From the IMG/VR virus record IMGVR_UViG_3300035698_001735, positions 32,001 through 96,000 of that record: a stretch of DNA of 64,000 bases; one strand, written 5' to 3'. How positions within the stretch are numbered: position 1 is the first letter of the stretch; each line of letters begins with the position of its first letter. This stretch comes from a virus. This document shows positions 1 to 64,000 of this stretch, one piece after another. The position numbers were made by a program, and so were the translations under genes. Under the pieces are notes generated by a model. The model saw only the letters and a program-made list of their open reading frames with translations. It was not told the DNA's origin and made no database searches.

Positions 1-1
1 T

Positions 2-145
2 ACAGTAGTAGTCGACGGTCACGGCGTTGATGCAGCAACATTGCAAGCACGCTTGCAACACCTAGGCGCCACTGTTGGCCCAAACGACATTGATCTTTTA
101 GGAACTACTGTTGAGATCGCGGGTGCGCTCGTAGCTACGGCTTAA
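2..145 (+). CDS. 3' end of a gene running in from the left edge (probable late/virion protein)
   Basis: Open frame TVVVDGHGVDAATLQARLQHLG...ATA* to TAA at 143-145, followed by a terminator. Confidence 0.55.
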   Translation, partial: TVVVDGHGVDAATLQARLQHLGATVGPNDIDLLGTTVEIAGALVATA

Positions 146-165
146 GTTTAGTTTAAAGCAAAACC

Positions 166-198
166 AAAAAGGGTTCATATCTTATATGAACCCTTTTT
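166..198 (+). terminator. Intrinsic terminator (possibly bidirectional)
   Basis: AAAAAGGGTTCATAT-CTT-ATATGAACCCTTTTTT inverted repeat with A/T tails. Confidence 0.8.
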
Positions 199-217
199 TA
201 ATGACTTAAATACCAGT

Positions 218-604
218 ATGAAAATAAAAATAAAAACGTTAATAGACATCACAAACACCGGAGCACGCCGCGGCGAAACTCCTCACCGTATGAACCAACA
301 GCAGAATTATCTAACGTTTTTACAAACGCTTGGGTTACGGTCTAACTTTGACATAGACGAGTATCCAACAGTTGACAAAGAAACTACAAAAGACTTTGGT
401 TCTAATTACAAAGGCAGACAAAACGTTTGGACAGTAGTAGTTGACCTTCCGTTCGAAGGTGCATTAACGGAAGACATGCTGTTGGATGACTTCGACCTGG
501 TGCCTTTTATATCAAATCTTGACGAAACAGTTAAATTTCACACAGAAGCATTCAGTACAACTGACAACACTGAGTTAAACATTCGATTCCTTACTATCGA
601 ATAA
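218..604 (+). CDS. Hypothetical late protein
   Basis: 128-aa ORF directly after TAAATA late-promoter core. Confidence 0.75.
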   Translation: MKIKIKTLIDITNTGARRGETPHRMNQQQNYLTFLQTLGLRSNFDIDEYPTVDKETTKDFGSNYKGRQNVWTVVVDLPFEGALTEDMLLDDFDLVPFISNLDETVKFHTEAFSTTDNTELNIRFLTIE

Positions 605-672
605 ATACACTTAGCAGTACGAAAGTACACAGGTATATGCATTATATCGGTAACAAATTAAAGGGATAATAT

Positions 673-897
673 ATGTCAATTGAGAATGAAAGCTTAGAAG
701 CCCACGTAGAGTTGTGTACACTTCGGTACGACAACCTTGAAAGAAGGCTTGCAGCTATAGAAGCGAAAGTTGAGACTGTGCATTTTGATATACAAGCAGG
801 CAATAAGTCGGTAATGAAGGTTATTATCGGCGCTACGGGTACGATCGTTGCTGGTCTACTCTCCACCATCGTAGTTCTGCTAGTTAGCTTTACATAA
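673..897 (+). CDS. Small coiled-coil protein with C-terminal TM helix (holin/XhlA-like candidate)
   Basis: Heptad segment then hydrophobic VIIGATGTIVAGLLSTIVVLLV. Confidence 0.6.
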   Translation: MSIENESLEAHVELCTLRYDNLERRLAAIEAKVETVHFDIQAGNKSVMKVIIGATGTIVAGLLSTIVVLLVSFT

Positions 898-905
898 ATA
901 TAGGT

Positions 906-1178
906 ATGTTACTTCGAGAGCTTACAGAACGGCAAGTATGGGCAAAGTCCGGTACTAAGCTAGTCCGCAAATATCGTTGCTCTTCAGGAGCACGTAAGGG
1001 CAGGAACGTCGCTAAGATGTCACAATGCTTTGCTGCTCCTAATCAGAAGCGCAGGATGTCCATGAAGAAGACCAGAGCAAGACTTGGGTCAAAAATGGTA
1101 CGTAAGGCAAAACGAACTAAAAGGCTGAATCCGGTTTCAAAGCGAGTGAAGACGTTAAATAAGAGTAGGAACAGATGA
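906..1178 (+). CDS. Very basic late protein, paralog of 1175-1495
   Basis: CATAAATA upstream; W..KYRC.SG.RKGR.VAK...C.AP motif shared with next ORF. Confidence 0.75.
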   Translation: MLLRELTERQVWAKSGTKLVRKYRCSSGARKGRNVAKMSQCFAAPNQKRRMSMKKTRARLGSKMVRKAKRTKRLNPVSKRVKTLNKSRNR

Positions 1179-1495
1179 GAGCAGTAGAATTTTTACAAGA
1201 AGCAACCAACCAAACATGGGGCCGAACCGGAAATACAACAACTCGTAAGTATCGTTGCACTTCCGGACACAGAAAAGGCCGAGTTGTTGCAAAAGCTGCA
1301 ACATGTACTGCTCCGCTAAACCAAAAGAAATCACAGTCGTTAAAGCGTACAAGAGGTCGCTTAGGCGGCAAGCAAGCAGTGAACCGCGCTCGTACTATTC
1401 GGTCAAACGCAGCGACAAAACGTCTAACAACGTCTAACAAAAGTCATAAGAAGTTTAGTAATAATCGAACTTCGAGGTTAAAAACAAGACGATGA
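1175..1495 (+). CDS. Very basic late protein, paralog of 906-1178
   Basis: Shared motif; ATGA overlap with neighbours. Confidence 0.75.
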   Translation: MRAVEFLQEATNQTWGRTGNTTTRKYRCTSGHRKGRVVAKAATCTAPLNQKKSQSLKRTRGRLGGKQAVNRARTIRSNAATKRLTTSNKSHKKFSNNRTSRLKTRR

Positions 1496-1968
1496 GAGTA
1501 GACGAGGTAGTACCAGCCGTTGCAGCAGGATTGCGTAGTGCTGCTGCCAAGACCAAAAAAACTATTGCTAATAGCGCAGCAAAGAAAGTCGCAGGAGTAG
1601 GCGGCGACAGGCAAACTCGACCAACTGGATCCCCGGCGATAAAACCAAACACAGGTGACTTTGGTAAAGCAGGTGGATTTACTGAACCGTCCAACACATC
1701 GAATGCGCCTGCTTCACAAACTCCTACAGGCACAACCGGCCAACGACAGCAGACCATGGGCGCCGATGACGCAATGGATGATAAACAACTACAAGATCTT
1801 ATGAAACAAAAAGAGATTGCAGTTGGTGGTTCTAAGGTTAAGTTCAAAGGACCAATGGGCAAGAAGCTTAAAGTTGACATTAACGGAATGCCGGCTATGA
1901 TAGATAAGGACGCGCTAGCGTCTCAACTAGCAGCAGAATACGGAGTAGCTGGCAATGAAAATAAATGA
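1492..1968 (+). CDS. Hypothetical low-complexity protein
   Basis: Translationally coupled ORF in late operon. Confidence 0.65.
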   Translation: MRVDEVVPAVAAGLRSAAAKTKKTIANSAAKKVAGVGGDRQTRPTGSPAIKPNTGDFGKAGGFTEPSNTSNAPASQTPTGTTGQRQQTMGADDAMDDKQLQDLMKQKEIAVGGSKVKFKGPMGKKLKVDINGMPAMIDKDALASQLAAEYGVAGNENK

Positions 1969-2161
1969 TATAATGGGCAGCTTTAGTATTGCCCTTAGTA
2001 ACGAAGAAAGTCAAATACTTGAAGGTATGCCCGAATCAGTAATGCCATTGGATTCTTTTCCAGAACGCGAACAAACCATTATTGAGAACTTAGTTAGGAA
2101 GAGTCTTATAAGTAAGATTGTCCATAAAGGGCGCACTTTGGTAGTAAGGAATGATCAATAA
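1955..2161 (+). CDS. Hypothetical protein
   Basis: Coupled ORF in operon. Confidence 0.65.
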   Translation: MKINDIMGSFSIALSNEESQILEGMPESVMPLDSFPEREQTIIENLVRKSLISKIVHKGRTLVVRNDQ

Positions 2162-2570
2162 AGCACTTTTAGCAGAATTTGAACAACTATTGCTTGAAAA
2201 CTTAGAGAAAGCAAACTTTCCCTGTGTGCGTGGCAATAGCATTCGCATTGGTGCAATGATTGTGCGGTCAAATAAACGAGGACACTTAGTCTACAATACA
2301 AACGGCAATGTTCAAGTGGCTAGTATGTTTAGTAAAGCAGCAGCAGTAGCACTAGCCCGAACAATGGCCGATGGCAAAGACCACTTAAAGAAGATACGAG
2401 AGATTGACGACGATATTGCAAAGTACTATTCCGAAGCAATCTTTTATAAACATAACTTAGATCGCACTACTGACGAGTTCCGTCGTTGTGTATTAGAAAC
2501 ACGCTATGATATAGCAAAAGCGCACACTAGCGAAGCAAAATACCGCCTCGACAGTTATATATTTGATTAA
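2151..2570 (+). CDS. Hypothetical protein
   Basis: Coupled ORF with AAGGA SD. Confidence 0.7.
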   Translation: MINKALLAEFEQLLLENLEKANFPCVRGNSIRIGAMIVRSNKRGHLVYNTNGNVQVASMFSKAAAVALARTMADGKDHLKKIREIDDDIAKYYSEAIFYKHNLDRTTDEFRRCVLETRYDIAKAHTSEAKYRLDSYIFD

Positions 2571-2620
2571 ATTAATATAAATAACAGTAGAGAGTCATTT
2601 CAACAAACAGGGATAAAATA

Positions 2621-3976
2621 ATGAGAATCGGAGAAATTTCAAATAAAGTAACAGCAAAGTCACTCAATGAGAGTCTTGCTAAAAGGTTTAACAAGAAGAT
2701 AGATCTTGAAGGATTTACTAATGAAAACCTAGAAAATGCAAGAAACAAGTTGCGCACTCAGCTATCACAAATTGAAACTAACGAAAGCTTTGATGCTGTT
2801 GGTGACGAAAGATATCAGCAGTCGAAATTGTTTCTTGATGTATTAAATGCAGAGATTAAAGAACGTGCAGAAGTTGACACAGAATCGCTTCGCAAGTCTA
2901 AAAGCAAGTCAAAGAAATATCGCCACGGACGAGGACGTTTTTCTAAGGGACACACGGGAATGGAATCATCTCCGGAAATGGAAGCTACTACGAAAAAAGA
3001 CCATCCGTTAAAATTAACAGCCGAAAAATTAGCTACTATAAGTGACCTTCCGACTGCTAAGCAAGTTGCTGCTGACGCAATTTCTGCGTTGGAAATGAAC
3101 GACAAGAAGAAAGCTAAGTTTTTAAATAACGTAGAGAAATCAAAGAATGTAATGAACCTTGTAACTATGATGTATAACATGATACTCTCAGCATCAGGCG
3201 ACGGCGTTGTCTCTAGTAACTGGAACGACAGCGTAGATAACAACGAAGCCACTGGCGACGAATGGCGAGAAAGCTACGCTCGTGTTATTGAAGGGATTAA
3301 ATCTAACAAAGCATTTAGTAAATCACTAAATGAGCAAAGCGGTAAGTTTCTTAAAGAAGGCGAAGAAGACAAAGCCGAGCTAGTAATGGCAGCAAAAGAC
3401 ATGGTTGACCGGCTAACAGGTTGGATGGAAGACACTGCTGAGATGCAAACAGAATCGATGCTAGAACTAGCTGATGCTATACGCGACGAGTACGGAGCCG
3501 ACCAATCTGAGAAGTTTACCGGAACTGTTAAACCATCGCTTGATGAACTTTACTCAGCAATGGAATCAACTCGTGTTGTATTAACACACGGTGTTGGCTT
3601 GCTAACAGGCGAAGCTGATGCAATGGGCGTAATGGGCGATGACGATCCGCTGGATGACACTGACGGAATGGATAACATGGATGACATGGAGCCAACAGCT
3701 GACATGGATGCAGAAGCAGGCTTAGACATGGACGACGAGTTTGGTGCAGCAGGCGCAGCAGCAGGCGGCGAAGAAGAAGCCGGTCGCATGAAACGCGAAA
3801 GCCGCGAAAACACTAGACGATTACATAAGATCATGGCATCGGAAGGCAAGGCTAAAAAAGGCAAGAAGCCAGACTTCTTAGATGTTGACAAAGACGGTGA
3901 TAAAAAAGAACCGTTTAAAAAAGCAGTAGCTGATAAGAAAAAGAAGCCTGTTGCGAAAAAATCAAAAAAAAAGTAA
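2621..3976 (+). CDS. Acidic/helical late protein, probable prohead core/scaffold-type internal head protein
   Basis: TATAAATA at 2576-2583; many L/I-x-E sites, acidic tract, DVDKDGDKKEP motif and basic tail; function is inference. Confidence 0.55.
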   Translation: MRIGEISNKVTAKSLNESLAKRFNKKIDLEGFTNENLENARNKLRTQLSQIETNESFDAVGDERYQQSKLFLDVLNAEIKERAEVDTESLRKSKSKSKKYRHGRGRFSKGHTGMESSPEMEATTKKDHPLKLTAEKLATISDLPTAKQVAADAISALEMNDKKKAKFLNNVEKSKNVMNLVTMMYNMILSASGDGVVSSNWNDSVDNNEATGDEWRESYARVIEGIKSNKAFSKSLNEQSGKFLKEGEEDKAELVMAAKDMVDRLTGWMEDTAEMQTESMLELADAIRDEYGADQSEKFTGTVKPSLDELYSAMESTRVVLTHGVGLLTGEADAMGVMGDDDPLDDTDGMDNMDDMEPTADMDAEAGLDMDDEFGAAGAAAGGEEEAGRMKRESRENTRRLHKIMASEGKAKKGKKPDFLDVDKDGDKKEPFKKAVADKKKKPVAKKSKKK

Positions 3977-4011
3977 AAGAAGCAGCTAGCGATTCGGCTA
4001 GAGAAGTTGGA

Positions 4012-4308
4012 ATGCAAACTTTCAACGTCCTTAAAGCGCTTGTACCTATGAAGGGCGAGCGCAAACTTCCGCTAGATAAACTAAATCATTTCATGGCACG
4101 GAACAATGTGCCACAGTTTACCTACGAAACCTTAGCAGCACTATACGATTCTAATGTAGCGATGCAGAACATTGTTGCAGACTTCAACAAAGAAACAATC
4201 ACCCTAAGCAAAGACAAAGCTGACGTTGCTCCTACCGACGACTTAGGCGGTAGTGCTGACACAGTAAAGAACATGGCAAAGAACGCAACCGATTTAAGTG
4301 ATCTCTAA
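4012..4308 (+). CDS. Hypothetical protein
   Basis: 98-aa ORF filling the gap to the next promoter. Confidence 0.6.
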   Translation: MQTFNVLKALVPMKGERKLPLDKLNHFMARNNVPQFTYETLAALYDSNVAMQNIVADFNKETITLSKDKADVAPTDDLGGSADTVKNMAKNATDLSDL

Positions 4309-4310
4309 GA

Positions 4311-4339
4311 TTGACAGGTTAGCCGTTTCGTAGTATAAT
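4311..4339 (+). promoter_or_regulatory. Sigma70 consensus promoter, probably giving a leaderless mRNA
   Basis: TTGACA-17 nt-TATAAT; ATG starts 7 nt after the -10 box, no SD. Confidence 0.8.
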
Positions 4340-4345
4340 TACTGC

Positions 4346-5029
4346 ATGACATTACTAATTGAAAAATACGAGTACAAAAAACTAAGCAGAGCAGAAGATT
4401 CAAACGGAAAGAGGCAATACCTTACTCCGTTAGGAAATTCTGTCGCCTCTGTTACCACTATACTAGATGCAACAGCAGACAAGTCAGGGCTCGAACGTTG
4501 GCGCAGAAGTGTCGGCGAAGCTAAAGCTAAAGAGATTGTAACCGAAGCAGCTAACCGCGGTACACGCATGCACAAGTATCTCGAAGACTACGTAGACTAT
4601 GGTGTGTTTCCTAAGTGCGGCTCTAATCCTTACGCAAAACAAGCGCACGGCATGGCAGAAATTATTCGCGACAATGCGCTCGTAGACATGGATGAGATCT
4701 GGGGCTCGGAGTCTACGCTGTTTGTTGAGCAGATATATGCAGGCACTACTGACATAGTAGGTGTGTATAAGGGCAATGACTCAATATGCGACTTTAAGCA
4801 AACTAATAAACCCAAGAAGGAAGAATGGGTACAAGACTATTATTTGCAAATGGTGATGTACGGAATGGCCCATAATGACATGTATGGTACTAACATTAGA
4901 GAAGGGCATGTGTTTATGTGCTCTAAAGATGGATTGTATCAACAGTTTGATGTATGGCCTGATCAATGGGATGCTAAGTGTCACGAAGCATGGGACCGAA
5001 TTCACACATATTATAGTAAGTTTACATAA
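4346..5029 (+). CDS. PD-(D/E)XK exonuclease (Cas4/RecB-like phage exonuclease)
   Basis: SVTTIL, RGTRMH, E, AGTTD, CDFKQ, DYYLQMVMY motifs. Confidence 0.85.
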   Translation: MTLLIEKYEYKKLSRAEDSNGKRQYLTPLGNSVASVTTILDATADKSGLERWRRSVGEAKAKEIVTEAANRGTRMHKYLEDYVDYGVFPKCGSNPYAKQAHGMAEIIRDNALVDMDEIWGSESTLFVEQIYAGTTDIVGVYKGNDSICDFKQTNKPKKEEWVQDYYLQMVMYGMAHNDMYGTNIREGHVFMCSKDGLYQQFDVWPDQWDAKCHEAWDRIHTYYSKFT

Positions 5030-5067
5030 ATACTTGTTGTGAGCAACTGCATACGCAAGGAAATTAT

Positions 5068-5997
5068 ATGTACTATATTTACGAATTATGGGAAACAAAA
5101 ACTAATACACCGATATACGTCGGATACAGTAACCAAAATAGACAGGGCAAAAGAAAAAGATTCGAATACCATTTGCACGAATCTTTGCGTTTTGAACAAG
5201 GAAAGATTACAAACACCCACAAGCTAAACAAATATAAGATTAACGTAATACTACAAGTTATAAACGAAGGATTTGAAATTATCTACCGATTCCCTTACGA
5301 CAACCTTAATTACAAAGACGCATGTGACAGAGAACGCGAGTTAATTAAAAAGTACGGTAGGCGGTGTATTGGAACCGGAACACTTACTAACATAGACGAA
5401 GGTGGTAGGGGTGGCAGAACATTAGCTGATGAAACAAAACAAAAAATAAGTGAGGCACTTAAAGGCAGGGCCTCACCTCTTAAAGGGAGGGCAGTAGGCC
5501 CGTACTCAGAAGAAAGAATACAAGCTGCAAAGGCCGGAGTTAATGTATTTAATGCGTCGGAAGCAGGGAGACAAATTAGGCAATTAGCAGGCGAACAGAT
5601 AAAAGGCCGCGACCCTTGGAATAAAGGAAAAACAAAAGATACCGACCCTAGGATAGCGAAGTATGCCGAATACAAAACTGGGAAGGCTCGACCTGACATG
5701 GTAGGTAACATCCCCTGGAATAAAGGAAAAACAAAAGATAACAATAGTAAGTTACAGGACATGTCTAATAAGATAGCTGGAAGAATTCCATGGAATAACG
5801 GTAAAGAAACTGGCAACAAAGGTAAGTCCTACGAGGAGATTTACGGTGAGGAAGTTGCTGCTAAGATGAAAGCTGCTAGACGAGATTCTGCCTGGGTACA
5901 CGACAATACAGTGTCAAAGAAGATTAAGCTAAGTGAATTAACTGAATACCAAAAACAAGGGTGGACGCGCGGTCGCTTAATCCGCAAGAAGAAGTAA
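5068..5997 (+). mobile_element. Free-standing GIY-YIG-like homing endonuclease with NUMOD3/PWNKG repeats
   Basis: N-terminal YYIYEL...IYVG..R, LTN...GG.GG, ETKQKISEALKG, three PWNKG repeats; CATAAATA late promoter at ~5025. Confidence 0.8.
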
Positions 5998-6080
5998 TCT
6001 ATGCTTGACTTGCAAGAAGATTTACTATATACTGTGTATTAAATAAGTTTAGTTAGGTGCCACGGCACTAGACAACTAAC

Positions 6081-6240
6081 CCATAATGACATGTATGGTA
6101 CTAACATTAAAGAGGGGCATGTGTTTATGTGTTCTAAAGATGGCTTGTATCAGCAGTTTGATGTGTGGCCCGATCAGTTCGATTACTATGCAAATTTATG
6201 GTGGGATAGAGTACATGAATATTACAAAAACCACGCTTAA
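6081..6240 (+). pseudogene. Displaced duplicate of the exonuclease 3' end
   Basis: Encodes HNDMYGTNIKEGHVFMCSKDGLYQQFDVWPDQ...; near-identical to 4869-4966, then diverges to an alternative C-terminus. Confidence 0.85.
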
Positions 6241-6299
6241 CTTGTTAATAAATCGGGTCTGGTACGATAAATACTAGACTATAACAAGGAGAGTACAAA

Positions 6300-7925
6300 G
6301 TGGCCGTGATACAGATCAGCAAAATACAGCACCGAAGAGGACAAAAGAACCAAGGTTCGGGTATTCCTCAGCTTGCTAGTGGCGAGCTAGGGTGGGCTAT
6401 TGATGCCCAGGAACTATATATTGGTAATGGTGCTGTGTCTGAAGGAGCGCCATCGGTAGGAAATACGCAAGTGTTGACACAAAATTCTGATATATTTCAG
6501 TTCTTAGACGACTACGTTTACAAGCAAGACAGTGGCGTCGTGCAAACATCTGACTTTCCGTTAGCACCAATACAGCGTACATTACAAGAGCGACTAGACG
6601 AGCGTGTAACCATAAGAAGCTTCGGCGCGCTCGGCGACGCCACTGACCAGACTGTAAAGTTACAGCGTGCAATCGACCAACTATATCTTAACGCAGCAAC
6701 TAAAGGCAGTTACGGTTCGCGTGTTATATTAATCTTACCAGCAGGCGAGTACGTTATAAGTAGTACAATTTATGTACCGCCGTACATGACACTCCTTGGT
6801 GCAGGAATCGATAAAACTCTTATACGCGGCACAACAGCAAGTCCGTTATTTCAAACTGTTAACTCTTCTAGTACGCCGGGCGTGTACGCAGCAGACTCAA
6901 CTAGTACAACACTCAATCAAGCTAAGTTTATCAGAATGGAAGGTATGACACTTCGAACTATTGGCTTAGCTAAAGCACTCATATTACAGAGCTGCTCCGA
7001 CAGCCAATTCCGAGACCTAAAGGTTATGGGTGATTGGGCAAGCGAAGACGGCATTAGTACTAACTCAGTGGGATTTGAATTCAACGCACTCAGTACAGCC
7101 GTTAGTTCAAATCGTAACAATTTTCAGAACGTAACAGTTGAAGGATACAGTTACGCCGCGTTATCTGATTATGATATCACAGATAACTTGTTTGACACTA
7201 TGACATTTAATACATTAGGATACGGTGTTGCGTTTGGTGAAAACACAACATTGGGCAACTTAGGCCAGTCGACTGGACCATTGCGCAATAAGATAGTCAA
7301 TAGCGAATTTAGCAAGGTTAACAGGTCTGCTGTGTGGGTTAGTAACGGCAAGTACAATCTAAGTAAAGGTAACACTTATATTGACGTCGGCAACAACGGC
7401 GGTATTGAGTCCAATGCTACTTACGCAGTGTTGCAATTTGCCGATAAAAGTAATATTTCAGTAGCTGATTACTTTTCGAGAACATCTGCACTATCATATT
7501 CGCCAGATTTCATCACTGGCAATCCGTGTGTTCCTGAAATAGCAGGAACTGTAGTAGTTGACTCTGCGCACTTCCACGAAGTGACGTTGTCCTTTGCAGC
7601 TACTACAACTCGATTATTCAAGCTGCCGGCTGATTCGAATAAATCGTATCGTATAGAGTATCATTATAAGAGCACAGCAGTAACAGCTAGCCGAAGTGGC
7701 GTAATTGACGTTAACGTAGATTTTGATAACAGTGTAACTACTATTGTAGATGACTATAACTACAATGGCGATGCTGCATTTTCTACCAATCTAAAATTTC
7801 AAAGTAACTTGACAGATGAAGATTCTAATAGTATAATGGACACATTAGACATTACATATACTAATCCAACAGCTTCTGACCAAGCAACTCTGTTGTTTAA
7901 GGTTACAACATTTAGTATAGCATAA
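6300..7925 (+). CDS. Virion structural protein, tail fibre/spike-like with beta-helix (pectate-lyase-like) domain
   Basis: N-terminal IQHRRG..LASGELGWA..LYIGNG; FGALGD.TDQT.KLQRAID..LPAGEY beta-helix cap; late promoter and AGGAG SD. Confidence 0.75.
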   Translation: MAVIQISKIQHRRGQKNQGSGIPQLASGELGWAIDAQELYIGNGAVSEGAPSVGNTQVLTQNSDIFQFLDDYVYKQDSGVVQTSDFPLAPIQRTLQERLDERVTIRSFGALGDATDQTVKLQRAIDQLYLNAATKGSYGSRVILILPAGEYVISSTIYVPPYMTLLGAGIDKTLIRGTTASPLFQTVNSSSTPGVYAADSTSTTLNQAKFIRMEGMTLRTIGLAKALILQSCSDSQFRDLKVMGDWASEDGISTNSVGFEFNALSTAVSSNRNNFQNVTVEGYSYAALSDYDITDNLFDTMTFNTLGYGVAFGENTTLGNLGQSTGPLRNKIVNSEFSKVNRSAVWVSNGKYNLSKGNTYIDVGNNGGIESNATYAVLQFADKSNISVADYFSRTSALSYSPDFITGNPCVPEIAGTVVVDSAHFHEVTLSFAATTTRLFKLPADSNKSYRIEYHYKSTAVTASRSGVIDVNVDFDNSVTTIVDDYNYNGDAAFSTNLKFQSNLTDEDSNSIMDTLDITYTNPTASDQATLLFKVTTFSIA

Positions 7926-8013
7926 TAACAATAATAACTAGTTCAGATGAGACTACTGTGGTTACCCAACCACAGTAAATAGCACACAATCAAAAACAAG
8001 CCAAGGAGAAAAG

Positions 8014-9642
8014 ATGTCTAACGGAATAATGATCATTAAGTGGAGCGGCGAGAAAGTCCCACTTAATATCGACAAGATACACTTTGTCGTACAAGAAGCG
8101 TGCGAAGGATTAGCAGGCGTAAGTAGTTCACAAATAGAAATGAATGCCAACATACAGTTTTATGACGGCATGACAACAAAAGAAATTCAAGAAATATTGA
8201 TCCGTTCAGCAAATGATCTTATCTCATTAGATAACCCAAATTATCAATTTGCAGCAGCGCGTCTACTATTATACGGAATTTACAAGGAAGTTTTCGGTCG
8301 TTATCAAAGTATTCCGTTACTTGATTTAATTAACACCAACGTAAACCGCAAAGTGTATGATAAATCAATCTTAGATTCGTACACTCCTGAAGAGTTTGCA
8401 AAACTTGACAGTTATATTAACCATAATCGCGACGAGAACTTTACCTACGCTGGGCTAAGACAAGTAGTTGACAAATATCTTATCCAAGATCGCAGCACCG
8501 GACAGCTATTTGAAACACCTCAGTATATGTATATGATGATTGCTGCGACTTTATTTGCTAAATACCCAAGCGATCAGCGGTTACAGTATGTTAAGAGATA
8601 CTACGATGCGACTTCACTTTTTAAAATCAACATACCTACGCCAGTCATGGCCGGTGTCCGTACTCCTATTCGCCAGTTTGCTAGTTGCGTCCTTGTTGAT
8701 AGCGATGATACTTTGGATAGTATTTTTGCCTCTGATATGGCAATTGGTCGTTACACGGCGCAAAGAGCGGGGATTGGATATAATTCCGGACGGATAAGAG
8801 GAGTAAACTCTAGGATTAGAGGCGGAGAAGTTGCGCACACAGGCGTAGTTCCGTTCCTTAAGAAAACAGAAGCTACGGTCAGGTGTTGTACGCAGAACGG
8901 AGTCAGGGGTGGAAGCGCTACGGTGCATTTTCCTTTTTGGCATCAAGAAATAGAAGACATCCTTGTGTTGAAGAACAACAAAGGAACCGACGACAATCGT
9001 GTACGTAAGTTAGACTATTCAATACAACTTAACAGAACCATGTACGAACGGCTGCTAAGTGGCGGAGACATTACTTTGTTTAGTCCGCATGACGTTCCGG
9101 GCCTATACGAAGCATACTTTGGCGAAGCAACTAAGTTTCAAGAGCTATACGAAAAGTACGAACGAGCTACTTCAATTAAGAAGCGCAAGATTCCTGCGAT
9201 GGAATTGTTTTCTGCGTTAATTAAGGAACGTGCAGAAACCGGTCGTATCTATATAATGAACGTAGACCACTGTAATACTCACTCTTCGTTTAAAGATAAA
9301 GTGTACATGTCAAACCTTTGTCTAGCAGGCAATACGCCAGTTAAGGCAATAATTAACGATGCTGAATGCACTGTTAGTCTTGATGAATTAGATGCCGAGT
9401 ATAAGAAAGGATCTAAAATCGAAGTGCTATCGTTTAATCTCGAGACAAGCGCAGCCGAATATAAGAAAGTAACAGACAGTGCTATGATGTCAAGCAACGC
9501 AAAAGTAATGGAAATTACCGACGGTGTTAGCGGTCAGACTATTGTGTGTACTCCTGAACATAAAATCTATACTAAAAATAGAGGATATGTAATGGCTAAA
9601 GATCTTACAGAAAATGACGAGTTAGGATATATTAAATTTTAG
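8014..9642 (+). CDS. nrdA: Ribonucleotide reductase class Ia alpha subunit, N-terminal part, fused to N-intein
   Basis: ATP cone, PTPVMAG, QFASCVL, CCTQNGVRGG, ..MSNL then intein CLAGNT..CTPEHKIYTKNRGYVMAKDL. Confidence 0.95.
   Translation: MSNGIMIIKWSGEKVPLNIDKIHFVVQEACEGLAGVSSSQIEMNANIQFYDGMTTKEIQEILIRSANDLISLDNPNYQFAAARLLLYGIYKEVFGRYQSIPLLDLINTNVNRKVYDKSILDSYTPEEFAKLDSYINHNRDENFTYAGLRQVVDKYLIQDRSTGQLFETPQYMYMMIAATLFAKYPSDQRLQYVKRYYDATSLFKINIPTPVMAGVRTPIRQFASCVLVDSDDTLDSIFASDMAIGRYTAQRAGIGYNSGRIRGVNSRIRGGEVAHTGVVPFLKKTEATVRCCTQNGVRGGSATVHFPFWHQEIEDILVLKNNKGTDDNRVRKLDYSIQLNRTMYERLLSGGDITLFSPHDVPGLYEAYFGEATKFQELYEKYERATSIKKRKIPAMELFSALIKERAETGRIYIMNVDHCNTHSSFKDKVYMSNLCLAGNTPVKAIINDAECTVSLDELDAEYKKGSKIEVLSFNLETSAAEYKKVTDSAMMSSNAKVMEITDGVSGQTIVCTPEHKIYTKNRGYVMAKDLTENDELGYIKF
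9319..9639 (+). mobile_element. Split intein N-half (107 aa)
   Basis: Block A CLAGNT and block B CTPEHK, ends at stop codon. Confidence 0.9.
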
Positions 9643-9649
9643 AAGTATG

Positions 9650-9702
9650 CCATGAAACTACTCTTTTCACATAAATAAACACATAGAAGGAGTAGTTCAT
9701 GG
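9650..9702 (+). promoter_or_regulatory. Late promoter in the loop of an RBS-sequestering hairpin
   Basis: CCATGAAACTACTCTTTT pairs with GAAGGAGTAGTTCATGG; CATAAATA lies between the arms. Confidence 0.75.
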
Positions 9703-10607
9703 ATTATCAAAAAATTTACAATAACTTAATGAAGAATGCCACAAACAGAAAATTAGATCCTTTAGAGTATTATGAAAAACATCACATAATTCCTAAATGT
9801 CATAATGGATCTAATTTAACTAGTAACTTAGTTAACTTGTTAGGAAGAGAGCATTTTATCGCCCATGCGCTATTAACTAAAATTTATCCGCAGGATAAGA
9901 AAATAGCAAATGCGTTTATTATAATGGCAGCAAATAAAACAGGAAAGAGATATATTAATTCTTACTTGTATGAAAAACTAAAGAGGCGATTTAATCATTT
10001 ATATTCAGGCACTGGCCACCATTTGTACGGTAAAACACATACAAACGAAGCCAAACTAAAGATATCAAAAGCTAAACAAGGATCAATTCCTGTAATTGAC
10101 AAGGATGGTAATAGATTTTGTGTTAGTAAAGAGGATGAAAGATACATTAACGGAGACGTAGTGCATCATTCAACAGGAAGAAAAATGTCTAAAGACGAAC
10201 TCATTAATCACAGAAAGTTACGGTCTGGCAAAAAGAACCCAAACGCAAATCCTATTACTGACGATGAGATTGTAGCACACGGTATAAGTTTTTTAAATCA
10301 GAGTAATAGTGTATGGTGCAAAAAGGATTGGATAGCATATTGTAAAGATAATAATATACCGATTACATATACTAGTATGAGATTTAATGGAACGGGATAT
10401 AATGGCTTAGTTGATATTATTAAAAACAGCGTACATACTTTTAGAAAAATAAATAAAAAGGACTATGCTCACAAAATACAAAAGACTAATCTAGAAAAGA
10501 AAAAACATTGGTATTATAACAGTGATATTAAACAAACAAAATTATTAACAGAGGCCGATGCAGCACATAACGGTTGGACACTAGGAAGGAAATTAAAATG
10601 GGATTAA
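9699..10607 (+). mobile_element. Free-standing HNH homing endonuclease (MobE-like) between nrdA halves
   Basis: YQKIYNNL..EKHHIIPKCHNGSN..NLVNL..REHFIAHALL; NUMOD3-like HLYGKTHTNEAKLKIS; AT-richer than flanks. Confidence 0.9.
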
Positions 10608-11692
10608 AAATAAAATATTTAGAAGAAGAAACACCAGTATATGATATAACTGTAGAAGATAATCATAACTTTTTTGCAAACGGAATATTAGTACATAATT
10701 GTCAAGAGATTACGTTGCCGACTAAGCCAGTTAATCACATTGACGACAAAGAAGGCGAAATTGCTTTATGTATTCTCAGTGCAATAAATGTAGGATTGCT
10801 AAAGTCATTAGCTGACTTAGAAGACTTATGTGAACTAGCTGTGCGAGCACTTGAAGAAATTATTGACTACCAAAACTATCCAGTATTAGCTGCTGAAATT
10901 TCAACCAAGCGCAGGCGCTCGCTCGGAGTAGGCTATATTGGATTAGCGCATTACTTAGCCAAGAATCACGTTAAGTATGAAGACGAAACTGCATGGAAAT
11001 TAGTACACGACTTAAGCGAAGCTTTTCAATACTACTTGCTTAGGGCGTCAAACAAGTTAGCGCAAGAACGCGGAGCATGCGACGCATTTGGCAACACCAA
11101 GTATGCAGATGGTATATTACCGATTGACACGTACAAGAAAGACTTTGACGACGTTGTTCCTAACGTACTAAGCTACGACTGGGAGGCATTGCGCAAACTT
11201 ATACTAGCGCATGGATTGCGTCACTCTACACTGTCGGCGCAAATGCCATCGGAAAGCAGCTCGGTAACATCAAATGCAACTAACGGCATTGAGCCACCAA
11301 GGGGATACTTGTCTGTTAAGAAATCTAAGAAAGGTCCTCTTAAACAGATTGTTCCGCAGTACCAGACACTAAAAAACCATTACACGTTGTTATGGGACAT
11401 GCCAAATAACACAGGCTATTTTAACATTGTTGCAGCTATGCAAAAGTTCTTTGACCAAAGCATTAGTGGCAACTGGAGTTATAACCCAACACAGTTTGAA
11501 AACAACGAAGTACCAATGTCAGTTATGATGCGAGATTTACTTACTACTTACAAACTAGGCCATAAAACAGCATACTATCAAAACACGTACGATTATAAGA
11601 CAGACGACGATATAGTAGATGAACCAGAAGCAGTGTTGCCAGAGGATACAAACGAAGACGACGACGAAAACTGCGATGCATGTAACATATAA
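10598..11692 (+). CDS. nrdA: C-intein (34 aa) fused to C-terminal part of RNR alpha subunit
   Basis: MGLKIK..PVYDITVEDNHNFFANGILVHN|CQEITLP; LCILSA, PSESSS..NATNGIEP, TAYY, C-terminal CDAC; SD AGGAAGGA before 10598. Confidence 0.95.
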   Translation: MGLKIKYLEEETPVYDITVEDNHNFFANGILVHNCQEITLPTKPVNHIDDKEGEIALCILSAINVGLLKSLADLEDLCELAVRALEEIIDYQNYPVLAAEISTKRRRSLGVGYIGLAHYLAKNHVKYEDETAWKLVHDLSEAFQYYLLRASNKLAQERGACDAFGNTKYADGILPIDTYKKDFDDVVPNVLSYDWEALRKLILAHGLRHSTLSAQMPSESSSVTSNATNGIEPPRGYLSVKKSKKGPLKQIVPQYQTLKNHYTLLWDMPNNTGYFNIVAAMQKFFDQSISGNWSYNPTQFENNEVPMSVMMRDLLTTYKLGHKTAYYQNTYDYKTDDDIVDEPEAVLPEDTNEDDDENCDACNI

Positions 11693-11701
11693 GGAATAAC
11701 A

Positions 11702-12805
11702 ATGGCAAAGACAGTATTTAATAGAAACAAAGTTGACTTCACTAAAGAAAATATGTTCTTTGGTGAAGATCAGAACACACAGAGATACGATACATTTAAG
11801 TATCCTGTGTTTGACAAACTAAACCAAACAATGCTTGGATACTACTGGAGACCAGAAGAAGTCAGCTTACAAAAAGACAGAAGTGACTTTCAAAACTTTC
11901 GACTAGAACAGAAGCATATATTTACAGCAAATTTAAAGTACCAGACGTTACTAGACAGTGTGCAAGGCCGAGGGCCTTGTTTAGCTTTCTTACCTTATTG
12001 TTCACTACCGGAGCTAGAGGGTTGCATCGTAACTTGGGACTTTTTTGAAACCATACACTCACGCTCATATACATACATTATGAAAAACGTGTATGCTAAC
12101 CCAAGCGAAGTATTTGACACTATCTTAGACGACGAGCGAATATTAGCTCGTGCTAAGAGCGTAACTGAAAACTATGATAAGTTTATGCGCGTAGCAGAAG
12201 ACTTCTTCTATAGAGGCAAGGGCACGCTTAGGAACCTTAAGAAGCAGTTGTTTCTCGCAATGATGAATGTAAACATACTCGAAGGATTACGCTTTTATGT
12301 ATCATTTGCTTGTACGTTTGCATTTGGCGAATTAAAATTAATGGAAGGTTCTGCTAAGATCATATCTCTTATTGCACGCGACGAATCGCAGCACTTAGCA
12401 CTAACAACACACATACTTAAGATTTGGATGAAAGGCAAAGACGATCCGGAGATGGTATCTATTGCAAAAGAGTGCGAAGAAGAAGTTTATCAAATGTGGC
12501 GCGATTGTGTGGCAGAAGAAAAAGACTGGGCTGAATATTTGTTTAGAGATGGGTCTATTATAGGACTTAACGACAAGCTGTTACATCAGTATGTCGAGTA
12601 CATTGCTAACCGTAGATTAAAAGCATTGGGCTACGATGCTATATTTGACGCACCGCAAAATACTAATCCTCTTCCGTGGACACAACATTGGTTAAGCTCA
12701 AGTGGCTTGCAATGCGCTCCTCAAGAAACGCAAATCCAAAGTTATATCATAGGTGGCATTAAACAGGACATTAAAGAAGGATCACTTAAAGGATTTGTAC
12801 TATAA
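11702..12805 (+). CDS. nrdB: Ribonucleotide reductase class Ia beta subunit
   Basis: WRPEEV, LDSVQGR, ETIHSRSY, LEGLRFYVSFA, IARDESQH, APQETQ. Confidence 0.95.
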   Translation: MAKTVFNRNKVDFTKENMFFGEDQNTQRYDTFKYPVFDKLNQTMLGYYWRPEEVSLQKDRSDFQNFRLEQKHIFTANLKYQTLLDSVQGRGPCLAFLPYCSLPELEGCIVTWDFFETIHSRSYTYIMKNVYANPSEVFDTILDDERILARAKSVTENYDKFMRVAEDFFYRGKGTLRNLKKQLFLAMMNVNILEGLRFYVSFACTFAFGELKLMEGSAKIISLIARDESQHLALTTHILKIWMKGKDDPEMVSIAKECEEEVYQMWRDCVAEEKDWAEYLFRDGSIIGLNDKLLHQYVEYIANRRLKALGYDAIFDAPQNTNPLPWTQHWLSSSGLQCAPQETQIQSYIIGGIKQDIKEGSLKGFVL

Positions 12806-12808
12806 TTT

Positions 12809-13183
12809 ATGATGATTGATGCCAATGTTCCAGAGCTAACTAATTCAGCGTTGAAAGACGCAATGAATAAGCTTGGGTGTCCTAATGCTGTCATGGTTAA
12901 TATAGTTCCGAGACCGTTTACCCAAGTGAACGAATGCCATGCCAACGTAGCTAAGCAAGTTGCTATGTATGGAGGTCAGCAGATACAAGGCTATTACATT
13001 GCAGTTAGTGCGTCAACCGCAGATTGGGTAGCTATTAAGCACAGTGTATGGAAGCGCGACAATGAATACATTGACATAACTCCAGTTGACGACAAAAGAA
13101 CATGTAATGTATTCATATTCGGAGTTGACAAATTACACAAATCCATTTATAATAACAATAACAAATTGGAGTATGAAGTATGA
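12809..13183 (+). CDS. Hypothetical protein
   Basis: ORF with CHANV..HSVW..DITP possible catalytic triad-like motif. Confidence 0.6.
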   Translation: MMIDANVPELTNSALKDAMNKLGCPNAVMVNIVPRPFTQVNECHANVAKQVAMYGGQQIQGYYIAVSASTADWVAIKHSVWKRDNEYIDITPVDDKRTCNVFIFGVDKLHKSIYNNNNKLEYEV

Positions 13184-13434
13184 GAGCAGTAGTATGGAGT
13201 AAGACAAACTGTCCGTATTGTGTTAAGGCAAAAGCAGAACTTAGCAAACACAGCATCGTGTATGAAGAGCGTGCAATTGGCGAAGGATGGGACAGAGACC
13301 AGTTACTGGAAGCTGTTCCAAATGCCAAGACAGTACCGCAAATATTCATAGACGATGTCTACGTCGGAACATATGATCAGCTAATGACTTTCGTTGCAAC
13401 CAATATAGACGAGCAACAGCCGTTAGCGAAATAA
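13180..13434 (+). CDS. grx: Glutaredoxin
   Basis: CPYC and TVPQIFI motifs next to nrdAB. Confidence 0.92.
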   Translation: MRAVVWSKTNCPYCVKAKAELSKHSIVYEERAIGEGWDRDQLLEAVPNAKTVPQIFIDDVYVGTYDQLMTFVATNIDEQQPLAK

Positions 13435-13453
13435 CTAATATAAACAGGAGAAC

Positions 13454-13747
13454 TTGATGTTAATAGAGAACAATGTAAAAAAGGGCGACGTAATGACAAT
13501 TAAACTTGTAAGCGGCGAAGAAATCATCGGGCGCTTTGTGTCGCAGGACGACTTAGTTTTTACTGCCGAAAAGTGTAGAGTTATGGTACAAGGCCAGAGT
13601 GGCGTAGGCATTGCACCATATGCAGTTTCTATACATCCTGACACAACGTTACCTTTCAATAAAGTAACAGTGGTAATCATAGCCGAGACCGAGCCAGAGA
13701 TGGCAAAGCAGTACAGCAGCGCAACTTCAAGCATCCAACTAGTATAA
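13454..13747 (+). CDS. Small conserved phage protein (Sm-like beta fold candidate)
   Basis: TIKLVSGEEIIG motif; AGGAG SD. Confidence 0.65.
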   Translation: MMLIENNVKKGDVMTIKLVSGEEIIGRFVSQDDLVFTAEKCRVMVQGQSGVGIAPYAVSIHPDTTLPFNKVTVVIIAETEPEMAKQYSSATSSIQLV

Positions 13748-14553
13748 TGGCAATTGATACGGCGGCACTAGACAGTGCATTAGACATATGCGAAAAAGGA
13801 ACTGGCACTTTATTAGAGGAAACAGGATCAGCTTGTGACTTACTGAGTAGCCTAGGCGGATTAGTAAACGGCGGCCTGCCAAGCTTGCCAGACGTGCCAA
13901 GCTTACCGACTCCTGAGCTGTTTGGTACAGCTAAGGTACTAGCCGAAAATGCTATGAAAGCAGCCACTGAAGCAATTGCTGACGCTAAGGCAAAGATTGG
14001 CGAAGCGAAAGCACTAATATCAGGTGCATTAGACGCAGTTAACGCTAAAATTAGTGAATTAGAAGTTGCCCTTAATGCAGCAATTGGGCCTTTAAAGATA
14101 GCAATACAAGACGTGATAGATCAGCTAGAAACAGCAGGCAACGAAGCAATGGCTACCCTATCAGCAGCAGCTACCGCAGTAGGTGATACAGTAACCGAGG
14201 CTATAGCTGACGTAAAAGAGTCAATTTCAGGCATAGGCGGTGGTATTTCAAAAGCATTGAAAAGCATGTCTATACCAAGTTGCCCTACTGCAACAAGTGC
14301 GTTGGCTTCTATAGGAACTGGCGTCTCGGACGTAGCTGATAAGTTAAGTGGATCAATTGGCGGAGGCATTGGCGCAATAGGCGCAGCCGCTACAGCGGGG
14401 TCAGACGCATTAGCTGACGGTTTATCTGGCGTTGCAGGCGCAGTAACAGCAGCAGTTGGCTCTTCAATAGGCGGCATGAGCGACTTAGCTACTGGTGCAT
14501 CTAGTTCACTTACTGGATTACTTACTAACCCTTTATACAACATACCAGTATAA
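13747..14553 (+). CDS. Ala/Gly/Ser-rich helical protein, probably virion-associated
   Basis: Coupled to PAAR-like gene; composition. Confidence 0.6.
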   Translation: MAIDTAALDSALDICEKGTGTLLEETGSACDLLSSLGGLVNGGLPSLPDVPSLPTPELFGTAKVLAENAMKAATEAIADAKAKIGEAKALISGALDAVNAKISELEVALNAAIGPLKIAIQDVIDQLETAGNEAMATLSAAATAVGDTVTEAIADVKESISGIGGGISKALKSMSIPSCPTATSALASIGTGVSDVADKLSGSIGGGIGAIGAAATAGSDALADGLSGVAGAVTAAVGSSIGGMSDLATGASSSLTGLLTNPLYNIPV

Positions 14554-14849
14554 TGAGAGGTGTAGCTAGAATGGGCGATCGTACTTCGGGCACATGCTCA
14601 GTACACGGGCAGCAAAATGGTGTTATAGTAACAGCATCGGCTGACAACATTGCTGACAACGGCATGGGAGTAGCCCGGGTTGGTGATTTAGTACAAGCTG
14701 ATTGTGGTCACCAAGCTAGTATTATAACAGGCGATAGCACACACAAGGTAAATGACAAAACAGTAGCTCGTCTTGGATCAATAGTGCAAGGCGACTTATA
14801 TACAGCAACAGTAACCACCGCATCTACAAAAAATATTGTAAATGATTAA
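14553..14849 (+). CDS. PAAR-like baseplate spike protein (gp5.4-like)
   Basis: Three repeats VARMGD / VARVGD / VARLGS with C..H, CGH. Confidence 0.8.
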   Translation: MRGVARMGDRTSGTCSVHGQQNGVIVTASADNIADNGMGVARVGDLVQADCGHQASIITGDSTHKVNDKTVARLGSIVQGDLYTATVTTASTKNIVND

Positions 14850-14870
14850 CCACAACTAAAGGAAGTAAAA

Positions 14871-15047
14871 ATGTCAACACATGAAGAAATAGTACAAGCA
14901 TTCAACAACTACTTAAAAGAGTCAGAAACATTTGAAGATAAAGGCGTAAAAGCAGCAGCAGCTCGCACACGCAAGGCACTTGGCGATTTGGGCAAACTTA
15001 CTAAAGAGCGCCGCAAAGAAGTACAAGATAAAAAGAACGGCATGTAA
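14871..15047 (+). CDS. Small histone H1-like (Hc1-type) basic protein, not in ORF track
   Basis: MSTHEEIVQAFNNYLKESETFEDKGVKAAAARTRKALGDLGKLTKERRKEVQDKKNGM; AAGGAAG SD; followed by terminator. Confidence 0.75.
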   Translation: MSTHEEIVQAFNNYLKESETFEDKGVKAAAARTRKALGDLGKLTKERRKEVQDKKNGM

Positions 15048-15068
15048 CATAGTGTTACACTGATATTA

Positions 15069-15101
15069 AAATGCTTACTGTAAAAGGTAGGCATTTTTTT
15101 T
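15069..15101 (+). terminator. Intrinsic terminator
   Basis: AATGCTTAC-TGTAAAAG-GTAGGCATT followed by T run. Confidence 0.7.
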
Positions 15102-15102
15102 C

Positions 15103-15131
15103 TTGACATTTTCTGCTTACTACTATATAAT
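15103..15131 (+). promoter_or_regulatory. Sigma70 consensus promoter, probably leaderless
   Basis: TTGACA-17-TATAAT; ATG at 15138. Confidence 0.8.
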
Positions 15132-15137
15132 GCTTAC

Positions 15138-15446
15138 ATGAACTACAAACTTTTTATAGACGACATACGCGACCCAGCAGACGATACTTGGATAATTACG
15201 CGATCGTCGGAAGAAACAATACAAAAGATGCAGCATGACGGGTGTCCGCAACTAATATCATTTGATCACGACTTAGGCGGCGACGATACTGCTATGCGTG
15301 TAGTTAACTGGATGATTGAAACAGACTTAGACGCAGCTAGTAACTTTATACCTGCAGACTTTGCATTTAAAGTGCATAGTGCTAACCCAGTCGGTGCTGC
15401 TAACATACAATCAAAATTACAAAATTACATTAACGTAAGGAATTAG
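15138..15446 (+). CDS. Cyclic-phosphate-processing receiver-like (cREC) protein
   Basis: LFIDDIR, ISFDHDLG, VHSANPVG motifs. Confidence 0.7.
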   Translation: MNYKLFIDDIRDPADDTWIITRSSEETIQKMQHDGCPQLISFDHDLGGDDTAMRVVNWMIETDLDAASNFIPADFAFKVHSANPVGAANIQSKLQNYINVRN

Positions 15447-15447
15447 T

Positions 15448-17105
15448 ATGAGCAAAGCAACAGGCGAAATAGTACAAATAGGCGAACGTCGACACTGCAA
15501 TTATTCAGGACACTGGAAGAAACACAAGTCCTTAATTAACGCATGGGCCGAAGGCGCATACATTCGTAACGTAACTAAAAGGTTGACGTTCTTTAACTCT
15601 CTTCCTAACTGGAACGACGACGACGAGTTTGAGATATATACACTTAAATCCGACACAGAAATTGAAGAGGCAAAAATACAAGAATTACAGGATAAAAAAG
15701 TAGATCTACTAAAAGAAATTAATGACATAGATGACATTATCCGCCGCCGTAAAAAAAGTTTTGCCTCTTTGACAGGCTCACGCGATGAATAAACAATTAG
15801 AGGATTTTGCAAGATCACAGCTAAAAGAAGGACTTGCACATCTACCTGAAAGTAATCAGCTTATATTTAAGCGCATGTACGGCCATCTTGACGTATCTAC
15901 TGATATTAATCAAGTAGTTGACAAGATGCCAGTAGATACCTTAGACTGGGCTATGCAACAAGTCACCCGAAGTTTAAAAAAGGCACAGATATGAAAAAGC
16001 AAACAGGTTTTACACTAATTGAATTTTTAATAGTTTTTTTTATTATGGGAATCTTATTATCAGTCATGGTGTCTTGGTCGGGTGCCTTATGGGAACCGGA
16101 ACCCGACCACATTGATGATAATAAAAGAGCTCAACCTTCAACAAACCACAGTGAACGACTCTGGTTATATACTAAGCAAAATGTTCCTTACTTTGAGGAG
16201 TGCATAAAAGGGCAGCTATTTTACGTAACTAGCAGCACCCACTCAAAGTTGCAAATGGCTGGTCCAGTGGGAAATTGTAGATCATGAAACACACTAAACA
16301 AGGAGTATACTATGGGTCTTGAAATGGGCAGAGCATACGCCGAGCTAGCTCGACAAGAACGCATCGAAAGAGGCGAGCCTGATCCAGCTACGCAGCCTCC
16401 TGCAGACAAAATATTACAACGTAAAATGATCATGCTTGAGAAAAGATTAGAAGCAGAAAAGGCAGCTTATGCGTACTTTACTGAATGCGACATTGGATTA
16501 GAACGGGAACAAGCATACAACATATACGAAAATATTAGGAACGCAACACGACTGTAGGAGCTTACTGTGAGTAGACATATTCTTAAATATGAGTACGACA
16601 ACGGAGTGAAACTCGAACTGCCTATTTATTGGTGCAGTCAGCTTGCTTCTAAAAGCGACTGGGCATTTATTGACATTGATCATGCTGCACTTTCAGTAGG
16701 CGGCAGCGTTGCCCCTTGTAAAAACTGTATCAAAGCCGTTATAAAAGAACTTCAAAAAGAACTATAGAGAGTATAATGACAAATAATGAATTAACAACAG
16801 AAAAAACAAACAGAGGATTTACTATTGGTAAATTCGTCGATAGATACGATGCCAAATGTAGTATTCAAAAAAGCAGCCTGGCAACAGAGGATGCTATATG
16901 GCTAGGGGTGGATGACCCAGACCCAAAAATTATGGCAAAAGATGCTAGGCAATGGGGCGTTGATACTCTTGAAACTACTGGCTGGGTTAGATACCCTGTG
17001 CCTGATTGCGTGCTTCTTACTACACGGATGCACCTAACACAATCAATGGTTGCTGACTTGTTACCTGCATTGCAGCATTTTGTTAACACCGGAGAATTAA
17101 AATGA
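15448..17105 (+). CDS. Run of small hypothetical early genes (15448-15792, 15785-15994, 16312-16557, 16567-16767, 16776-17105)
   Basis: Tightly packed co-oriented ORFs; no recognisable domains. Confidence 0.6.
15991..16287 (+). CDS. Protein with type IV prepilin-type N-terminal motif
   Basis: MKKQTG|FTLIEFLIVFFIMGILL class III signal peptide pattern. Confidence 0.7.
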   Translation: MKKQTGFTLIEFLIVFFIMGILLSVMVSWSGALWEPEPDHIDDNKRAQPSTNHSERLWLYTKQNVPYFEECIKGQLFYVTSSTHSKLQMAGPVGNCRS

Positions 17106-17734
17106 AAATAAAGATAGGAAAATATCCATACCGGTTGGTATGCAACATACACACGAGTTATATTAATCGTAAATACGGGTTTGGTAAAGAACCCGAAGTG
17201 CAGAATAAGTTTGAAAACTTTGTTGAGTTTGTTGAAGAGGCTGTACAGCACATTTACAATGTTGCCAATACAGTTTACTTTGATCGACGCAAGCAGAAAG
17301 TTAGCATTAAAATAGACACGTGGGACACATGGTCTATGGACCACACGCTGGCTCCTATTATCTTAACAATGCTCAAGCAGCTAAAGGAAACTAAGCATGG
17401 TTCTCCTCATGTAAACGAGGATGACGTTCCTATAAACCTAAGAGATACACCCGAAGAGGCAAAAGCTGCCGGCAACGGTACAACAGATAAGTTCTGGCTG
17501 CGATGGGACTGGATAATGGACGAAATGATATGGGCCTTTGAACAAAAAACTCTTGATGACTGGGAAGAGCAATATTACGAATACAAAGATGTCCAAGAAG
17601 ATCCCGAAGACGACGAAACAATGTTTGGCATAAAGCTAATATGGCGAGACGAAGCAGGACGCAAGTTGCACCATAATCGAATGGCAAATGGCTTTAGGTT
17701 ATTTGGCGTCTACTTTGAGTCGCTTTGGGATTAA
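17102..17734 (+). CDS. Conserved phage hypothetical protein
   Basis: KIDTWDTWSMDHTLA..WDWIMDEMIWAF..GFRLFGVYFESLWD. Confidence 0.75.
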   Translation: MKIKIGKYPYRLVCNIHTSYINRKYGFGKEPEVQNKFENFVEFVEEAVQHIYNVANTVYFDRRKQKVSIKIDTWDTWSMDHTLAPIILTMLKQLKETKHGSPHVNEDDVPINLRDTPEEAKAAGNGTTDKFWLRWDWIMDEMIWAFEQKTLDDWEEQYYEYKDVQEDPEDDETMFGIKLIWRDEAGRKLHHNRMANGFRLFGVYFESLWD

Positions 17735-17777
17735 TTGTTCATATCTTAATCCCATACATACTATTATGTATAAATAA

Positions 17778-18410
17778 TTGTTAATCAACTTACGGAGCAA
17801 AGCAATGGCATTTACGTTTTTAATTGGATGGACTATGCAAGACACTTATTACTACGGCTCATCTCGTAAAGATCACATACTGCCAGCTGATCTAGAGAAG
17901 TCATTTTTCCCTTCAACTAATGCGGTTAAGGCATTTCGCAAAGAGAACGGCAAGCCTAACATAGTCCAAGTACGTAAAGTATTCGACAATGCCGACAAAT
18001 GTCGCGACTACGAGAAGAAAGTACTAGACAAGCTAGACGTTAATAACAAAGACAAATGGCTAAACACTAAAACGTTGCCTAGAGGCATACGCACTGGAGC
18101 AACTCACTCGGCAGAATCTAAAGCACGCATGAGCGAGTCGAAGCTTGGCGTTGCTAAAACTCCCGAGCACATTGCTAAAATGCGTAACCGCCCACAGGAC
18201 AACGAACAGCTTACTTGTCCGCATTGCGACAAGACCGGGGATTACAAGAACATGAAGCGTTGGCACATGGATCGCTGTAAACTAAATCCTGCAAGACTAA
18301 CTGATGCAGACGCTAAAGAAATTACTTGCACGCGTTGCGGATACACGGCGTTACAATCACCTAATTTTTACAGACACCACAACGAAAATTGCACACGTGA
18401 ATTATCCTAA
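17778..18410 (+). CDS. Putative degenerate homing endonuclease (Seg/GIY-YIG-like, NUMOD3, Zn ribbons); start may be 17804
   Basis: YYYGSS, WLN, HSAESKARMSESKLG, CPHC..WHMDRC, CTRC..HHNENC; TATAAATA upstream. Confidence 0.55.
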   Translation: MLINLRSKAMAFTFLIGWTMQDTYYYGSSRKDHILPADLEKSFFPSTNAVKAFRKENGKPNIVQVRKVFDNADKCRDYEKKVLDKLDVNNKDKWLNTKTLPRGIRTGATHSAESKARMSESKLGVAKTPEHIAKMRNRPQDNEQLTCPHCDKTGDYKNMKRWHMDRCKLNPARLTDADAKEITCTRCGYTALQSPNFYRHHNENCTRELS

Positions 18411-18634
18411 GCCGCCAACGCCGCCGCTGCACGTAAAACAATGTGCAAGTTGCGGATACACTGATACTGCTGACACGTACAAGCATACATGCTGGTACGG
18501 AATTTCGTTAATAGGTTCTATTGTGTGTGTACTACCAATAATACTTGTATTGACTATAGGAGGTAATTAGGATAAAAACAATTATACACATTAATCGCAC
18601 AGTTATTCAGCGTAATGAAAAAAATAAGACCTCA

Positions 18635-21600
18635 TTGCCTGTGTGCCGCATAGACCTCGACGGTAAGACTTGGTATGGATCGCGAGTAGAAATACTAGGG
18701 CCTAGTGAAATGATATACAGTGCAGACAACCCTAGAAAGTGTGGTGCTAAGTTGTGGATTGAAACTGCTGCCGAGGTTATTATACACGACAAAACTACAT
18801 ATAAGGAGATGATGAATGAACACAATTGAAGCTATGCAGAATGCCTGCGACAAAGCAGCACAAGCACTATCAGCAGCAAGCCACGCACACATCGTTGCCG
18901 AAGAATCACAAACTGCATTCAATCAAAACAAAACTACAGCTCAGTTAAACGCACACAACGGATTGTGCTTAGCTAGGATGACCAATGCGGCACGCGATGC
19001 GTTTCGTGCTGCATATGAATGCAATGAACGTACTGCTCACGCATTAGCAGCAGCACAACAAGCACAAGCATATCAAAAGAAAGCCGACTTAAGTAATCTA
19101 TAAATACTTAACAAGGAGTATACCATGTTAGAAGTAATAATAGTTACAGAGGTAAGACGCGGTGCTTATGAAGGCGAACAGGTACTGTTGGGTATATTCT
19201 CCAACCCGCACAAAGCCGAGCAGTGCAAGATTGATTACCAAAGTAAGAATCCTAGCTGCGGGCTACTGGAATCAGAACACGTACAGCTAGATACATATCA
19301 TTTCCCCTTCACACCTTAATTAGTTTAAAAACTACTTTACATTTCCTTAATAGTGCGCTATACTAACTATACAAATTATTTAACAGGGCTTAATAATGAA
19401 CGAATTTCAAGAAGCAGAAGTAAATGTGCTACTGGACTTATTTAGAGGTCAGCTAAGCTCAGATTACGAAGCCTCCCTCAGCAACGAGGAGTTATCTAAC
19501 TATTTCGAAGAGCGCTTGCTGCGCTTAGTGTCAGTTACTAATCTTGAAGCAGAAGTAGATAGTGTCGACGAACAATGTGAATTACTAGAACACCCGGGCT
19601 TTGAGATTAAAGACGGGGTATGCCGCATAGAACACAACGGTCTTGAGTTTGACTTTTCATGCACTGATCTAACACTAGATGCTCTTATTGACAGAATAAT
19701 AGAAGAGTCATATAGTGCAGGCATAGAAGCAGGCAAGGACGAGCAAAATAAACAACTTAGAGAACTTATAGGATTATAAAATGGCATTGTCGAATTGTGT
19801 TAGATGCTGGGAAACACCTTGTGTCTGCGGACACGAGTATAGAAACTATACATTTAAGCGTAGACTAGACTTAGCAGCCGCAGTAATGGGCATAGATCAA
19901 CCCTTGTTGCGAAAAGCGCTGTCGGAGTTAGTGCATCAAGACGATCTGTCAACTGAAATAGCAGAGCTCGAAGAGAGACTAGCTTATCTATACGAAAGGA
20001 AGAACTAATGAGTAACGCAATAGAGGAACAAAGACAATGATTACTTCTGCCGAAAGAGAAGCTGCATTTAGGAAAGACTTTAAGGCATTGATGTTAACGC
20101 ATTCCCCGGGCATCGTTGAATGCCAAGGCGCCGACGTTTTAGAAGTAACGCTTTTTAAAGTCGAAACCGAAGCTGGTGAATGCATTAAAGAGTTTTCACA
20201 ATTTTGGGTAAACTTAGATGAATAGCTATATGTTTCCGAAGATGGATAACGGACCAATAATGACCAGAGCATTTGACGGCACTCCCACTCCGGTCGAACT
20301 ACCGATTATGTCGTGTGGGGGAACTCCGATGTTTGATTTTCCTAGTGGGTGTTCGTATCGATGCGATCTTTGTAACGCGGTTATAGGAAGCGTTGGTCAG
20401 CCGCGTAGATGTAAAGAACTTAACAAAGACGACAGGAATTATTAAAATGATTAAAGTGATGTTTATTAATGACTTCGGCGAAAACGTCGTAACAAAAATG
20501 TGCGGTGTCCCGAGCAAAGGTGACTTAATTCCTGTGTTTAGCAATGCATTATCAGAAGTAACAAAAGTACTATGGATGCCTTTGATGATATATCCTGAAC
20601 TGAAAGAGAAAGATATAGATGTCCTAATAACGGTGAAATTAAAATGAAGCCAACTGACATTAACGAATATCGCGATAAACAGAAAACTACCGGCAAACTA
20701 AAACTAGCTTACACGAGTATTGATGCCGAAGGAAAAGAGTGGTCCTTGTATGTGTGCTCATACGAGTGTCCGGAAATGGGAGACATGACTTTCCACATAT
20801 GGGCAAAAAGCATGGTTGATGCCGAGTATCGAATGGCAATGATACAGGACAGTGCGGTAGTAATTGGTGCCCTTTACGAAATAGACGAAGAAGGCATACA
20901 AGACGTAACAGATGAAGAAGACGAGGAGGACGAATGATGCTAATAGGAATGCAATGTGATCTAATGCATGTACATAGTACAGAAATAATTTTGTATAGGG
21001 CAACGATAGTATCTGAGCCAATGTATGTAGACAGGGTTCGAAACGCAGTAATACACATATTAGTAGACGGAGAAATAAAAGAGGCATCTGCTTGCCAGTT
21101 GACTAATATACGCGCGGTTAAACCAAAGTTTCGAATAAGAAGCAAGTAAGGTTATTATATGAAAATTCTAAAACAAGTAAAACTAATTTTACTCACACTA
21201 AGTATACTATTAATAGTTGGTTGCGGTATAGACAGTTCCCAGGTACCGAACGAATTAAATCGTGCCATGGGTCCTATTACACTAGTAAGCGTAAGTCCTA
21301 AAGGTGTGCTTTTGTCCGACGGCAGGGGAGATATATATGCGTATACTGGATCTTCTGCGTTTGCTCAAATTCTTATATCTGGGCAATTAGCAGCAGGCAC
21401 AATAATAAAGCACAAGGAGAAAAAATAATGTTAATAGGAAAACAATGTACCGTAAGTGAAATATGTGATAACATTGACGTTTCGTATAGGGCAACGATAG
21501 TATCGAAGATGTATCCGAAGAAGACATTGAAAAATGCGCTAATACGCTAGAAGTAGCCACTCGCGGCGCTTACTATCGCGGCTGGCACTTGATTACTCCG

Positions 21601-23579
21601 GATCTAACTTAGTAACAAATCATTTATTACACATTAACACAACAGGAGAGTAAAATGAGCGGTGATTCAAAATTTTGGTTAGGTATGTGGGCTATAATAG
21701 CTTTGACTCTATTATCAATTATAGCAATCTCAACTAGTTTTTATAGACACCATAATGAGATAATGGTAAAAATGGTAGAAGCTGGCGCACATCCAGTAGC
21801 AGTTAGGTGCGCAATGGAAGATTCAATGGGAGACGATCCCGTTTGCGTTATATACGCTACTCGCGATAGCACAGGAGAATAACATGTCTGCCACGTTTAG
21901 AAAAGTCTTCATGGTAGGAACGATGCCTGAAAATAATTATGAAGATAGCGAAGTCCTTACTATTAAAGAAGGACAGACAGACGACGAAGCCTTTGCTCAA
22001 GCAATAGCTGCGTATGGCGACGACGAAGAATTTTATATTGACACCGAAGCGGATTGCAAAGGATGAAAAAGAAAGAACCAGATCTCTATCTTAAACAGCT
22101 AGGGTGCTTAACATTTTCAAACTGCGGGTGGAAAGGCTACGCGCAACTCGGCGGCAGGACATGCAAACATTTATTCCTTAACGTATGGATTACTGCATCT
22201 TAAACCAATCAAAAATAGAGTCATTACTTGAAAGTATAGTAAACATAATTATTGGATTTAGTGTTGCTATTGCAAGTCAGATTGTAATTTTTCCAATGTT
22301 TGACATACATATACCATTTGCTACCAACTTATGGATATGTGCTTGGTTCACGATAATTAGTTTAGTACGAAGCTACGTCATACGACGTTGGTTTAATGCA
22401 GGGTTACATAAAGCAATTGTTAAACTAGCCAAGAAGGTTGCACTACGATGAGCAGTACTACCTTATTCAGTGCATGGAAGAAGCGGGGAAGCCTATTTGA
22501 CGTAGAACATCGTCATGAGTGCAGGCTTAGAGATAGCTGCATTCCGTTAAATGAATGCTCGTGTGACTGTTACGAATTTGCTTTGTTTAGAGCAGGATAC
22601 GCGGCGGGACGAAGCACAATTACTAAGGATAAACATGAGTAAATTTGACAGGCCAGTAACGAGAAAACAAGAAAAGTGGATAATTACAATTGCACTTACT
22701 ATAGGAATATCTATATTAATATGGATAGGCATTACTGGTATAGTCCATACCGCAGGTACGAAAGCAACATTTGAATCTAAATGCACAGCTAAAAACGGCA
22801 TAGTAGCTACTACAGCCCACTCCTATAAGCCTATCTGCATTTCTACTAACTTTATAATTTCAGTGGAATAACAATGGAACTACCTGTTAATTACGACAAG
22901 GCTACGCCTAATGTTAGGAGACTAGTAAGAGAAGAGTATGTACGCATACAAGAGGGTAAGTGCTACTACTGCAAAGAATTACTATCTGGTCCTCCGAGTA
23001 AAAAAGTTAAAGGCAAGACAGTAAACCGAAAGCTATTCCCGCAAGGGTTCTTTAGATGGCCGGTGCATTTGCACCATAACCATAAAACTAGCATGACGAT
23101 AGGGGCTGTTCACAATTATTGCAATGCCGTTCTTTGGCAATATCACGGGAAGTAACAATGGAACATCAAATAGGAATGTGGATCTTTTACGCATGGGCAG
23201 GAGTAGCGCTTTTGTCAATACCTACTTTTTTATACACCTCCGTGTATACTAAACTAAGCGGCCTGGCAGTACTAGGACTATGTGTCGCGATTATGGCATG
23301 GCCAGCTACTCTGATGTATATTGTAGTAGCTGCAATAACTAATTTAGTTGAATGGGCGGGGCTAACGTCATTTACGTATTTACGTTCGTTAAAACAAGTG
23401 AGAAAATAACTATGTTAGAATATATAGCAATTCTAGGATTTACAATGGTTGGATACTTATTCCCAGAGTGGTTACTGATAATCACCAAAGCAGAATCAAT
23501 CGGTGTTCCGGTATCGCAGAATGTTCTAGCAGCAACGGCAGCGTTTTGTTTATCGACATATTACGTACTCGGAGCATAG
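18635..23579 (+). CDS. Array of ~20 short hypothetical ORFs, several with single TM helices
   Basis: Dense co-oriented ORFs with overlapping start/stop codons and SD motifs. Confidence 0.55.
22874..23155 (+). CDS. Small His-Me finger (endonuclease VII/HNH-like) protein
   Basis: CYYC...LHHNH..G..HNYCN pattern. Confidence 0.55.
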   Translation: MELPVNYDKATPNVRRLVREEYVRIQEGKCYYCKELLSGPPSKKVKGKTVNRKLFPQGFFRWPVHLHHNHKTSMTIGAVHNYCNAVLWQYHGK

Positions 23580-23631
23580 CACCAATACTATAGTCGGAAC
23601 TAAATACACAGTAACTACTAATATAGAGGCA

Positions 23632-24075
23632 ATGTGTATGTATACTTATAGGGCTATTATAAATCGAATTGTAGACGGAGACACAGTTGATGTTGACATT
23701 GACTTAGGTTTTAGTATGTGGATGCGCAATGCACGCATAAGATTAAAAGATCTCGATGCACCCGAGCAACGCACACGCGACTTAACAGTTAAAACATTTG
23801 GCTTAGCAGCAACAGCTAGGTTGGAAGAGATGCTACCAGTAGGACTCGAGTGCGTATTAATAACCAGCCTTGACACAAATGATAAATTTGGACGCATACT
23901 TGGTGCGTTTTGGTCAGGAGTTGCACCTGGGTTTGATAATCAAACTGTGAACGATTGCATGATAAACGAAGGACACGCAGTTCCTTACTACGACGGCAGC
24001 AACCGATCTTTGTTAGCTGGATTACACGAAAAAAATCGACAAAGATTAATAGCAGAAGGTAAAGTTGTTATATGA
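23632..24075 (+). CDS. Thermonuclease (SNase-like)
   Basis: RIVDGDTVDVDIDLGF, IRL.DLDAPE, DKFGRILG. Confidence 0.9.
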   Translation: MCMYTYRAIINRIVDGDTVDVDIDLGFSMWMRNARIRLKDLDAPEQRTRDLTVKTFGLAATARLEEMLPVGLECVLITSLDTNDKFGRILGAFWSGVAPGFDNQTVNDCMINEGHAVPYYDGSNRSLLAGLHEKNRQRLIAEGKVVI

Positions 24076-24542
24076 AGACTACACTCAGATGGTGGCTACT
24101 AACGTGCGTTACTGCGTTAATGGCAGTGGCATGTTGGCATTTTGGATTCACTGCATTATTGCAAGCAGCCGACGTAACTAAAATAGGATTTGTTATTATA
24201 GGGCTGTATGTTTTACTCAGCGCATACATAGGATATTTGTCTTATCATGTTGACAAGGATCCCGATATTGACATACGTCGAGCACTTAACTCTTTATGGT
24301 TTAGTTCAGATTCGTTTCTTACACTAGGCATGATAGGAACTGTAATTGGTTTTATTATTATGCTAGGCGCTTCGTTCTCGGACATTGACTTATCGGATAC
24401 CGCGACGCTAAAAGACGCGCTCGTCTTTATGGCACTCGGTATGAGCACGGCTATGTACACTACACTAGTTGGCCTTATATGTTCGCAACTACTCAAAATG
24501 CAGCTAGTTAGTTTAGAAGCCGGAAAAACCCTTGCAGAATAG
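24072..24542 (+). CDS. MotA/TolQ/ExbB-like membrane protein
   Basis: Four TM segments; LGMIGTVIGFI..GMSTAMYTTLVGL. Confidence 0.75.
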   Translation: MKTTLRWWLLTCVTALMAVACWHFGFTALLQAADVTKIGFVIIGLYVLLSAYIGYLSYHVDKDPDIDIRRALNSLWFSSDSFLTLGMIGTVIGFIIMLGASFSDIDLSDTATLKDALVFMALGMSTAMYTTLVGLICSQLLKMQLVSLEAGKTLAE

Positions 24543-25149
24543 ATATCAAACTACAACAGGATTCCGAGATTTACTTTTTAATTTAATCATCGGCATAACA
24601 GCAATGTTTTTCATAGCATTGATTATGATGAACCCTCCAGTAAAACAACACGATGCTCCTAAAAAAGCCGAGCTGTTAATAATTATAGAATGGACTAAAG
24701 ATTTCAACGATGATATCGACCTGTGGGTATTAGCTCCGGGTGATGTAAAACTATGGTATGGCAATAAGCAGACTGGTTTGCTTAATTTAGAACGTGACGA
24801 CCTGGGGTTTTCGACAGAAACAATAGCTAGTCAATCAGGTAGAAAAAATGATATATTGCCGATTAATAGAGAAGTTGCAGTAATCCGCGGGCCTATAGTA
24901 GGAAACTTTCAAGTAGCCGCGCATGTATATAATAGGCAAGGTGATTCTAGAGTGTTAACCGGACATATCACAGTGTCAGTCGTTAAGCTTAATCCTTACA
25001 AAGAAATGTATGTTAACCATTACACATACGACAAGCAAGCACAACAAATTACATTAGTTAACTTTGACTTAGATAAAGATAGCGTTGCTTCTAACTTTAA
25101 TAACTATCCAAACAACATCATCACAAACGATAAACCAGCAGGCCAATAA
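24532..25149 (+). CDS. MotB/ExbD-like single-pass partner with soluble domain
   Basis: N-terminal F.DLLF TM helix with conserved Asp, then DIDLWV..P..LERDD domain. Confidence 0.6.
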   Translation: MQNRYQTTTGFRDLLFNLIIGITAMFFIALIMMNPPVKQHDAPKKAELLIIIEWTKDFNDDIDLWVLAPGDVKLWYGNKQTGLLNLERDDLGFSTETIASQSGRKNDILPINREVAVIRGPIVGNFQVAAHVYNRQGDSRVLTGHITVSVVKLNPYKEMYVNHYTYDKQAQQITLVNFDLDKDSVASNFNNYPNNIITNDKPAGQ

Positions 25150-25620
25150 ATGAATAGTGAATTAGCACCATTAATTTTATCAGTTAGTATACTTGCTATT
25201 TTAGTATTATACATCGGCATAGCAGTAAAGCGCACTCCGTTGATGTTTCTTATTATTCCAATTGCGCTAGCTTGTAGTGTTGTTTCGTTTGTGAACGTTA
25301 ACAACTTATTAGGGTATCCGGTTGTTTCTCCTCTTAACGACAAATCATTATACTTATATCACACTATTTCGAATGATGCAAAATCAATCTATATATGGCT
25401 GATTGAACCAAAAGAAGAAAAGCCTAGAGCAGTTACTATTCCAAATACTGACAAAAGTAGAAAGAAAGTAGAAGATGCTGCCGAACAAGCTCGCAACGGA
25501 ATTCCGCAAGTGTTGCAAGTATTTGATGAATCTACGCCAGTTAACGGCAAGCAGTATGCAAGCGGGGAGTTTATCTTCTACAACTTTGATACTCCAGCAG
25601 CAGGCTATAAAACTCGTTGA
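25150..25620 (+). CDS. Two-TM membrane protein, third gene of the Mot/Tol-like triad
   Basis: Hydrophobic N-terminus; abutting previous stop. Confidence 0.6.
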   Translation: MNSELAPLILSVSILAILVLYIGIAVKRTPLMFLIIPIALACSVVSFVNVNNLLGYPVVSPLNDKSLYLYHTISNDAKSIYIWLIEPKEEKPRAVTIPNTDKSRKKVEDAAEQARNGIPQVLQVFDESTPVNGKQYASGEFIFYNFDTPAAGYKTR

Positions 25621-25685
25621 CATTGTGTTTGTTTTATAGTATAGTACACACATGCTTATTTTAGCATAACATGCTAGGAAATAAT

Positions 25686-26102
25686 ATGAATTTATACATA
25701 GACGGTGAGTGGAACAGTTTCGGTGGTGACTTAATATCAATGGCTCTGTGCGCCGAGAGCGGGGAAGAGTTTTATGAGGTACTAGCTTGTCATGATCCCG
25801 ATGAGTGGGTAGCAGTAAACGTCATGCCGATACTTAACAAAGAGCCAGTTACGCTTTTAGATTTTAAGATGAAGCTAGAAGAATTTTTAAATCAGTTTGA
25901 CAGTGTACACATCATTGCCGACTGGCCTGAAGACATACAGCATTTTTGCAATGCGTTAATAATGGGTCCCGGCTTCAGGATGAACACGCCGCCGTTATCA
26001 ATGGAAATAATTAGAATTGATTGTGCTTCTGCGGTGCCGCATAACGCACTTGAAGACGCCCGAGGAATACGCGCAGCTTTAACAACACAGAGGAATACAT
26101 AA
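25686..26102 (+). CDS. DEDDh-type 3'-5' exoribonuclease-like protein
   Basis: YIDGEW..LISMAL..HNALEDARGI. Confidence 0.7.
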   Translation: MNLYIDGEWNSFGGDLISMALCAESGEEFYEVLACHDPDEWVAVNVMPILNKEPVTLLDFKMKLEEFLNQFDSVHIIADWPEDIQHFCNALIMGPGFRMNTPPLSMEIIRIDCASAVPHNALEDARGIRAALTTQRNT

Positions 26103-26689
26103 TGTTAAGGTTTGCTATACTTGCACTTATAACGACGCTGTCTGTTGTAGTTGTTGTAGTTGTAACTTTATCAACTGTTGCCAAAGCCGAAGCAGATACT
26201 AGCTTCGCGGGGCCAATAATTGACCCATTGTTACACCCCCAGGTTTATTGCCTGGCCCAAAATGTTTACTACGAAGCACGCAATGACAGTCGTGCTGGTA
26301 AGTATGCAGTAGCTGACGCTGCATTAAATCGAGTCGAAAATAATTACTTTCCCAACACTGTCTGCGATGTAGTTCAGCAAGGCAGCCTCAATAGTGGTAA
26401 GGTCTTTACTATCCGCAAGCAACGAGATGGCACGTATAAGCGCTTTCCGTCTTGTCAGTTTAGTTGGTTCTGTGATGGCAAGTCTGATGTTCCGGATGAA
26501 AGCGAAGACTGGAGGCTAGCGCAAGCTATTGCTTGGCAAATAAAATACTACGGTAAATATAGAGGCATTACAGAAGGTGCCGACCACTACCATGCTGTTT
26601 ATGTAGACGCTGTATGGGCCGATTCGTTACTTAGAATTACCCAAATCGGACACCACGTATTTTATCGTTCTTCGTATAGGCGTAGATAA
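26102..26689 (+). CDS. SleB-like cell wall hydrolase
   Basis: CLAQNVYYEAR, NRV..FPNTVCDVV, CQFSWFCDG, GADHYHA, IGHHVFY. Confidence 0.9.
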   Translation: MLRFAILALITTLSVVVVVVVTLSTVAKAEADTSFAGPIIDPLLHPQVYCLAQNVYYEARNDSRAGKYAVADAALNRVENNYFPNTVCDVVQQGSLNSGKVFTIRKQRDGTYKRFPSCQFSWFCDGKSDVPDESEDWRLAQAIAWQIKYYGKYRGITEGADHYHAVYVDAVWADSLLRITQIGHHVFYRSSYRRR

Positions 26690-26706
26690 GATCATATAAA
26701 TACTGT

Positions 26707-28260
26707 ATGATATTAGGCATACTTACACTTATAACGGCACTTTCAATTAGTGCCGTAGCAATTTATTATTCAGTCGCCGGCTTAGTTGCAATCTTTGCAG
26801 CTTCGGCAATCTCCATCATTATCATGGGCAGTGTACTAGAGGTATCCAAACTAGTAGCAACTGTTTGGTTACACCGTTACTGGGACGAAACCGTACTATG
26901 GCTACGCATGTATTTGTGTGTTGCTATTGTCCTCCTTATGCTAATCACAAGCATGGGAATTTTTGGATTTCTTAGTAAAGCACACATCGAGCAAGCGTCC
27001 GCAGGCCAAGAAAGCGTAGCACAATTAGCACGTATTGAAAGTGAAATAGCAAGACGAAATGCAGTAATTGATCGCGCTGATCAAAAACTCCTAAAGACTG
27101 AGACCTCAGGCACTAGTGCAGACACAAACATACAAACACAAATAGACCGCGAACAAGCACGCATAGACAGCGCATATACGCGCATACAGCAAGCAGAACA
27201 ACGTCTAGTGCAACAGTTAGCACCTTACAAGCAAGAGCTTACTAGCGTTGATACTATCCTCTCCGACCTTCAGGCAGCTATCACTAGCGGCAACATTAAG
27301 AAAGCACAAAGCATTGCTGGCACAAACCCTGATGGAAGTTATGGGCCAAAAACAGCAGCCGCAATTGAAGCGTTTCGTGATGCACAGAACACTCGAAGAC
27401 AAGAGTTGCTTGCTACAGTTCAAGAGCTACGAAGTCAGAATGATAGTGCTAATCTCGCACGTAAACAAGTCGAAGATAGTAATAGTCTTATTACTCGATT
27501 GCGCGCACTGCTCGGACAAGATACCAGCATAGACTTAGATACTATTGTAGACGAACAGAACGCACGTATCAAATTAGCCACACTAGAACTTGATTCGTTA
27601 ACCGAACAAAAGTATAATATACAGGCTAACTTTCGCAAGCTAGAAGCGGAAGTAGGGCCAATTAAGTACATTGCTGAATTTATATACGGCGGCAAAGCGG
27701 ATAAAGAAATACTCGAAGCAGCAGTAAGTTGGATGATTGTGTTGATTATTATTACGTTTGACCCGCTCGCAGTTGCTTTGTTACTAGCAAGTCAGTATAC
27801 ACTAAAAGATCACTATGCAAAAAAGAAGACAGCTACTAAACCAGTAGTTGATGTGCGCACTCCTTCTGCAGAAGCAGTTGACGAATACCATGATTACGAA
27901 GTCAACGAGTTAGGGAAAGGAACAGACGGCAACGAATGGAAAGTTGTTGACGGACAAGTAGTCAAAGTGTCTGACAGTTCTATTCTGTCAGAACCGGAGC
28001 CTAGTGATCTAGATACAGCAGATGACGACGAATACTTGGTACTAACCACAGAAGAAGAACAACGAAAAGCTATATACAATTCATTTGACGAGTTAGTAGA
28101 GTGGAAAGAAGCCAAGCATAATTGGAAAACAAACAACCCGACATTAACTATCAAAGAACAAAAGAATCGATATATTAAAGGGTATATAGACAAATTGCCG
28201 TGGGAAGATCACGAAACAGGTATCTTTGATAACACTCCTGGGCGTGATTTGGAATCATAA
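26707..28260 (+). CDS. Membrane-anchored coiled-coil protein with peptidoglycan-binding-like motif
   Basis: Three N-terminal TMs, coiled coil, DGSYGPKTAAAIEAF, FDPLAV TM; TATAAATA upstream. Confidence 0.7.
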   Translation: MILGILTLITALSISAVAIYYSVAGLVAIFAASAISIIIMGSVLEVSKLVATVWLHRYWDETVLWLRMYLCVAIVLLMLITSMGIFGFLSKAHIEQASAGQESVAQLARIESEIARRNAVIDRADQKLLKTETSGTSADTNIQTQIDREQARIDSAYTRIQQAEQRLVQQLAPYKQELTSVDTILSDLQAAITSGNIKKAQSIAGTNPDGSYGPKTAAAIEAFRDAQNTRRQELLATVQELRSQNDSANLARKQVEDSNSLITRLRALLGQDTSIDLDTIVDEQNARIKLATLELDSLTEQKYNIQANFRKLEAEVGPIKYIAEFIYGGKADKEILEAAVSWMIVLIIITFDPLAVALLLASQYTLKDHYAKKKTATKPVVDVRTPSAEAVDEYHDYEVNELGKGTDGNEWKVVDGQVVKVSDSSILSEPEPSDLDTADDDEYLVLTTEEEQRKAIYNSFDELVEWKEAKHNWKTNNPTLTIKEQKNRYIKGYIDKLPWEDHETGIFDNTPGRDLES

Positions 28261-28308
28261 CTCTTACTTTCTAGTTTAGTGATAAATATAAAAACAAAAA
28301 GGATTATC

Positions 28309-29595
28309 ATGAGATATCGAGAGTTTATCCTCATTGAGGGATACAAAGAAGTACAAGACAAATTCAGCCAAGAAGCAGACCCCACCCAAGTAGCAACTGT
28401 CGTTGCTTCGTATAAGAAATTAGTAGATGCAAATCGAATAACCGGCAACGAACGTAATATTGATTGGTGGGGTAAACAGGGATGGGCTAACTTTGAGAAA
28501 TTTGTAACTGATACCCAAGCAATGCCAAGCCAAACCGTACAAAAGAAACGAAAAGACGCCGGCGATGCACATGTAATAGAAGAAACAGACAAATGGCTTA
28601 TAGTAGTTCCGCTTAATAAAGATGCCAGTTGCTTTCACGGAAAGGATACTAAGTGGTGTACAACTAAACCAGCTGCGGATCATTTTGAGGAATATTTCTA
28701 CGAAGATAGCATTACATTAATATATTTCATACGCAAAGCAGACACGCAGAAATGGGCAATTGCAGTTGAGGAAGATCGGCCAGTATATTTTGATGTAAAC
28801 GATAATAAAATGAATTCAAAAATATTTAATCAACAAACTGGACTAGACAGCGATAAGTATATTAAATTAGTAGGCGGCGATACAGAAGTCGGTAAAAAAG
28901 CCGAGGTTAGTAGAGAAACATATCGAGCAAATGTCAAAGAAATAGAAGCTCTTCTTAGACAATTCGAAATCGACAACACAACAGAAAGAAATAGAACAAT
29001 TGAAACTTTATTGTTCAAAACTAGGCACGTTCATCTGGCAGCTATGTATGTCGAATTGCTATACGAGAACAACAATGAGGAGCTGGTTGATTTCGATCAA
29101 CCGATGCAATCATTAGTTGCTAACGGCAGAACAATTAATAAGTTAAAAAATATAACCTTTAAAACAATGAAGCAGCAACTTAAGAACTACTGGTATGACG
29201 ACGACCTGCACGAGATGCTAGAACGTGGTTTAGATTTCGCTGCCGGAGTTGTAAGCAAGATTGCAAATGATTCAAAATTAGCTGCTGCTTACGCAGGAGC
29301 TGTACTTGGCAAGCGATGGCCCGAAGCAGAAGCTGCTATATCCAAAGACCCTGATGCGTCCCTTTATTATGTAGATCTTGTAATAGAACGCAGATGGAAA
29401 CCTTTCGAAGCTGTTATGTTTAAAGATCCAGGGACAGCCTACGAGTATGCACGATTTGCGGCGAGGAAAGGATGGATTGACGAACTACTAGCAGATCCTA
29501 AATGGAAGAAAGCTGAGGCTGTTATAGCCGCTCGCCCACCAACCCTCAAGCTCTACAACGCGTTCTTAAAAAAAATAGGCAAAGAAGAAATATGA
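28309..29595 (+). CDS. Late protein, probable internal virion protein
   Basis: Start MRYREFILIE after GATAAATA and AAGGA; ASCFHG..TKWCTT motif; WPEAE repeats. Confidence 0.65.
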   Translation: MRYREFILIEGYKEVQDKFSQEADPTQVATVVASYKKLVDANRITGNERNIDWWGKQGWANFEKFVTDTQAMPSQTVQKKRKDAGDAHVIEETDKWLIVVPLNKDASCFHGKDTKWCTTKPAADHFEEYFYEDSITLIYFIRKADTQKWAIAVEEDRPVYFDVNDNKMNSKIFNQQTGLDSDKYIKLVGGDTEVGKKAEVSRETYRANVKEIEALLRQFEIDNTTERNRTIETLLFKTRHVHLAAMYVELLYENNNEELVDFDQPMQSLVANGRTINKLKNITFKTMKQQLKNYWYDDDLHEMLERGLDFAAGVVSKIANDSKLAAAYAGAVLGKRWPEAEAAISKDPDASLYYVDLVIERRWKPFEAVMFKDPGTAYEYARFAARKGWIDELLADPKWKKAEAVIAARPPTLKLYNAFLKKIGKEEI

Positions 29596-29981
29596 AACAG
29601 GTATATTTAATAACACCTCCGGACATAGTTCGGAATCATAATTTTAGCTTACTGCTAGTGCATCCAAGTAAGCAAATGCGAGAAGACCTAACCGCTATCG
29701 TCGAGCCGTATAATATAAGCATGAACTTGTACATGTACGACGAAGAGCTACCTAGATACGATTGGTTGTTGAATATAGCTAAAATGAGTGATATAGTGGT
29801 AATTGATATAGACAACTGTCCGCCAGAGACTCGCGAGATAGTGCCATACTTATTAGGGCAATCCAACCTATACTGGTTGACACAAGGCGAAAACCTAGTG
29901 TATAATACATTAAGTACAAATAGAATCTATTCGTTAGAGTGGATAACACAACATCTAGGAGATGAAACAGTACATGAATAA
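29592..29981 (+). CDS. Hypothetical protein
   Basis: Coupled ORF. Confidence 0.65.
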   Translation: MKQVYLITPPDIVRNHNFSLLLVHPSKQMREDLTAIVEPYNISMNLYMYDEELPRYDWLLNIAKMSDIVVIDIDNCPPETREIVPYLLGQSNLYWLTQGENLVYNTLSTNRIYSLEWITQHLGDETVHE

Positions 29982-30264
29982 ACCACGTAAAAACTTTAGT
30001 CCTACTGGTTACAAAGGCGGCCCTTCAAGAAATGAATACGAAGCACCTAAGAAACCCGGACTTTCAGTAATTGTACGCAATGGCGACATTAACAAAGCAT
30101 TGCGTCAGTTTAAGAAGATGATAAGCGATGATGGCATTTTACAGGAATACCGTGACCGGCAAACTTACGTTAAGCCTAGTGCGAGGCGCAAAAAGTCTCA
30201 AGCTGCTGCGAAAGCGCGTTGGAATAAAAAGCAAGAAACCCTAACCACTGTTCGCAAATACTAA
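29962..30264 (+). CDS. rpsU: Ribosomal protein bS21 homolog
   Basis: V.VRNGDINKALRQFKK..GILQEYRDRQTYVKPSARRKK..AAKARW. Confidence 0.85.
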   Translation: MKQYMNKPRKNFSPTGYKGGPSRNEYEAPKKPGLSVIVRNGDINKALRQFKKMISDDGILQEYRDRQTYVKPSARRKKSQAAAKARWNKKQETLTTVRKY

Positions 30265-30275
30265 GGAGAACATAA

Positions 30276-30587
30276 ATGGCTATAGAGATCGACAACGACT
30301 TTGCAGTAGACGAAAAAGTAAATGAAACCGTAGACCTTCCTAGCAAATATAAAGTAATAATGATGAACGATGATCACACTCCTATGGAATGGGTAGTTGA
30401 TCTGCTAGTAACTGTATTCAAACACAGCGACGCGTCAGCTAAAAGTATTACTATGGAAGTACACACAGAAGGCTCGGCAGTAGTCGGGGTGTATAGCTTC
30501 GAGGTTGCAGAGCAAAAGTCAGTAGAGGCAATGAACGCAAGTCGTAATCTTGGTTTTGAGCTTATGGTTAACGTTGAAGAAGAGTAA
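30276..30587 (+). CDS. clpS: ClpS adaptor
   Basis: KYKVIMMNDDHTPMEWVV..VHTEGSAVVGVYSFEVAEQK. Confidence 0.92.
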   Translation: MAIEIDNDFAVDEKVNETVDLPSKYKVIMMNDDHTPMEWVVDLLVTVFKHSDASAKSITMEVHTEGSAVVGVYSFEVAEQKSVEAMNASRNLGFELMVNVEEE

Positions 30588-31129
30588 TGAGTAAGTTGCG
30601 CGAGCTAACAGCAGAAGTACACAAAAATGCAGAGCGTCAGCCGTTTGTAAAAGAGCTAGTAGGAGGCATATCCAATCATAGATATGCTACCTATTTGTAT
30701 AACCAAATGCGCATGTATATGTTGTTAGAAGAGCTAGCTGATGCACACGATATTTTTGATACTATACCGGAAGCAAAACGCACACTAGCAATACATGCAG
30801 ACTTTTGCGAAATGTGGGGAAACAAATGCAAAAAAGAACCAATGGTGTATCCAGTAGTTGAGCAGTACGCAAGCCACCTAGAAAATATTGCATACGATCC
30901 AGCTGCGCTAACTGCGCATATATATGTTAGACACATGGGCGACTTAAGTGGCGGACAAATGATAGCTAGCCGTGTGCCTGGCAAAGGTTTGTATTATCAA
31001 TTTGATTGCGAAACAGATGACCTAAAGGATCGCATTAGATTATTACTTAACGACAACATGGCCGACGAAGCTAAAATTTGTTTTGCTTATGCAGCCCAGC
31101 TGTTTAAGGAGATGCACGTAAATGAGTGA
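30587..31129 (+). CDS. Heme oxygenase
   Basis: LRELTAEVHKNAE, AHIYVRHMGDLSGGQMI, EAKICF. Confidence 0.9.
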   Translation: MSKLRELTAEVHKNAERQPFVKELVGGISNHRYATYLYNQMRMYMLLEELADAHDIFDTIPEAKRTLAIHADFCEMWGNKCKKEPMVYPVVEQYASHLENIAYDPAALTAHIYVRHMGDLSGGQMIASRVPGKGLYYQFDCETDDLKDRIRLLLNDNMADEAKICFAYAAQLFKEMHVNE

Positions 31130-31817
31130 AATTTGGGAAACACTTATTGTCGCAAAGGATCGAATGATAGAACTCTTAGATCAAAACGCGATCGAGGTCA
31201 ATGAGCGAGGCCTTGATCAATTCAATCAACCAGAGAACGGCTGGGTTAATCGTGTCTGGGCGAACGAAAGCATAAGGAGAGCTCACATTGACATAGTCGA
31301 TGTTAGACAAACTCGTAAGCTCTGGATGATGCATGTATGTGTATTTCCGCAGCTACACAACGATGGTCCAATCTTCGGCTTTGATGTTATTGCCGGGGAA
31401 CGGAAGATGACAGGTGCATTCCATGACTTCTCTGCGTCCAGCAGCGGTGAAGGCCATCCCTTAATAGAATGGTACAAGCACGAAGTAAGTGAATTTGTGC
31501 CAACTAAAGCAAGAAAACTGCCCGAATGGGCAACTAACATTTTTACTGACAGTATGATAGCTGCTAGTAATGTAAAAACAGTAGAAGAAACAACTGAGAT
31601 CTGTAACATGGCCGTAAATAACTTAGATGTATATTTGCAAACTATTAGCGATTCCAACAACACTGGAAACAGAGCAGCGACTCTGGTTAGCCAAAACTAT
31701 TACTGTGACAACCAACGACAAAATCCCCATACACCTAAAGTTATGAAAAACCTAGGACTTGACGAGGCAGACGTGGACTACTTCTGCAACGAACTCCTGT
31801 TCCCTAAAACCAACTAG
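31122..31817 (+). CDS. Ferredoxin-dependent bilin reductase (PcyA/PcyX-like)
   Basis: RRAHI..LWMMHVCVFP..PIFGFDVI..GAFHDFS..LPEWA..IF..QN.YC..Q..NPHT; coupled to heme oxygenase. Confidence 0.85.
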   Translation: MSEIWETLIVAKDRMIELLDQNAIEVNERGLDQFNQPENGWVNRVWANESIRRAHIDIVDVRQTRKLWMMHVCVFPQLHNDGPIFGFDVIAGERKMTGAFHDFSASSSGEGHPLIEWYKHEVSEFVPTKARKLPEWATNIFTDSMIAASNVKTVEETTEICNMAVNNLDVYLQTISDSNNTGNRAATLVSQNYYCDNQRQNPHTPKVMKNLGLDEADVDYFCNELLFPKTN

Positions 31818-31913
31818 ACTGCTAGTCTAGAAATTCAAGTTTACCAACGAGGCCGGCCGAACATTCTGTTCGAACTGGTTTCTCTAATGCCTAAAAATCA
31901 AGGAGATTTAATC

Positions 31914-32237
31914 ATGGCTATTTTTACCAGCAAGACTAAAAAAGAAAAGTACATAGAATTCTGCATCAATTGGAAGAAAGAATACAAATCATTATCGGCA
32001 ATGATTCGTTCTGCAAAAGCAGCACGCAAAGAAGGAGTGTGGGAATATCGAGCAGTCGGCGATATTAAATTGCAACGCCGCGTGCGCATGGGCAACAATC
32101 CAGCCTATGATTCTAAGGCAGCAGAACAAGTGCGTGATCTTAGAGTTACAGCTAATGCCATGCTACGTGAGTTAGCAGCTGAGAAGACCTTAGCTGGTAA
32201 GCGTTACGCCGAAGCACTAAGAGAACTAGCGGCTTAG
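31914..32237 (+). CDS. Hypothetical basic protein
   Basis: AAGGAG SD before ATG at ~31914. Confidence 0.6.
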   Translation: MAIFTSKTKKEKYIEFCINWKKEYKSLSAMIRSAKAARKEGVWEYRAVGDIKLQRRVRMGNNPAYDSKAAEQVRDLRVTANAMLRELAAEKTLAGKRYAEALRELAA

Positions 32238-32265
32238 AATTAAAGTATAGTATACTTTAATTATT

Positions 32266-32550
32266 GAGGATATGTGCCCGAATCCCAAATCTAGACAAGA
32301 CCGTTAGGCGCATAGCGTCTTGGTATCCAGAGTATTGTACTTTACTAGGCGGTTAAGACACATATCCAATAGTCAGTGGACCAAAGAAGGGTATATGCGG
32401 AGAAATAGTCTCTTGCTCTATGAAACATATACTTGCCGCAAGGCGATAGACGTAGCTTGGTATAATCAGTTAAACGAGACTAAGCTACGCCGTGAGAAAC
32501 ATGAAGCCGATACGCGGGCTCAAATCTGCAAGTGGGTGCAAAGCCCGCAC
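32266..32550 (+). ncRNA. Candidate structured ncRNA (~285 nt)
   Basis: Nested stems GGATATGTG/CACATATCC, GGGTATATG/CATATACTT, GCC-GCAA-GGC, CGTAGCTTGGT/ACTAAGCTACG, GCGGGCT/AGCCCGC. Confidence 0.5.
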
Positions 32551-32633
32551 TTATATTTTAACTCGAAAATTGTCGGGTTGACAAAAACAATAGTTGACAG
32601 TAGTATTAATAGTAAGAAAAAGGAGACACACAC

Positions 32634-33167
32634 ATGAGTTACAAAGTATTTTTTATAAGCGACACGCACTTCGGACATGAAGGAGCATACAAGTATACCA
32701 ACTACGACGGTACACCAATGCGACCCTGGGACAGTGCTGAGGAAGGAGACGCAGTTATGGCCGAACGTTGGAATTCAGTGGTTGGCCCAAAAGACAAAGT
32801 TTTCCACCTTGGAGATGTTGCTATACCACGACGTGGGTTGAAAGTGCTAGAGCCGCTTAACGGACGCAAGATACTTGTTGCTGGCAATCACGATATATTT
32901 AAGCTAAAGGATTACATGCCTTACTTTGAAGATATCTGTGGTACACGCAAGTATAAGGACTTTACATTAAGTCATGTTCCGCAGCACCCGGATTGCTTAC
33001 CGCACTGGGCTAAGGCTAACTTGCACGGACATCTACACAACAACACAATGAAGCGTATCGACGAAGCAGGTAATGAAGTTGTAGACACTCGTTACTTTAA
33101 CGTAGCAGTAGAGCGTATCAACTACACGCCTATGGACTTTGATGAAATAGTTGCGCTTTTTGAATAA
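32634..33167 (+). CDS. Calcineurin-like metallophosphoesterase
   Basis: SDTHFGH, HLGD, GNHD, SHVP, HGHLH. Confidence 0.9.
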   Translation: MSYKVFFISDTHFGHEGAYKYTNYDGTPMRPWDSAEEGDAVMAERWNSVVGPKDKVFHLGDVAIPRRGLKVLEPLNGRKILVAGNHDIFKLKDYMPYFEDICGTRKYKDFTLSHVPQHPDCLPHWAKANLHGHLHNNTMKRIDEAGNEVVDTRYFNVAVERINYTPMDFDEIVALFE

Positions 33168-33185
33168 CAACAACCGGAATAATAT

Positions 33186-33371
33186 ATGACACAATTAACA
33201 TATAAAAAAGATGAAATACAAACTAAAGACGGGCGGTTTGTATTGCCGCCCGAATTAGCCGAAAAACTCGATCTACAGCCAGGGGACCGATTGCGAGTGT
33301 TAATGGGTGACCAGGGAACTATGGTACTCGAAAAAGCCAATCAAGTTGATAAAGCCGAAACTGGGGACTAA
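33186..33371 (+). CDS. AbrB/MazE-like DNA-binding protein
   Basis: DGRFVLPPELAEKLDLQPGDRLRV. Confidence 0.7.
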   Translation: MTQLTYKKDEIQTKDGRFVLPPELAEKLDLQPGDRLRVLMGDQGTMVLEKANQVDKAETGD

Positions 33372-33373
33372 AG

Positions 33374-33853
33374 ATGGTAGTAAACATAAGAGGCGGCAAC
33401 GATCGCCAAAAAGAGCTAGTAGAATCAATTGCCCATTATGCAGCTGATCTACTTATGACAGACAGACTAGCTGATACACTGGAAATTAACATTCAGCTTA
33501 AGCGTAACTTAGCTACTACTGACGGATGCTACGGAGACTGCATTTGGGAGGATTCTAATCGTCGTCCTAAGGAGTTTAATATAAGAGCTGACTCTTCGCT
33601 TAGACTGCGCAGGTTGCTAGAAACAATAGCACACGAAATGGTACATGCTAAACAGTGGGCGCGCGGTGAACTAGTAGACTTTGTAACTAGGCCAGGAGAG
33701 TCGCGTTTTTTAGGAAAGCTTTATACTTCGGAATCTTCGTACTGGGATCAACCCTGGGAGATTGAAGCACACGGTAGAGAGTTAGGAATCTTTATTCGCT
33801 GGGCTGAAGCACACGGGCATGCCAAAAGAGCATGGTCGCAAGAAGTAGCATAA
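33374..33853 (+). CDS. Zincin metallopeptidase-like protein
   Basis: TIAHEMVHAKQ and YWDQPWEIEA. Confidence 0.8.
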   Translation: MVVNIRGGNDRQKELVESIAHYAADLLMTDRLADTLEINIQLKRNLATTDGCYGDCIWEDSNRRPKEFNIRADSSLRLRRLLETIAHEMVHAKQWARGELVDFVTRPGESRFLGKLYTSESSYWDQPWEIEAHGRELGIFIRWAEAHGHAKRAWSQEVA

Positions 33854-33894
33854 AATAATATTAACAATAAAAAATAATAAAAAGGAAGTACACA

Positions 33895-35695
33895 ATGAAT
33901 ACAAGTCTCATGAAGAAGACCCGTATTATGGAAGATATTGCATTAAAATTTCATCCAGAATTTAAAACTAATAAAAAATTAGCGCGTGTTTGGACACCGT
34001 ACTTTAATACAGAAAACTTAGTTGAAGAAGCATTGGCACACGTAGGCGGATACGATTTTATAGACGGAGAACACTGTGATTTTACAGATGGATCCGACAG
34101 CAAGACAGCGTCGATACGCCCTAACGCAACTAAGCATGACGGAGTAGCCGGTAATAGCTATTGCGGAGAAGTTTCTGGTGTAGTTGCACAAAGTGGTGTA
34201 CTTAAAGCTGGTGCGTTGCGTGTAATATTATTTAATCCGCATCATGATAGATTGGATTACTTTTTTATGCCGCGCGATGAGTGGAGTGAAATAGGCATTA
34301 ACATTCACCCTACTACTAAGAAAGGCAGAATCTTCTTTACATGGAACTCTGCTAAGGATGTGTGTTCAAAGATAGATAAGTTTAAAGTTGCAGACTTTGA
34401 GACGTTAGCTAAGGCAAAATAGTTCTTGACACTACCCTTGTAAGTTGCTATAATAATAAAAATAAAGCAACAACAAGGGTAACGTATGAGCAACTGGAAA
34501 CAACGATCGGGACAAACAACATACGACGTCAGACGTGTGTTGGCTTTATCGTACGCAGCTTATCGAACTAACGACTACGAATACATAAAGGATACTCGAC
34601 GTTTTAGTGAACCAGAAAACGCAACTATATATTCAAACAAAGAATTAGTACTCTTTACAATATCTGATACTAAATATCATCCAGTGGGCCAGACCTTTGT
34701 TCCAATTAAAATAACTGACGAAGACTTAGAAAATGTAGAAGCAGCCTTTAAGTACTTCCGTCGTTACTCACTTAATGTGATTGCAAACACATTAGAAAAC
34801 TTTCAGCAATCGGTGTGGGACGTTATACAACAAGAAACATTCATCGGCTTCACGGGGTGCTCTTGCCTCCAGCTAGGATTACTTGCATACGTGCCTGCGT
34901 TAATAGAACGTGAGCAAAGCGCTAATTCACTTACCAAGCGAATCCGAAAAGAATACTGGGAATCATCGCATATCGGAGCAGTAGGCGATAAGATTGAACT
35001 CAAAGGCGAAGTACTAAAGTCCGTGTACTACAAAAACATAGAAAAGTGGATGACGCTAGTTGTTGCAGACGCTAACTTAGTCTCGTTCTTTTATAAGGAC
35101 GAATTAGAGCTAGGAAGCATAATTAAGTTTAAATGCCGCGTAAAAGACCACAGTCACTTTAGAGAGATAGCGAATATTAACGAAACGCGAGTTAACTACG
35201 TAAGCATAAGCAAGGCGAGCATATCAAATGAAAATTAGAAACGAAAGTGAAATATTCACGCCGGAAGGCATTGCTAAAATTGAAGAGATGAAAGATTGTA
35301 AATTTGTATGCGAAACATGCATAAGTGAAAACAACGAATGGGTAGATAGCTCAGTGGCTATATTTTACAGCAAAACGCCGCATCCAGTAAGTAACAGTAA
35401 TTACTTTGGGGTATATGTATTACCTAAGCCATTATTTAATACTTCAGACGAAGATCAAATAATGATTACATCTGCTCAGACAGCAGTTGGCGAAACAATC
35501 ACTGGAATTATTGCCGACGACGGTGATATTATATACAGTCGTTACAGACACGACTACAGGGTGAGCGACGACGGCTCTGTATTTATTGACGGTGGGCGAG
35601 ACTATGTGCACACAGGTGCTTATCCAAAAGAAGCTTTCGTGAAGATGGTCATCGAAGGCGGCGAACTAAAAATACAAAACAAAGAGGAAGAATAA
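33895..35695 (+). CDS. Three hypothetical proteins (33895-34422, 34486-35238 with OB-fold-like C-terminus, 35228-35695)
   Basis: Long co-oriented ORFs with SD/promoter. Confidence 0.65.
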
Positions 35696-36176
35696 TGCCA
35701 ACACTACGCATGCTAGTAGGAGTACCTGCATCAGGAAAGTCCACATGGTACGAAGAAGAAGCCGATATGAATGCTGTATATGCAAGTTCGGACAAACACA
35801 TTCAGGATATCGCCGACGCGCAGGACTTAACGTACAATGATGTTTTTGCATCATCAATTAAGTCTGCTACTGATAAAATGAACCTTGATATTAAAAAAGC
35901 AGTAAAGCAAGAACGAGATATTGTATGGGATCAAACTAATCTCAGCGTATCGTCGCGTGCTAAAAACTGAAACAGATACCAGATTCGTATACTAAAATAG
36001 CAGTGTACTTTGAAGCTCCGCCTGTGGAAGTATTAACAGCAAGACTCGAAGGTCGGCCAGGTAAAACGATACCGGCACACGTACTTGGCAGTATGACAAA
36101 GTCACTAGTGAAGCCTACTGTTGAAGAAGGCTTCGATCAAGTTGAGGAGATAAAATATGAAGTGAGCAACATATGA
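35695..36176 (+). pseudogene. Polynucleotide kinase (AAA_33 P-loop) split by a 1-nt frameshift
   Basis: GVPASGKST, IVWDQTNL..SR; -1 frame continues KLKQIPDSYTKIAVYF..RPGKTIP..KPTVEEGFD. Confidence 0.75.
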
Positions 36177-36410
36177 AAGTACCACTATCAGTTCTAGTAG
36201 TTGTATCTATAATAGTAGGTATGCTATTACACATTTCATTTACTAACACTAGTATGTCTATTGTGTTCCCTTTGGTGACCAATGTTATTGTGATAGCAAT
36301 ATTGTCTTCCATGTGCGTTAGAATATACAACGATAAGAAATAGCATTGTTGCTTGACATATAATGTATACGTGTTATACTACACTAGTAAATTAACAAGG
36401 GAAGCACAAA

Positions 36411-36827
36411 ATGAACGACCACCCAACGCTATACATTTTAATGCGCAACGATCTAGCTAGCATGAATTCAGGTAAAGCAATGGCCCAGGCATCACATGCT
36501 TCTAATGCGTTTGTAAATCGAGTACAGAAGCTAGAAATGTATGAGCAAAGCAACGACACTACTCGAGCCTTTGCAAAGTGGATAGCAGGCGCGCAAGGCT
36601 TTGGCACGGTACTAGTACTTGCTGTTAACGAAAGACAAATGAGAGAATCAGTTAACACAGCAGCCAAGCACGGACTTATAAGCGGCATTGTGCATGACGA
36701 AACATATCCGTTGCGAGACGGAGGATCAACACACTTCCTTCCGCTGGATACCTGTGCTTACATATTCGGAGACAGAAAAAGTCTTGAAGTTAAGGCATGC
36801 GTACACGGACTAAAATTACATCCGTGA
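36411..36827 (+). CDS. Peptidyl-tRNA hydrolase type 2-like protein
   Basis: YILMRNDL.SMNSGKAMAQASHA..TVLVL..IVHD. Confidence 0.75.
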   Translation: MNDHPTLYILMRNDLASMNSGKAMAQASHASNAFVNRVQKLEMYEQSNDTTRAFAKWIAGAQGFGTVLVLAVNERQMRESVNTAAKHGLISGIVHDETYPLRDGGSTHFLPLDTCAYIFGDRKSLEVKACVHGLKLHP

Positions 36828-37051
36828 ACATACTAAAAAGCTTAAAGCTTATTGGTGAGATAGGTGGTATAACAGGCGCTACGCTTGTAGCATTTAATAT
36901 ACCAATAAGCGGATATGGGTTTTTGTTTTACTTATCAAGCTCAGTTGCTTGGTCTATTGCTTCGTATATGATGAAGGAATGGAGCTTGTTTAGAATGAGC
37001 ATATTTTTTACAGTTATTAATTTTATGGGGATATACCGATGGTTGATATAA
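36824..37051 (+). CDS. Small multi-TM membrane protein
   Basis: Three hydrophobic segments ending GIYRW. Confidence 0.6.
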   Translation: MNILKSLKLIGEIGGITGATLVAFNIPISGYGFLFYLSSSVAWSIASYMMKEWSLFRMSIFFTVINFMGIYRWLI

Positions 37052-37488
37052 TTTTTGACATCGATGGAACAATTGCTAACTTGGATCACAGGTTGGCATA
37101 TGTACGTTCGCAGCCTAAGAACTGGCCTGCGTTTGCACGAGGAATTAAGGATGATTTGCCTATTCCTCAAACAATGCATTTGTTGACTACTTTGGCAAAA
37201 GCTGGCAACACAATTATATTGTGTTCGGGACGTAATGAAAAGAGTCGCCAAGACACAATTGATTGGTGCAGGAAGTATGATATTTGGCAGCACATTGCTG
37301 ACTTGTACATGCGAGCAGATGGTGACTACAGAAGCGACGATATCGTTAAGGAGGAATTGCTTGATGAAATTATAAGTCAAGGTTTTGACCCGCACATGGT
37401 ATTTGACGATCGGCCGCAGGTAGTACGCATGTGGCGCAAGCGTGGAATATTTGTGCTTGATGTTAATCAGTCCGGTGTTGAGTTCTAG
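37039..37488 (+). CDS. HAD-family polynucleotide 3'-phosphatase (T4 Pnk phosphatase-like)
   Basis: FDIDGTIA, CSGR, LYMRADGDYRSDDIVKEE, FDDRPQVVRMWR. Confidence 0.88.
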   Translation: MVDIIFDIDGTIANLDHRLAYVRSQPKNWPAFARGIKDDLPIPQTMHLLTTLAKAGNTIILCSGRNEKSRQDTIDWCRKYDIWQHIADLYMRADGDYRSDDIVKEELLDEIISQGFDPHMVFDDRPQVVRMWRKRGIFVLDVNQSGVEF

Positions 37489-37693
37489 TTACCTTAGCAC
37501 GTTGACTCTATGTTCAGTTGCGAGAGCAGTATGAAAAAAATGTTAGACAAAGTAATACGAGTGCTAGTAGGTACCGACGCTCGTACAGTACAAGCACCAA
37601 GCTCTAACGGATCGGCTATAGTTGATCAAGAATTAGGCGTCGACTCGCAAGAGCTTGGACAAAAATATAAACAAACTACAGGAAGCGAAAAAA

Positions 37694-37861
37694 ATGTTCG
37701 GATGGCTCAAGAAAGACCCAAAGAAAAAGTTACAAAAGGATTACGAATCACTACTTCATACAGCGATGCAATTTCAACGCAACGGCGACATTAAAAGCTA
37801 TTCTGCAACAACCGCAGCAGCTGAAATAGTCCTAGCAAAAATTAAATCTTTAGAAACCTAA
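37694..37861 (+). CDS. Small helical protein (DUF6435-like)
   Basis: MFGWLKKDPKKKLQKDYESLL..AMQFQRNGDIKSYS. Confidence 0.6.
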   Translation: MFGWLKKDPKKKLQKDYESLLHTAMQFQRNGDIKSYSATTAAAEIVLAKIKSLET

Positions 37862-37893
37862 CACTTTACCACAATCACAGGATCCCAATACTA

Positions 37894-38148
37894 GTGAATA
37901 GACGAGGTTTTTTAAAAGGAATGGGTTTGGTATTGGCCGCGCCTGCTTATATTAAGGCCGAGAACCTAATGGGACTGTGGTTGCCCCTAGAACGAAGAAT
38001 ATTATGCGGCCCTCAGTGTCAGCGTGTGGCCTTGGGTATGCAAGGGCTTGATTGGACAGAAGAGACGATCAAAAATCTGGCAGCGACCATCAGAAATGAA
38101 ATAGATGCCGATCTTCTATCGCGAATAAGGTCTGAAGAATACGAATAA
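37894..38148 (+). CDS. Small protein with twin-arginine-like N-terminus
   Basis: MNRRGFLKG. Confidence 0.5.
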   Translation: MNRRGFLKGMGLVLAAPAYIKAENLMGLWLPLERRILCGPQCQRVALGMQGLDWTEETIKNLAATIRNEIDADLLSRIRSEEYE

Positions 38149-38581
38149 ATGATTTGGATAGTTTGGGGGCAAAAGCAGACACTTTAAACTTACCAGCTAA
38201 GTAAGCTACAACGTAAGCTATAAAGTAAACTAAGAAAAGACGAGCTTGCTCGTCTTTTCTGTTGACTACGCATTACACAACTGCTATAATGTATGTATGT
38301 ATACAATTAATCAATAGAGAGATGTATGGCTAATAAATTTAGAGTTTTATTTATTCCCGCGCTAGAGCTAACAAAGGCAGAGTTCATTAGTGAGACTGTG
38401 TTTAGTTATGAGCAAGCCGTGGCCATCAAAGACGCGATAGCAACCTATACGTTAATGCTTCATGAGCATAGTATTATGAAGGATTTTAGCAATATTGCAT
38501 TAATTGAAGAATGTGTGGATGGCGAATGGCTAGAAGCCGATTTCGACGAATACGAAATTTAACAGACAAGAGCATAGAATT

Positions 38582-39763
38582 ATGAAATACGAATTTCCAG
38601 TAATTAATCACATTAATGACGTATTGCCGCACATCAAAGGCAGAGACGAATTCATCGTTGCCGAACGGGACAACTATACTATTATCAATTACGTAGTAAC
38701 ACAGCCCGATACGTTTCCTGATGTTAAAGTAGCAGGCGGCAATGCTAGCATGCGTAACGAACGATCATACGCTAAACGTGTATTACGCGAGTGCCGTGGC
38801 TTAGTCTTTGACAAAGCAGGCAATGTAATGTCGCGACGGTTCCATAAGTTCTTTAATGTTAACGAACGCGAGGAAACACTTGCTCACCGCATTGACTTGT
38901 CAGAGCCGCATGTTATTATAGAGAAGCTAGATGGCTCTATGATTACGCCTTTGCACTTCAACGGCTTTATTCGCTGGGGTACTAAGATGGGCGTCACTGA
39001 CGTAGGCATGGCTGCTGAAGAGTTTGTAGTTGATCATTATAATTATGTTGACTTTGCTAACTACGCACATGCACACGGTGTTACTCCTATCTTTGAATTT
39101 TGTTCACGAGATAACCGTATCGTAGTTGACTATCCAGAAGATCGCTTAGTGCTGTTAGCTATGCGTAACAAAGTCACTGGCGACTATACTAATTATAAAG
39201 ATTTACTAAGTATTGCTGCTAAGTTTGATATTGACGTAGTTAAGGCATACCCTGGTACTGTTGAATCAATGGAACACCTAGTTGAAACAATACGTGATGA
39301 AAAAGAAGGCGAAGGTTGGATTATCCGCTTTGACGACGGTCACATGCTTAAGATTAAAAACGAAACGTATGTCCGTTTGCACAAGACTAAAGATCGCATA
39401 CGCTTCGAACGCAACCTAGTTGATGTAATACTTAACAATGAGTTAGATGACTTAAAAGCGTTTATGATTGGTCCAGATTTAGAACGTGCAATACAGTACG
39501 AGAAGGACTTCTGGGAAGCAATAAACAGCTATGTGGCATTTGTTAAAGACACCGCTCAGCCACATGTATTGAGCGGCGACCGGAAGGCGTTTGCAGATGT
39601 GTCAAGCGACTGGGATGGCAGATTGCGTGGCTTAGTATTTTCGTTGTTTGATAACAAGGACGCGAAGGAAGTTGTTATTAAATTATTACAAAAGAACATG
39701 GGATCTAACGTACGATTTGATTCCTTTAAAACATTATTCTTATCTAACTGCAAGTGGAACTAA
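38582..39763 (+). CDS. rnlA: T4 Rnl1-like RNA ligase
   Basis: RECRGLVF, RFHKFFN, EKLDGS, TPIFE, EGEGWII, LKIK. Confidence 0.92.
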   Translation: MKYEFPVINHINDVLPHIKGRDEFIVAERDNYTIINYVVTQPDTFPDVKVAGGNASMRNERSYAKRVLRECRGLVFDKAGNVMSRRFHKFFNVNEREETLAHRIDLSEPHVIIEKLDGSMITPLHFNGFIRWGTKMGVTDVGMAAEEFVVDHYNYVDFANYAHAHGVTPIFEFCSRDNRIVVDYPEDRLVLLAMRNKVTGDYTNYKDLLSIAAKFDIDVVKAYPGTVESMEHLVETIRDEKEGEGWIIRFDDGHMLKIKNETYVRLHKTKDRIRFERNLVDVILNNELDDLKAFMIGPDLERAIQYEKDFWEAINSYVAFVKDTAQPHVLSGDRKAFADVSSDWDGRLRGLVFSLFDNKDAKEVVIKLLQKNMGSNVRFDSFKTLFLSNCKWN

Positions 39764-40197
39764 TATGAATAACGATCCTTACATTACGCAGACAGAAGTA
39801 GTTACTACGCACTTCTACAATAAAGATTACGGTGACCGTCGCATGTGTAAATGCGGTCACCTATACGAACGCCACTTTGATTGGCACGAACAAATGGAAG
39901 CAGTTGGGTGTAAGTATTGCGGCTGTACTAAATTTGAAGAACGCGGGGACGTAAATGTCCTAGGTACAACTGAAATTTCACTGCTGTGTGTTAACGAAGC
40001 ACTGGGCTGCGATCACGAGCGCCAAATGACAGATACAGAGTTACTTGGTTATGCGCGTGAGTATTATAAAGAATGTTACATAACTGATGCCAGCGACGAC
40101 CAGACACGGCTAGTACACCTTGCTATTCAGGCTCTTGTAGAAGCTATTATTACAGAGCGATGGGGCGAAGTAGACCCAGATCTTATTACATAAGCAG

Positions 40198-40284
40198 TTG
40201 ACAAACGCTAAATAATAGTGTACACTGTACAAGCTAAGAGATAGACTTTTAGCACCCACATACAAGCAGAGGATTTTTGCTATG
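40198..40284 (+). promoter_or_regulatory. Sigma70 promoter plus GATAGAC leader hairpin of NadM-Nudix gene
   Basis: TTGACA-17-TACACT; GCTAAGAG-ATAGA-CTTTTAGC at predicted +1. Confidence 0.65.
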
Positions 40285-41340
40285 ACGAAGAAATATGATG
40301 CCCTGGTATTCATCGGGCGATTTTCACCTTTCCACAACGGACACAAGCAGGTTATTGACCACGCACTTACTATGACTGATCGAGTCATTGTTCTTATTGG
40401 CTCGGCTAATCGCTCACGTTCTATACGCAACCCTTTTACCTTTAGCGAACGCCGCACAATGATCTATCAGTCGTACGACGGCGACTTACGAGACACAATG
40501 GATAAGATTGCTATTGCTCCGCTTAACGATATGACTTACAACGACGATCGTTGGATTGAACAAGTGCAAACACTTGTCAATCAAGAGCTTGCTGACGATG
40601 ATGCTAAGGTTGGTCTTATTGGCTGGGACAAAGATAACAGCAGCTACTATTTAAAATTATTCCCAACATGGGCTAGTGAATCAGTTCATGCTACTACTAA
40701 TATTAACGCAACTGATTTGCGTGCTCTGTTTTGGACTTACGGTACTAGCGCACATTGGCAAGACAAAGGTATTGCAACTACTTCGTTACTTAAAGAATCA
40801 GTACCAGAAGCAGTATATGCTAACCTTAAGTGTTTTGCAAGTAGAGCAGATTATGCACAGTTGCGCATCGAGAAAGACTTTGTAGAAAAGTACAAAGAGT
40901 CAGTTAAAAAGTATCCACGCATCGAACACACAGTAGATGCAGTAGTTGTGCAAAGTGGACACATACTATTAATCCGTAGACGTGCCGAACCGGGCAAAGG
41001 CCTATGGGCGTTACCAGGGGGCTTTGTCAACCTCGACGAAACACTTAAAACTGCCATGTTACGCGAGTTACGCGAGGAAACTAAAATTAAGGTTCCCGAA
41101 GCTGTACTGCGTGGTTCTATTATGAGCAGCAAGTGTTATGATGATCCTCATCGCTCGGATCGCGGTCGTTTGATTACACAAGCATTTCACATTGCGCTCG
41201 ATAGTCAAACTGAGTTGCCTAAGGTTAAGGGCTCGGATGATGCAGACAAAGCACGCTGGGTTCCGCTTAGTAAACTAAACCCATGTGAGTTGTTTGAAGA
41301 TCATTACTTTATTATTTCAGATATGCTTGGAGGTATATAA
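40282..41340 (+). CDS. nadM: Bifunctional NMN adenylyltransferase / ADP-ribose Nudix hydrolase
   Basis: GRFSPFHNGH, RNPFTFSER, DNSSYYL, NAT..R; Nudix box GGFV...E.L..AMLRELREET; GSDDA. Confidence 0.93.
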   Translation: MTKKYDALVFIGRFSPFHNGHKQVIDHALTMTDRVIVLIGSANRSRSIRNPFTFSERRTMIYQSYDGDLRDTMDKIAIAPLNDMTYNDDRWIEQVQTLVNQELADDDAKVGLIGWDKDNSSYYLKLFPTWASESVHATTNINATDLRALFWTYGTSAHWQDKGIATTSLLKESVPEAVYANLKCFASRADYAQLRIEKDFVEKYKESVKKYPRIEHTVDAVVVQSGHILLIRRRAEPGKGLWALPGGFVNLDETLKTAMLRELREETKIKVPEAVLRGSIMSSKCYDDPHRSDRGRLITQAFHIALDSQTELPKVKGSDDADKARWVPLSKLNPCELFEDHYFIISDMLGGI

Positions 41341-42057
41341 TGGCTAGGAGAAAAATTACAGCACCAGTCGGCGGTACGCTAGTCAAGTCAAGTAACGGGA
41401 AAAAGGTAAAATACGCAGATCAAATTTGGATTAACCTCGAACATACTTCAGTCGAAGACTTAGCAATACAATTGCAACGTGTTTTAAAAGACCACGGTGA
41501 TGAATACGAAGACATGGACTTTGGCGAAGACGAGGAGTGCGGGTGCTACGGTGGATGCAGTTGCCCTGTTGCATACTTTATACAAGGCCGACGACGCGAA
41601 AACGACATAGAGTATAGTATTCGCGTCGAAAAAGAGACAGAGGACAACGACCGCCAAGTTACTAGAGACCTGGCCGAATTCAACCGCTTAAGAATAAAAC
41701 TAGGCAAGGAAGAAGGAGAGTAACATGCAAGATTACTGGGATTTAACTAATAAGGAAAAAGAGCTAACAACTGCGCTTGCTAAGGTAAAGGAAGACCTAG
41801 ATAAAGCACAGAAAGCAATTGACGCTAACCCCGAATACATGTTAGCGGAACTAATACACAAACTCACGTGTAGTAGCAACCACACTGACCAATGCGGATG
41901 GCATTACGAAACATGGGATAAGCCAGAGTCCACTCGCAGAAGGTATGCTGATCGTGCTAAACAAGTTGCTTATATTATTTCTCCGCACGTAGGACATGAT
42001 GCGCAGAAGCAGTGCGTATTTATGAATGAACTACTAAGAGCAGCAAGGGGTTATTAA
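41340..42057 (+). CDS. Two hypothetical proteins (41340-41723, 41725-42057)
   Basis: Coupled ORFs with SD. Confidence 0.65.
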
Positions 42058-42137
42058 TGAAAATTATTACACCAGGCAGAGAGCAACGCGGAGAAGACCT
42101 AGCCACAAAGCAAGATTGGAGCGGATTTTAAATGCAG

Positions 42138-42220
42138 TTGACAATAACGTTAATTGCTGTTATAATAAAGTCTAGACGATAGACGTCTAGCAATACAACT
42201 GTAAAGGAGATTTACAAATG
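42138..42220 (+). promoter_or_regulatory. Sigma70 promoter plus GATAGAC leader hairpin of NAMPT gene
   Basis: TTGACA-17-TATAAT; CTAGACG-ATAGA-CGTCTAG at predicted +1. Confidence 0.7.
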
Positions 42221-43609
42221 AACACACAGAATATTTTGTTTTTGGTAGACAGTTATAAGTTGAGCCACTTTTTACAATACCCCGAAGGTGCTGAATACGT
42301 TAGCTCTTACATCGAGAGCCGCGGCGGCAAATGGGATCGCACTGTATTCTTTGGATTACAGATGTTCTTGAAAAAGTACTTAAGCTCACCTATTACGCTT
42401 GAGATGATTGACGAAGCAGATGAATTTTATACTGCACACGGTGAGCCATTTAACCGCGCAGGCTGGATGCACATTTTAGAAGAGCACGCAGGCGAACTTC
42501 CTGTTATGATAGAAGCATTGCCGGAAGGTACAGTAATTGAAACACGCAACGTACTAGTGCAACTTGTTAATACCGATCCACTAGTTCCTTGGTTGACTAG
42601 CTTTTTAGAAACTGCGCTGTTGCGTGCTGTTTGGTATCCGACTACTGTTTCTACTAATTCGTTCGCAGCTAAAGAAATTATTTACAAGTCTTTACAAGAA
42701 ACAGCAGACGATGCCGATGCTGAAATTATGTTTAAGTTACATGACTTCGGAGCACGTGGTGTTAGCTCACATGAATCAGCTGAAATAGGCGGTATAGGAC
42801 ATTTAGTACACTACATGGGTTCAGACAATGTTGAAGCTATAGTAGCTGCAAAACGGTATTACGACGAACCGATGGCAGCATTTTCAATTCCTGCGAGTGA
42901 GCACAGTACAATTACATCGTGGGGCAGAGACGGCGAAGTTGACGCTTATCGCAACATGCTTAAGCAGTTTGGAAAGCCAGGTGCGCTTGTTGCTTGCGTA
43001 TCAGACAGTTATGATATCTACAATGCAACTGAAAACATCTGGGGTGACATGCTGCTTGAAGAAGTAAAAGCAAGCGGCGCAACACTTATTATTCGTCCTG
43101 ATTCTGGCAATCCTGAAACAGTACCAGTTGAGATTATCGAGAAGCTAATGGATAAGGTTGGTTACACTATTAACACCAAGGGCTATAAAGTGCTGCCTGA
43201 TTACTTCCGCGTTTTACAAGGCGACGGTATTAACAGCGACAGTATTGCAGCTATCCTAGCAAACATGAAAGCCAAGAACCTAAGCGCAAGTAACATTGCA
43301 TTTGGTCAAGGCGGTGGATTGTTACAGCAACTTGATCGTGACACTTTGCAGTTTGCTATGAAAGCAAGTGCAATTAGAGTTAACGGTGTGTGGAGAGATG
43401 TTTATAAAGATCCTATTACTGATAAAGGCAAGCGCAGTAAGCGCGGACGTTTAGCGTTAATAAAGGTTGGCGATGAATATCAAACCGTGCGTGAAGATGC
43501 AAATACGTTAGAAACTAACTTGTTAAAGCCAGTGTATGCTAGCGGCACTCTTCTTAACAACACTACGTTTGCAGAAGTACGCGATCGGGCTGCGCTCGGC
43601 CTTAAGTAG
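42218..43609 (+). CDS. nadV: Nicotinamide phosphoribosyltransferase
   Basis: DSYKLSHFLQYP, LHDFGARG, PASEHS, VSDSYD, IRPDSG, QGDG, FGQGGGLLQ, KDPITDKGKRSKRG. Confidence 0.95.
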   Translation: MNTQNILFLVDSYKLSHFLQYPEGAEYVSSYIESRGGKWDRTVFFGLQMFLKKYLSSPITLEMIDEADEFYTAHGEPFNRAGWMHILEEHAGELPVMIEALPEGTVIETRNVLVQLVNTDPLVPWLTSFLETALLRAVWYPTTVSTNSFAAKEIIYKSLQETADDADAEIMFKLHDFGARGVSSHESAEIGGIGHLVHYMGSDNVEAIVAAKRYYDEPMAAFSIPASEHSTITSWGRDGEVDAYRNMLKQFGKPGALVACVSDSYDIYNATENIWGDMLLEEVKASGATLIIRPDSGNPETVPVEIIEKLMDKVGYTINTKGYKVLPDYFRVLQGDGINSDSIAAILANMKAKNLSASNIAFGQGGGLLQQLDRDTLQFAMKASAIRVNGVWRDVYKDPITDKGKRSKRGRLALIKVGDEYQTVREDANTLETNLLKPVYASGTLLNNTTFAEVRDRAALGLK

Positions 43610-43617
43610 AAACAATA

Positions 43618-43650
43618 AAAAGGCGGGCGGAAACGTTCGCCTTTTCTCTT
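43618..43650 (+). terminator. Intrinsic terminator
   Basis: AAAAGGCGGGCG-GAAA-CGTTCGCCTTTT. Confidence 0.8.
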
Positions 43651-43695
43651 GACTAAAATTGGCATTAGTGGTATAATAGAGTAAGGAGAATTAAT

Positions 43696-45811
43696 ATGAC
43701 TTTAGATATATTTGGTGAAGACTCTTCACGAGTTTGTAAATACTTGCATGATCCGTTAGCAATAATACTAGCCGGACATAAAACAGATGATGATATGTAC
43801 TGCGGCGAGACAACACAATCGCTGTTGATTACTCAACAGGTCAGTACAAGTAACTACAAACATACCCAAGTTCAGGTGCTCGATGAGCATCTTATGTTAG
43901 CGAAGAAAATTAGACTCTACTACCAAAATAAGCTTACCTTGCAATTTCTTAATGGCAACGCTCCTAGCTTGACTCCGTTTCGGCAAGATTTATTAACTCT
44001 GTTATCAGGAGATGCGCTTTCTTTAAGAGAAGATCACAAGCCTATGCTAGCTGTGTTGCCGAGGTTTTATAAAGAGGATATCTATCAAGATCGGTTGCAA
44101 AAGAACTTTACTATGATAAACTCGGACGTATTTGAAACTCCGGAACGCATGCACAATCATACAGAAGAATGGAAGCTTGTTACGGCCGACGAACCTTATC
44201 AAATACGAATGACTAAGAAGGAAAGAGTTCGAGTATACTGGTACTACAATGCCAAGAACGAATTACTTAAGATTCCTATTTCGTTAAAGAATCCTCTAGC
44301 GCCGTTATTTGAAAAATGCACAAACACTCCGACTGTTACGTTTACTGGTGATTACTATGCGGACTGTATGATGGGTCGTAACTTAACATATTGGTCAATG
44401 GATAACTGGAATATAGAATTATGAAGATAGGACTTTCGTTAAGCAAATGTTTGCCTGACATCATATACGGTACCGTAGATTACAACGACGTAATGTTAAT
44501 TATAACCGGCACCTGTGTTGAGGAATGGGATGACAAAAATTGTGATCTTATGTGGGGCGAATATCGGTATATCAGATCGGTGTGGCGGCAGTATCCTGAA
44601 AAAGATAAGCTGATGTTTGTAGCAATGATAAAGCGTCTTGCTAACGATGGCAAGTTGCATCAGCCCCGTTTGTTCGACGCACGCCCGCCGCAGATGCACT
44701 ACTGTTGGCTCGATACTATGATTACTTCTGCTGACATGCAGCACAATCCAACAGCAGAGAAGCTATGGAATCAGTATAAATTAATACAACAGTTAGGCGG
44801 TAAAAGTACACCTAGTGTATAAATACGTAAAGGAGTATAAATCTTTATGGATCATTGCCGCGTAACAACACACTTATCTACCCTGTTTTTAGTACTTTGT
44901 ATTATTTTATCAACCCTGTTAATTAGTATGGTAATATATGATTATCATCACAGAACTCCTTTAATTAACGTTTCCGCCCGCGCACTAGGACCTGCATACC
45001 CCGGCGGGGTAGCAAAGATTGAATTTAGATATACTCGACATTTTATAATGCCGGCTCGAGTATTAGATAGATGGATAGTATGCGACGACGGCGCACTTAC
45101 ATCTCCTACTTCTCTTTTCAGCCTAGCTGACAAGCCGGCTTGGCCGGCCGGAACTAACATGAAACACATTCTGCGTATCGTTATTCCGTCTGATATTAAA
45201 CCAGGGCAGTTTTGTCATTACGGAACATCTATAAAATTTAAACGTATGATTCTTCCGGACGTAATTATTAATAATCCGCCTACAAGTACCCCAATAAAAA
45301 TTATTCCTAACAGCTAACACAAATATTGTATTTTAATACACATATTATGTAGATATCTCATGACATAAATACGTGCTGTAACAGCGTTTAACACGTCTAC
45401 AGCAAGCGTTATGTAAGCAGACGCATGCATGTACAAGCGCTAATAAGCAAGCACACAGCGTAATTTATACAGGAGATAACAATGGAATACGTAGAAATAA
45501 TTTTATCAATATTAGGAGGCGGCTGGAACTATGCAGGCATGGCAGTGTCGTTCTTAGGAGACGGAATAACTAATACTATTATATCATGGATAGGCGGAGT
45601 ATTAATCTTTTGGGGAATAGCCGACCTATACATGTTTTACCGTTTTAGACGAGGATCAAAGGTTGATAAGACCGCAGCACTTTGGCATTGGATTAGTGTA
45701 AAGTGGTGCCTCGCATCGCAGACTGAATTAATGGCAGAGAAGCTACCTTTTATATCAAAGGACCTATCAGAAGTAGTTGGTGTTAAAGACGACGACGACA
45801 AAATAACTTAA
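43696..45811 (+). CDS. Four hypothetical proteins (43696-44424, 44421-44822, 44847-45317 and 45482-45811, the last two membrane-anchored and late-promoter driven)
   Basis: SD motifs; TATAAATA ~44818 and CATAAATA ~45364. Confidence 0.65.
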
Positions 45812-45916
45812 CCTAATCTAAAAAGTAAAGTGACATAGCAACAGAATAAAACACTTTACTTCCTTCACTATGTATGCTATAATAGTCATATACAAACTGA
45901 CTCATAGGATACTATC

Positions 45917-46312
45917 ATGAACGACCAAGTAGCAGAAATGCGCGGAATACCAACTCGCCAGAAACTAGAAGAAATCTTAGCAACCGGCGGAGTACTTGTT
46001 GTATTCAATAAAAAAGACGGCGACGAGCGAAGAATGCGATGCACAACTGATCGAATGTTAATTCCTGCAGATAAACGCCCGGACCTCAAAGTCGAAGTTT
46101 TAAAAGAAATCAAAGATGCTGCTGAACAAAAAGAAGACAAGCCGAATGTTACCGTTTGGGACCTAGATGCAAACGCATGGCGTTCATTTATATACACTCG
46201 CGTTACCCATGCAGCAATAGACTTTGAATCAAAAGAAGTAACAAACGTAGAATACAACGAAACACTAACCATCAACGGCGAAGCAGTAATTCAAACTGAA
46301 GACACTGAATAG
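45917..46312 (+). CDS. SH3/WYL-like fold protein
   Basis: VVFNKKDGDERRMRCT..VTVWDLDANAWRSF. Confidence 0.7.
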   Translation: MNDQVAEMRGIPTRQKLEEILATGGVLVVFNKKDGDERRMRCTTDRMLIPADKRPDLKVEVLKEIKDAAEQKEDKPNVTVWDLDANAWRSFIYTRVTHAAIDFESKEVTNVEYNETLTINGEAVIQTEDTE

Positions 46313-46361
46313 CTATTACTGAAAGCCAAGTACTGAACACTATAACTACAGGATACACACA

Positions 46362-46778
46362 ATGGAAATCGGATTCACTGGAACTCGTAATGAACTAACG
46401 CCCAAGGCGCTTAATGAGTTAACACTAGCACTAATTGACCTAAAAGACAATAACGAAATTACTATGTGCCATCATGGCGATTGCACTGGAGCAGACTTAG
46501 CATTTCACAATATATGTATGCAGATAGGTCTGCCTGTTATGGTACATCCGCCTATAAGAGATGACTTGCGTGCGTACTGTAAAGGCACTCACATCAGATC
46601 GCCACTTGGATACTTTGAACGCAACCGTGTTATTGTAACCCTAAGTGATATCCTTTTTGGATGTCCTTGGACTATGGAAGAAACTCAAGGCGGAACTTGG
46701 TATACAATTAATTATGCTAAGGAGAAAGGCGTTCCTGTACAGATGGTGTGGCCAGAAGAGTTAGCAGAAACTTTGTAA
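46362..46778 (+). CDS. SLOG-superfamily (DprA/YspA-like) protein
   Basis: IGFTGTR, HHGDCTGAD, RN..IV, GGTWYTINYA. Confidence 0.7.
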   Translation: MEIGFTGTRNELTPKALNELTLALIDLKDNNEITMCHHGDCTGADLAFHNICMQIGLPVMVHPPIRDDLRAYCKGTHIRSPLGYFERNRVIVTLSDILFGCPWTMEETQGGTWYTINYAKEKGVPVQMVWPEELAETL

Positions 46779-46829
46779 CAGAAATCCTAGACCAGCGCAG
46801 CGGGGTCTTCTAATAAACTGGAATATTAC

Positions 46830-47138
46830 ATGAATATATTATTTGTTTGTACTATGGCTAGATTAAGAAGTAAAACTGCTGCCCATTGCTTGCAAAGCAT
46901 TACTAATCCTTGTGATTACGGAGGTCTTGACTCCAAAGCAGACAAGCCTATTACTAAAGATATGGTTGAACGGGCTGATGTTATTGTTTGTATGGAAATA
47001 GGCCACAGGACTAAGCTAAGACGAAGATTCAAAGGCATAAGTCATAAGATGCAAGTTTGGGCCATACCAGACGATTACGAATATATGGACAACACGTTGG
47101 TTACTATATTAAACGGTAAAGCGGAGGAGTTACTATGA
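46830..47138 (+). CDS. Low-molecular-weight protein tyrosine phosphatase-like protein
   Basis: NILFVCTMARLRSKTA (CX5R), ADVIVCME, IPDDYEYM. Confidence 0.8.
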   Translation: MNILFVCTMARLRSKTAAHCLQSITNPCDYGGLDSKADKPITKDMVERADVIVCMEIGHRTKLRRRFKGISHKMQVWAIPDDYEYMDNTLVTILNGKAEELL

Positions 47139-48170
47139 GCAACAGGACTATGTTAGAAATCAATCATGATTTTATATATACCACTGACCAAGAAAAACTT
47201 GAATGGGCTAACAAGATGCTCGGATACTTATCATCAGGTGATCCAAAGCATTTGCCAGACGGCGTGACTTGGTTCGGCATGCGACACCATTCTACAGATT
47301 GTCCACTAGGCGAGCCTCCAAGAGGGTGGCATAACATTAGATAGAGAGATTAATATGAATATAACTTCAAGCGGTGCTAAAGTAGTAATTGGCGGGAAGG
47401 AATTCTCTGGCAAGAACATCAGTATTGCCGATGGCAAAGTAATTGTTGACGGTGTTGTACAAGACGGGTCGTTATCGGGTAATATAAATGTAGAAGTACA
47501 CGGTGATATCAATAGTCTTACTAACACAGCAGGCTCAATTAAATGCCGCGATGTCGGAGCAATAAAAACTACGTCAGGTGATGTAGATTGTTATACAGTC
47601 GGCGGTTCAATTAATACAATCAGCGGCGATGTAATATGCGGTAATGTCGGCGGCAATATTAAGACAGTTAGCGGCGACGTTAGCAGCGACACCTACAGAC
47701 GGAAACCTTAACTATGATAGATTTTAACATTAACAACTACGTATATGTGCAACTAACAGACCAAGGTATTAACGAATTGGAAAGACAGCATATTGAGTTG
47801 CAAGCACAGGCGCCAAGCATTGGGGATTTTAAGTTACCGCCGACGGACAGCGAAGGCTGGAGTAAATGGCAGTTACATTCATTAATGTATAGGCTCGGGC
47901 ATTGTTGCACTTTAACAGGTAAACCGCCGTTTGAGATAGAAATAAGAATTCCGACAAAAGAGGCATAAGGCCGTGATATACGTAATTGATGATACATCGG
48001 ACCTTAAGGACGTTTACCTCGAAGATATCGATGGCTTTGTTGGGTCTACACCAGAATGTTATTTAGTACAAGCTTGGTACTTTTATTATTTCTCGACGCT
48101 TAATGCAGCTAAAACAAAAGCTCGCAGTTTGGGTGTATCTGATGAAGTAAGAACAGAAAATAATCATTGA
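47135..48170 (+). CDS. Small hypothetical proteins (47135-47344, 47355-47711 beta-helix SGDV repeats, 47714-47968, 47973-48170)
   Basis: Co-oriented ORFs; T.SGDV repeats in 47355-47711. Confidence 0.6.
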
Positions 48171-48218
48171 CAATTCATAAATAGCACGCTATACTGTGCG
48201 TAAGATAAATAGAAGTAA

Positions 48219-48309
48219 GGAAGATTGGCGCGAGCGGTTGAAGGCAGCAGGTTGCTAACTTGTAAGGTTCGAAAGAGCTTCAAGGGTTCGAATCCCTTAT
48301 CTTCCTCCA
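48219..48309 (+). tRNA. tRNA-Ser(GCT)
   Basis: Cloverleaf, long variable arm, TTGCTAA loop, CCA. Confidence 0.88.
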
Positions 48310-48376
48310 AATTAATAAGTCAAAATAAGCACTTGACAGAATACACTTAGCACGCTATACTGTGCGTAAGTTAAAA

Positions 48377-48477
48377 AGTAAATAGTTGGCAGAGCATGGC
48401 TTAACGCATTGTGTTTGTATAACAGACATGAGTTCCTGTAAGAAGGAACCACAGGTTCGAATCCTGTACTAATTACT
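48377..48477 (+). ncRNA. Degenerate tRNA-like element
   Basis: D-arm-like TGGCAGAGCATGGCTTAACGCA, perfect T arm ACAGG-TTCGAAT-CCTGT, no CCA, poor anticodon stem; own duplicated promoter. Confidence 0.45.
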
Positions 48478-48508
48478 TTAATTTTTTAGTCTTTTTTAAA
48501 TAAAACAC

Positions 48509-48537
48509 TTGACAACTATGCTAAATAAGTGTATAGT
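48509..48537 (+). promoter_or_regulatory. Sigma70 promoter of tRNA-array leader
   Basis: TTGACA-17-TATAGT. Confidence 0.7.
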
Positions 48538-48550
48538 TAAACACGTTGCA

Positions 48551-48748
48551 ATGAAGCAACAAACAATTTTTATACCCAGGAAAGTATCGCACATGAAACA
48601 AGTTATGTTTATAGCCAGACAGAAGCATCAAGACGCAGAGCGTTTCGATGGCGGGATGCCTGAGCGCGGTCGTTGGGTGGATATTATTAATTATAATAAT
48701 ACGCTGCCGCAACAAAAAGGGGTTGGATCGGAGGGACTTAGACTATAA
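48551..48748 (+). CDS. Putative attenuator leader peptide (65 aa; alternative start 48593)
   Basis: ORF between promoter and terminator whose 3' end carries the antiterminator strand. Confidence 0.55.
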   Translation: MKQQTIFIPRKVSHMKQVMFIARQKHQDAERFDGGMPERGRWVDIINYNNTLPQQKGVGSEGLRL

Positions 48749-48775
48749 TAGTTTAGTTCACAACAAGATTTATAC

Positions 48776-48811
48776 AACCCCTTAAGCTAACACAGTTTAA
48801 GGGGTTTTTTT
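48776..48811 (+). terminator. Intrinsic terminator/attenuator upstream of tRNA array
   Basis: AACCCCTTAAG-loop-TTTAAGGGGTT followed by T run. Confidence 0.85.
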
Positions 48812-49007
48812 ATGAAGTGCTAATACGGAACGCGACTGTTACCGGCACTCTAAACAAAGGTTAATGGGCGGGTTGGGGATGAATTTCTACTTGTAGAATG
48901 ATAAAAGCAACAGTGTAAGGCATAGTGACCTTACGTAGTGGTCACGCCAAAATAAACGGGGCAACATAGACCACTGATAAAGAACCGTTAACTAATTTTT
49001 AAATTAT

Positions 49008-49092
49008 GCATTGTCCCCGGAGTTGGAGAGCCGGACCGCACTGTAAATGCGACGCGAGAGCTGAGTAGGTTCAAATCCTACACAATGCACCA
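49008..49092 (+). tRNA. tRNA-Tyr(GTA)
   Basis: GCATTGT/ACAATGC acceptor, CTGTAAA loop, CCA. Confidence 0.85.
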
Positions 49093-49098
49093 ATTTTT

Positions 49099-49172
49099 AG
49101 TCCTATAATTCAATGGCAGAATGACGGTCCGATAAACCGTATACGGAGGTTCGATTCCTCTTAGGACTACCA
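49099..49172 (+). tRNA. tRNA-Ile(GAT)
   Basis: ACGGT-CCGATAA-ACCGT, CCA. Confidence 0.85.
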
Positions 49173-49173
49173 C

Positions 49174-49248
49174 ACTCCTTTAACTCAACGGTAGAGTGCT
49201 TCTTTTACACGGAAGATGTTGCAAGTTCGAATCTTGCAGGGAGTACCA
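49174..49248 (+). tRNA. tRNA-Val(TAC)
   Basis: CTTCT-TTTACAC-GGAAG, CCA. Confidence 0.85.
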
Positions 49249-49249
49249 T

Positions 49250-49325
49250 CCGGCTATGATGTAACTGAATAGCATAGGAGTCTTCTAAACTCTTCGACCA
49301 GGTTTGAATCCTGGTAGCCGGACCA
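49250..49325 (+). tRNA. tRNA-Arg(TCT)
   Basis: GGAGT-CTTCTAA-ACTCT, CCA. Confidence 0.88.
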
Positions 49326-49330
49326 ATTAC

Positions 49331-49405
49331 GTCCCCTTCGTCTAGCGGTTAGGACGCTAGGTTTTCATCCTAGTAACAGGAGTTCGATTCTCCTAGGGGA
49401 CACCA
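49331..49405 (+). tRNA. tRNA-Glu(TTC)
   Basis: CTAGG-TTTTCAT-CCTAG, CCA. Confidence 0.9.
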
Positions 49406-49411
49406 AACAAT

Positions 49412-49486
49412 GGCGTATGTAGCTCAGTTGGTAGAGCCCCGGATTGTGAAGCCGGTATGCGCGGGTTCGAGTCCCGTCATTCGCCA
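49412..49486 (+). tRNA. tRNA-His(GTG), 3' end abuts HEG insertion
   Basis: CCGGA-TTGTGAA-GCCGG; G-1; full C-CCA end is found only in the downstream copy at 50218-50230. Confidence 0.85.
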
Positions 49487-49525
49487 ATGTGTATAAATAT
49501 ATTGTATACATTGGCGAGTGAACAA

Positions 49526-50211
49526 ATGAAACATTTTATTATATACAAAACTACAAATATAATTAATAACAAAGTATATATCGGCATGCACGAAACGTAT
49601 AATGTAAACGACGGATACCTAGGGTCTGGCAAAATACTAAAACGAGCTATTAACCGATACGGAATTGAAAACTTTAAGAAACAGGTTCTATACGATTTTA
49701 AGACTCGCGACGAAATGATTAACAAAGAAGAAGCGATTGTTACGGCTAGTTTTGTAGCTAGCACTACTAATTATAACTTATGCGAGGGCGGCAAAGGAGG
49801 ATTCTCGTATATAAATTCAAATGGGTTAAATGGCTCAAAAAAAGGAAGGATCGGTTATGATAGCAAATCGCAAACGACTCGAGACGAGTGGATAAAAAAA
49901 GCAAGACTTGTTTGAAAGAGTGGCGAGAGAGTCATAAGTCAAAGGCAGCTTACGTTCAACGAGTTATCACTATACGAGAAAGATACGGCGATGATGGATT
50001 TAAGACTTTTTTAGGGAAAAAACACACCGAACTATCTAAACAATTAATAAGCGCAAGTGCTAAAGTTACTAGCAAAGGTGCGAAAAATTCTCAATATGGT
50101 ACTAGGTGGATACATTCGTTAACTGAAAGAAAGAGTGTAAAAATTAGAAAAGAAGAGCTCTTGCCTATAGGGTGGATCGAAGGTCGTAAGATGAAGTTTA
50201 GTGACGGCTAG
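49526..50211 (+). mobile_element. GIY-YIG (Seg-like) homing endonuclease, frameshifted at A7 run ~49894-49900
   Basis: IIYKTTN..NKVYIGMH..DGYLGSG..YNL.EGG.GG; -1 frame continues to FLGKKHT..KNSQYGTRWI..GWIEGRK. Confidence 0.85.
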
Positions 50212-50237
50212 CTAACTGTCATTCGCCCCAAATTAAT

Positions 50238-50320
50238 GCGGAACTGGTTAATACAAATTGGCACAGTTACTACTCTTAGAAAGTAGACCCTTCCGGGTTC
50301 GAGTCCCGGGTTCCGTACCA
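50238..50320 (+). tRNA. tRNA-Leu(TAG)
   Basis: CTACT-CTTAGAA-AGTAG, atypical D arm, CCA. Confidence 0.75.
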
Positions 50321-50333
50321 AACAAATAACCAC

Positions 50334-50419
50334 GGGCTTGTGGTGGAATGGGATACACACTGGTTTCAAGTACCAGCGCCGAGCGAGGTATGAGAGTTCG
50401 AATCTCTCCAGGCCCACCA
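50334..50419 (+). tRNA. tRNA-Leu(CAA)
   Basis: CTGGT-TTCAAGT-ACCAG, variable arm, CCA. Confidence 0.85.
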
Positions 50420-50426
50420 AATTAAT

Positions 50427-50500
50427 GCGCTGCTAACTCAATGGCAGAGTATCGGGCTTTTAACCCGACTATCAGGGTTCGATTCCCTGGCGGCGTACCA
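50427..50500 (+). tRNA. tRNA-Lys(TTT)
   Basis: TCGGG-CTTTTAA-CCCGA, CCA. Confidence 0.88.
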
Positions 50501-50519
50501 CATTAGTGATAAATAAAGA

Positions 50520-50762
50520 ATGCGCTTAAGAGAATTCACAGAACCTGCTGTACAGGAATCACCAATAGCTAGTAGTTGGCAAGTTGATCTAACATACGAT
50601 CGTGCTAACAGTGCCATAACAATGGTGACTAACAAGAACTTTCGTTACAGAATAAGTAACATACCTTGGGAGTTGTACAGAGGCTGGAGACGTTCGCGCA
50701 GTAAAGGAAAGTACTGGCATAAGTACATTAAAAATCAATATCAAATTGATCGCATCCTTTAA
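50520..50762 (+). CDS. KTSC-domain protein
   Basis: SS....YD.......Y.I.NIP.ELY..W..S.SKGKYWHKYIKNQY; GATAAATA upstream. Confidence 0.75.
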   Translation: MRLREFTEPAVQESPIASSWQVDLTYDRANSAITMVTNKNFRYRISNIPWELYRGWRRSRSKGKYWHKYIKNQYQIDRIL

Positions 50763-50826
50763 CCTTTCTTTATAGTTGACTAGTAGTAACATACGTGTTA
50801 CACTTAGTACAACAAAACAATTTAAT

Positions 50827-50898
50827 TCCAGTGTAGCTCAGGTCATAGAGCGCCGAGTCACTCGGGTGTCGCAGCTTTGAACCCTGTCACTGGATCCA
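50827..50898 (+). ncRNA. Aberrant tRNA-like RNA with 3-nt anticodon loop
   Basis: TCCAGTG/CACTGGA acceptor, GCTC/GAGC D stem, CCGAG-TCA-CTCGG, CCA. Confidence 0.55.
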
Positions 50899-50906
50899 AG
50901 TTTTAT

Positions 50907-50982
50907 TCCGGAGTAGCTCAGTTGGTAGAGCGTCGGGCTGTTAACTCGAATGTCGCGGGATCGTAACCTGCCTCTGGAGCCA
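50907..50982 (+). tRNA. tRNA-Asn(GTT)
   Basis: TCGGG-CTGTTAA-CTCGA, CCA. Confidence 0.88.
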
Positions 50983-50990
50983 ATTTTAAA

Positions 50991-51066
50991 TGGTATGTAG
51001 CTCAGTTGGTAGAGCGCCTGACTGTTAATCAGGATGTCGCGGGATCGTAACCTGCCATACCAGCCA
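50991..51066 (+). tRNA. tRNA-Asn(GTT), second copy
   Basis: CCTGA-CTGTTAA-TCAGG, CCA. Confidence 0.88.
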
Positions 51067-51082
51067 ATTTAAGGAGATTGAT

Positions 51083-51292
51083 ATGACTAAGTTAATTTGT
51101 AGTCGTGAATTTTTAGAAGATGCACTTCAACTTAATTGTCATGATATCAAAATCGAATCAGTCGAAATGATACAGCATAACGAGCTTGATGCAGTACAGC
51201 TTAATTTATCTGGATCAACCGAAGACAGAATCGCATTAAATTATACAAAGAATAAAGATGGTGTTATGACATCTAAAGTAGTAAAAGTATAA
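51083..51292 (+). CDS. Hypothetical protein within tRNA array
   Basis: AAGGAG SD. Confidence 0.6.
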   Translation: MTKLICSREFLEDALQLNCHDIKIESVEMIQHNELDAVQLNLSGSTEDRIALNYTKNKDGVMTSKVVKV

Positions 51293-51302
51293 CAAAGAAT
51301 AT

Positions 51303-51379
51303 CGGAAATTAGCTCAGTTTGGTAGAGTACACCGTTTGGGACGGTGGGGTCGTCAGTTCGAACCTGACATTTCCGACCA
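51303..51379 (+). tRNA. tRNA-Pro(TGG)
   Basis: CACCG-TTTGGGA-CGGTG, CCA. Confidence 0.9.
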
Positions 51380-51403
51380 ATTTAAGAAGTAGTAAAGTAT
51401 TAT

Positions 51404-51479
51404 CTCTCTGTAGTGTAGTCTGGTAACATGGTCCGTTTGGGGCGGAGCGTCCGAGGTTCAAATCCTCGCAGAGAGACCA
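51404..51479 (+). tRNA. tRNA-Pro(TGG), second type
   Basis: TCCG-TTTGGGG-CGGA, CCA. Confidence 0.85.
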
Positions 51480-51540
51480 ATTTAATAGTTGACATACAGT
51501 AATAGCAATGCTATACTTACTGTAGAAATTAACTAACAGA

Positions 51541-51615
51541 CGCAGGTCGGAGAAATGGTAACTCGCTAGGCTCATAACCTTGAGAACGTAGGTTCGATTC
51601 CTACACCTGCAACCA
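51541..51615 (+). tRNA. tRNA-Met(CAT), initiator-like
   Basis: C1:A72 mismatch, CTCATAA loop, CCA. Confidence 0.8.
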
Positions 51616-51623
51616 CTTTAAAC

Positions 51624-51699
51624 GCGGGTATAGCTCAGTTGGTAGAGCAGAAGGTTTCCAACCTTCATGTCAGGAGTTCGAGTCTCCTTACCCGCTCCA
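51624..51699 (+). tRNA. tRNA-Gly(TCC)
   Basis: GAAGG-TTTCCAA-CCTTC, T discriminator, CCA. Confidence 0.9.
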
Positions 51700-51707
51700 A
51701 GTTTTAA

Positions 51708-51783
51708 GGGCCGGTAGCTCAACTGGTTAGAGCACTCGACTCATAATCGAGAGGATAAGGTTCAAGTCCTTGGCGGCCTACCA
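51708..51783 (+). tRNA. tRNA(CAT), probably Ile2 (lysidine type)
   Basis: CTCGA-CTCATAA-TCGAG; GGGCC acceptor typical of Ile2; identity is inference. Confidence 0.8.
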
Positions 51784-51818
51784 CTATTTAAGAAGTATAA
51801 ATGTTAGAAAAGAGAAAA

Positions 51819-51893
51819 GGAGATGTAGCTCAATCGGGAGAGCGTTGCACTGTCACTGCAAAGGTAGCGAGATCAAAACTCGTCATTTCCGCC
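51819..51893 (+). tRNA. tRNA-Asp(GTC), no encoded CCA, followed by HEG
   Basis: TTGCA-CTGTCAC-TGCAA; ends GCCC. Confidence 0.8.
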
Positions 51894-51953
51894 CTTGGGG
51901 TATAAGAGTTTCGGTCTTATACCCGTTACTTGACACTGCGTATAAATACCTAC

Positions 51954-52829
51954 ATGTATTATACAATTTACCAAGTAACAAATAAAATCAACGGCAAGTG
52001 CTACATAGGAGCACATAGGACCAATGATTTAGATGACAATTATATGGGATCAGGTAAGATCTTAAATTATGCTATTTCAAAATATGGATTAGATAATTTC
52101 AAAAAAGAATACCTGCATATATTTGAAAATTCAGATGCTATGTTTAACATGGAGACAATGCTAGTTGATTGCGAATTTGTAAAAAGACAAGATACGTATA
52201 ATCTCAAGCTAGGAGGATTCGGCGGCTGGGATTACGTTAACAAGGCAGGGCTTAACAATTTCGGAAAAAACAAACTAGAAATTGCAAAGCTACTAAGCAG
52301 CAAGTCTAAAGGACGAAAGCCTAGTAGTAAAACACTAGCGGCTGCACGCAAAAGACATAGCGAAGGTGCGTATCGCCATACGTACTTCGGAAATAGAAAA
52401 AAAGACTACGACTATCGGTGCAAAGCGCAAACACCTGAAGCAAAGGCAAAGCGCTTAGCCTCGCAAGCTAAAATAGGCCATCAGCAAGGAAAAAGCAACT
52501 CGCAATACAACACTTGCTGGGTATACTGCAATGACACAGATAGCAAAAAAAAGATAAACAAAAAGATGTTGCCCGAATACATAGCTAACGGATGGGTTAG
52601 GGGGCAATACAATAAAGAGCAGAAACAGGAAGAAAAACGTAATCTAGCAAGCGCTAAGAAAAAAGAACTTATCGACATCCGCACTAAGCTAGCTAAAGAT
52701 TCACGAGATTTGTATATACACCTAGCTTATAGCTCGGTTAGAAAGTTTGTAAGAGATGGACATTACCCTTATTCCGTACAATGTTTACTGAATTTATGGA
52801 GAAGGTATATTCCTAATTTTGCTTTATGA
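51954..52829 (+). mobile_element. GIY-YIG (Seg-like) homing endonuclease
   Basis: TIYQVTNKINGKCYIGAH..DNYMGSG..TYNLKLGGFGGW; TATAAATA at 51941. Confidence 0.88.
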
Positions 52830-52834
52830 ATAAT

Positions 52835-52949
52835 ACACTTGAAGCTCACGGCGAGCACCTGACCTGCCCATTTAACGAAGCATGGTAATTATGCTTAGTT
52901 TGTGGGAGCCATTGGGAGGTAGGAAGTTCAAGTCTTCCCAAGTGTACCA
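52835..52949 (+). ncRNA. tRNA-like RNA with ~40-nt extra hairpin in the anticodon arm
   Basis: ACACTTG/CAAGTGT acceptor, GCTC/GAGC D stem, GGAAG-TTCAAGT-CTTCC T arm, ACCA. Confidence 0.65.
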
Positions 52950-52954
52950 TTTTC

Positions 52955-53080
52955 ATAGTTAGTTTAAGTACGCTCTTAACACGTGAGTTGTAGTCAAAAC
53001 TAATAGCGAAAGCACAGTAGAGGCCCGTCGACAGTTGAAGTCGTTAACAATCTGGATGATAGTGTGAGTAGCGGTACTAT
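52955..53080 (+). ncRNA. Candidate ncRNA, copy 1 of CGAAAGCA..TAGAGGCCC family
   Basis: Colinear motif blocks shared with 63208-63365. Confidence 0.45.
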
Positions 53081-53086
53081 ATTAAT

Positions 53087-53162
53087 GCACTTGTAGCTTA
53101 ATTGGAAAAGCGCCGGTCTTCGAAACCGGAAGTTGGAAGTTCGAATCTTTCCAGGTGTACCA
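53087..53162 (+). tRNA. tRNA-Arg(TCG)
   Basis: CCGGT-CTTCGAA-ACCGG, CCA. Confidence 0.88.
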
Positions 53163-53168
53163 TTTTAA

Positions 53169-53244
53169 GGCGTCCAAGCTAACCAGGTGGAAGCGCATGT
53201 TTGAAGAACATGAGGGCTCGGATCGATACCGAGGGACGCTACCA
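53169..53244 (+). tRNA. tRNA-Phe(GAA)
   Basis: CATGT-TTGAAGA-ACATG, CCA. Confidence 0.8.
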
Positions 53245-53367
53245 AGTTTTACTGTCTTAGATAGTAACAGAAAGAATGCTTAATCGGGGCTACGAACTTT
53301 TACTCTGCCCGAGGAGCGTTGCTGACATAGTTGGCACGCCTTTGTATTGTGATAGTAGTTTTAATAT

Positions 53368-53442
53368 GCGGGCGTAGCTCAGTGGTAGAGCGCAACTTTG
53401 CCGAAGTTGAAGTCGCGAGTTCGAATCTCGTCGCCCGCTCCA
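53368..53442 (+). tRNA. tRNA-Gly(GCC)
   Basis: CAACT-TTGCCGA-AGTTG, CCA. Confidence 0.9.
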
Positions 53443-53590
53443 AGTTTGCGGTAGTTTAATATAAGGTTCCTAAGTACACGGATACTAGAGAATACCTGCT
53501 TATTGAGGCAGGAGATGGTAGCAACGTTTAAGGTGGCCACCGGTTAACCTTGCGTGACTTAAATGCTCGCCCCACAAAGCCAAATTCAAC

Positions 53591-53666
53591 AGCAGTGTAG
53601 CTCAGTTGGCAGAGCAATTCCTTCATACGGATTAGGTCGGAGGTTCAAATCCTCTCACTGCTACCA
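53591..53666 (+). tRNA. tRNA-Met(CAT), elongator-like
   Basis: TCC-TTCATAC-GGA, CCA. Confidence 0.85.
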
Positions 53667-53673
53667 AGTTTAT

Positions 53674-53745
53674 AGGTCGGCCTCTGGTGTGGGGTTGAAA
53701 CTCCAAATCTCGACTTCCTCGGTTCGATTCCGAGCCGGCCTGCCA
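53674..53745 (+). tRNA. tRNA-Trp(CCA)
   Basis: AGGTCGG/CCGGCCT acceptor, CTCCAAA loop, short D arm, GCCA. Confidence 0.7.
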
Positions 53746-53767
53746 CTTACTCAGGATAAGTACTATT

Positions 53768-54160
53768 ATGAATGCAGAAAGTACATATTGTATAGAGCAC
53801 AACATTGACTACGACAGAAAGTGTCATCAGTGCGAACTAGCAAAAATTATAGACGGCACGATTATAAAATACTCATCTCGCTCACGTTTACCGCAGTACG
53901 CTATTGAAGGTAGCGACGGTTATTTGTACGGTTGGTTTGATATAGAAACAGCTGAACAAATATTAGCTGAGCTTGCGGTGATACGACTAAACAAAAATAA
54001 TATATTACCTTGTCCGTTTTGCGGAGCAGAGGTTGAAATGTGTCCTAACAACAGTTATGGTGATTGCATTATAGGATGTAATTGCGATCACGAACCAGCT
54101 GTCATCGAACAAATTGGTAAAGAGGATTCCTTGATTAGTAAATGGAATAGAAGAGCATGA
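53768..54160 (+). CDS. Hypothetical protein with C-terminal Lar-like zinc finger
   Basis: LPCPFCG....C.C....WNRRA. Confidence 0.65.
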   Translation: MNAESTYCIEHNIDYDRKCHQCELAKIIDGTIIKYSSRSRLPQYAIEGSDGYLYGWFDIETAEQILAELAVIRLNKNNILPCPFCGAEVEMCPNNSYGDCIIGCNCDHEPAVIEQIGKEDSLISKWNRRA

Positions 54161-54521
54161 AAAAATACTGCTAATGTTAACATTGTTACTGCCGTGCTTT
54201 GCATTTGCAGAAACCGACATGGATAAACTTGATTTTAGTCCAACTCGCGGAGAGAAGTTCATTGACTTTACTGCTACTAACAGTAAAACCTTTATTGAAG
54301 TAGGCATAGGAACAAACAACAGTTTGATTAATCCTGGGCAAGACTGGAATGACGGAGGCGGCACTGGTGCTTACATAGGCATTAGGCGAGAATGGAGTAA
54401 CGGGTGGGTTATACAACTGTCGCACTATAGTCAGTGGGAAATAGGTCCTCCGTTTAACAATAAAGAAGAGTCTTCGCTTGATCATATCGGGCTTGGATAC
54501 AGATTTCAAATTTTTAAATAA
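54157..54521 (+). CDS. Signal-peptide protein with outer-membrane beta-strand-like C-terminus
   Basis: MKKILLMLTLLLPCFAFA; ends IGLGYRFQIFK. Confidence 0.55.
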
Positions 54522-55137
54522 GGTACACATGTTAATGCAAGTTAAGAAGACAGTAGATCTACGTGATTCTAGTGGTGATATCAGAGGTATGTACGAACGA
54601 GAACTTGTAGAAAACTGCTCAACAACCAGTAGTAAGTATACTAATAATCTAAGAGCATTTGACGAGATGCTGCAAGAGATTGCAGACACTGCATTTAAAA
54701 TGGGCCAAGAGGAAGGCATGTAATCGATACAAAACTAGTGCCATCACTGAGTAAACTTATTATTAAAGTACTTGACAACGAAGCTAACTTTATGTTATAC
54801 TGTAGTAAGACTGCTAACTACCACAACGGCTTAGTTGGCTTTTATATGAAAAAGAAAAGATGCTTACTTACACTTATCTCGGCTAATGGAAAAATGTTGA
54901 CCGAGGAAGTAAAAACAAAAGACGTATTAGACTGGTACAATAACATATGATTGATGTAAAATTAGAAGCAGCCGAAGTCAACCTTATTATGAATCTCATG
55001 GAGGAAATGCGGAAGCCGGTGCCAAAAAACTTATGCGCCACGTTTTATAGAACTCTTAAGTACAATGGCGATGTAAAACTAAAAGAAATTGCAGATCGGT
55101 TAGCAAATAAGATTACTGCTAACTAAGAAAAGAATAT

Positions 55138-55217
55138 GGGGAATGGGACTGCTTGGGGTGGTCGCTGCACTTGCAATGCAGATATTCAGATCGGTTCGAA
55201 TCCGATATTCTCCACCA
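55138..55217 (+). tRNA. tRNA-Ala(TGC)
   Basis: G3:U70, CTGCA-CTTGCAA-TGCAG, CCA. Confidence 0.82.
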
Positions 55218-55222
55218 ATTAC

Positions 55223-55301
55223 GGTGTTGTAGCATACCGAAGAATGTGCTCGGTCTTAAAGGCCAAGAGAGTGGTAGGTTCAATTCCCCGTTTCTTCACC
55301 A
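55223..55301 (+). ncRNA. Degenerate tRNA-like sequence (TAA loop)
   Basis: D-arm-like TAGCATA..TGTGC, CTTAAAG loop, GGTTCAATTCC, ends CCA; poor acceptor stem. Confidence 0.35.
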
Positions 55302-55320
55302 AACAAGAGAGGGTACATTT

Positions 55321-55641
55321 ATGATAACCAGTGAATTTAGACAAAAGTTTTTTCAAGACACAGATCACACCGGGCGTCATATAGTAGTATCGTTTCGAAC
55401 CGGACGACAGTATTTTGTTGAATGTATTGAAGGACTTACACGCCGCAAGTGGGGAGACCTGAATCCAGCTACTGGCAAAGTAGAAGGACAGTACGGACAA
55501 AAGTATCGAGGGTGCATTGACGCAGCCGACAGCATGATCTCAGAAGAAAATGGATTTAAAAACGTACAGACGTTTGGTCCCGGAGAGAGTCCATATGCTG
55601 CGATCGACAAGCGCGATGCTACATATCCAGACAAAGTTTAA
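55321..55641 (+). CDS. Conserved phage hypothetical protein
   Basis: TD.TGR.IV.S.RTGRQYFVECI..WGDLNPATGK..YGQKYRGCI. Confidence 0.7.
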   Translation: MITSEFRQKFFQDTDHTGRHIVVSFRTGRQYFVECIEGLTRRKWGDLNPATGKVEGQYGQKYRGCIDAADSMISEENGFKNVQTFGPGESPYAAIDKRDATYPDKV

Positions 55642-55661
55642 GAAAGAAGCATAAGTATTAC

Positions 55662-55736
55662 GCTCTTATAGTTTAACTGGAAAAACAGGAGATTTGTAAC
55701 CTTCAGTTCTCGGGTCAGTTCCGAGTGAGAGCTCCA
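55662..55736 (+). tRNA. tRNA-Thr(TGT)
   Basis: TTTGTAA loop, GCTCTTA/TGAGAGC acceptor, CCA. Confidence 0.75.
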
Positions 55737-55741
55737 ATAAT

Positions 55742-55816
55742 TGGGGATTAGCTTAATTGGTAAAGCACCGGACTTTGAATCCGGTTTTACGAGTTCGAAT
55801 CTTGTATCCCCAGCCA
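55742..55816 (+). tRNA. tRNA-Gln(TTG)
   Basis: CCGGA-CTTTGAA-TCCGG, CCA. Confidence 0.9.
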
Positions 55817-55821
55817 CATAT

Positions 55822-55898
55822 GTCCCTATCGTCTAGTCGGCCTAGGACGCTGCTTTCTCAGAGTGGAAACGTTGGTTCAAACCCAGCTAGGGACGCCA
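55822..55898 (+). tRNA. tRNA-Glu(CTC)
   Basis: CTGCT-TTCTCAG-AGTGG, CCA. Confidence 0.82.
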
Positions 55899-55977
55899 TT
55901 TTTAGTAACAAACTTCTTGACATTTAACATTGCTAAGCGTATAGTACATGCTTAACAATTAATACACAGGGTAAGTT

Positions 55978-57021
55978 ATGTTTGATCACAGTGTGCAACG
56001 TATAGGCTTTGCCTGTAAATACAGATTCGAAGACTACACGCAGCCTAAAAAAGTTCGCGTAGCCGCCGAGGCGGTATTCAACGGTCGCTCTACAACCGCA
56101 GCATGGCTTGGACGACAAACTAAAGACGAAGCATACACACGCTTATATGAAATTGTAGTAGACAACGTACAGTGCTATTATAAGCTTGTAGAATATGCAA
56201 GCACGTTAGCGCCGCACTTACGCTTACTAAGGCTTGGTTCAGATGTGTTTCCTATGTTTACGCACAATGCGTGGAAATCGTTTTACACAGACACTGATAT
56301 ACTTAAAGTTGCAGAACGCGAACTTGCTAAAGTAGGTGCATTAGCTAAGAAGCACGATGTGCGCCTTTCTATGCATCCCGGGCAGTTTACAGTACTTGCT
56401 TCTGAAACAGAAAGTATTGTTATTAAATCTATTGAAGAAATGGAGTATCATGCTACAGTTGCACAGATGATGGGCTACGGTGATGTATGGCACGACTTTA
56501 AAATTAATGTACATATTTCAGGACGTAAAGGTCCGCAGGGTATATTAGATGCGTTACCGCGTTTAAGTACGCCAGCACGTAATATGCTTACTATCGAAAA
56601 CGAAGAAGTATCATGGGGCTTAGAGCAAACGCTCGAGCTTGCAGACAAAGTAGCACTAGTGCTTGATATACACCATCACTGGGTTCGCGAAGGTGAATAC
56701 ATTCAACCAACTGATGATAAATGGAAGCGCGTAATTGATAGCTGGCGCGGGGTTCGACCTACTATACACTATTCGTTATCGCGATTAGATGTACTACACA
56801 GTCACAACCCAGACATACTGCCTAATATGGAAGAACTGTTAGAACAAGGTTACAAGAAGTCTAAGTTACGAGCACACAGTGACACTATGTGGAACAATGT
56901 TGCTAATGACTGGGCTGTTACATTTTTACCCGACGCTGATATTATGGTAGAAGCTAAGCATAAAAATCGCGCATCTATTAAACTATACGAGGATCATGTT
57001 CATGTCACTAATGGGAAATAA
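55978..57021 (+). CDS. uvsE: UV damage endonuclease
   Basis: RIGFACK, LRLGSD, RLSMHPGQFTVLAS, TIENEE, LVLDIHHHW, RAHSD, IMVEAKHK. Confidence 0.92.
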   Translation: MFDHSVQRIGFACKYRFEDYTQPKKVRVAAEAVFNGRSTTAAWLGRQTKDEAYTRLYEIVVDNVQCYYKLVEYASTLAPHLRLLRLGSDVFPMFTHNAWKSFYTDTDILKVAERELAKVGALAKKHDVRLSMHPGQFTVLASETESIVIKSIEEMEYHATVAQMMGYGDVWHDFKINVHISGRKGPQGILDALPRLSTPARNMLTIENEEVSWGLEQTLELADKVALVLDIHHHWVREGEYIQPTDDKWKRVIDSWRGVRPTIHYSLSRLDVLHSHNPDILPNMEELLEQGYKKSKLRAHSDTMWNNVANDWAVTFLPDADIMVEAKHKNRASIKLYEDHVHVTNGK

Positions 57022-57319
57022 CGAACTAGAGATGTTTCAAGCTGCTATGGTAGAAGCAAGGCGCATGTCTGAAAATGGCGAAGAAGTTGACGAGAAGCAC
57101 ATTTTAAGAATGTCCTTAGAGTTTGCTTTCCAAAAAGGCGTTGAGGCCGGAACGCAGGTAAGCTGCGTTGCTCTTTTTAAGAAGCTAGTATCACACTACG
57201 GCAATGAACTAGGCACAGACATTGCAAAGCTAATTGACATTGGCAGCCCCGAAGATTTAGAAAAACACACAGCAGAAATACGTAAAAAAGTTCAAGACAT
57301 TAAAAAAACGGATCCTTAG
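57011..57319 (+). CDS. Hypothetical protein, 3' end overlaps tRNA-Val
   Basis: ORF; stop lies inside tRNA 5' end. Confidence 0.55.
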   Translation: MGNNELEMFQAAMVEARRMSENGEEVDEKHILRMSLEFAFQKGVEAGTQVSCVALFKKLVSHYGNELGTDIAKLIDIGSPEDLEKHTAEIRKKVQDIKKTDP

Positions 57320-57385
57320 CTTAGCGGCAAAAGCTTCTGGTTTACACCCAGAGAATCGCAGGTTCGAGTCCTGCAGGATCCACCA
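57310..57385 (+). tRNA. tRNA-Val(TAC), second copy
   Basis: TCTGG-TTTACAC-CCAGA, CCA. Confidence 0.85.
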
Positions 57386-57404
57386 TTTTAAGAGGCGCGT
57401 AATT

Positions 57405-57947
57405 ATGAAAGTTACTACGTTACACCAGCTTGAAAAATTTGCTATAGCAAACGCTACTTACATATTAGTAGCCGGCGGAATAGGAATTGGTAAAAGTCAC
57501 ATTATTTCTAGCGCTATGCCGTTCGTACCAATTATGGATATTGATCACGAAATGGACAAGTATGGCCTTACTAAATATAATGAAAAGAACATGTTACAAT
57601 GCAGGAAATCACTAAGCACTAAAATTAAGTCTATGATTGCGAACGGCGCTAGTTTAGTTGCTATGGGAACAGCGGCTGATACAGTGTTTACAATTGATCG
57701 CTTATACGGTGCAAAGCAAGCAGGCATGAAAACTGCACTAGTACACATTACCGCCCCGCACTATCAAGCGCGATTACAAAACGAAGCGCGACGCGAGCAA
57801 GGACGAAGAGCAGTGCCAGTAGAAGATGAATATCTTCTACGTCGTACTATTACCGAGTCAGCTATGACAGTTAGCACAGTTGGCCCATCCACTCTAGTAG
57901 ATATCTTTATTCACATTGACAACACAAGAAAGACAGTATTACTATGA
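57405..57947 (+). CDS. P-loop kinase-like protein
   Basis: LVAGGIGIGKS Walker A, DID, R..QG.RAVP lid-like segment. Confidence 0.65.
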   Translation: MKVTTLHQLEKFAIANATYILVAGGIGIGKSHIISSAMPFVPIMDIDHEMDKYGLTKYNEKNMLQCRKSLSTKIKSMIANGASLVAMGTAADTVFTIDRLYGAKQAGMKTALVHITAPHYQARLQNEARREQGRRAVPVEDEYLLRRTITESAMTVSTVGPSTLVDIFIHIDNTRKTVLL

Positions 57948-59134
57948 GAGCTAAAGATTTTGTAGCAGAAGCTACTAGAAAGTTAGAACCTGCGCAATTC
58001 CAGCAGCTCATTACTCCTGAAGTACAGCGTTTGGACAAAGCAATGTCACAAGCTGGATTTGAGGTACGCATCGTAGGCGGTGCTGTACGAGATCTCGTAC
58101 AGAGTAAAAATCCTAAAGATATTGATATGGCAACTAATGCTACTCCTGATGAAATGATGCAAGTCTTTGACGAAGCAGGTATACGCTACGAGCCAACTGG
58201 ATTACAACACGGCACGCTAACAGTTATCATTGACGGCGAGCCAATTGAAATTACTACACTGCGCATTGACACTGACCAAGACGGCAGGCATGCAAATGTT
58301 GAGTTTACTAAAGATTGGGAACTTGATGCACAGCGTCGTGACTTAACTTACAATGCAATGAGCATGGAGTTAGACGGGACACTGCACGATTACTTTGGCG
58401 GCGAAGAAGACCTTAAACAAGGTGTTTCTAAGTTTGTCGGAGATGCTGGATCTAGAATGGAAGAAGACTTCCTTCGTATTTTAAGATACTTTAGATTCCA
58501 GAGTCGACTAGGTTCTCCGCAATGGGACGAGCAAACGCTTGCTACTGTTAAAGAGAAGGCACAAGGACTTACAAAGATTTCCGGTGAGCGAATTTGGGCA
58601 GAGTTAGGCAAAATCCTATCCAGCGCAAACGCTGCTGACATTCTGTCAAAGATGGACGAGACAGGTGTTAGCAAACATATCGGCTTACGTGATTGGAGAC
58701 GAGGCAACTTAACTAACGTTAAGAAGTTTAGCAACGATCCGTTAATTGCCTTAGCAGCACTAACTAACACGATATTTGATCTGGAAGAATTAAAGGCGAT
58801 GTGGAAGTTTAGTAATGCCGAGTTTCAAGCAATGGCGTACATCATTGAGCACAGAGACGATCCTTTCGACGAAACTGTTGCCAAGAAGATGATGACGCAG
58901 CCTAAAGCAAATCCAGAGCACATTAAAATGCTCGCCTTGTCATTAGGCAAACAGGATATTGCAGGTATGTTGAAGACTTGGAAGAAACCTACATTCCCTA
59001 TCACAGGAAAAGATCTCCAAGCCGCCGGCATTAAACCAGGTCCTGACATGGGACGTATCCTAAACGTGTTAAGAAAAGAATGGGAAGAATCAGGATTTTC
59101 GCTTGACAAAGCTGCATTATTGCGTATAATGTAA
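57944..59134 (+). CDS. cca: tRNA nucleotidyltransferase (CCA-adding enzyme, class II)
   Basis: VGGAVRD, DIDMAT, EITTLR, DAQRRDLTYNAM, EDFLRILRYFRF, ISGERIW. Confidence 0.93.
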   Translation: MRAKDFVAEATRKLEPAQFQQLITPEVQRLDKAMSQAGFEVRIVGGAVRDLVQSKNPKDIDMATNATPDEMMQVFDEAGIRYEPTGLQHGTLTVIIDGEPIEITTLRIDTDQDGRHANVEFTKDWELDAQRRDLTYNAMSMELDGTLHDYFGGEEDLKQGVSKFVGDAGSRMEEDFLRILRYFRFQSRLGSPQWDEQTLATVKEKAQGLTKISGERIWAELGKILSSANAADILSKMDETGVSKHIGLRDWRRGNLTNVKKFSNDPLIALAALTNTIFDLEELKAMWKFSNAEFQAMAYIIEHRDDPFDETVAKKMMTQPKANPEHIKMLALSLGKQDIAGMLKTWKKPTFPITGKDLQAAGIKPGPDMGRILNVLRKEWEESGFSLDKAALLRIM

Positions 59135-59167
59135 TAATACAAAACACAAACTAACACAAGGAATACA

Positions 59168-59770
59168 ATGATACATAATAACTTGGTACCAATGGTTGTC
59201 GAAGAATCACCGCGCGGAGAACGTTCGTTTGATATCTTTAGTCGATTGTTACGTGAGCGAATTATATTTCTAAATGGCCCAGTTGATGATCATTCTGCAA
59301 ACATTATTTGCGCACAGATGCTATTCTTGGAGGCTGAAGATCCTAAGGCAGACATTGGCTTTTATATTAATTCCCCAGGCGGCGTTGTTACTGCTGGCAT
59401 GGCAATATTTGACACCATGAACTTTATTAAGCCCGACGTTAGTACATTAGTAATGGGGCAAGCATGTTCTATGGGATCGTTCTTATCAGCAGCAGGCACT
59501 ATCGGTAAGCGTATGTGTCTACCTACTGCGCGTATTATGATGCATCAGCCAAGCGGCGGCTCACATGGTCAAGCTACTGACATTGAAATACAAGCAACTG
59601 AAATACTACGCATTAAACGCGAGCTTACTGAATTCTATGCCAAGCATAGTACTACAGGCAAAACGTTTGAAGAATTTAGCGCAGCTATGGAACGTGATAA
59701 TTTTATGTCAGGCGACGAAGCAATGAACACCTGGGGTATTATAGATCAAGTAGTTACGCATCGCCCTTAA
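59168..59770 (+). CDS. clpP: ATP-dependent Clp protease proteolytic subunit
   Basis: [37 protein letters not shown]. Confidence 0.95.
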
Positions 59771-59823
59771 AATATGTTAAAATAAGTGTTGACAACAACA
59801 CTTTATTAATGTATACTAATTAT

Positions 59824-59892
59824 GTCGCAGTAGCTTAATTGCAAAGCATTCCGTAAGGAAGGAAGCACAATCGAATCGTGCCTGTGACCCCA
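59824..59892 (+). ncRNA. tRNA-like RNA lacking an anticodon (GTAA tetraloop), with own sigma70 promoter (59789-59817)
   Basis: GTCGCAG/CTGTGAC acceptor, GCTT/AAGC D stem, TTCC-GTAA-GGAA, T-like arm, C-CCA. Confidence 0.6.
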
Positions 59893-59916
59893 TTTTAAAA
59901 TATGTTAAAATAATCG

Positions 59917-59945
59917 TTGACAACTGCGTTATTTTAGTGTATAAT
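59917..59945 (+). promoter_or_regulatory. Sigma70 consensus promoter of the repeat array/694-aa gene
   Basis: TTGACA-17-TATAAT with extended -10 TG. Confidence 0.8.
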
Positions 59946-59956
59946 GTATACATGAC

Positions 59957-60340
59957 GTAATAAAGACGTAGGCCATAATAAGGCTTCCTTCTTACTTTTA
60001 TTGGAAAATCTAGTTTTATAACTTTCCTATATAAAGTCTTTATTACTGTTGTATGAACGAAAGAGACGTTAGTTAGTTTGGGCCATAATAAAGCTTCCTT
60101 CTAACTCAACGCCAATGAAATCTAGTTTTTTAACTTTCTCGAACGTTAAGCTAGCGTCTCTTTTTATTAACACACGGGCCACCGGAATCGCTTCCTTCTA
60201 ACACACCTGGCTAACGCCTGGACTTCGCACAGCGATTCGACTTTCCCACTTAATATTAATACACGGGCCATAGGAATTGCTTCCTTCTACAAAACTCAGC
60301 CTTAAAAGCCGACTCACCCTAGCAATCCAACTTTCCTACT
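59957..60340 (+). repeat. Array of four structured RNA-like repeats
   Basis: Units at ~59957-60046, 60060-60163, 60176-60247, 60265-60337; invariant GGCCA, GCTTCCTTCT, ACTTTC; covarying stems. Confidence 0.8.
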
Positions 60341-60356
60341 TACTAAGGTATTACAC

Positions 60357-62441
60357 ATGAATAAGATAGAAATTTCGCTTCGCAAGTTAAGTGCAATAGC
60401 TTTGCACAAAGGCTTCGACGATAACGCAGTATTAGCAATGTCTCTAAACTCAAACCTTATGACTCTAGGTTATGTAATGTCCAATGGCTTATATAACGAA
60501 GTAGCTAGTTTAGATAAAAAAACAATTGCTCGACTAGCCGAGGATATCATTCCTGCACTAGAAAAGATAGTAGGTGCTGATGTAACTTATCAACCTATGT
60601 ACCCTAATTTCCCGCAGCAGGTTGCTGACGCAGACGAGCATGAATTAATGCTTAACGCAATGCTTCATTACTGGACGCATGGTCAATGGTCTCCTGCTTA
60701 TGCGGCACTACCGCGCGACTACAGCTTTGAGCCAACAAAGTTTCGCGTAATTGATACAACCACAGGTGATGCGTTTTACGCTATCCTAACTAAATTATTA
60801 TCATCAGCTGACTCGATATCAGATGACGACAAGCAAATTGTTAAATGGTTTTACGATAACGTAAAGTCTACTTTTTATAGCTTAGTACCTAGCGTAATTC
60901 CGCACAAAGAAAATATGTGTCTTGTTGCAGGTATGCGTCTTAACGCAGGTGGCGACATTGATGATTTTGTCAAGACTGGCACTGATGTTATGCGCGTGTA
61001 TGCTTATGTATCAGATGGAGATGTATCGTTATCTGAAAAGGTTAAGTTTAAATCACTTCCTAAGAAAATGCGACGCAAACTTACTAAGGTACTTGAAAAA
61101 GTATTAGATGACGAAGACTTAAAACGTCGTCCTAATGAATGGACAAGAATGGCGCACAGCTTGCACGTAGGCGACTTCTCAAAGAGTATATGGGAACGCA
61201 TTAATAAAGTGCGTGAAAATAGCAAGCGTAAAGAAATTGTTAGCTTTGCAAGTCAAGTAGAAGCTCATATTTTTGCGTGTAACTACACGGCTGCTCTTAC
61301 TTTACTTAAGACTCGCCCAGGTGAGTTTGCACGTAGAATATCAGAGCTTGTTGATAAAAGCCAACTTTACTATGTAATAGCTTCGGAGTTCGAACAAGTA
61401 GTTGATCAAGTTCCTACACGTATATTGTTGCAGCTCTTAGGGTACTTAAACGCCCGGGTGGATACTGCGCAAGACATGTACGTTATGCCTAAGGGTGCTA
61501 CGCAGAAAGCGATTGTTATTAAAAAAGTTAAAGATGCATGGTCCGCTGATGCTATTACTGCATTTCGTAGACCAATACAGCAATCATTAATTAATCGCTT
61601 TAGTGATATGCCGAGCTTAGGTAAGGTATATCTAGACCCTGCGTTAAAGGGTTGTCCGGTACCTACGCAGATGCGTTCCGCTAGTAGCTCATTAAAAATG
61701 CTAGCACGTGGCTCGCGGATACCGTTTGGCGACGATAACAGTACATTGCGATTCTTTATATACTGGGTTGGGATAGACATCGACTTATCGGCTACGTTCT
61801 ACGACGACCAGTTTAAAAAGACCAAGCATGTAAGTTATACGCGCTTGCGAGATGCTGCAACGAAAACTTATCACTCAGGTGACATTACATATGCCCCTGA
61901 CGGAGCTAGTGAGTTTATAGACATTGACATCGAAGCAGCGTTAGCTGATGGTAACCGTTATGTGATTATGAACGTACTAGTGTTTGACGGACCTAACTTT
62001 GACGAACACGAAGTTTGTAATGCAGGATGGATGACTCGAGATAAGCCAGGATCAAACGAGATATATGATCCTAAGACGGTTGAGCAAAAGTCAGCGCTAA
62101 CATCCGCGTCAAAGAATGCTATTCCTGCGATCTTTGACTTAAAGACACGCGAGGCAATTTGGGTTGATATCGCTACTAAAACTAGCGTTGGAAACAGATA
62201 CAATGCAAGCCGATTAGGCGGAAACAACGTTGAAGCTAACCGAGCAACTACAGAGCAAATGCTTAAGTTTTTTGCAACACGCAAGAACAAAGTAAGCTTG
62301 CACGAGCTGTTTAGTATGCATGCTTCGGGACGCGGTGAGATAGTGCATGATAGTAAAGATGCCGACTACGTGTTTAGCTTCAACGGCGACATTACACCGT
62401 TTGACGTTATGGACATTAACGCAGAGTTCGTAACAGGCTAA
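60357..62441 (+). CDS. Large helical protein with C-terminal TerD-like domain
   Basis: PMYPNFPQQV, RPGEFARR; C-terminal RFFIYW..DIDLSA..HSGDIT.AP.GASEFIDID resembles TerD metal-binding motifs. Confidence 0.7.
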   Translation: MNKIEISLRKLSAIALHKGFDDNAVLAMSLNSNLMTLGYVMSNGLYNEVASLDKKTIARLAEDIIPALEKIVGADVTYQPMYPNFPQQVADADEHELMLNAMLHYWTHGQWSPAYAALPRDYSFEPTKFRVIDTTTGDAFYAILTKLLSSADSISDDDKQIVKWFYDNVKSTFYSLVPSVIPHKENMCLVAGMRLNAGGDIDDFVKTGTDVMRVYAYVSDGDVSLSEKVKFKSLPKKMRRKLTKVLEKVLDDEDLKRRPNEWTRMAHSLHVGDFSKSIWERINKVRENSKRKEIVSFASQVEAHIFACNYTAALTLLKTRPGEFARRISELVDKSQLYYVIASEFEQVVDQVPTRILLQLLGYLNARVDTAQDMYVMPKGATQKAIVIKKVKDAWSADAITAFRRPIQQSLINRFSDMPSLGKVYLDPALKGCPVPTQMRSASSSLKMLARGSRIPFGDDNSTLRFFIYWVGIDIDLSATFYDDQFKKTKHVSYTRLRDAATKTYHSGDITYAPDGASEFIDIDIEAALADGNRYVIMNVLVFDGPNFDEHEVCNAGWMTRDKPGSNEIYDPKTVEQKSALTSASKNAIPAIFDLKTREAIWVDIATKTSVGNRYNASRLGGNNVEANRATTEQMLKFFATRKNKVSLHELFSMHASGRGEIVHDSKDADYVFSFNGDITPFDVMDINAEFVTG

Positions 62442-62497
62442 ACCACTCTAAGTGTATGGCTAAATAAGTCATACACTTAGAAACTATTAGTTTCTAA

Positions 62498-62567
62498 GCA
62501 CTACATAGATAATCACCTGGGCCTCTAAAACCTTTGGTGCAGAGTTCAATTCTCTGGTAGTGCACCA
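62498..62567 (+). tRNA. Aberrant tRNA with CTA (amber) anticodon
   Basis: GCACTAC/GTAGTGC acceptor, CAGAG-TTCAATT-CTCTG T arm, CTCTAAA loop, ACCA; reduced D arm and weak anticodon stem. Confidence 0.5.
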
Positions 62568-62573
62568 AATTAT

Positions 62574-62649
62574 GTGCGTGTGCCCGGAATGGTTACGGGG
62601 CAGCCTGCAAAGTTGTATTATGCGAGTTCGAATCTCGTCGCGCACTCCA
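62574..62649 (+). tRNA. tRNA-Cys(GCA)
   Basis: GCAGC-CTGCAAA-GTTGT, T discriminator, CCA. Confidence 0.88.
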
Positions 62650-62678
62650 ATTTTAATTCTAAGTAGAGAGTACAGACC

Positions 62679-63014
62679 ATGTCAGATCTAACAGATGCAG
62701 TGCTAATGGTAAACATTGGCCAAGGTGAAAAGTGTGTAGGCTTTGTTATCAAGAACGGACGTACTTCAGAGCTAGAAAATTATGATATATACGACACGAT
62801 AAAAGATAGAAAAGACATCGGCAGCGTTGATCACGCCGAGCAGTTATTGTGTGTAGCTAAAGCTGAAATAACGGCACTAGGATACACAACTGGTCCGATC
62901 ATAACTAAAACACACAAAGAATGGAGTGTAGAAGTGTTTGATGTAAACCCAGCAGATTACGATAGACAGCAAGCAGAAGGCATTGCTGATCAAGTTGAGT
63001 TTGACGAACAATAA
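62679..63014 (+). CDS. Hypothetical protein
   Basis: 111-aa ORF between tRNAs. Confidence 0.6.
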   Translation: MSDLTDAVLMVNIGQGEKCVGFVIKNGRTSELENYDIYDTIKDRKDIGSVDHAEQLLCVAKAEITALGYTTGPIITKTHKEWSVEVFDVNPADYDRQQAEGIADQVEFDEQ

Positions 63015-63020
63015 AATTTT

Positions 63021-63111
63021 GGAAGGTCCGGCCTAATGGTAGGCAACTAGTCTTGAAAACTAGCGGGGTTGTTAATAGCAGCCGGGGGTTCGATTCCTCG
63101 GTCTTCCTCCA
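63021..63111 (+). tRNA. tRNA-Ser(TGA)
   Basis: CTAGT-CTTGAAA-ACTAG, long variable arm, CCA. Confidence 0.88.
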
Positions 63112-63207
63112 AGATAAGTGTACTTGCCGTTACTGGCTCTACTGCAATAATAGAAATATAATTTCTTAGTAGCTGAAGTTAGCAGGGTGGTTAATAAGTA
63201 CATTTTA

Positions 63208-63365
63208 GAATGTTTAAGTAAGTGGGATAAACTTTAATTATTAAAGTTTAATCGAAAAGCATAGAGGCCCACTGAATGACACTACAATGGTTCTGTAAGA
63301 ACTTATGGTTGCTGGATATCCGTAAACGCTTCCTCAAGCCTGAGCAACCGTCAGCTTAAACATTC
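63208..63365 (+). ncRNA. Candidate ncRNA, copy 2 of CGAAAGCA..TAGAGGCCC family
   Basis: Terminal stem GAATGTTTAAGT/GCTTAAACATTC, internal AAACTTTAAT/ATTAAAGTTT hairpin. Confidence 0.5.
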
Positions 63366-63373
63366 ACTTTAAT

Positions 63374-63450
63374 GCGCCAGTAGCCCAACGGCAGAGGCAA
63401 GAGGTTTAAGCCCTCTAAAGGTGCGAGTTCGAATCTCGCCTGGCGTACCA
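63374..63450 (+). tRNA. tRNA-Leu(TAA) with short variable loop
   Basis: AGAGG-TTTAAGC-CCTCT, CCA. Confidence 0.85.
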
Positions 63451-63458
63451 TTTTTACA

Positions 63459-63854
63459 TTAAGTTTTACTTACAGACATGTAAGGCATTGTGGAAAGATT
63501 TATTTGTTCTGCTGCAAAAGCTCTATGTAACCCTTCCTGAGTAAACCCTCGAGTATAATCAATCACCGGTAGCGGAAACTTTTCACCAGCTTGCATAGCA
63601 GCAGCGTACTTATCAATAAGTGCTTGTTCGCGATTAGCAAGTAACTGTTCGCGAGTTGTGTTTCTTGCGTTAGCGCACTGCTCTATATATTTTGCAGGAG
63701 ATTGATTTTTTGATATTCTAAAACTAACACCTTTCTCATCGCGAAAATATTCTGGATTTCGCAGCATGTTGTCGTAGTACGGCATCTCGGTTGTTGAGAG
63801 AGAAAATGCCGAAGCAGCAGATGTAAAATTTTCAAATAAGGCACGTAGTTTCAT
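63459..63854 (-). CDS. Late protein with ParB/sulfiredoxin-like motif
   Basis: FPLPVI..QEGLHRAFAA; TATAAATA on minus strand at 63862-63869; only convincing minus-strand gene. Confidence 0.65.
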   Translation of the reverse strand: MKLRALFENFTSAASAFSLSTTEMPYYDNMLRNPEYFRDEKGVSFRISKNQSPAKYIEQCANARNTTREQLLANREQALIDKYAAAMQAGEKFPLPVIDYTRGFTQEGLHRAFAAEQINLSTMPYMSVSKT

Positions 63855-64000
63855 ATAACGTATTTATATAAAATCCATTACACACTACATAAAATAACCT
63901 TGACTTTAAGCATTAATTAGTGTATGCTGTATGCTGTATACATATTTAATTAAGAGGAGTCTTTTATGACCATGTCTTTATGCGGTCCGGGATTAACTAC

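Follow-up and report, generated by a model that had tools for sequence, protein, structure and literature searches.

Attenuators in which a translated leader decides the fate of the transcript are familiar from the enterobacterial amino-acid operons, where the trpL, hisL, pheL, leuL, thrL and ilv leaders carry ORFs of about 14-32 codons, and in the known attenuators the terminator conformer is more stable than the antiterminator conformer. The pyrBI leader is longer (about 44 codons), and there a closely following ribosome prevents formation of the terminator, so that translation gives read-through. In mycobacteria, whiB7 has a uORF attenuator. Stable small RNAs other than tRNAs, 'species 1 and 2', are encoded in the tRNA region of phage T4.

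The locus described here is a short unit with its own promoter, ORF and terminator, located immediately before the main tRNA cluster of an uncultured giant phage. With the trp/his-type attenuators it shares a promoter-proximal ORF, mutually exclusive antiterminator and terminator structures, and a terminator placed before promoter-less genes that would be regulated; as in those systems a ribosome at the end of the ORF is predicted, here from geometry, to favour termination. However, its ORF is 65 (or 51) codons long and shows neither a run nor an enrichment of regulatory codons, its translation start signals are weak, and it has no strong 1:2 pairing, the predicted default of the untranslated RNA being read-through and not super-attenuation. 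Different too are the genes downstream, which are tRNAs and not biosynthetic enzymes, and the carrier, which is a phage. Closer in some respects are pyrBI and whiB7, which likewise have a longer leader ORF and in which the overall progress of translation, not one amino acid, sets termination, but the geometry here predicts a polarity opposite to that of pyrBI.

Two further classes of RNA have to be considered. The three-helix logic of P1, antiterminator and terminator with overlapping strands is shared with the expression platforms of riboswitches and T-boxes, conditional terminators for which PASIFIC-type predictions are described in the available part of one report (PMC5314783); no known aptamer or T-box features were detected in the phage unit, however, and its P1 is weak. 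GOLLD and ROOL RNAs are located close to phage tRNA islands, according to the part of a second report that deals with them (PMC12286853). Like these and the T4 stable RNAs, the unit would give a non-tRNA RNA encoded among phage tRNA genes, and it is represented in an RNA library. It differs in that it matches no Rfam family, GOLLD and ROOL included, measures only about 265 nt, contains an open frame of 65 codons, and combines a promoter of its own with a terminator for which an alternative pairing exists.

The phage and its tRNA region

The window analysed here, a stretch of 64,000 nucleotides, corresponds to bases 32001-96000 of a 116,740-bp IMG/VR record of an uncultured giant phage. The completeness of the record is estimated at about 32% (CheckV), which implies a genome of roughly 350 kb. 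Encoded within the window are NadV, a NatV-like enzyme, an RNA ligase, a ribonucleotide reductase, a CCA-adding enzyme and homing endonucleases. Sequencing runs with near-identical DNA come from salt-lake metagenomes and a single marine metatranscriptome. No close relative is present among 50,697 GenBank phage records, in which the CCA enzyme reaches at most 39% protein identity and NadV 58%. Nor did IMG/VR yield a close phage relative when searched with neighbouring proteins, namely the CCA enzyme and one of 118 aa.

The window holds 30 tRNAs, 28 of which lie downstream of the terminator at 48776-48813. Interspersed among the tRNA clusters are GIY-YIG and other homing-endonuclease-like ORFs (49457-50211, 51930-52829 and 55978-57021). 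Three further sequences, at about 50238-50320, 50827-50898 and 62480-62567, are tRNA-like in that they have acceptor stems, T arms and encoded CCA ends; they are called by neither ARAGORN nor Rfam and may be unusual or decayed tRNAs, the one at about 50827 seeming to have a very short anticodon loop.

The features of the unit and of its immediate surroundings are as follows.

48167-48476, + strand: two upstream tandem promoter units, P48167 leading to tRNA-Ser and P48333 to an odd tRNA-like RNA of 97 nt
48509-48537, + strand: consensus sigma-70-type early promoter TTGACA-N17-TATAGT, a motif match, with the start predicted at about 48543-48545
48545-48560, + strand: 5'-terminal hairpin of 5 bp (GUUGC/GCAAC) in the MFE folds, with AUG 48551 in its loop
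48551-48748, + strand: 65-codon ORF from the ORF listing (ATG 48551, TAA 48746-48748), which fills the transcript
48569-48577, + strand: 5' strand of a weak helix, 'P1', which pairs with 48719-48727 and closes a domain of about 140 nt
48717-48728, + strand: antiterminator 5' strand, codons 56-59 of the ORF
48734-48759, + strand: internal hairpin in the antiterminator loop (-6.2 kcal/mol), with UAA 48746-48748 as its 3-nt loop
48772-48783, + strand: antiterminator 3' strand, overlapping 8 nt of the terminator 5' arm
48776-48813, + strand: intrinsic terminator with a 13-bp stem (48776-48806), a 5-nt loop and a U7 tract; hairpin energy -17.5 kcal/mol
48812-49007, + strand: spacer of 196 nt with no + strand ORF of at least 25 aa, no Rfam match and a fold z-score of -1.37
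49008-49486, + strand: first tRNA cluster (Tyr, Ile, Val, Arg, Glu, His), in which tRNA-Tyr starts at 49008
50334-50500, + strand: tRNA-Leu and tRNA-Lys, which follow the first cluster

Early promoters and the tandem units

The original prediction had placed a promoter at 48509-48537, and a consensus sigma-70 site is indeed present there. It belongs to a family that is strongly over-represented: the window contains 19 TTGACA-N16-18-TATANT sites, all of them on the + strand, where 0.17 would be expected (100 shuffles). Over the whole record the + strand carries 26 such sites and the - strand 3. This phage clearly employs host-type early promoters.

Three such promoters, at 48167, 48333 and 48509, are stacked directly upstream of the terminator, the unit at 48509 being the third in tandem, and read-through from P48167 and P48333 would also reach the terminator at 48776-48813. 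The promoter together with the transcribed leader (TAGCACGCTATACT GTGCGTAAG...) is duplicated at 48160-48210 and 48326-48376, as tandem copies of one cassette, and these duplicated cassettes precede the tRNA-Ser and the odd tRNA-like gene. The latter, at 48380-48476, has its own consensus promoter at 48333-48361 and is called as a 97-nt 'tRNA-Thr(tgt)' by ARAGORN; its T arm is normal and its variable arm long. The Rfam tRNA model gives no hit to it at E<=1. When folded, its anticodon region forms a 10-bp hairpin that closes a loop of 3 nt.

A terminator with an alternative pairing partner

A strong intrinsic terminator had been claimed upstream of the main tRNA cluster. This is borne out, as the site at 48776-48813 is the top-ranked terminator-like site in 44001-64000 and hence the strongest of the tRNA region; comparable + strand terminators number only about five in the 116,740-bp record. 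Equally borne out is the complementarity between the last codons of the ORF and the 5' arm of the terminator: AAGGGGTTGGAT (48717-48728) and ATACAACCCCTT (48772-48783) are complementary at 11 of 12 positions and form nine contiguous Watson-Crick pairs. The resulting antiterminator hairpin (48717-48783, -21.9 kcal/mol) has a 9-bp stem, in which 48717-48725 pairs with 48775-48783.

This pairing is mutually exclusive with the terminator, as had been proposed, and is statistically unusual. When the upstream 219 nt were subjected to 1000 dinucleotide shuffles, the duplex energy was reached in 21 and nine contiguous pairs in 6 of them. The same shuffle test applied to nine terminators of the genome gave 3/300 and 2/300 for this one and 59-296/300 for the other eight.

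Folding of transcripts of increasing length gives a clear succession of structures. With the transcript ending at 48770, P1 has a pair probability of 0.5-0.77, which drops to 0 once the antiterminator can form. At ends between 48785 and 48800 the antiterminator has a pair probability of about 1.0, and at 48812 the terminator reaches 0.98 and the antiterminator falls to 0.02. Folded over 48700-48812, the two conformers have energies of -32.3 kcal/mol for the terminator and -22.6 kcal/mol for the antiterminator (about 10 apart), and the antiterminator dominates the predicted folding until the 3' arm of the terminator has been made. Because the pairing exceeds chance expectation, and because of the length-resolved succession of folds and the energies of the two conformers, the modelled RNA of the unit has the anatomy of a conditional terminator. 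P1 is a candidate anti-antiterminator in these models; it consists of 7 weak pairs, and no anti-antiterminator of convincing strength was found.

The antiterminator loop encloses the stop codon of the ORF (48746-48748), with 26 nt between this codon and the antiterminator 3' strand, and a ribosome covers about 28-30 nt. Since the antiterminator 5' strand falls within the last ten codons of the ORF, and the stop codon within the loop, a ribosome that finishes the ORF would block the antiterminator and free the terminator. The proposal that a ribosome at the leader end masks the antiterminator is thus self-consistent in its geometry, the translation of the ORF itself being putative.

Spacer and downstream tRNAs

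The original prediction left no room for a separate promoter between the terminator and tRNA-Tyr, and none of the sigma-70 early type was found in this spacer with a position weight matrix. The best score was 0.7, as compared to at least 14.8 for the 20 training sites, and is equalled by 21% of random windows. The next early-type promoter sites downstream are at 50776 (9/12) and 51489. Between the terminator and the next promoter lie the tRNAs for Tyr, Ile, Val, Arg, Glu, His, Leu and Lys and the GIY-YIG ORF, and the tRNA-Tyr-to-His cluster would depend on read-through of the terminator. This arrangement is not unique to the site, because the gene that follows the + strand terminator ending at 67161 likewise has no consensus promoter before 69558. 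Middle or late promoter types could also drive the tRNAs; a comparison of the spacer with other upstream regions yielded no shared motif for a phage-specific promoter, and TATAAATA is not enriched in the window (8 occurrences, 6.7 expected) and is absent from the spacer.

These data have a bearing on a reading in which the terminator is a fixed temporal boundary that divides immediate-early transcription from a tRNA block expressed later, overridden by a phage antitermination factor or bypassed by a promoter of a non-sigma-70 type, while the ORF and the pairing have no regulatory role. The early region is interrupted by further terminators, at 15052-15101 and 67111-67161, most tRNA clusters have no promoters of their own, and with about 32% of the genome in hand antitermination factors or phage sigma or RNA polymerase genes could lie elsewhere. 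Such a boundary would however leave both the ORF and the antiterminator pairing unexplained, and neither a repeated motif linking the spacer to other upstream regions nor an enrichment of TATAAATA speaks for it. We regard this explanation as very improbable.

The 65-codon ORF

The ORF that had been reported at 48551-48748 is present as described. When the transcript was shuffled 3000 times, ATG-initiated ORFs of at least 65 codons turned up in 0.8% of the shuffles and those of at least 51 codons, the length of a version that starts at the in-frame ATG 48593, in 3.3%. The start signals are weak. ATG 48551 lacks a Shine-Dalgarno sequence (+0.9 kcal/mol) and follows the -10 hexamer by 14 nt, which leaves an untranslated leader of about 7 nt. 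ATG 48593 is preceded by AGGAAAG at 48578-48584, in which the AGGA provides a modest Shine-Dalgarno sequence (-4.3 kcal/mol) 11 nt from the ATG; values of -4 kcal/mol or better are found for 69% of the 71 phage ORFs of at least 120 aa. Apparently leaderless early mRNAs are seen elsewhere in this phage at P4311 (4311-4348, 227-aa ORF) and P15103 (15103-15140, 102-aa ORF), the ATG following the -10 hexamer by about 6-7 nt in both.

With a codon score of 0.035/0.185 the ORF is borderline: real-gene windows have a 5th percentile of 0.074/0.157 (n=153), antisense ORFs a 95th percentile of 0.023/0.199 (n=18), and the ORF falls between the two. It scores below the neighbouring small gene at 47973-48167 (0.141/0.308). 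A single-sequence AlphaFold2 model of its product is unfolded (pLDDT 51.5, pTM 0.16), which is weak evidence. Two other coding assignments were rejected. An overlapping, transmembrane-like ORF of 45 aa in frame 2 (48648-48785) resembles non-coding sequence in its codon score (-0.034/-0.003), and a 76-aa gene call (P0001) has its start inside the promoter. The frame-2 product has a hydrophobic N-terminus (AGCLSAVVGWILLIIII) and then a basic cluster, and its reading frame closes within the terminator stem. Within the 65-codon ORF lies a perfect 8-bp all-A/T palindrome at 48682-48701 (TATTATTA ATTA TAATAATA).

The lack of a single-amino-acid run in the leader had been called consistent with a general translation sensor. 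There is indeed no such run, but the sensor claim gains no statistical backing from the codon content: 21 of the 65 codons are read by the gated tRNAs, as compared to 32.4% expected from long genes (P=0.55, no enrichment), and the use of 19 of the 20 amino acids is not unusual, since 35% of real-gene windows do as well (13.5% when the 51-codon version is compared).

Another reading is that the unit is an ordinary small early gene, which encodes a protein of 65 or 51 aa and has both a promoter of its own and a terminator that acts unconditionally. In that case the complementarity upstream of the terminator would be coincidental, and the downstream tRNAs would be made by leaky read-through or from a promoter type not recognised here. 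A frame that fills the transcript and is improbable by chance is what such a gene would show, the phage has many small ORFan genes as well as short-leader and leaderless genes, and an exact RNA contig covers the interior of this unit; the neighbour at 47973-48170 is also without a homologue. Yet strong terminators are rare (about five on the + strand in 116.7 kb) and an ordinary gene seldom has one, and the antiterminator pairing would have to be accepted as a 1-2% coincidence, seen at none of the eight other terminators. Moreover, the codon score falls below those of neighbouring small genes and, as a weak point, the modelled product is unfolded. An ordinary gene is in our estimation unlikely, if far from negligible.

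Relatives and expression

Searches for relatives of the element returned little. Megablast and blastn against 50,697 phage records found no nucleotide relatives, tblastn with the ORF found no homologue among phages, and exact-pattern scans of IMG/VR for the element gave no genuine relative, one pattern match (L003) being due to chance as it shares 22 nt only and has no tRNAs. A scan of IMG/VR with the back-translated ORF gave nothing, and a back-translated match in a metagenome (L002) is antisense to an acyltransferase gene on a high-GC bacterial contig and thus spurious. At the protein level the ORF matched only itself in 5.8 billion clusters and 1.84 billion representatives (full HMMER). The missing homologues are uninformative, because a control ORF of equal length, 47973-48170, likewise matches only itself among 5.8 billion proteins.

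One related DNA contig of 7.4 kb (X3) spans 47974-49249 at about 93% identity, with no indels between 48482 and 49005. In this relative 15 nt at 47958-47974 are replaced by 230 other letters, and the ORF at 47973-48170 is about 15% diverged, far more than the downstream tRNA region.

In a marine metatranscriptome (X7) a contig of 169 nt matches 48565-48733 without differences; 47900-48472 and 48754-49332 have no exact cover there, and this missing cover, like that of parts of the stretch in runs X1 and X2, is not informative. The evidence consists of contigs, which show neither ends nor strand, and not of reads; it gives a weak hint that the unit is expressed or that its RNA accumulates.

Fold strength and the possibility of a non-coding RNA

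The whole transcript folds with a z-score of -3.9, and none of 200 shuffles folds as well. Removal of the terminator brings the z-score to between -2.6 and -2.95, a level that 3 of 46 windows (227 nt each) in the coding early region of the phage also reach. The fold of the unit is not exceptional, because its z-score falls when the terminator is removed and because coding windows reach the same values. No match to Rfam 15 at the gathering score was obtained for the unit, the best E-values being 0.1-3, with sub-threshold scores of 25.0 bits for the trpB motif (59 needed), 21.5 for the L10 leader (44) and 19.7 for PyrR (54); T-box, riboswitch, GOLLD, ROOL, tmRNA and 6S identities are rejected for want of an Rfam match. 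The genome contains no paralogue of the element.

The unit might be a non-coding RNA in one of two forms, in both of which the ORF is incidental. It could be a stand-alone stable small RNA of about 265 nt, comparable to those from the tRNA regions of other phages. Alternatively, it could be an attenuator of riboswitch-like or factor-sensed type: binding of a ligand or protein would stabilise the 140-nt domain closed by P1 and thereby withhold 48719-48727 from the antiterminator, so that the terminator is on. The first two tandem units make small RNAs, and this third one also has its own promoter, followed by a strong terminator; P1 has part of its 3' strand in common with the 5' strand of the antiterminator, as in a classical expression platform; the fold of the whole transcript surpasses all shuffles; and the RNA contig lies inside the unit. 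Structured RNAs near phage tRNA islands are moreover a known pattern, as the relevant part of one report documents for GOLLD and ROOL (PMC12286853). On the other hand, the open frame of 65 codons would be left as a coincidence of the rarity given above, the body of the RNA is within the range of coding windows once the terminator is taken away, and the unit has neither an Rfam match above threshold nor a paralogue in the genome nor a homologue in the searches made. A non-coding RNA is therefore an explanation that we hold to be improbable, though worth keeping in mind.

A possible ribosome-sensed attenuator

We tentatively favour a ribosome-sensed attenuator as the best reading of the unit, a reading that rests on one sequence. 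It is favoured because a single hypothesis covers the ORF and the antiterminator pairing, each an event of about 1% and independent of the other, as well as the rare strong terminator. Further arguments in its favour are the over-represented promoter family, the strongest terminator in a 20-kb tRNA region and the promoter-less spacer, and also the clean succession of folds from P1 through antiterminator to terminator with the terminator conformer the more stable one. The use of leaderless mRNAs by the phage, a Shine-Dalgarno sequence at ATG 48593 that is within the range of the long ORFs and, weakly, the exact metatranscriptome contig inside the unit point in the same direction. Against it stand the position of ATG 48551 in a hairpin loop behind a leader of about 7 nt and without a Shine-Dalgarno sequence, the 11-nt spacing at ATG 48593, the borderline codon score, an ORF longer than the leader peptides of the classical systems, the lack of enrichment of gated-tRNA codons, the weakness of P1, and the promoter-less gene that is also found downstream of the terminator ending at 67161.

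In the mechanism that we propose, host RNA polymerase would start at about 48544 and transcribe the 65-codon ORF or the 51-codon version from ATG 48593. As judged from folding only, newly made 48775-48783 would then pair with 48717-48725 to give the antiterminator, which would occupy 8 nt of the terminator arm. The geometry suggests that a ribosome on the last 10 or so codons or on the stop codon would block this pairing, in which case the 13-bp/U7 terminator would form and a discrete RNA of about 265 nt would be released. Conversely, were ribosomes missing or delayed at an earlier point of the ORF, the antiterminator would be predicted to persist, and transcription from 48509 and from the two upstream promoters would enter the promoter-less tRNA-Tyr-to-His cluster and beyond. 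The net effect would be that poor translation yields more phage tRNA, with no sign in the ORF that particular amino acids would be sensed. A connection of the switch to anticodon nucleases, which the original prediction had drawn, is pure inference. That a long, codon-diverse test ORF gauges the overall translation capacity and opens the terminator before at least 8 tRNA genes is conceivable but doubtful.

Phage tRNA arrays have been proposed to serve codon supply or the replacement of tRNAs destroyed by host defences, as stated in the available parts of two reports (PMC10264068, PMC11555353), and why phages carry them and how they are timed or dosed is still debated. A full-text literature search, as far as the text open to it extends, turned up no description of attenuation or of a feedback loop ahead of phage tRNA genes. 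Should the unit instead be a small gene or a small RNA, it would be an ordinary feature of a poorly sampled lineage of giant phages. If however the attenuator reading is true, a terminator switch read by ribosomes and placed before a tRNA array would be a direct mechanism for tRNA production when translation falters, and the supply of phage tRNA would rise when ribosomes slow, for instance after cleavage of host tRNAs by defence nucleases.
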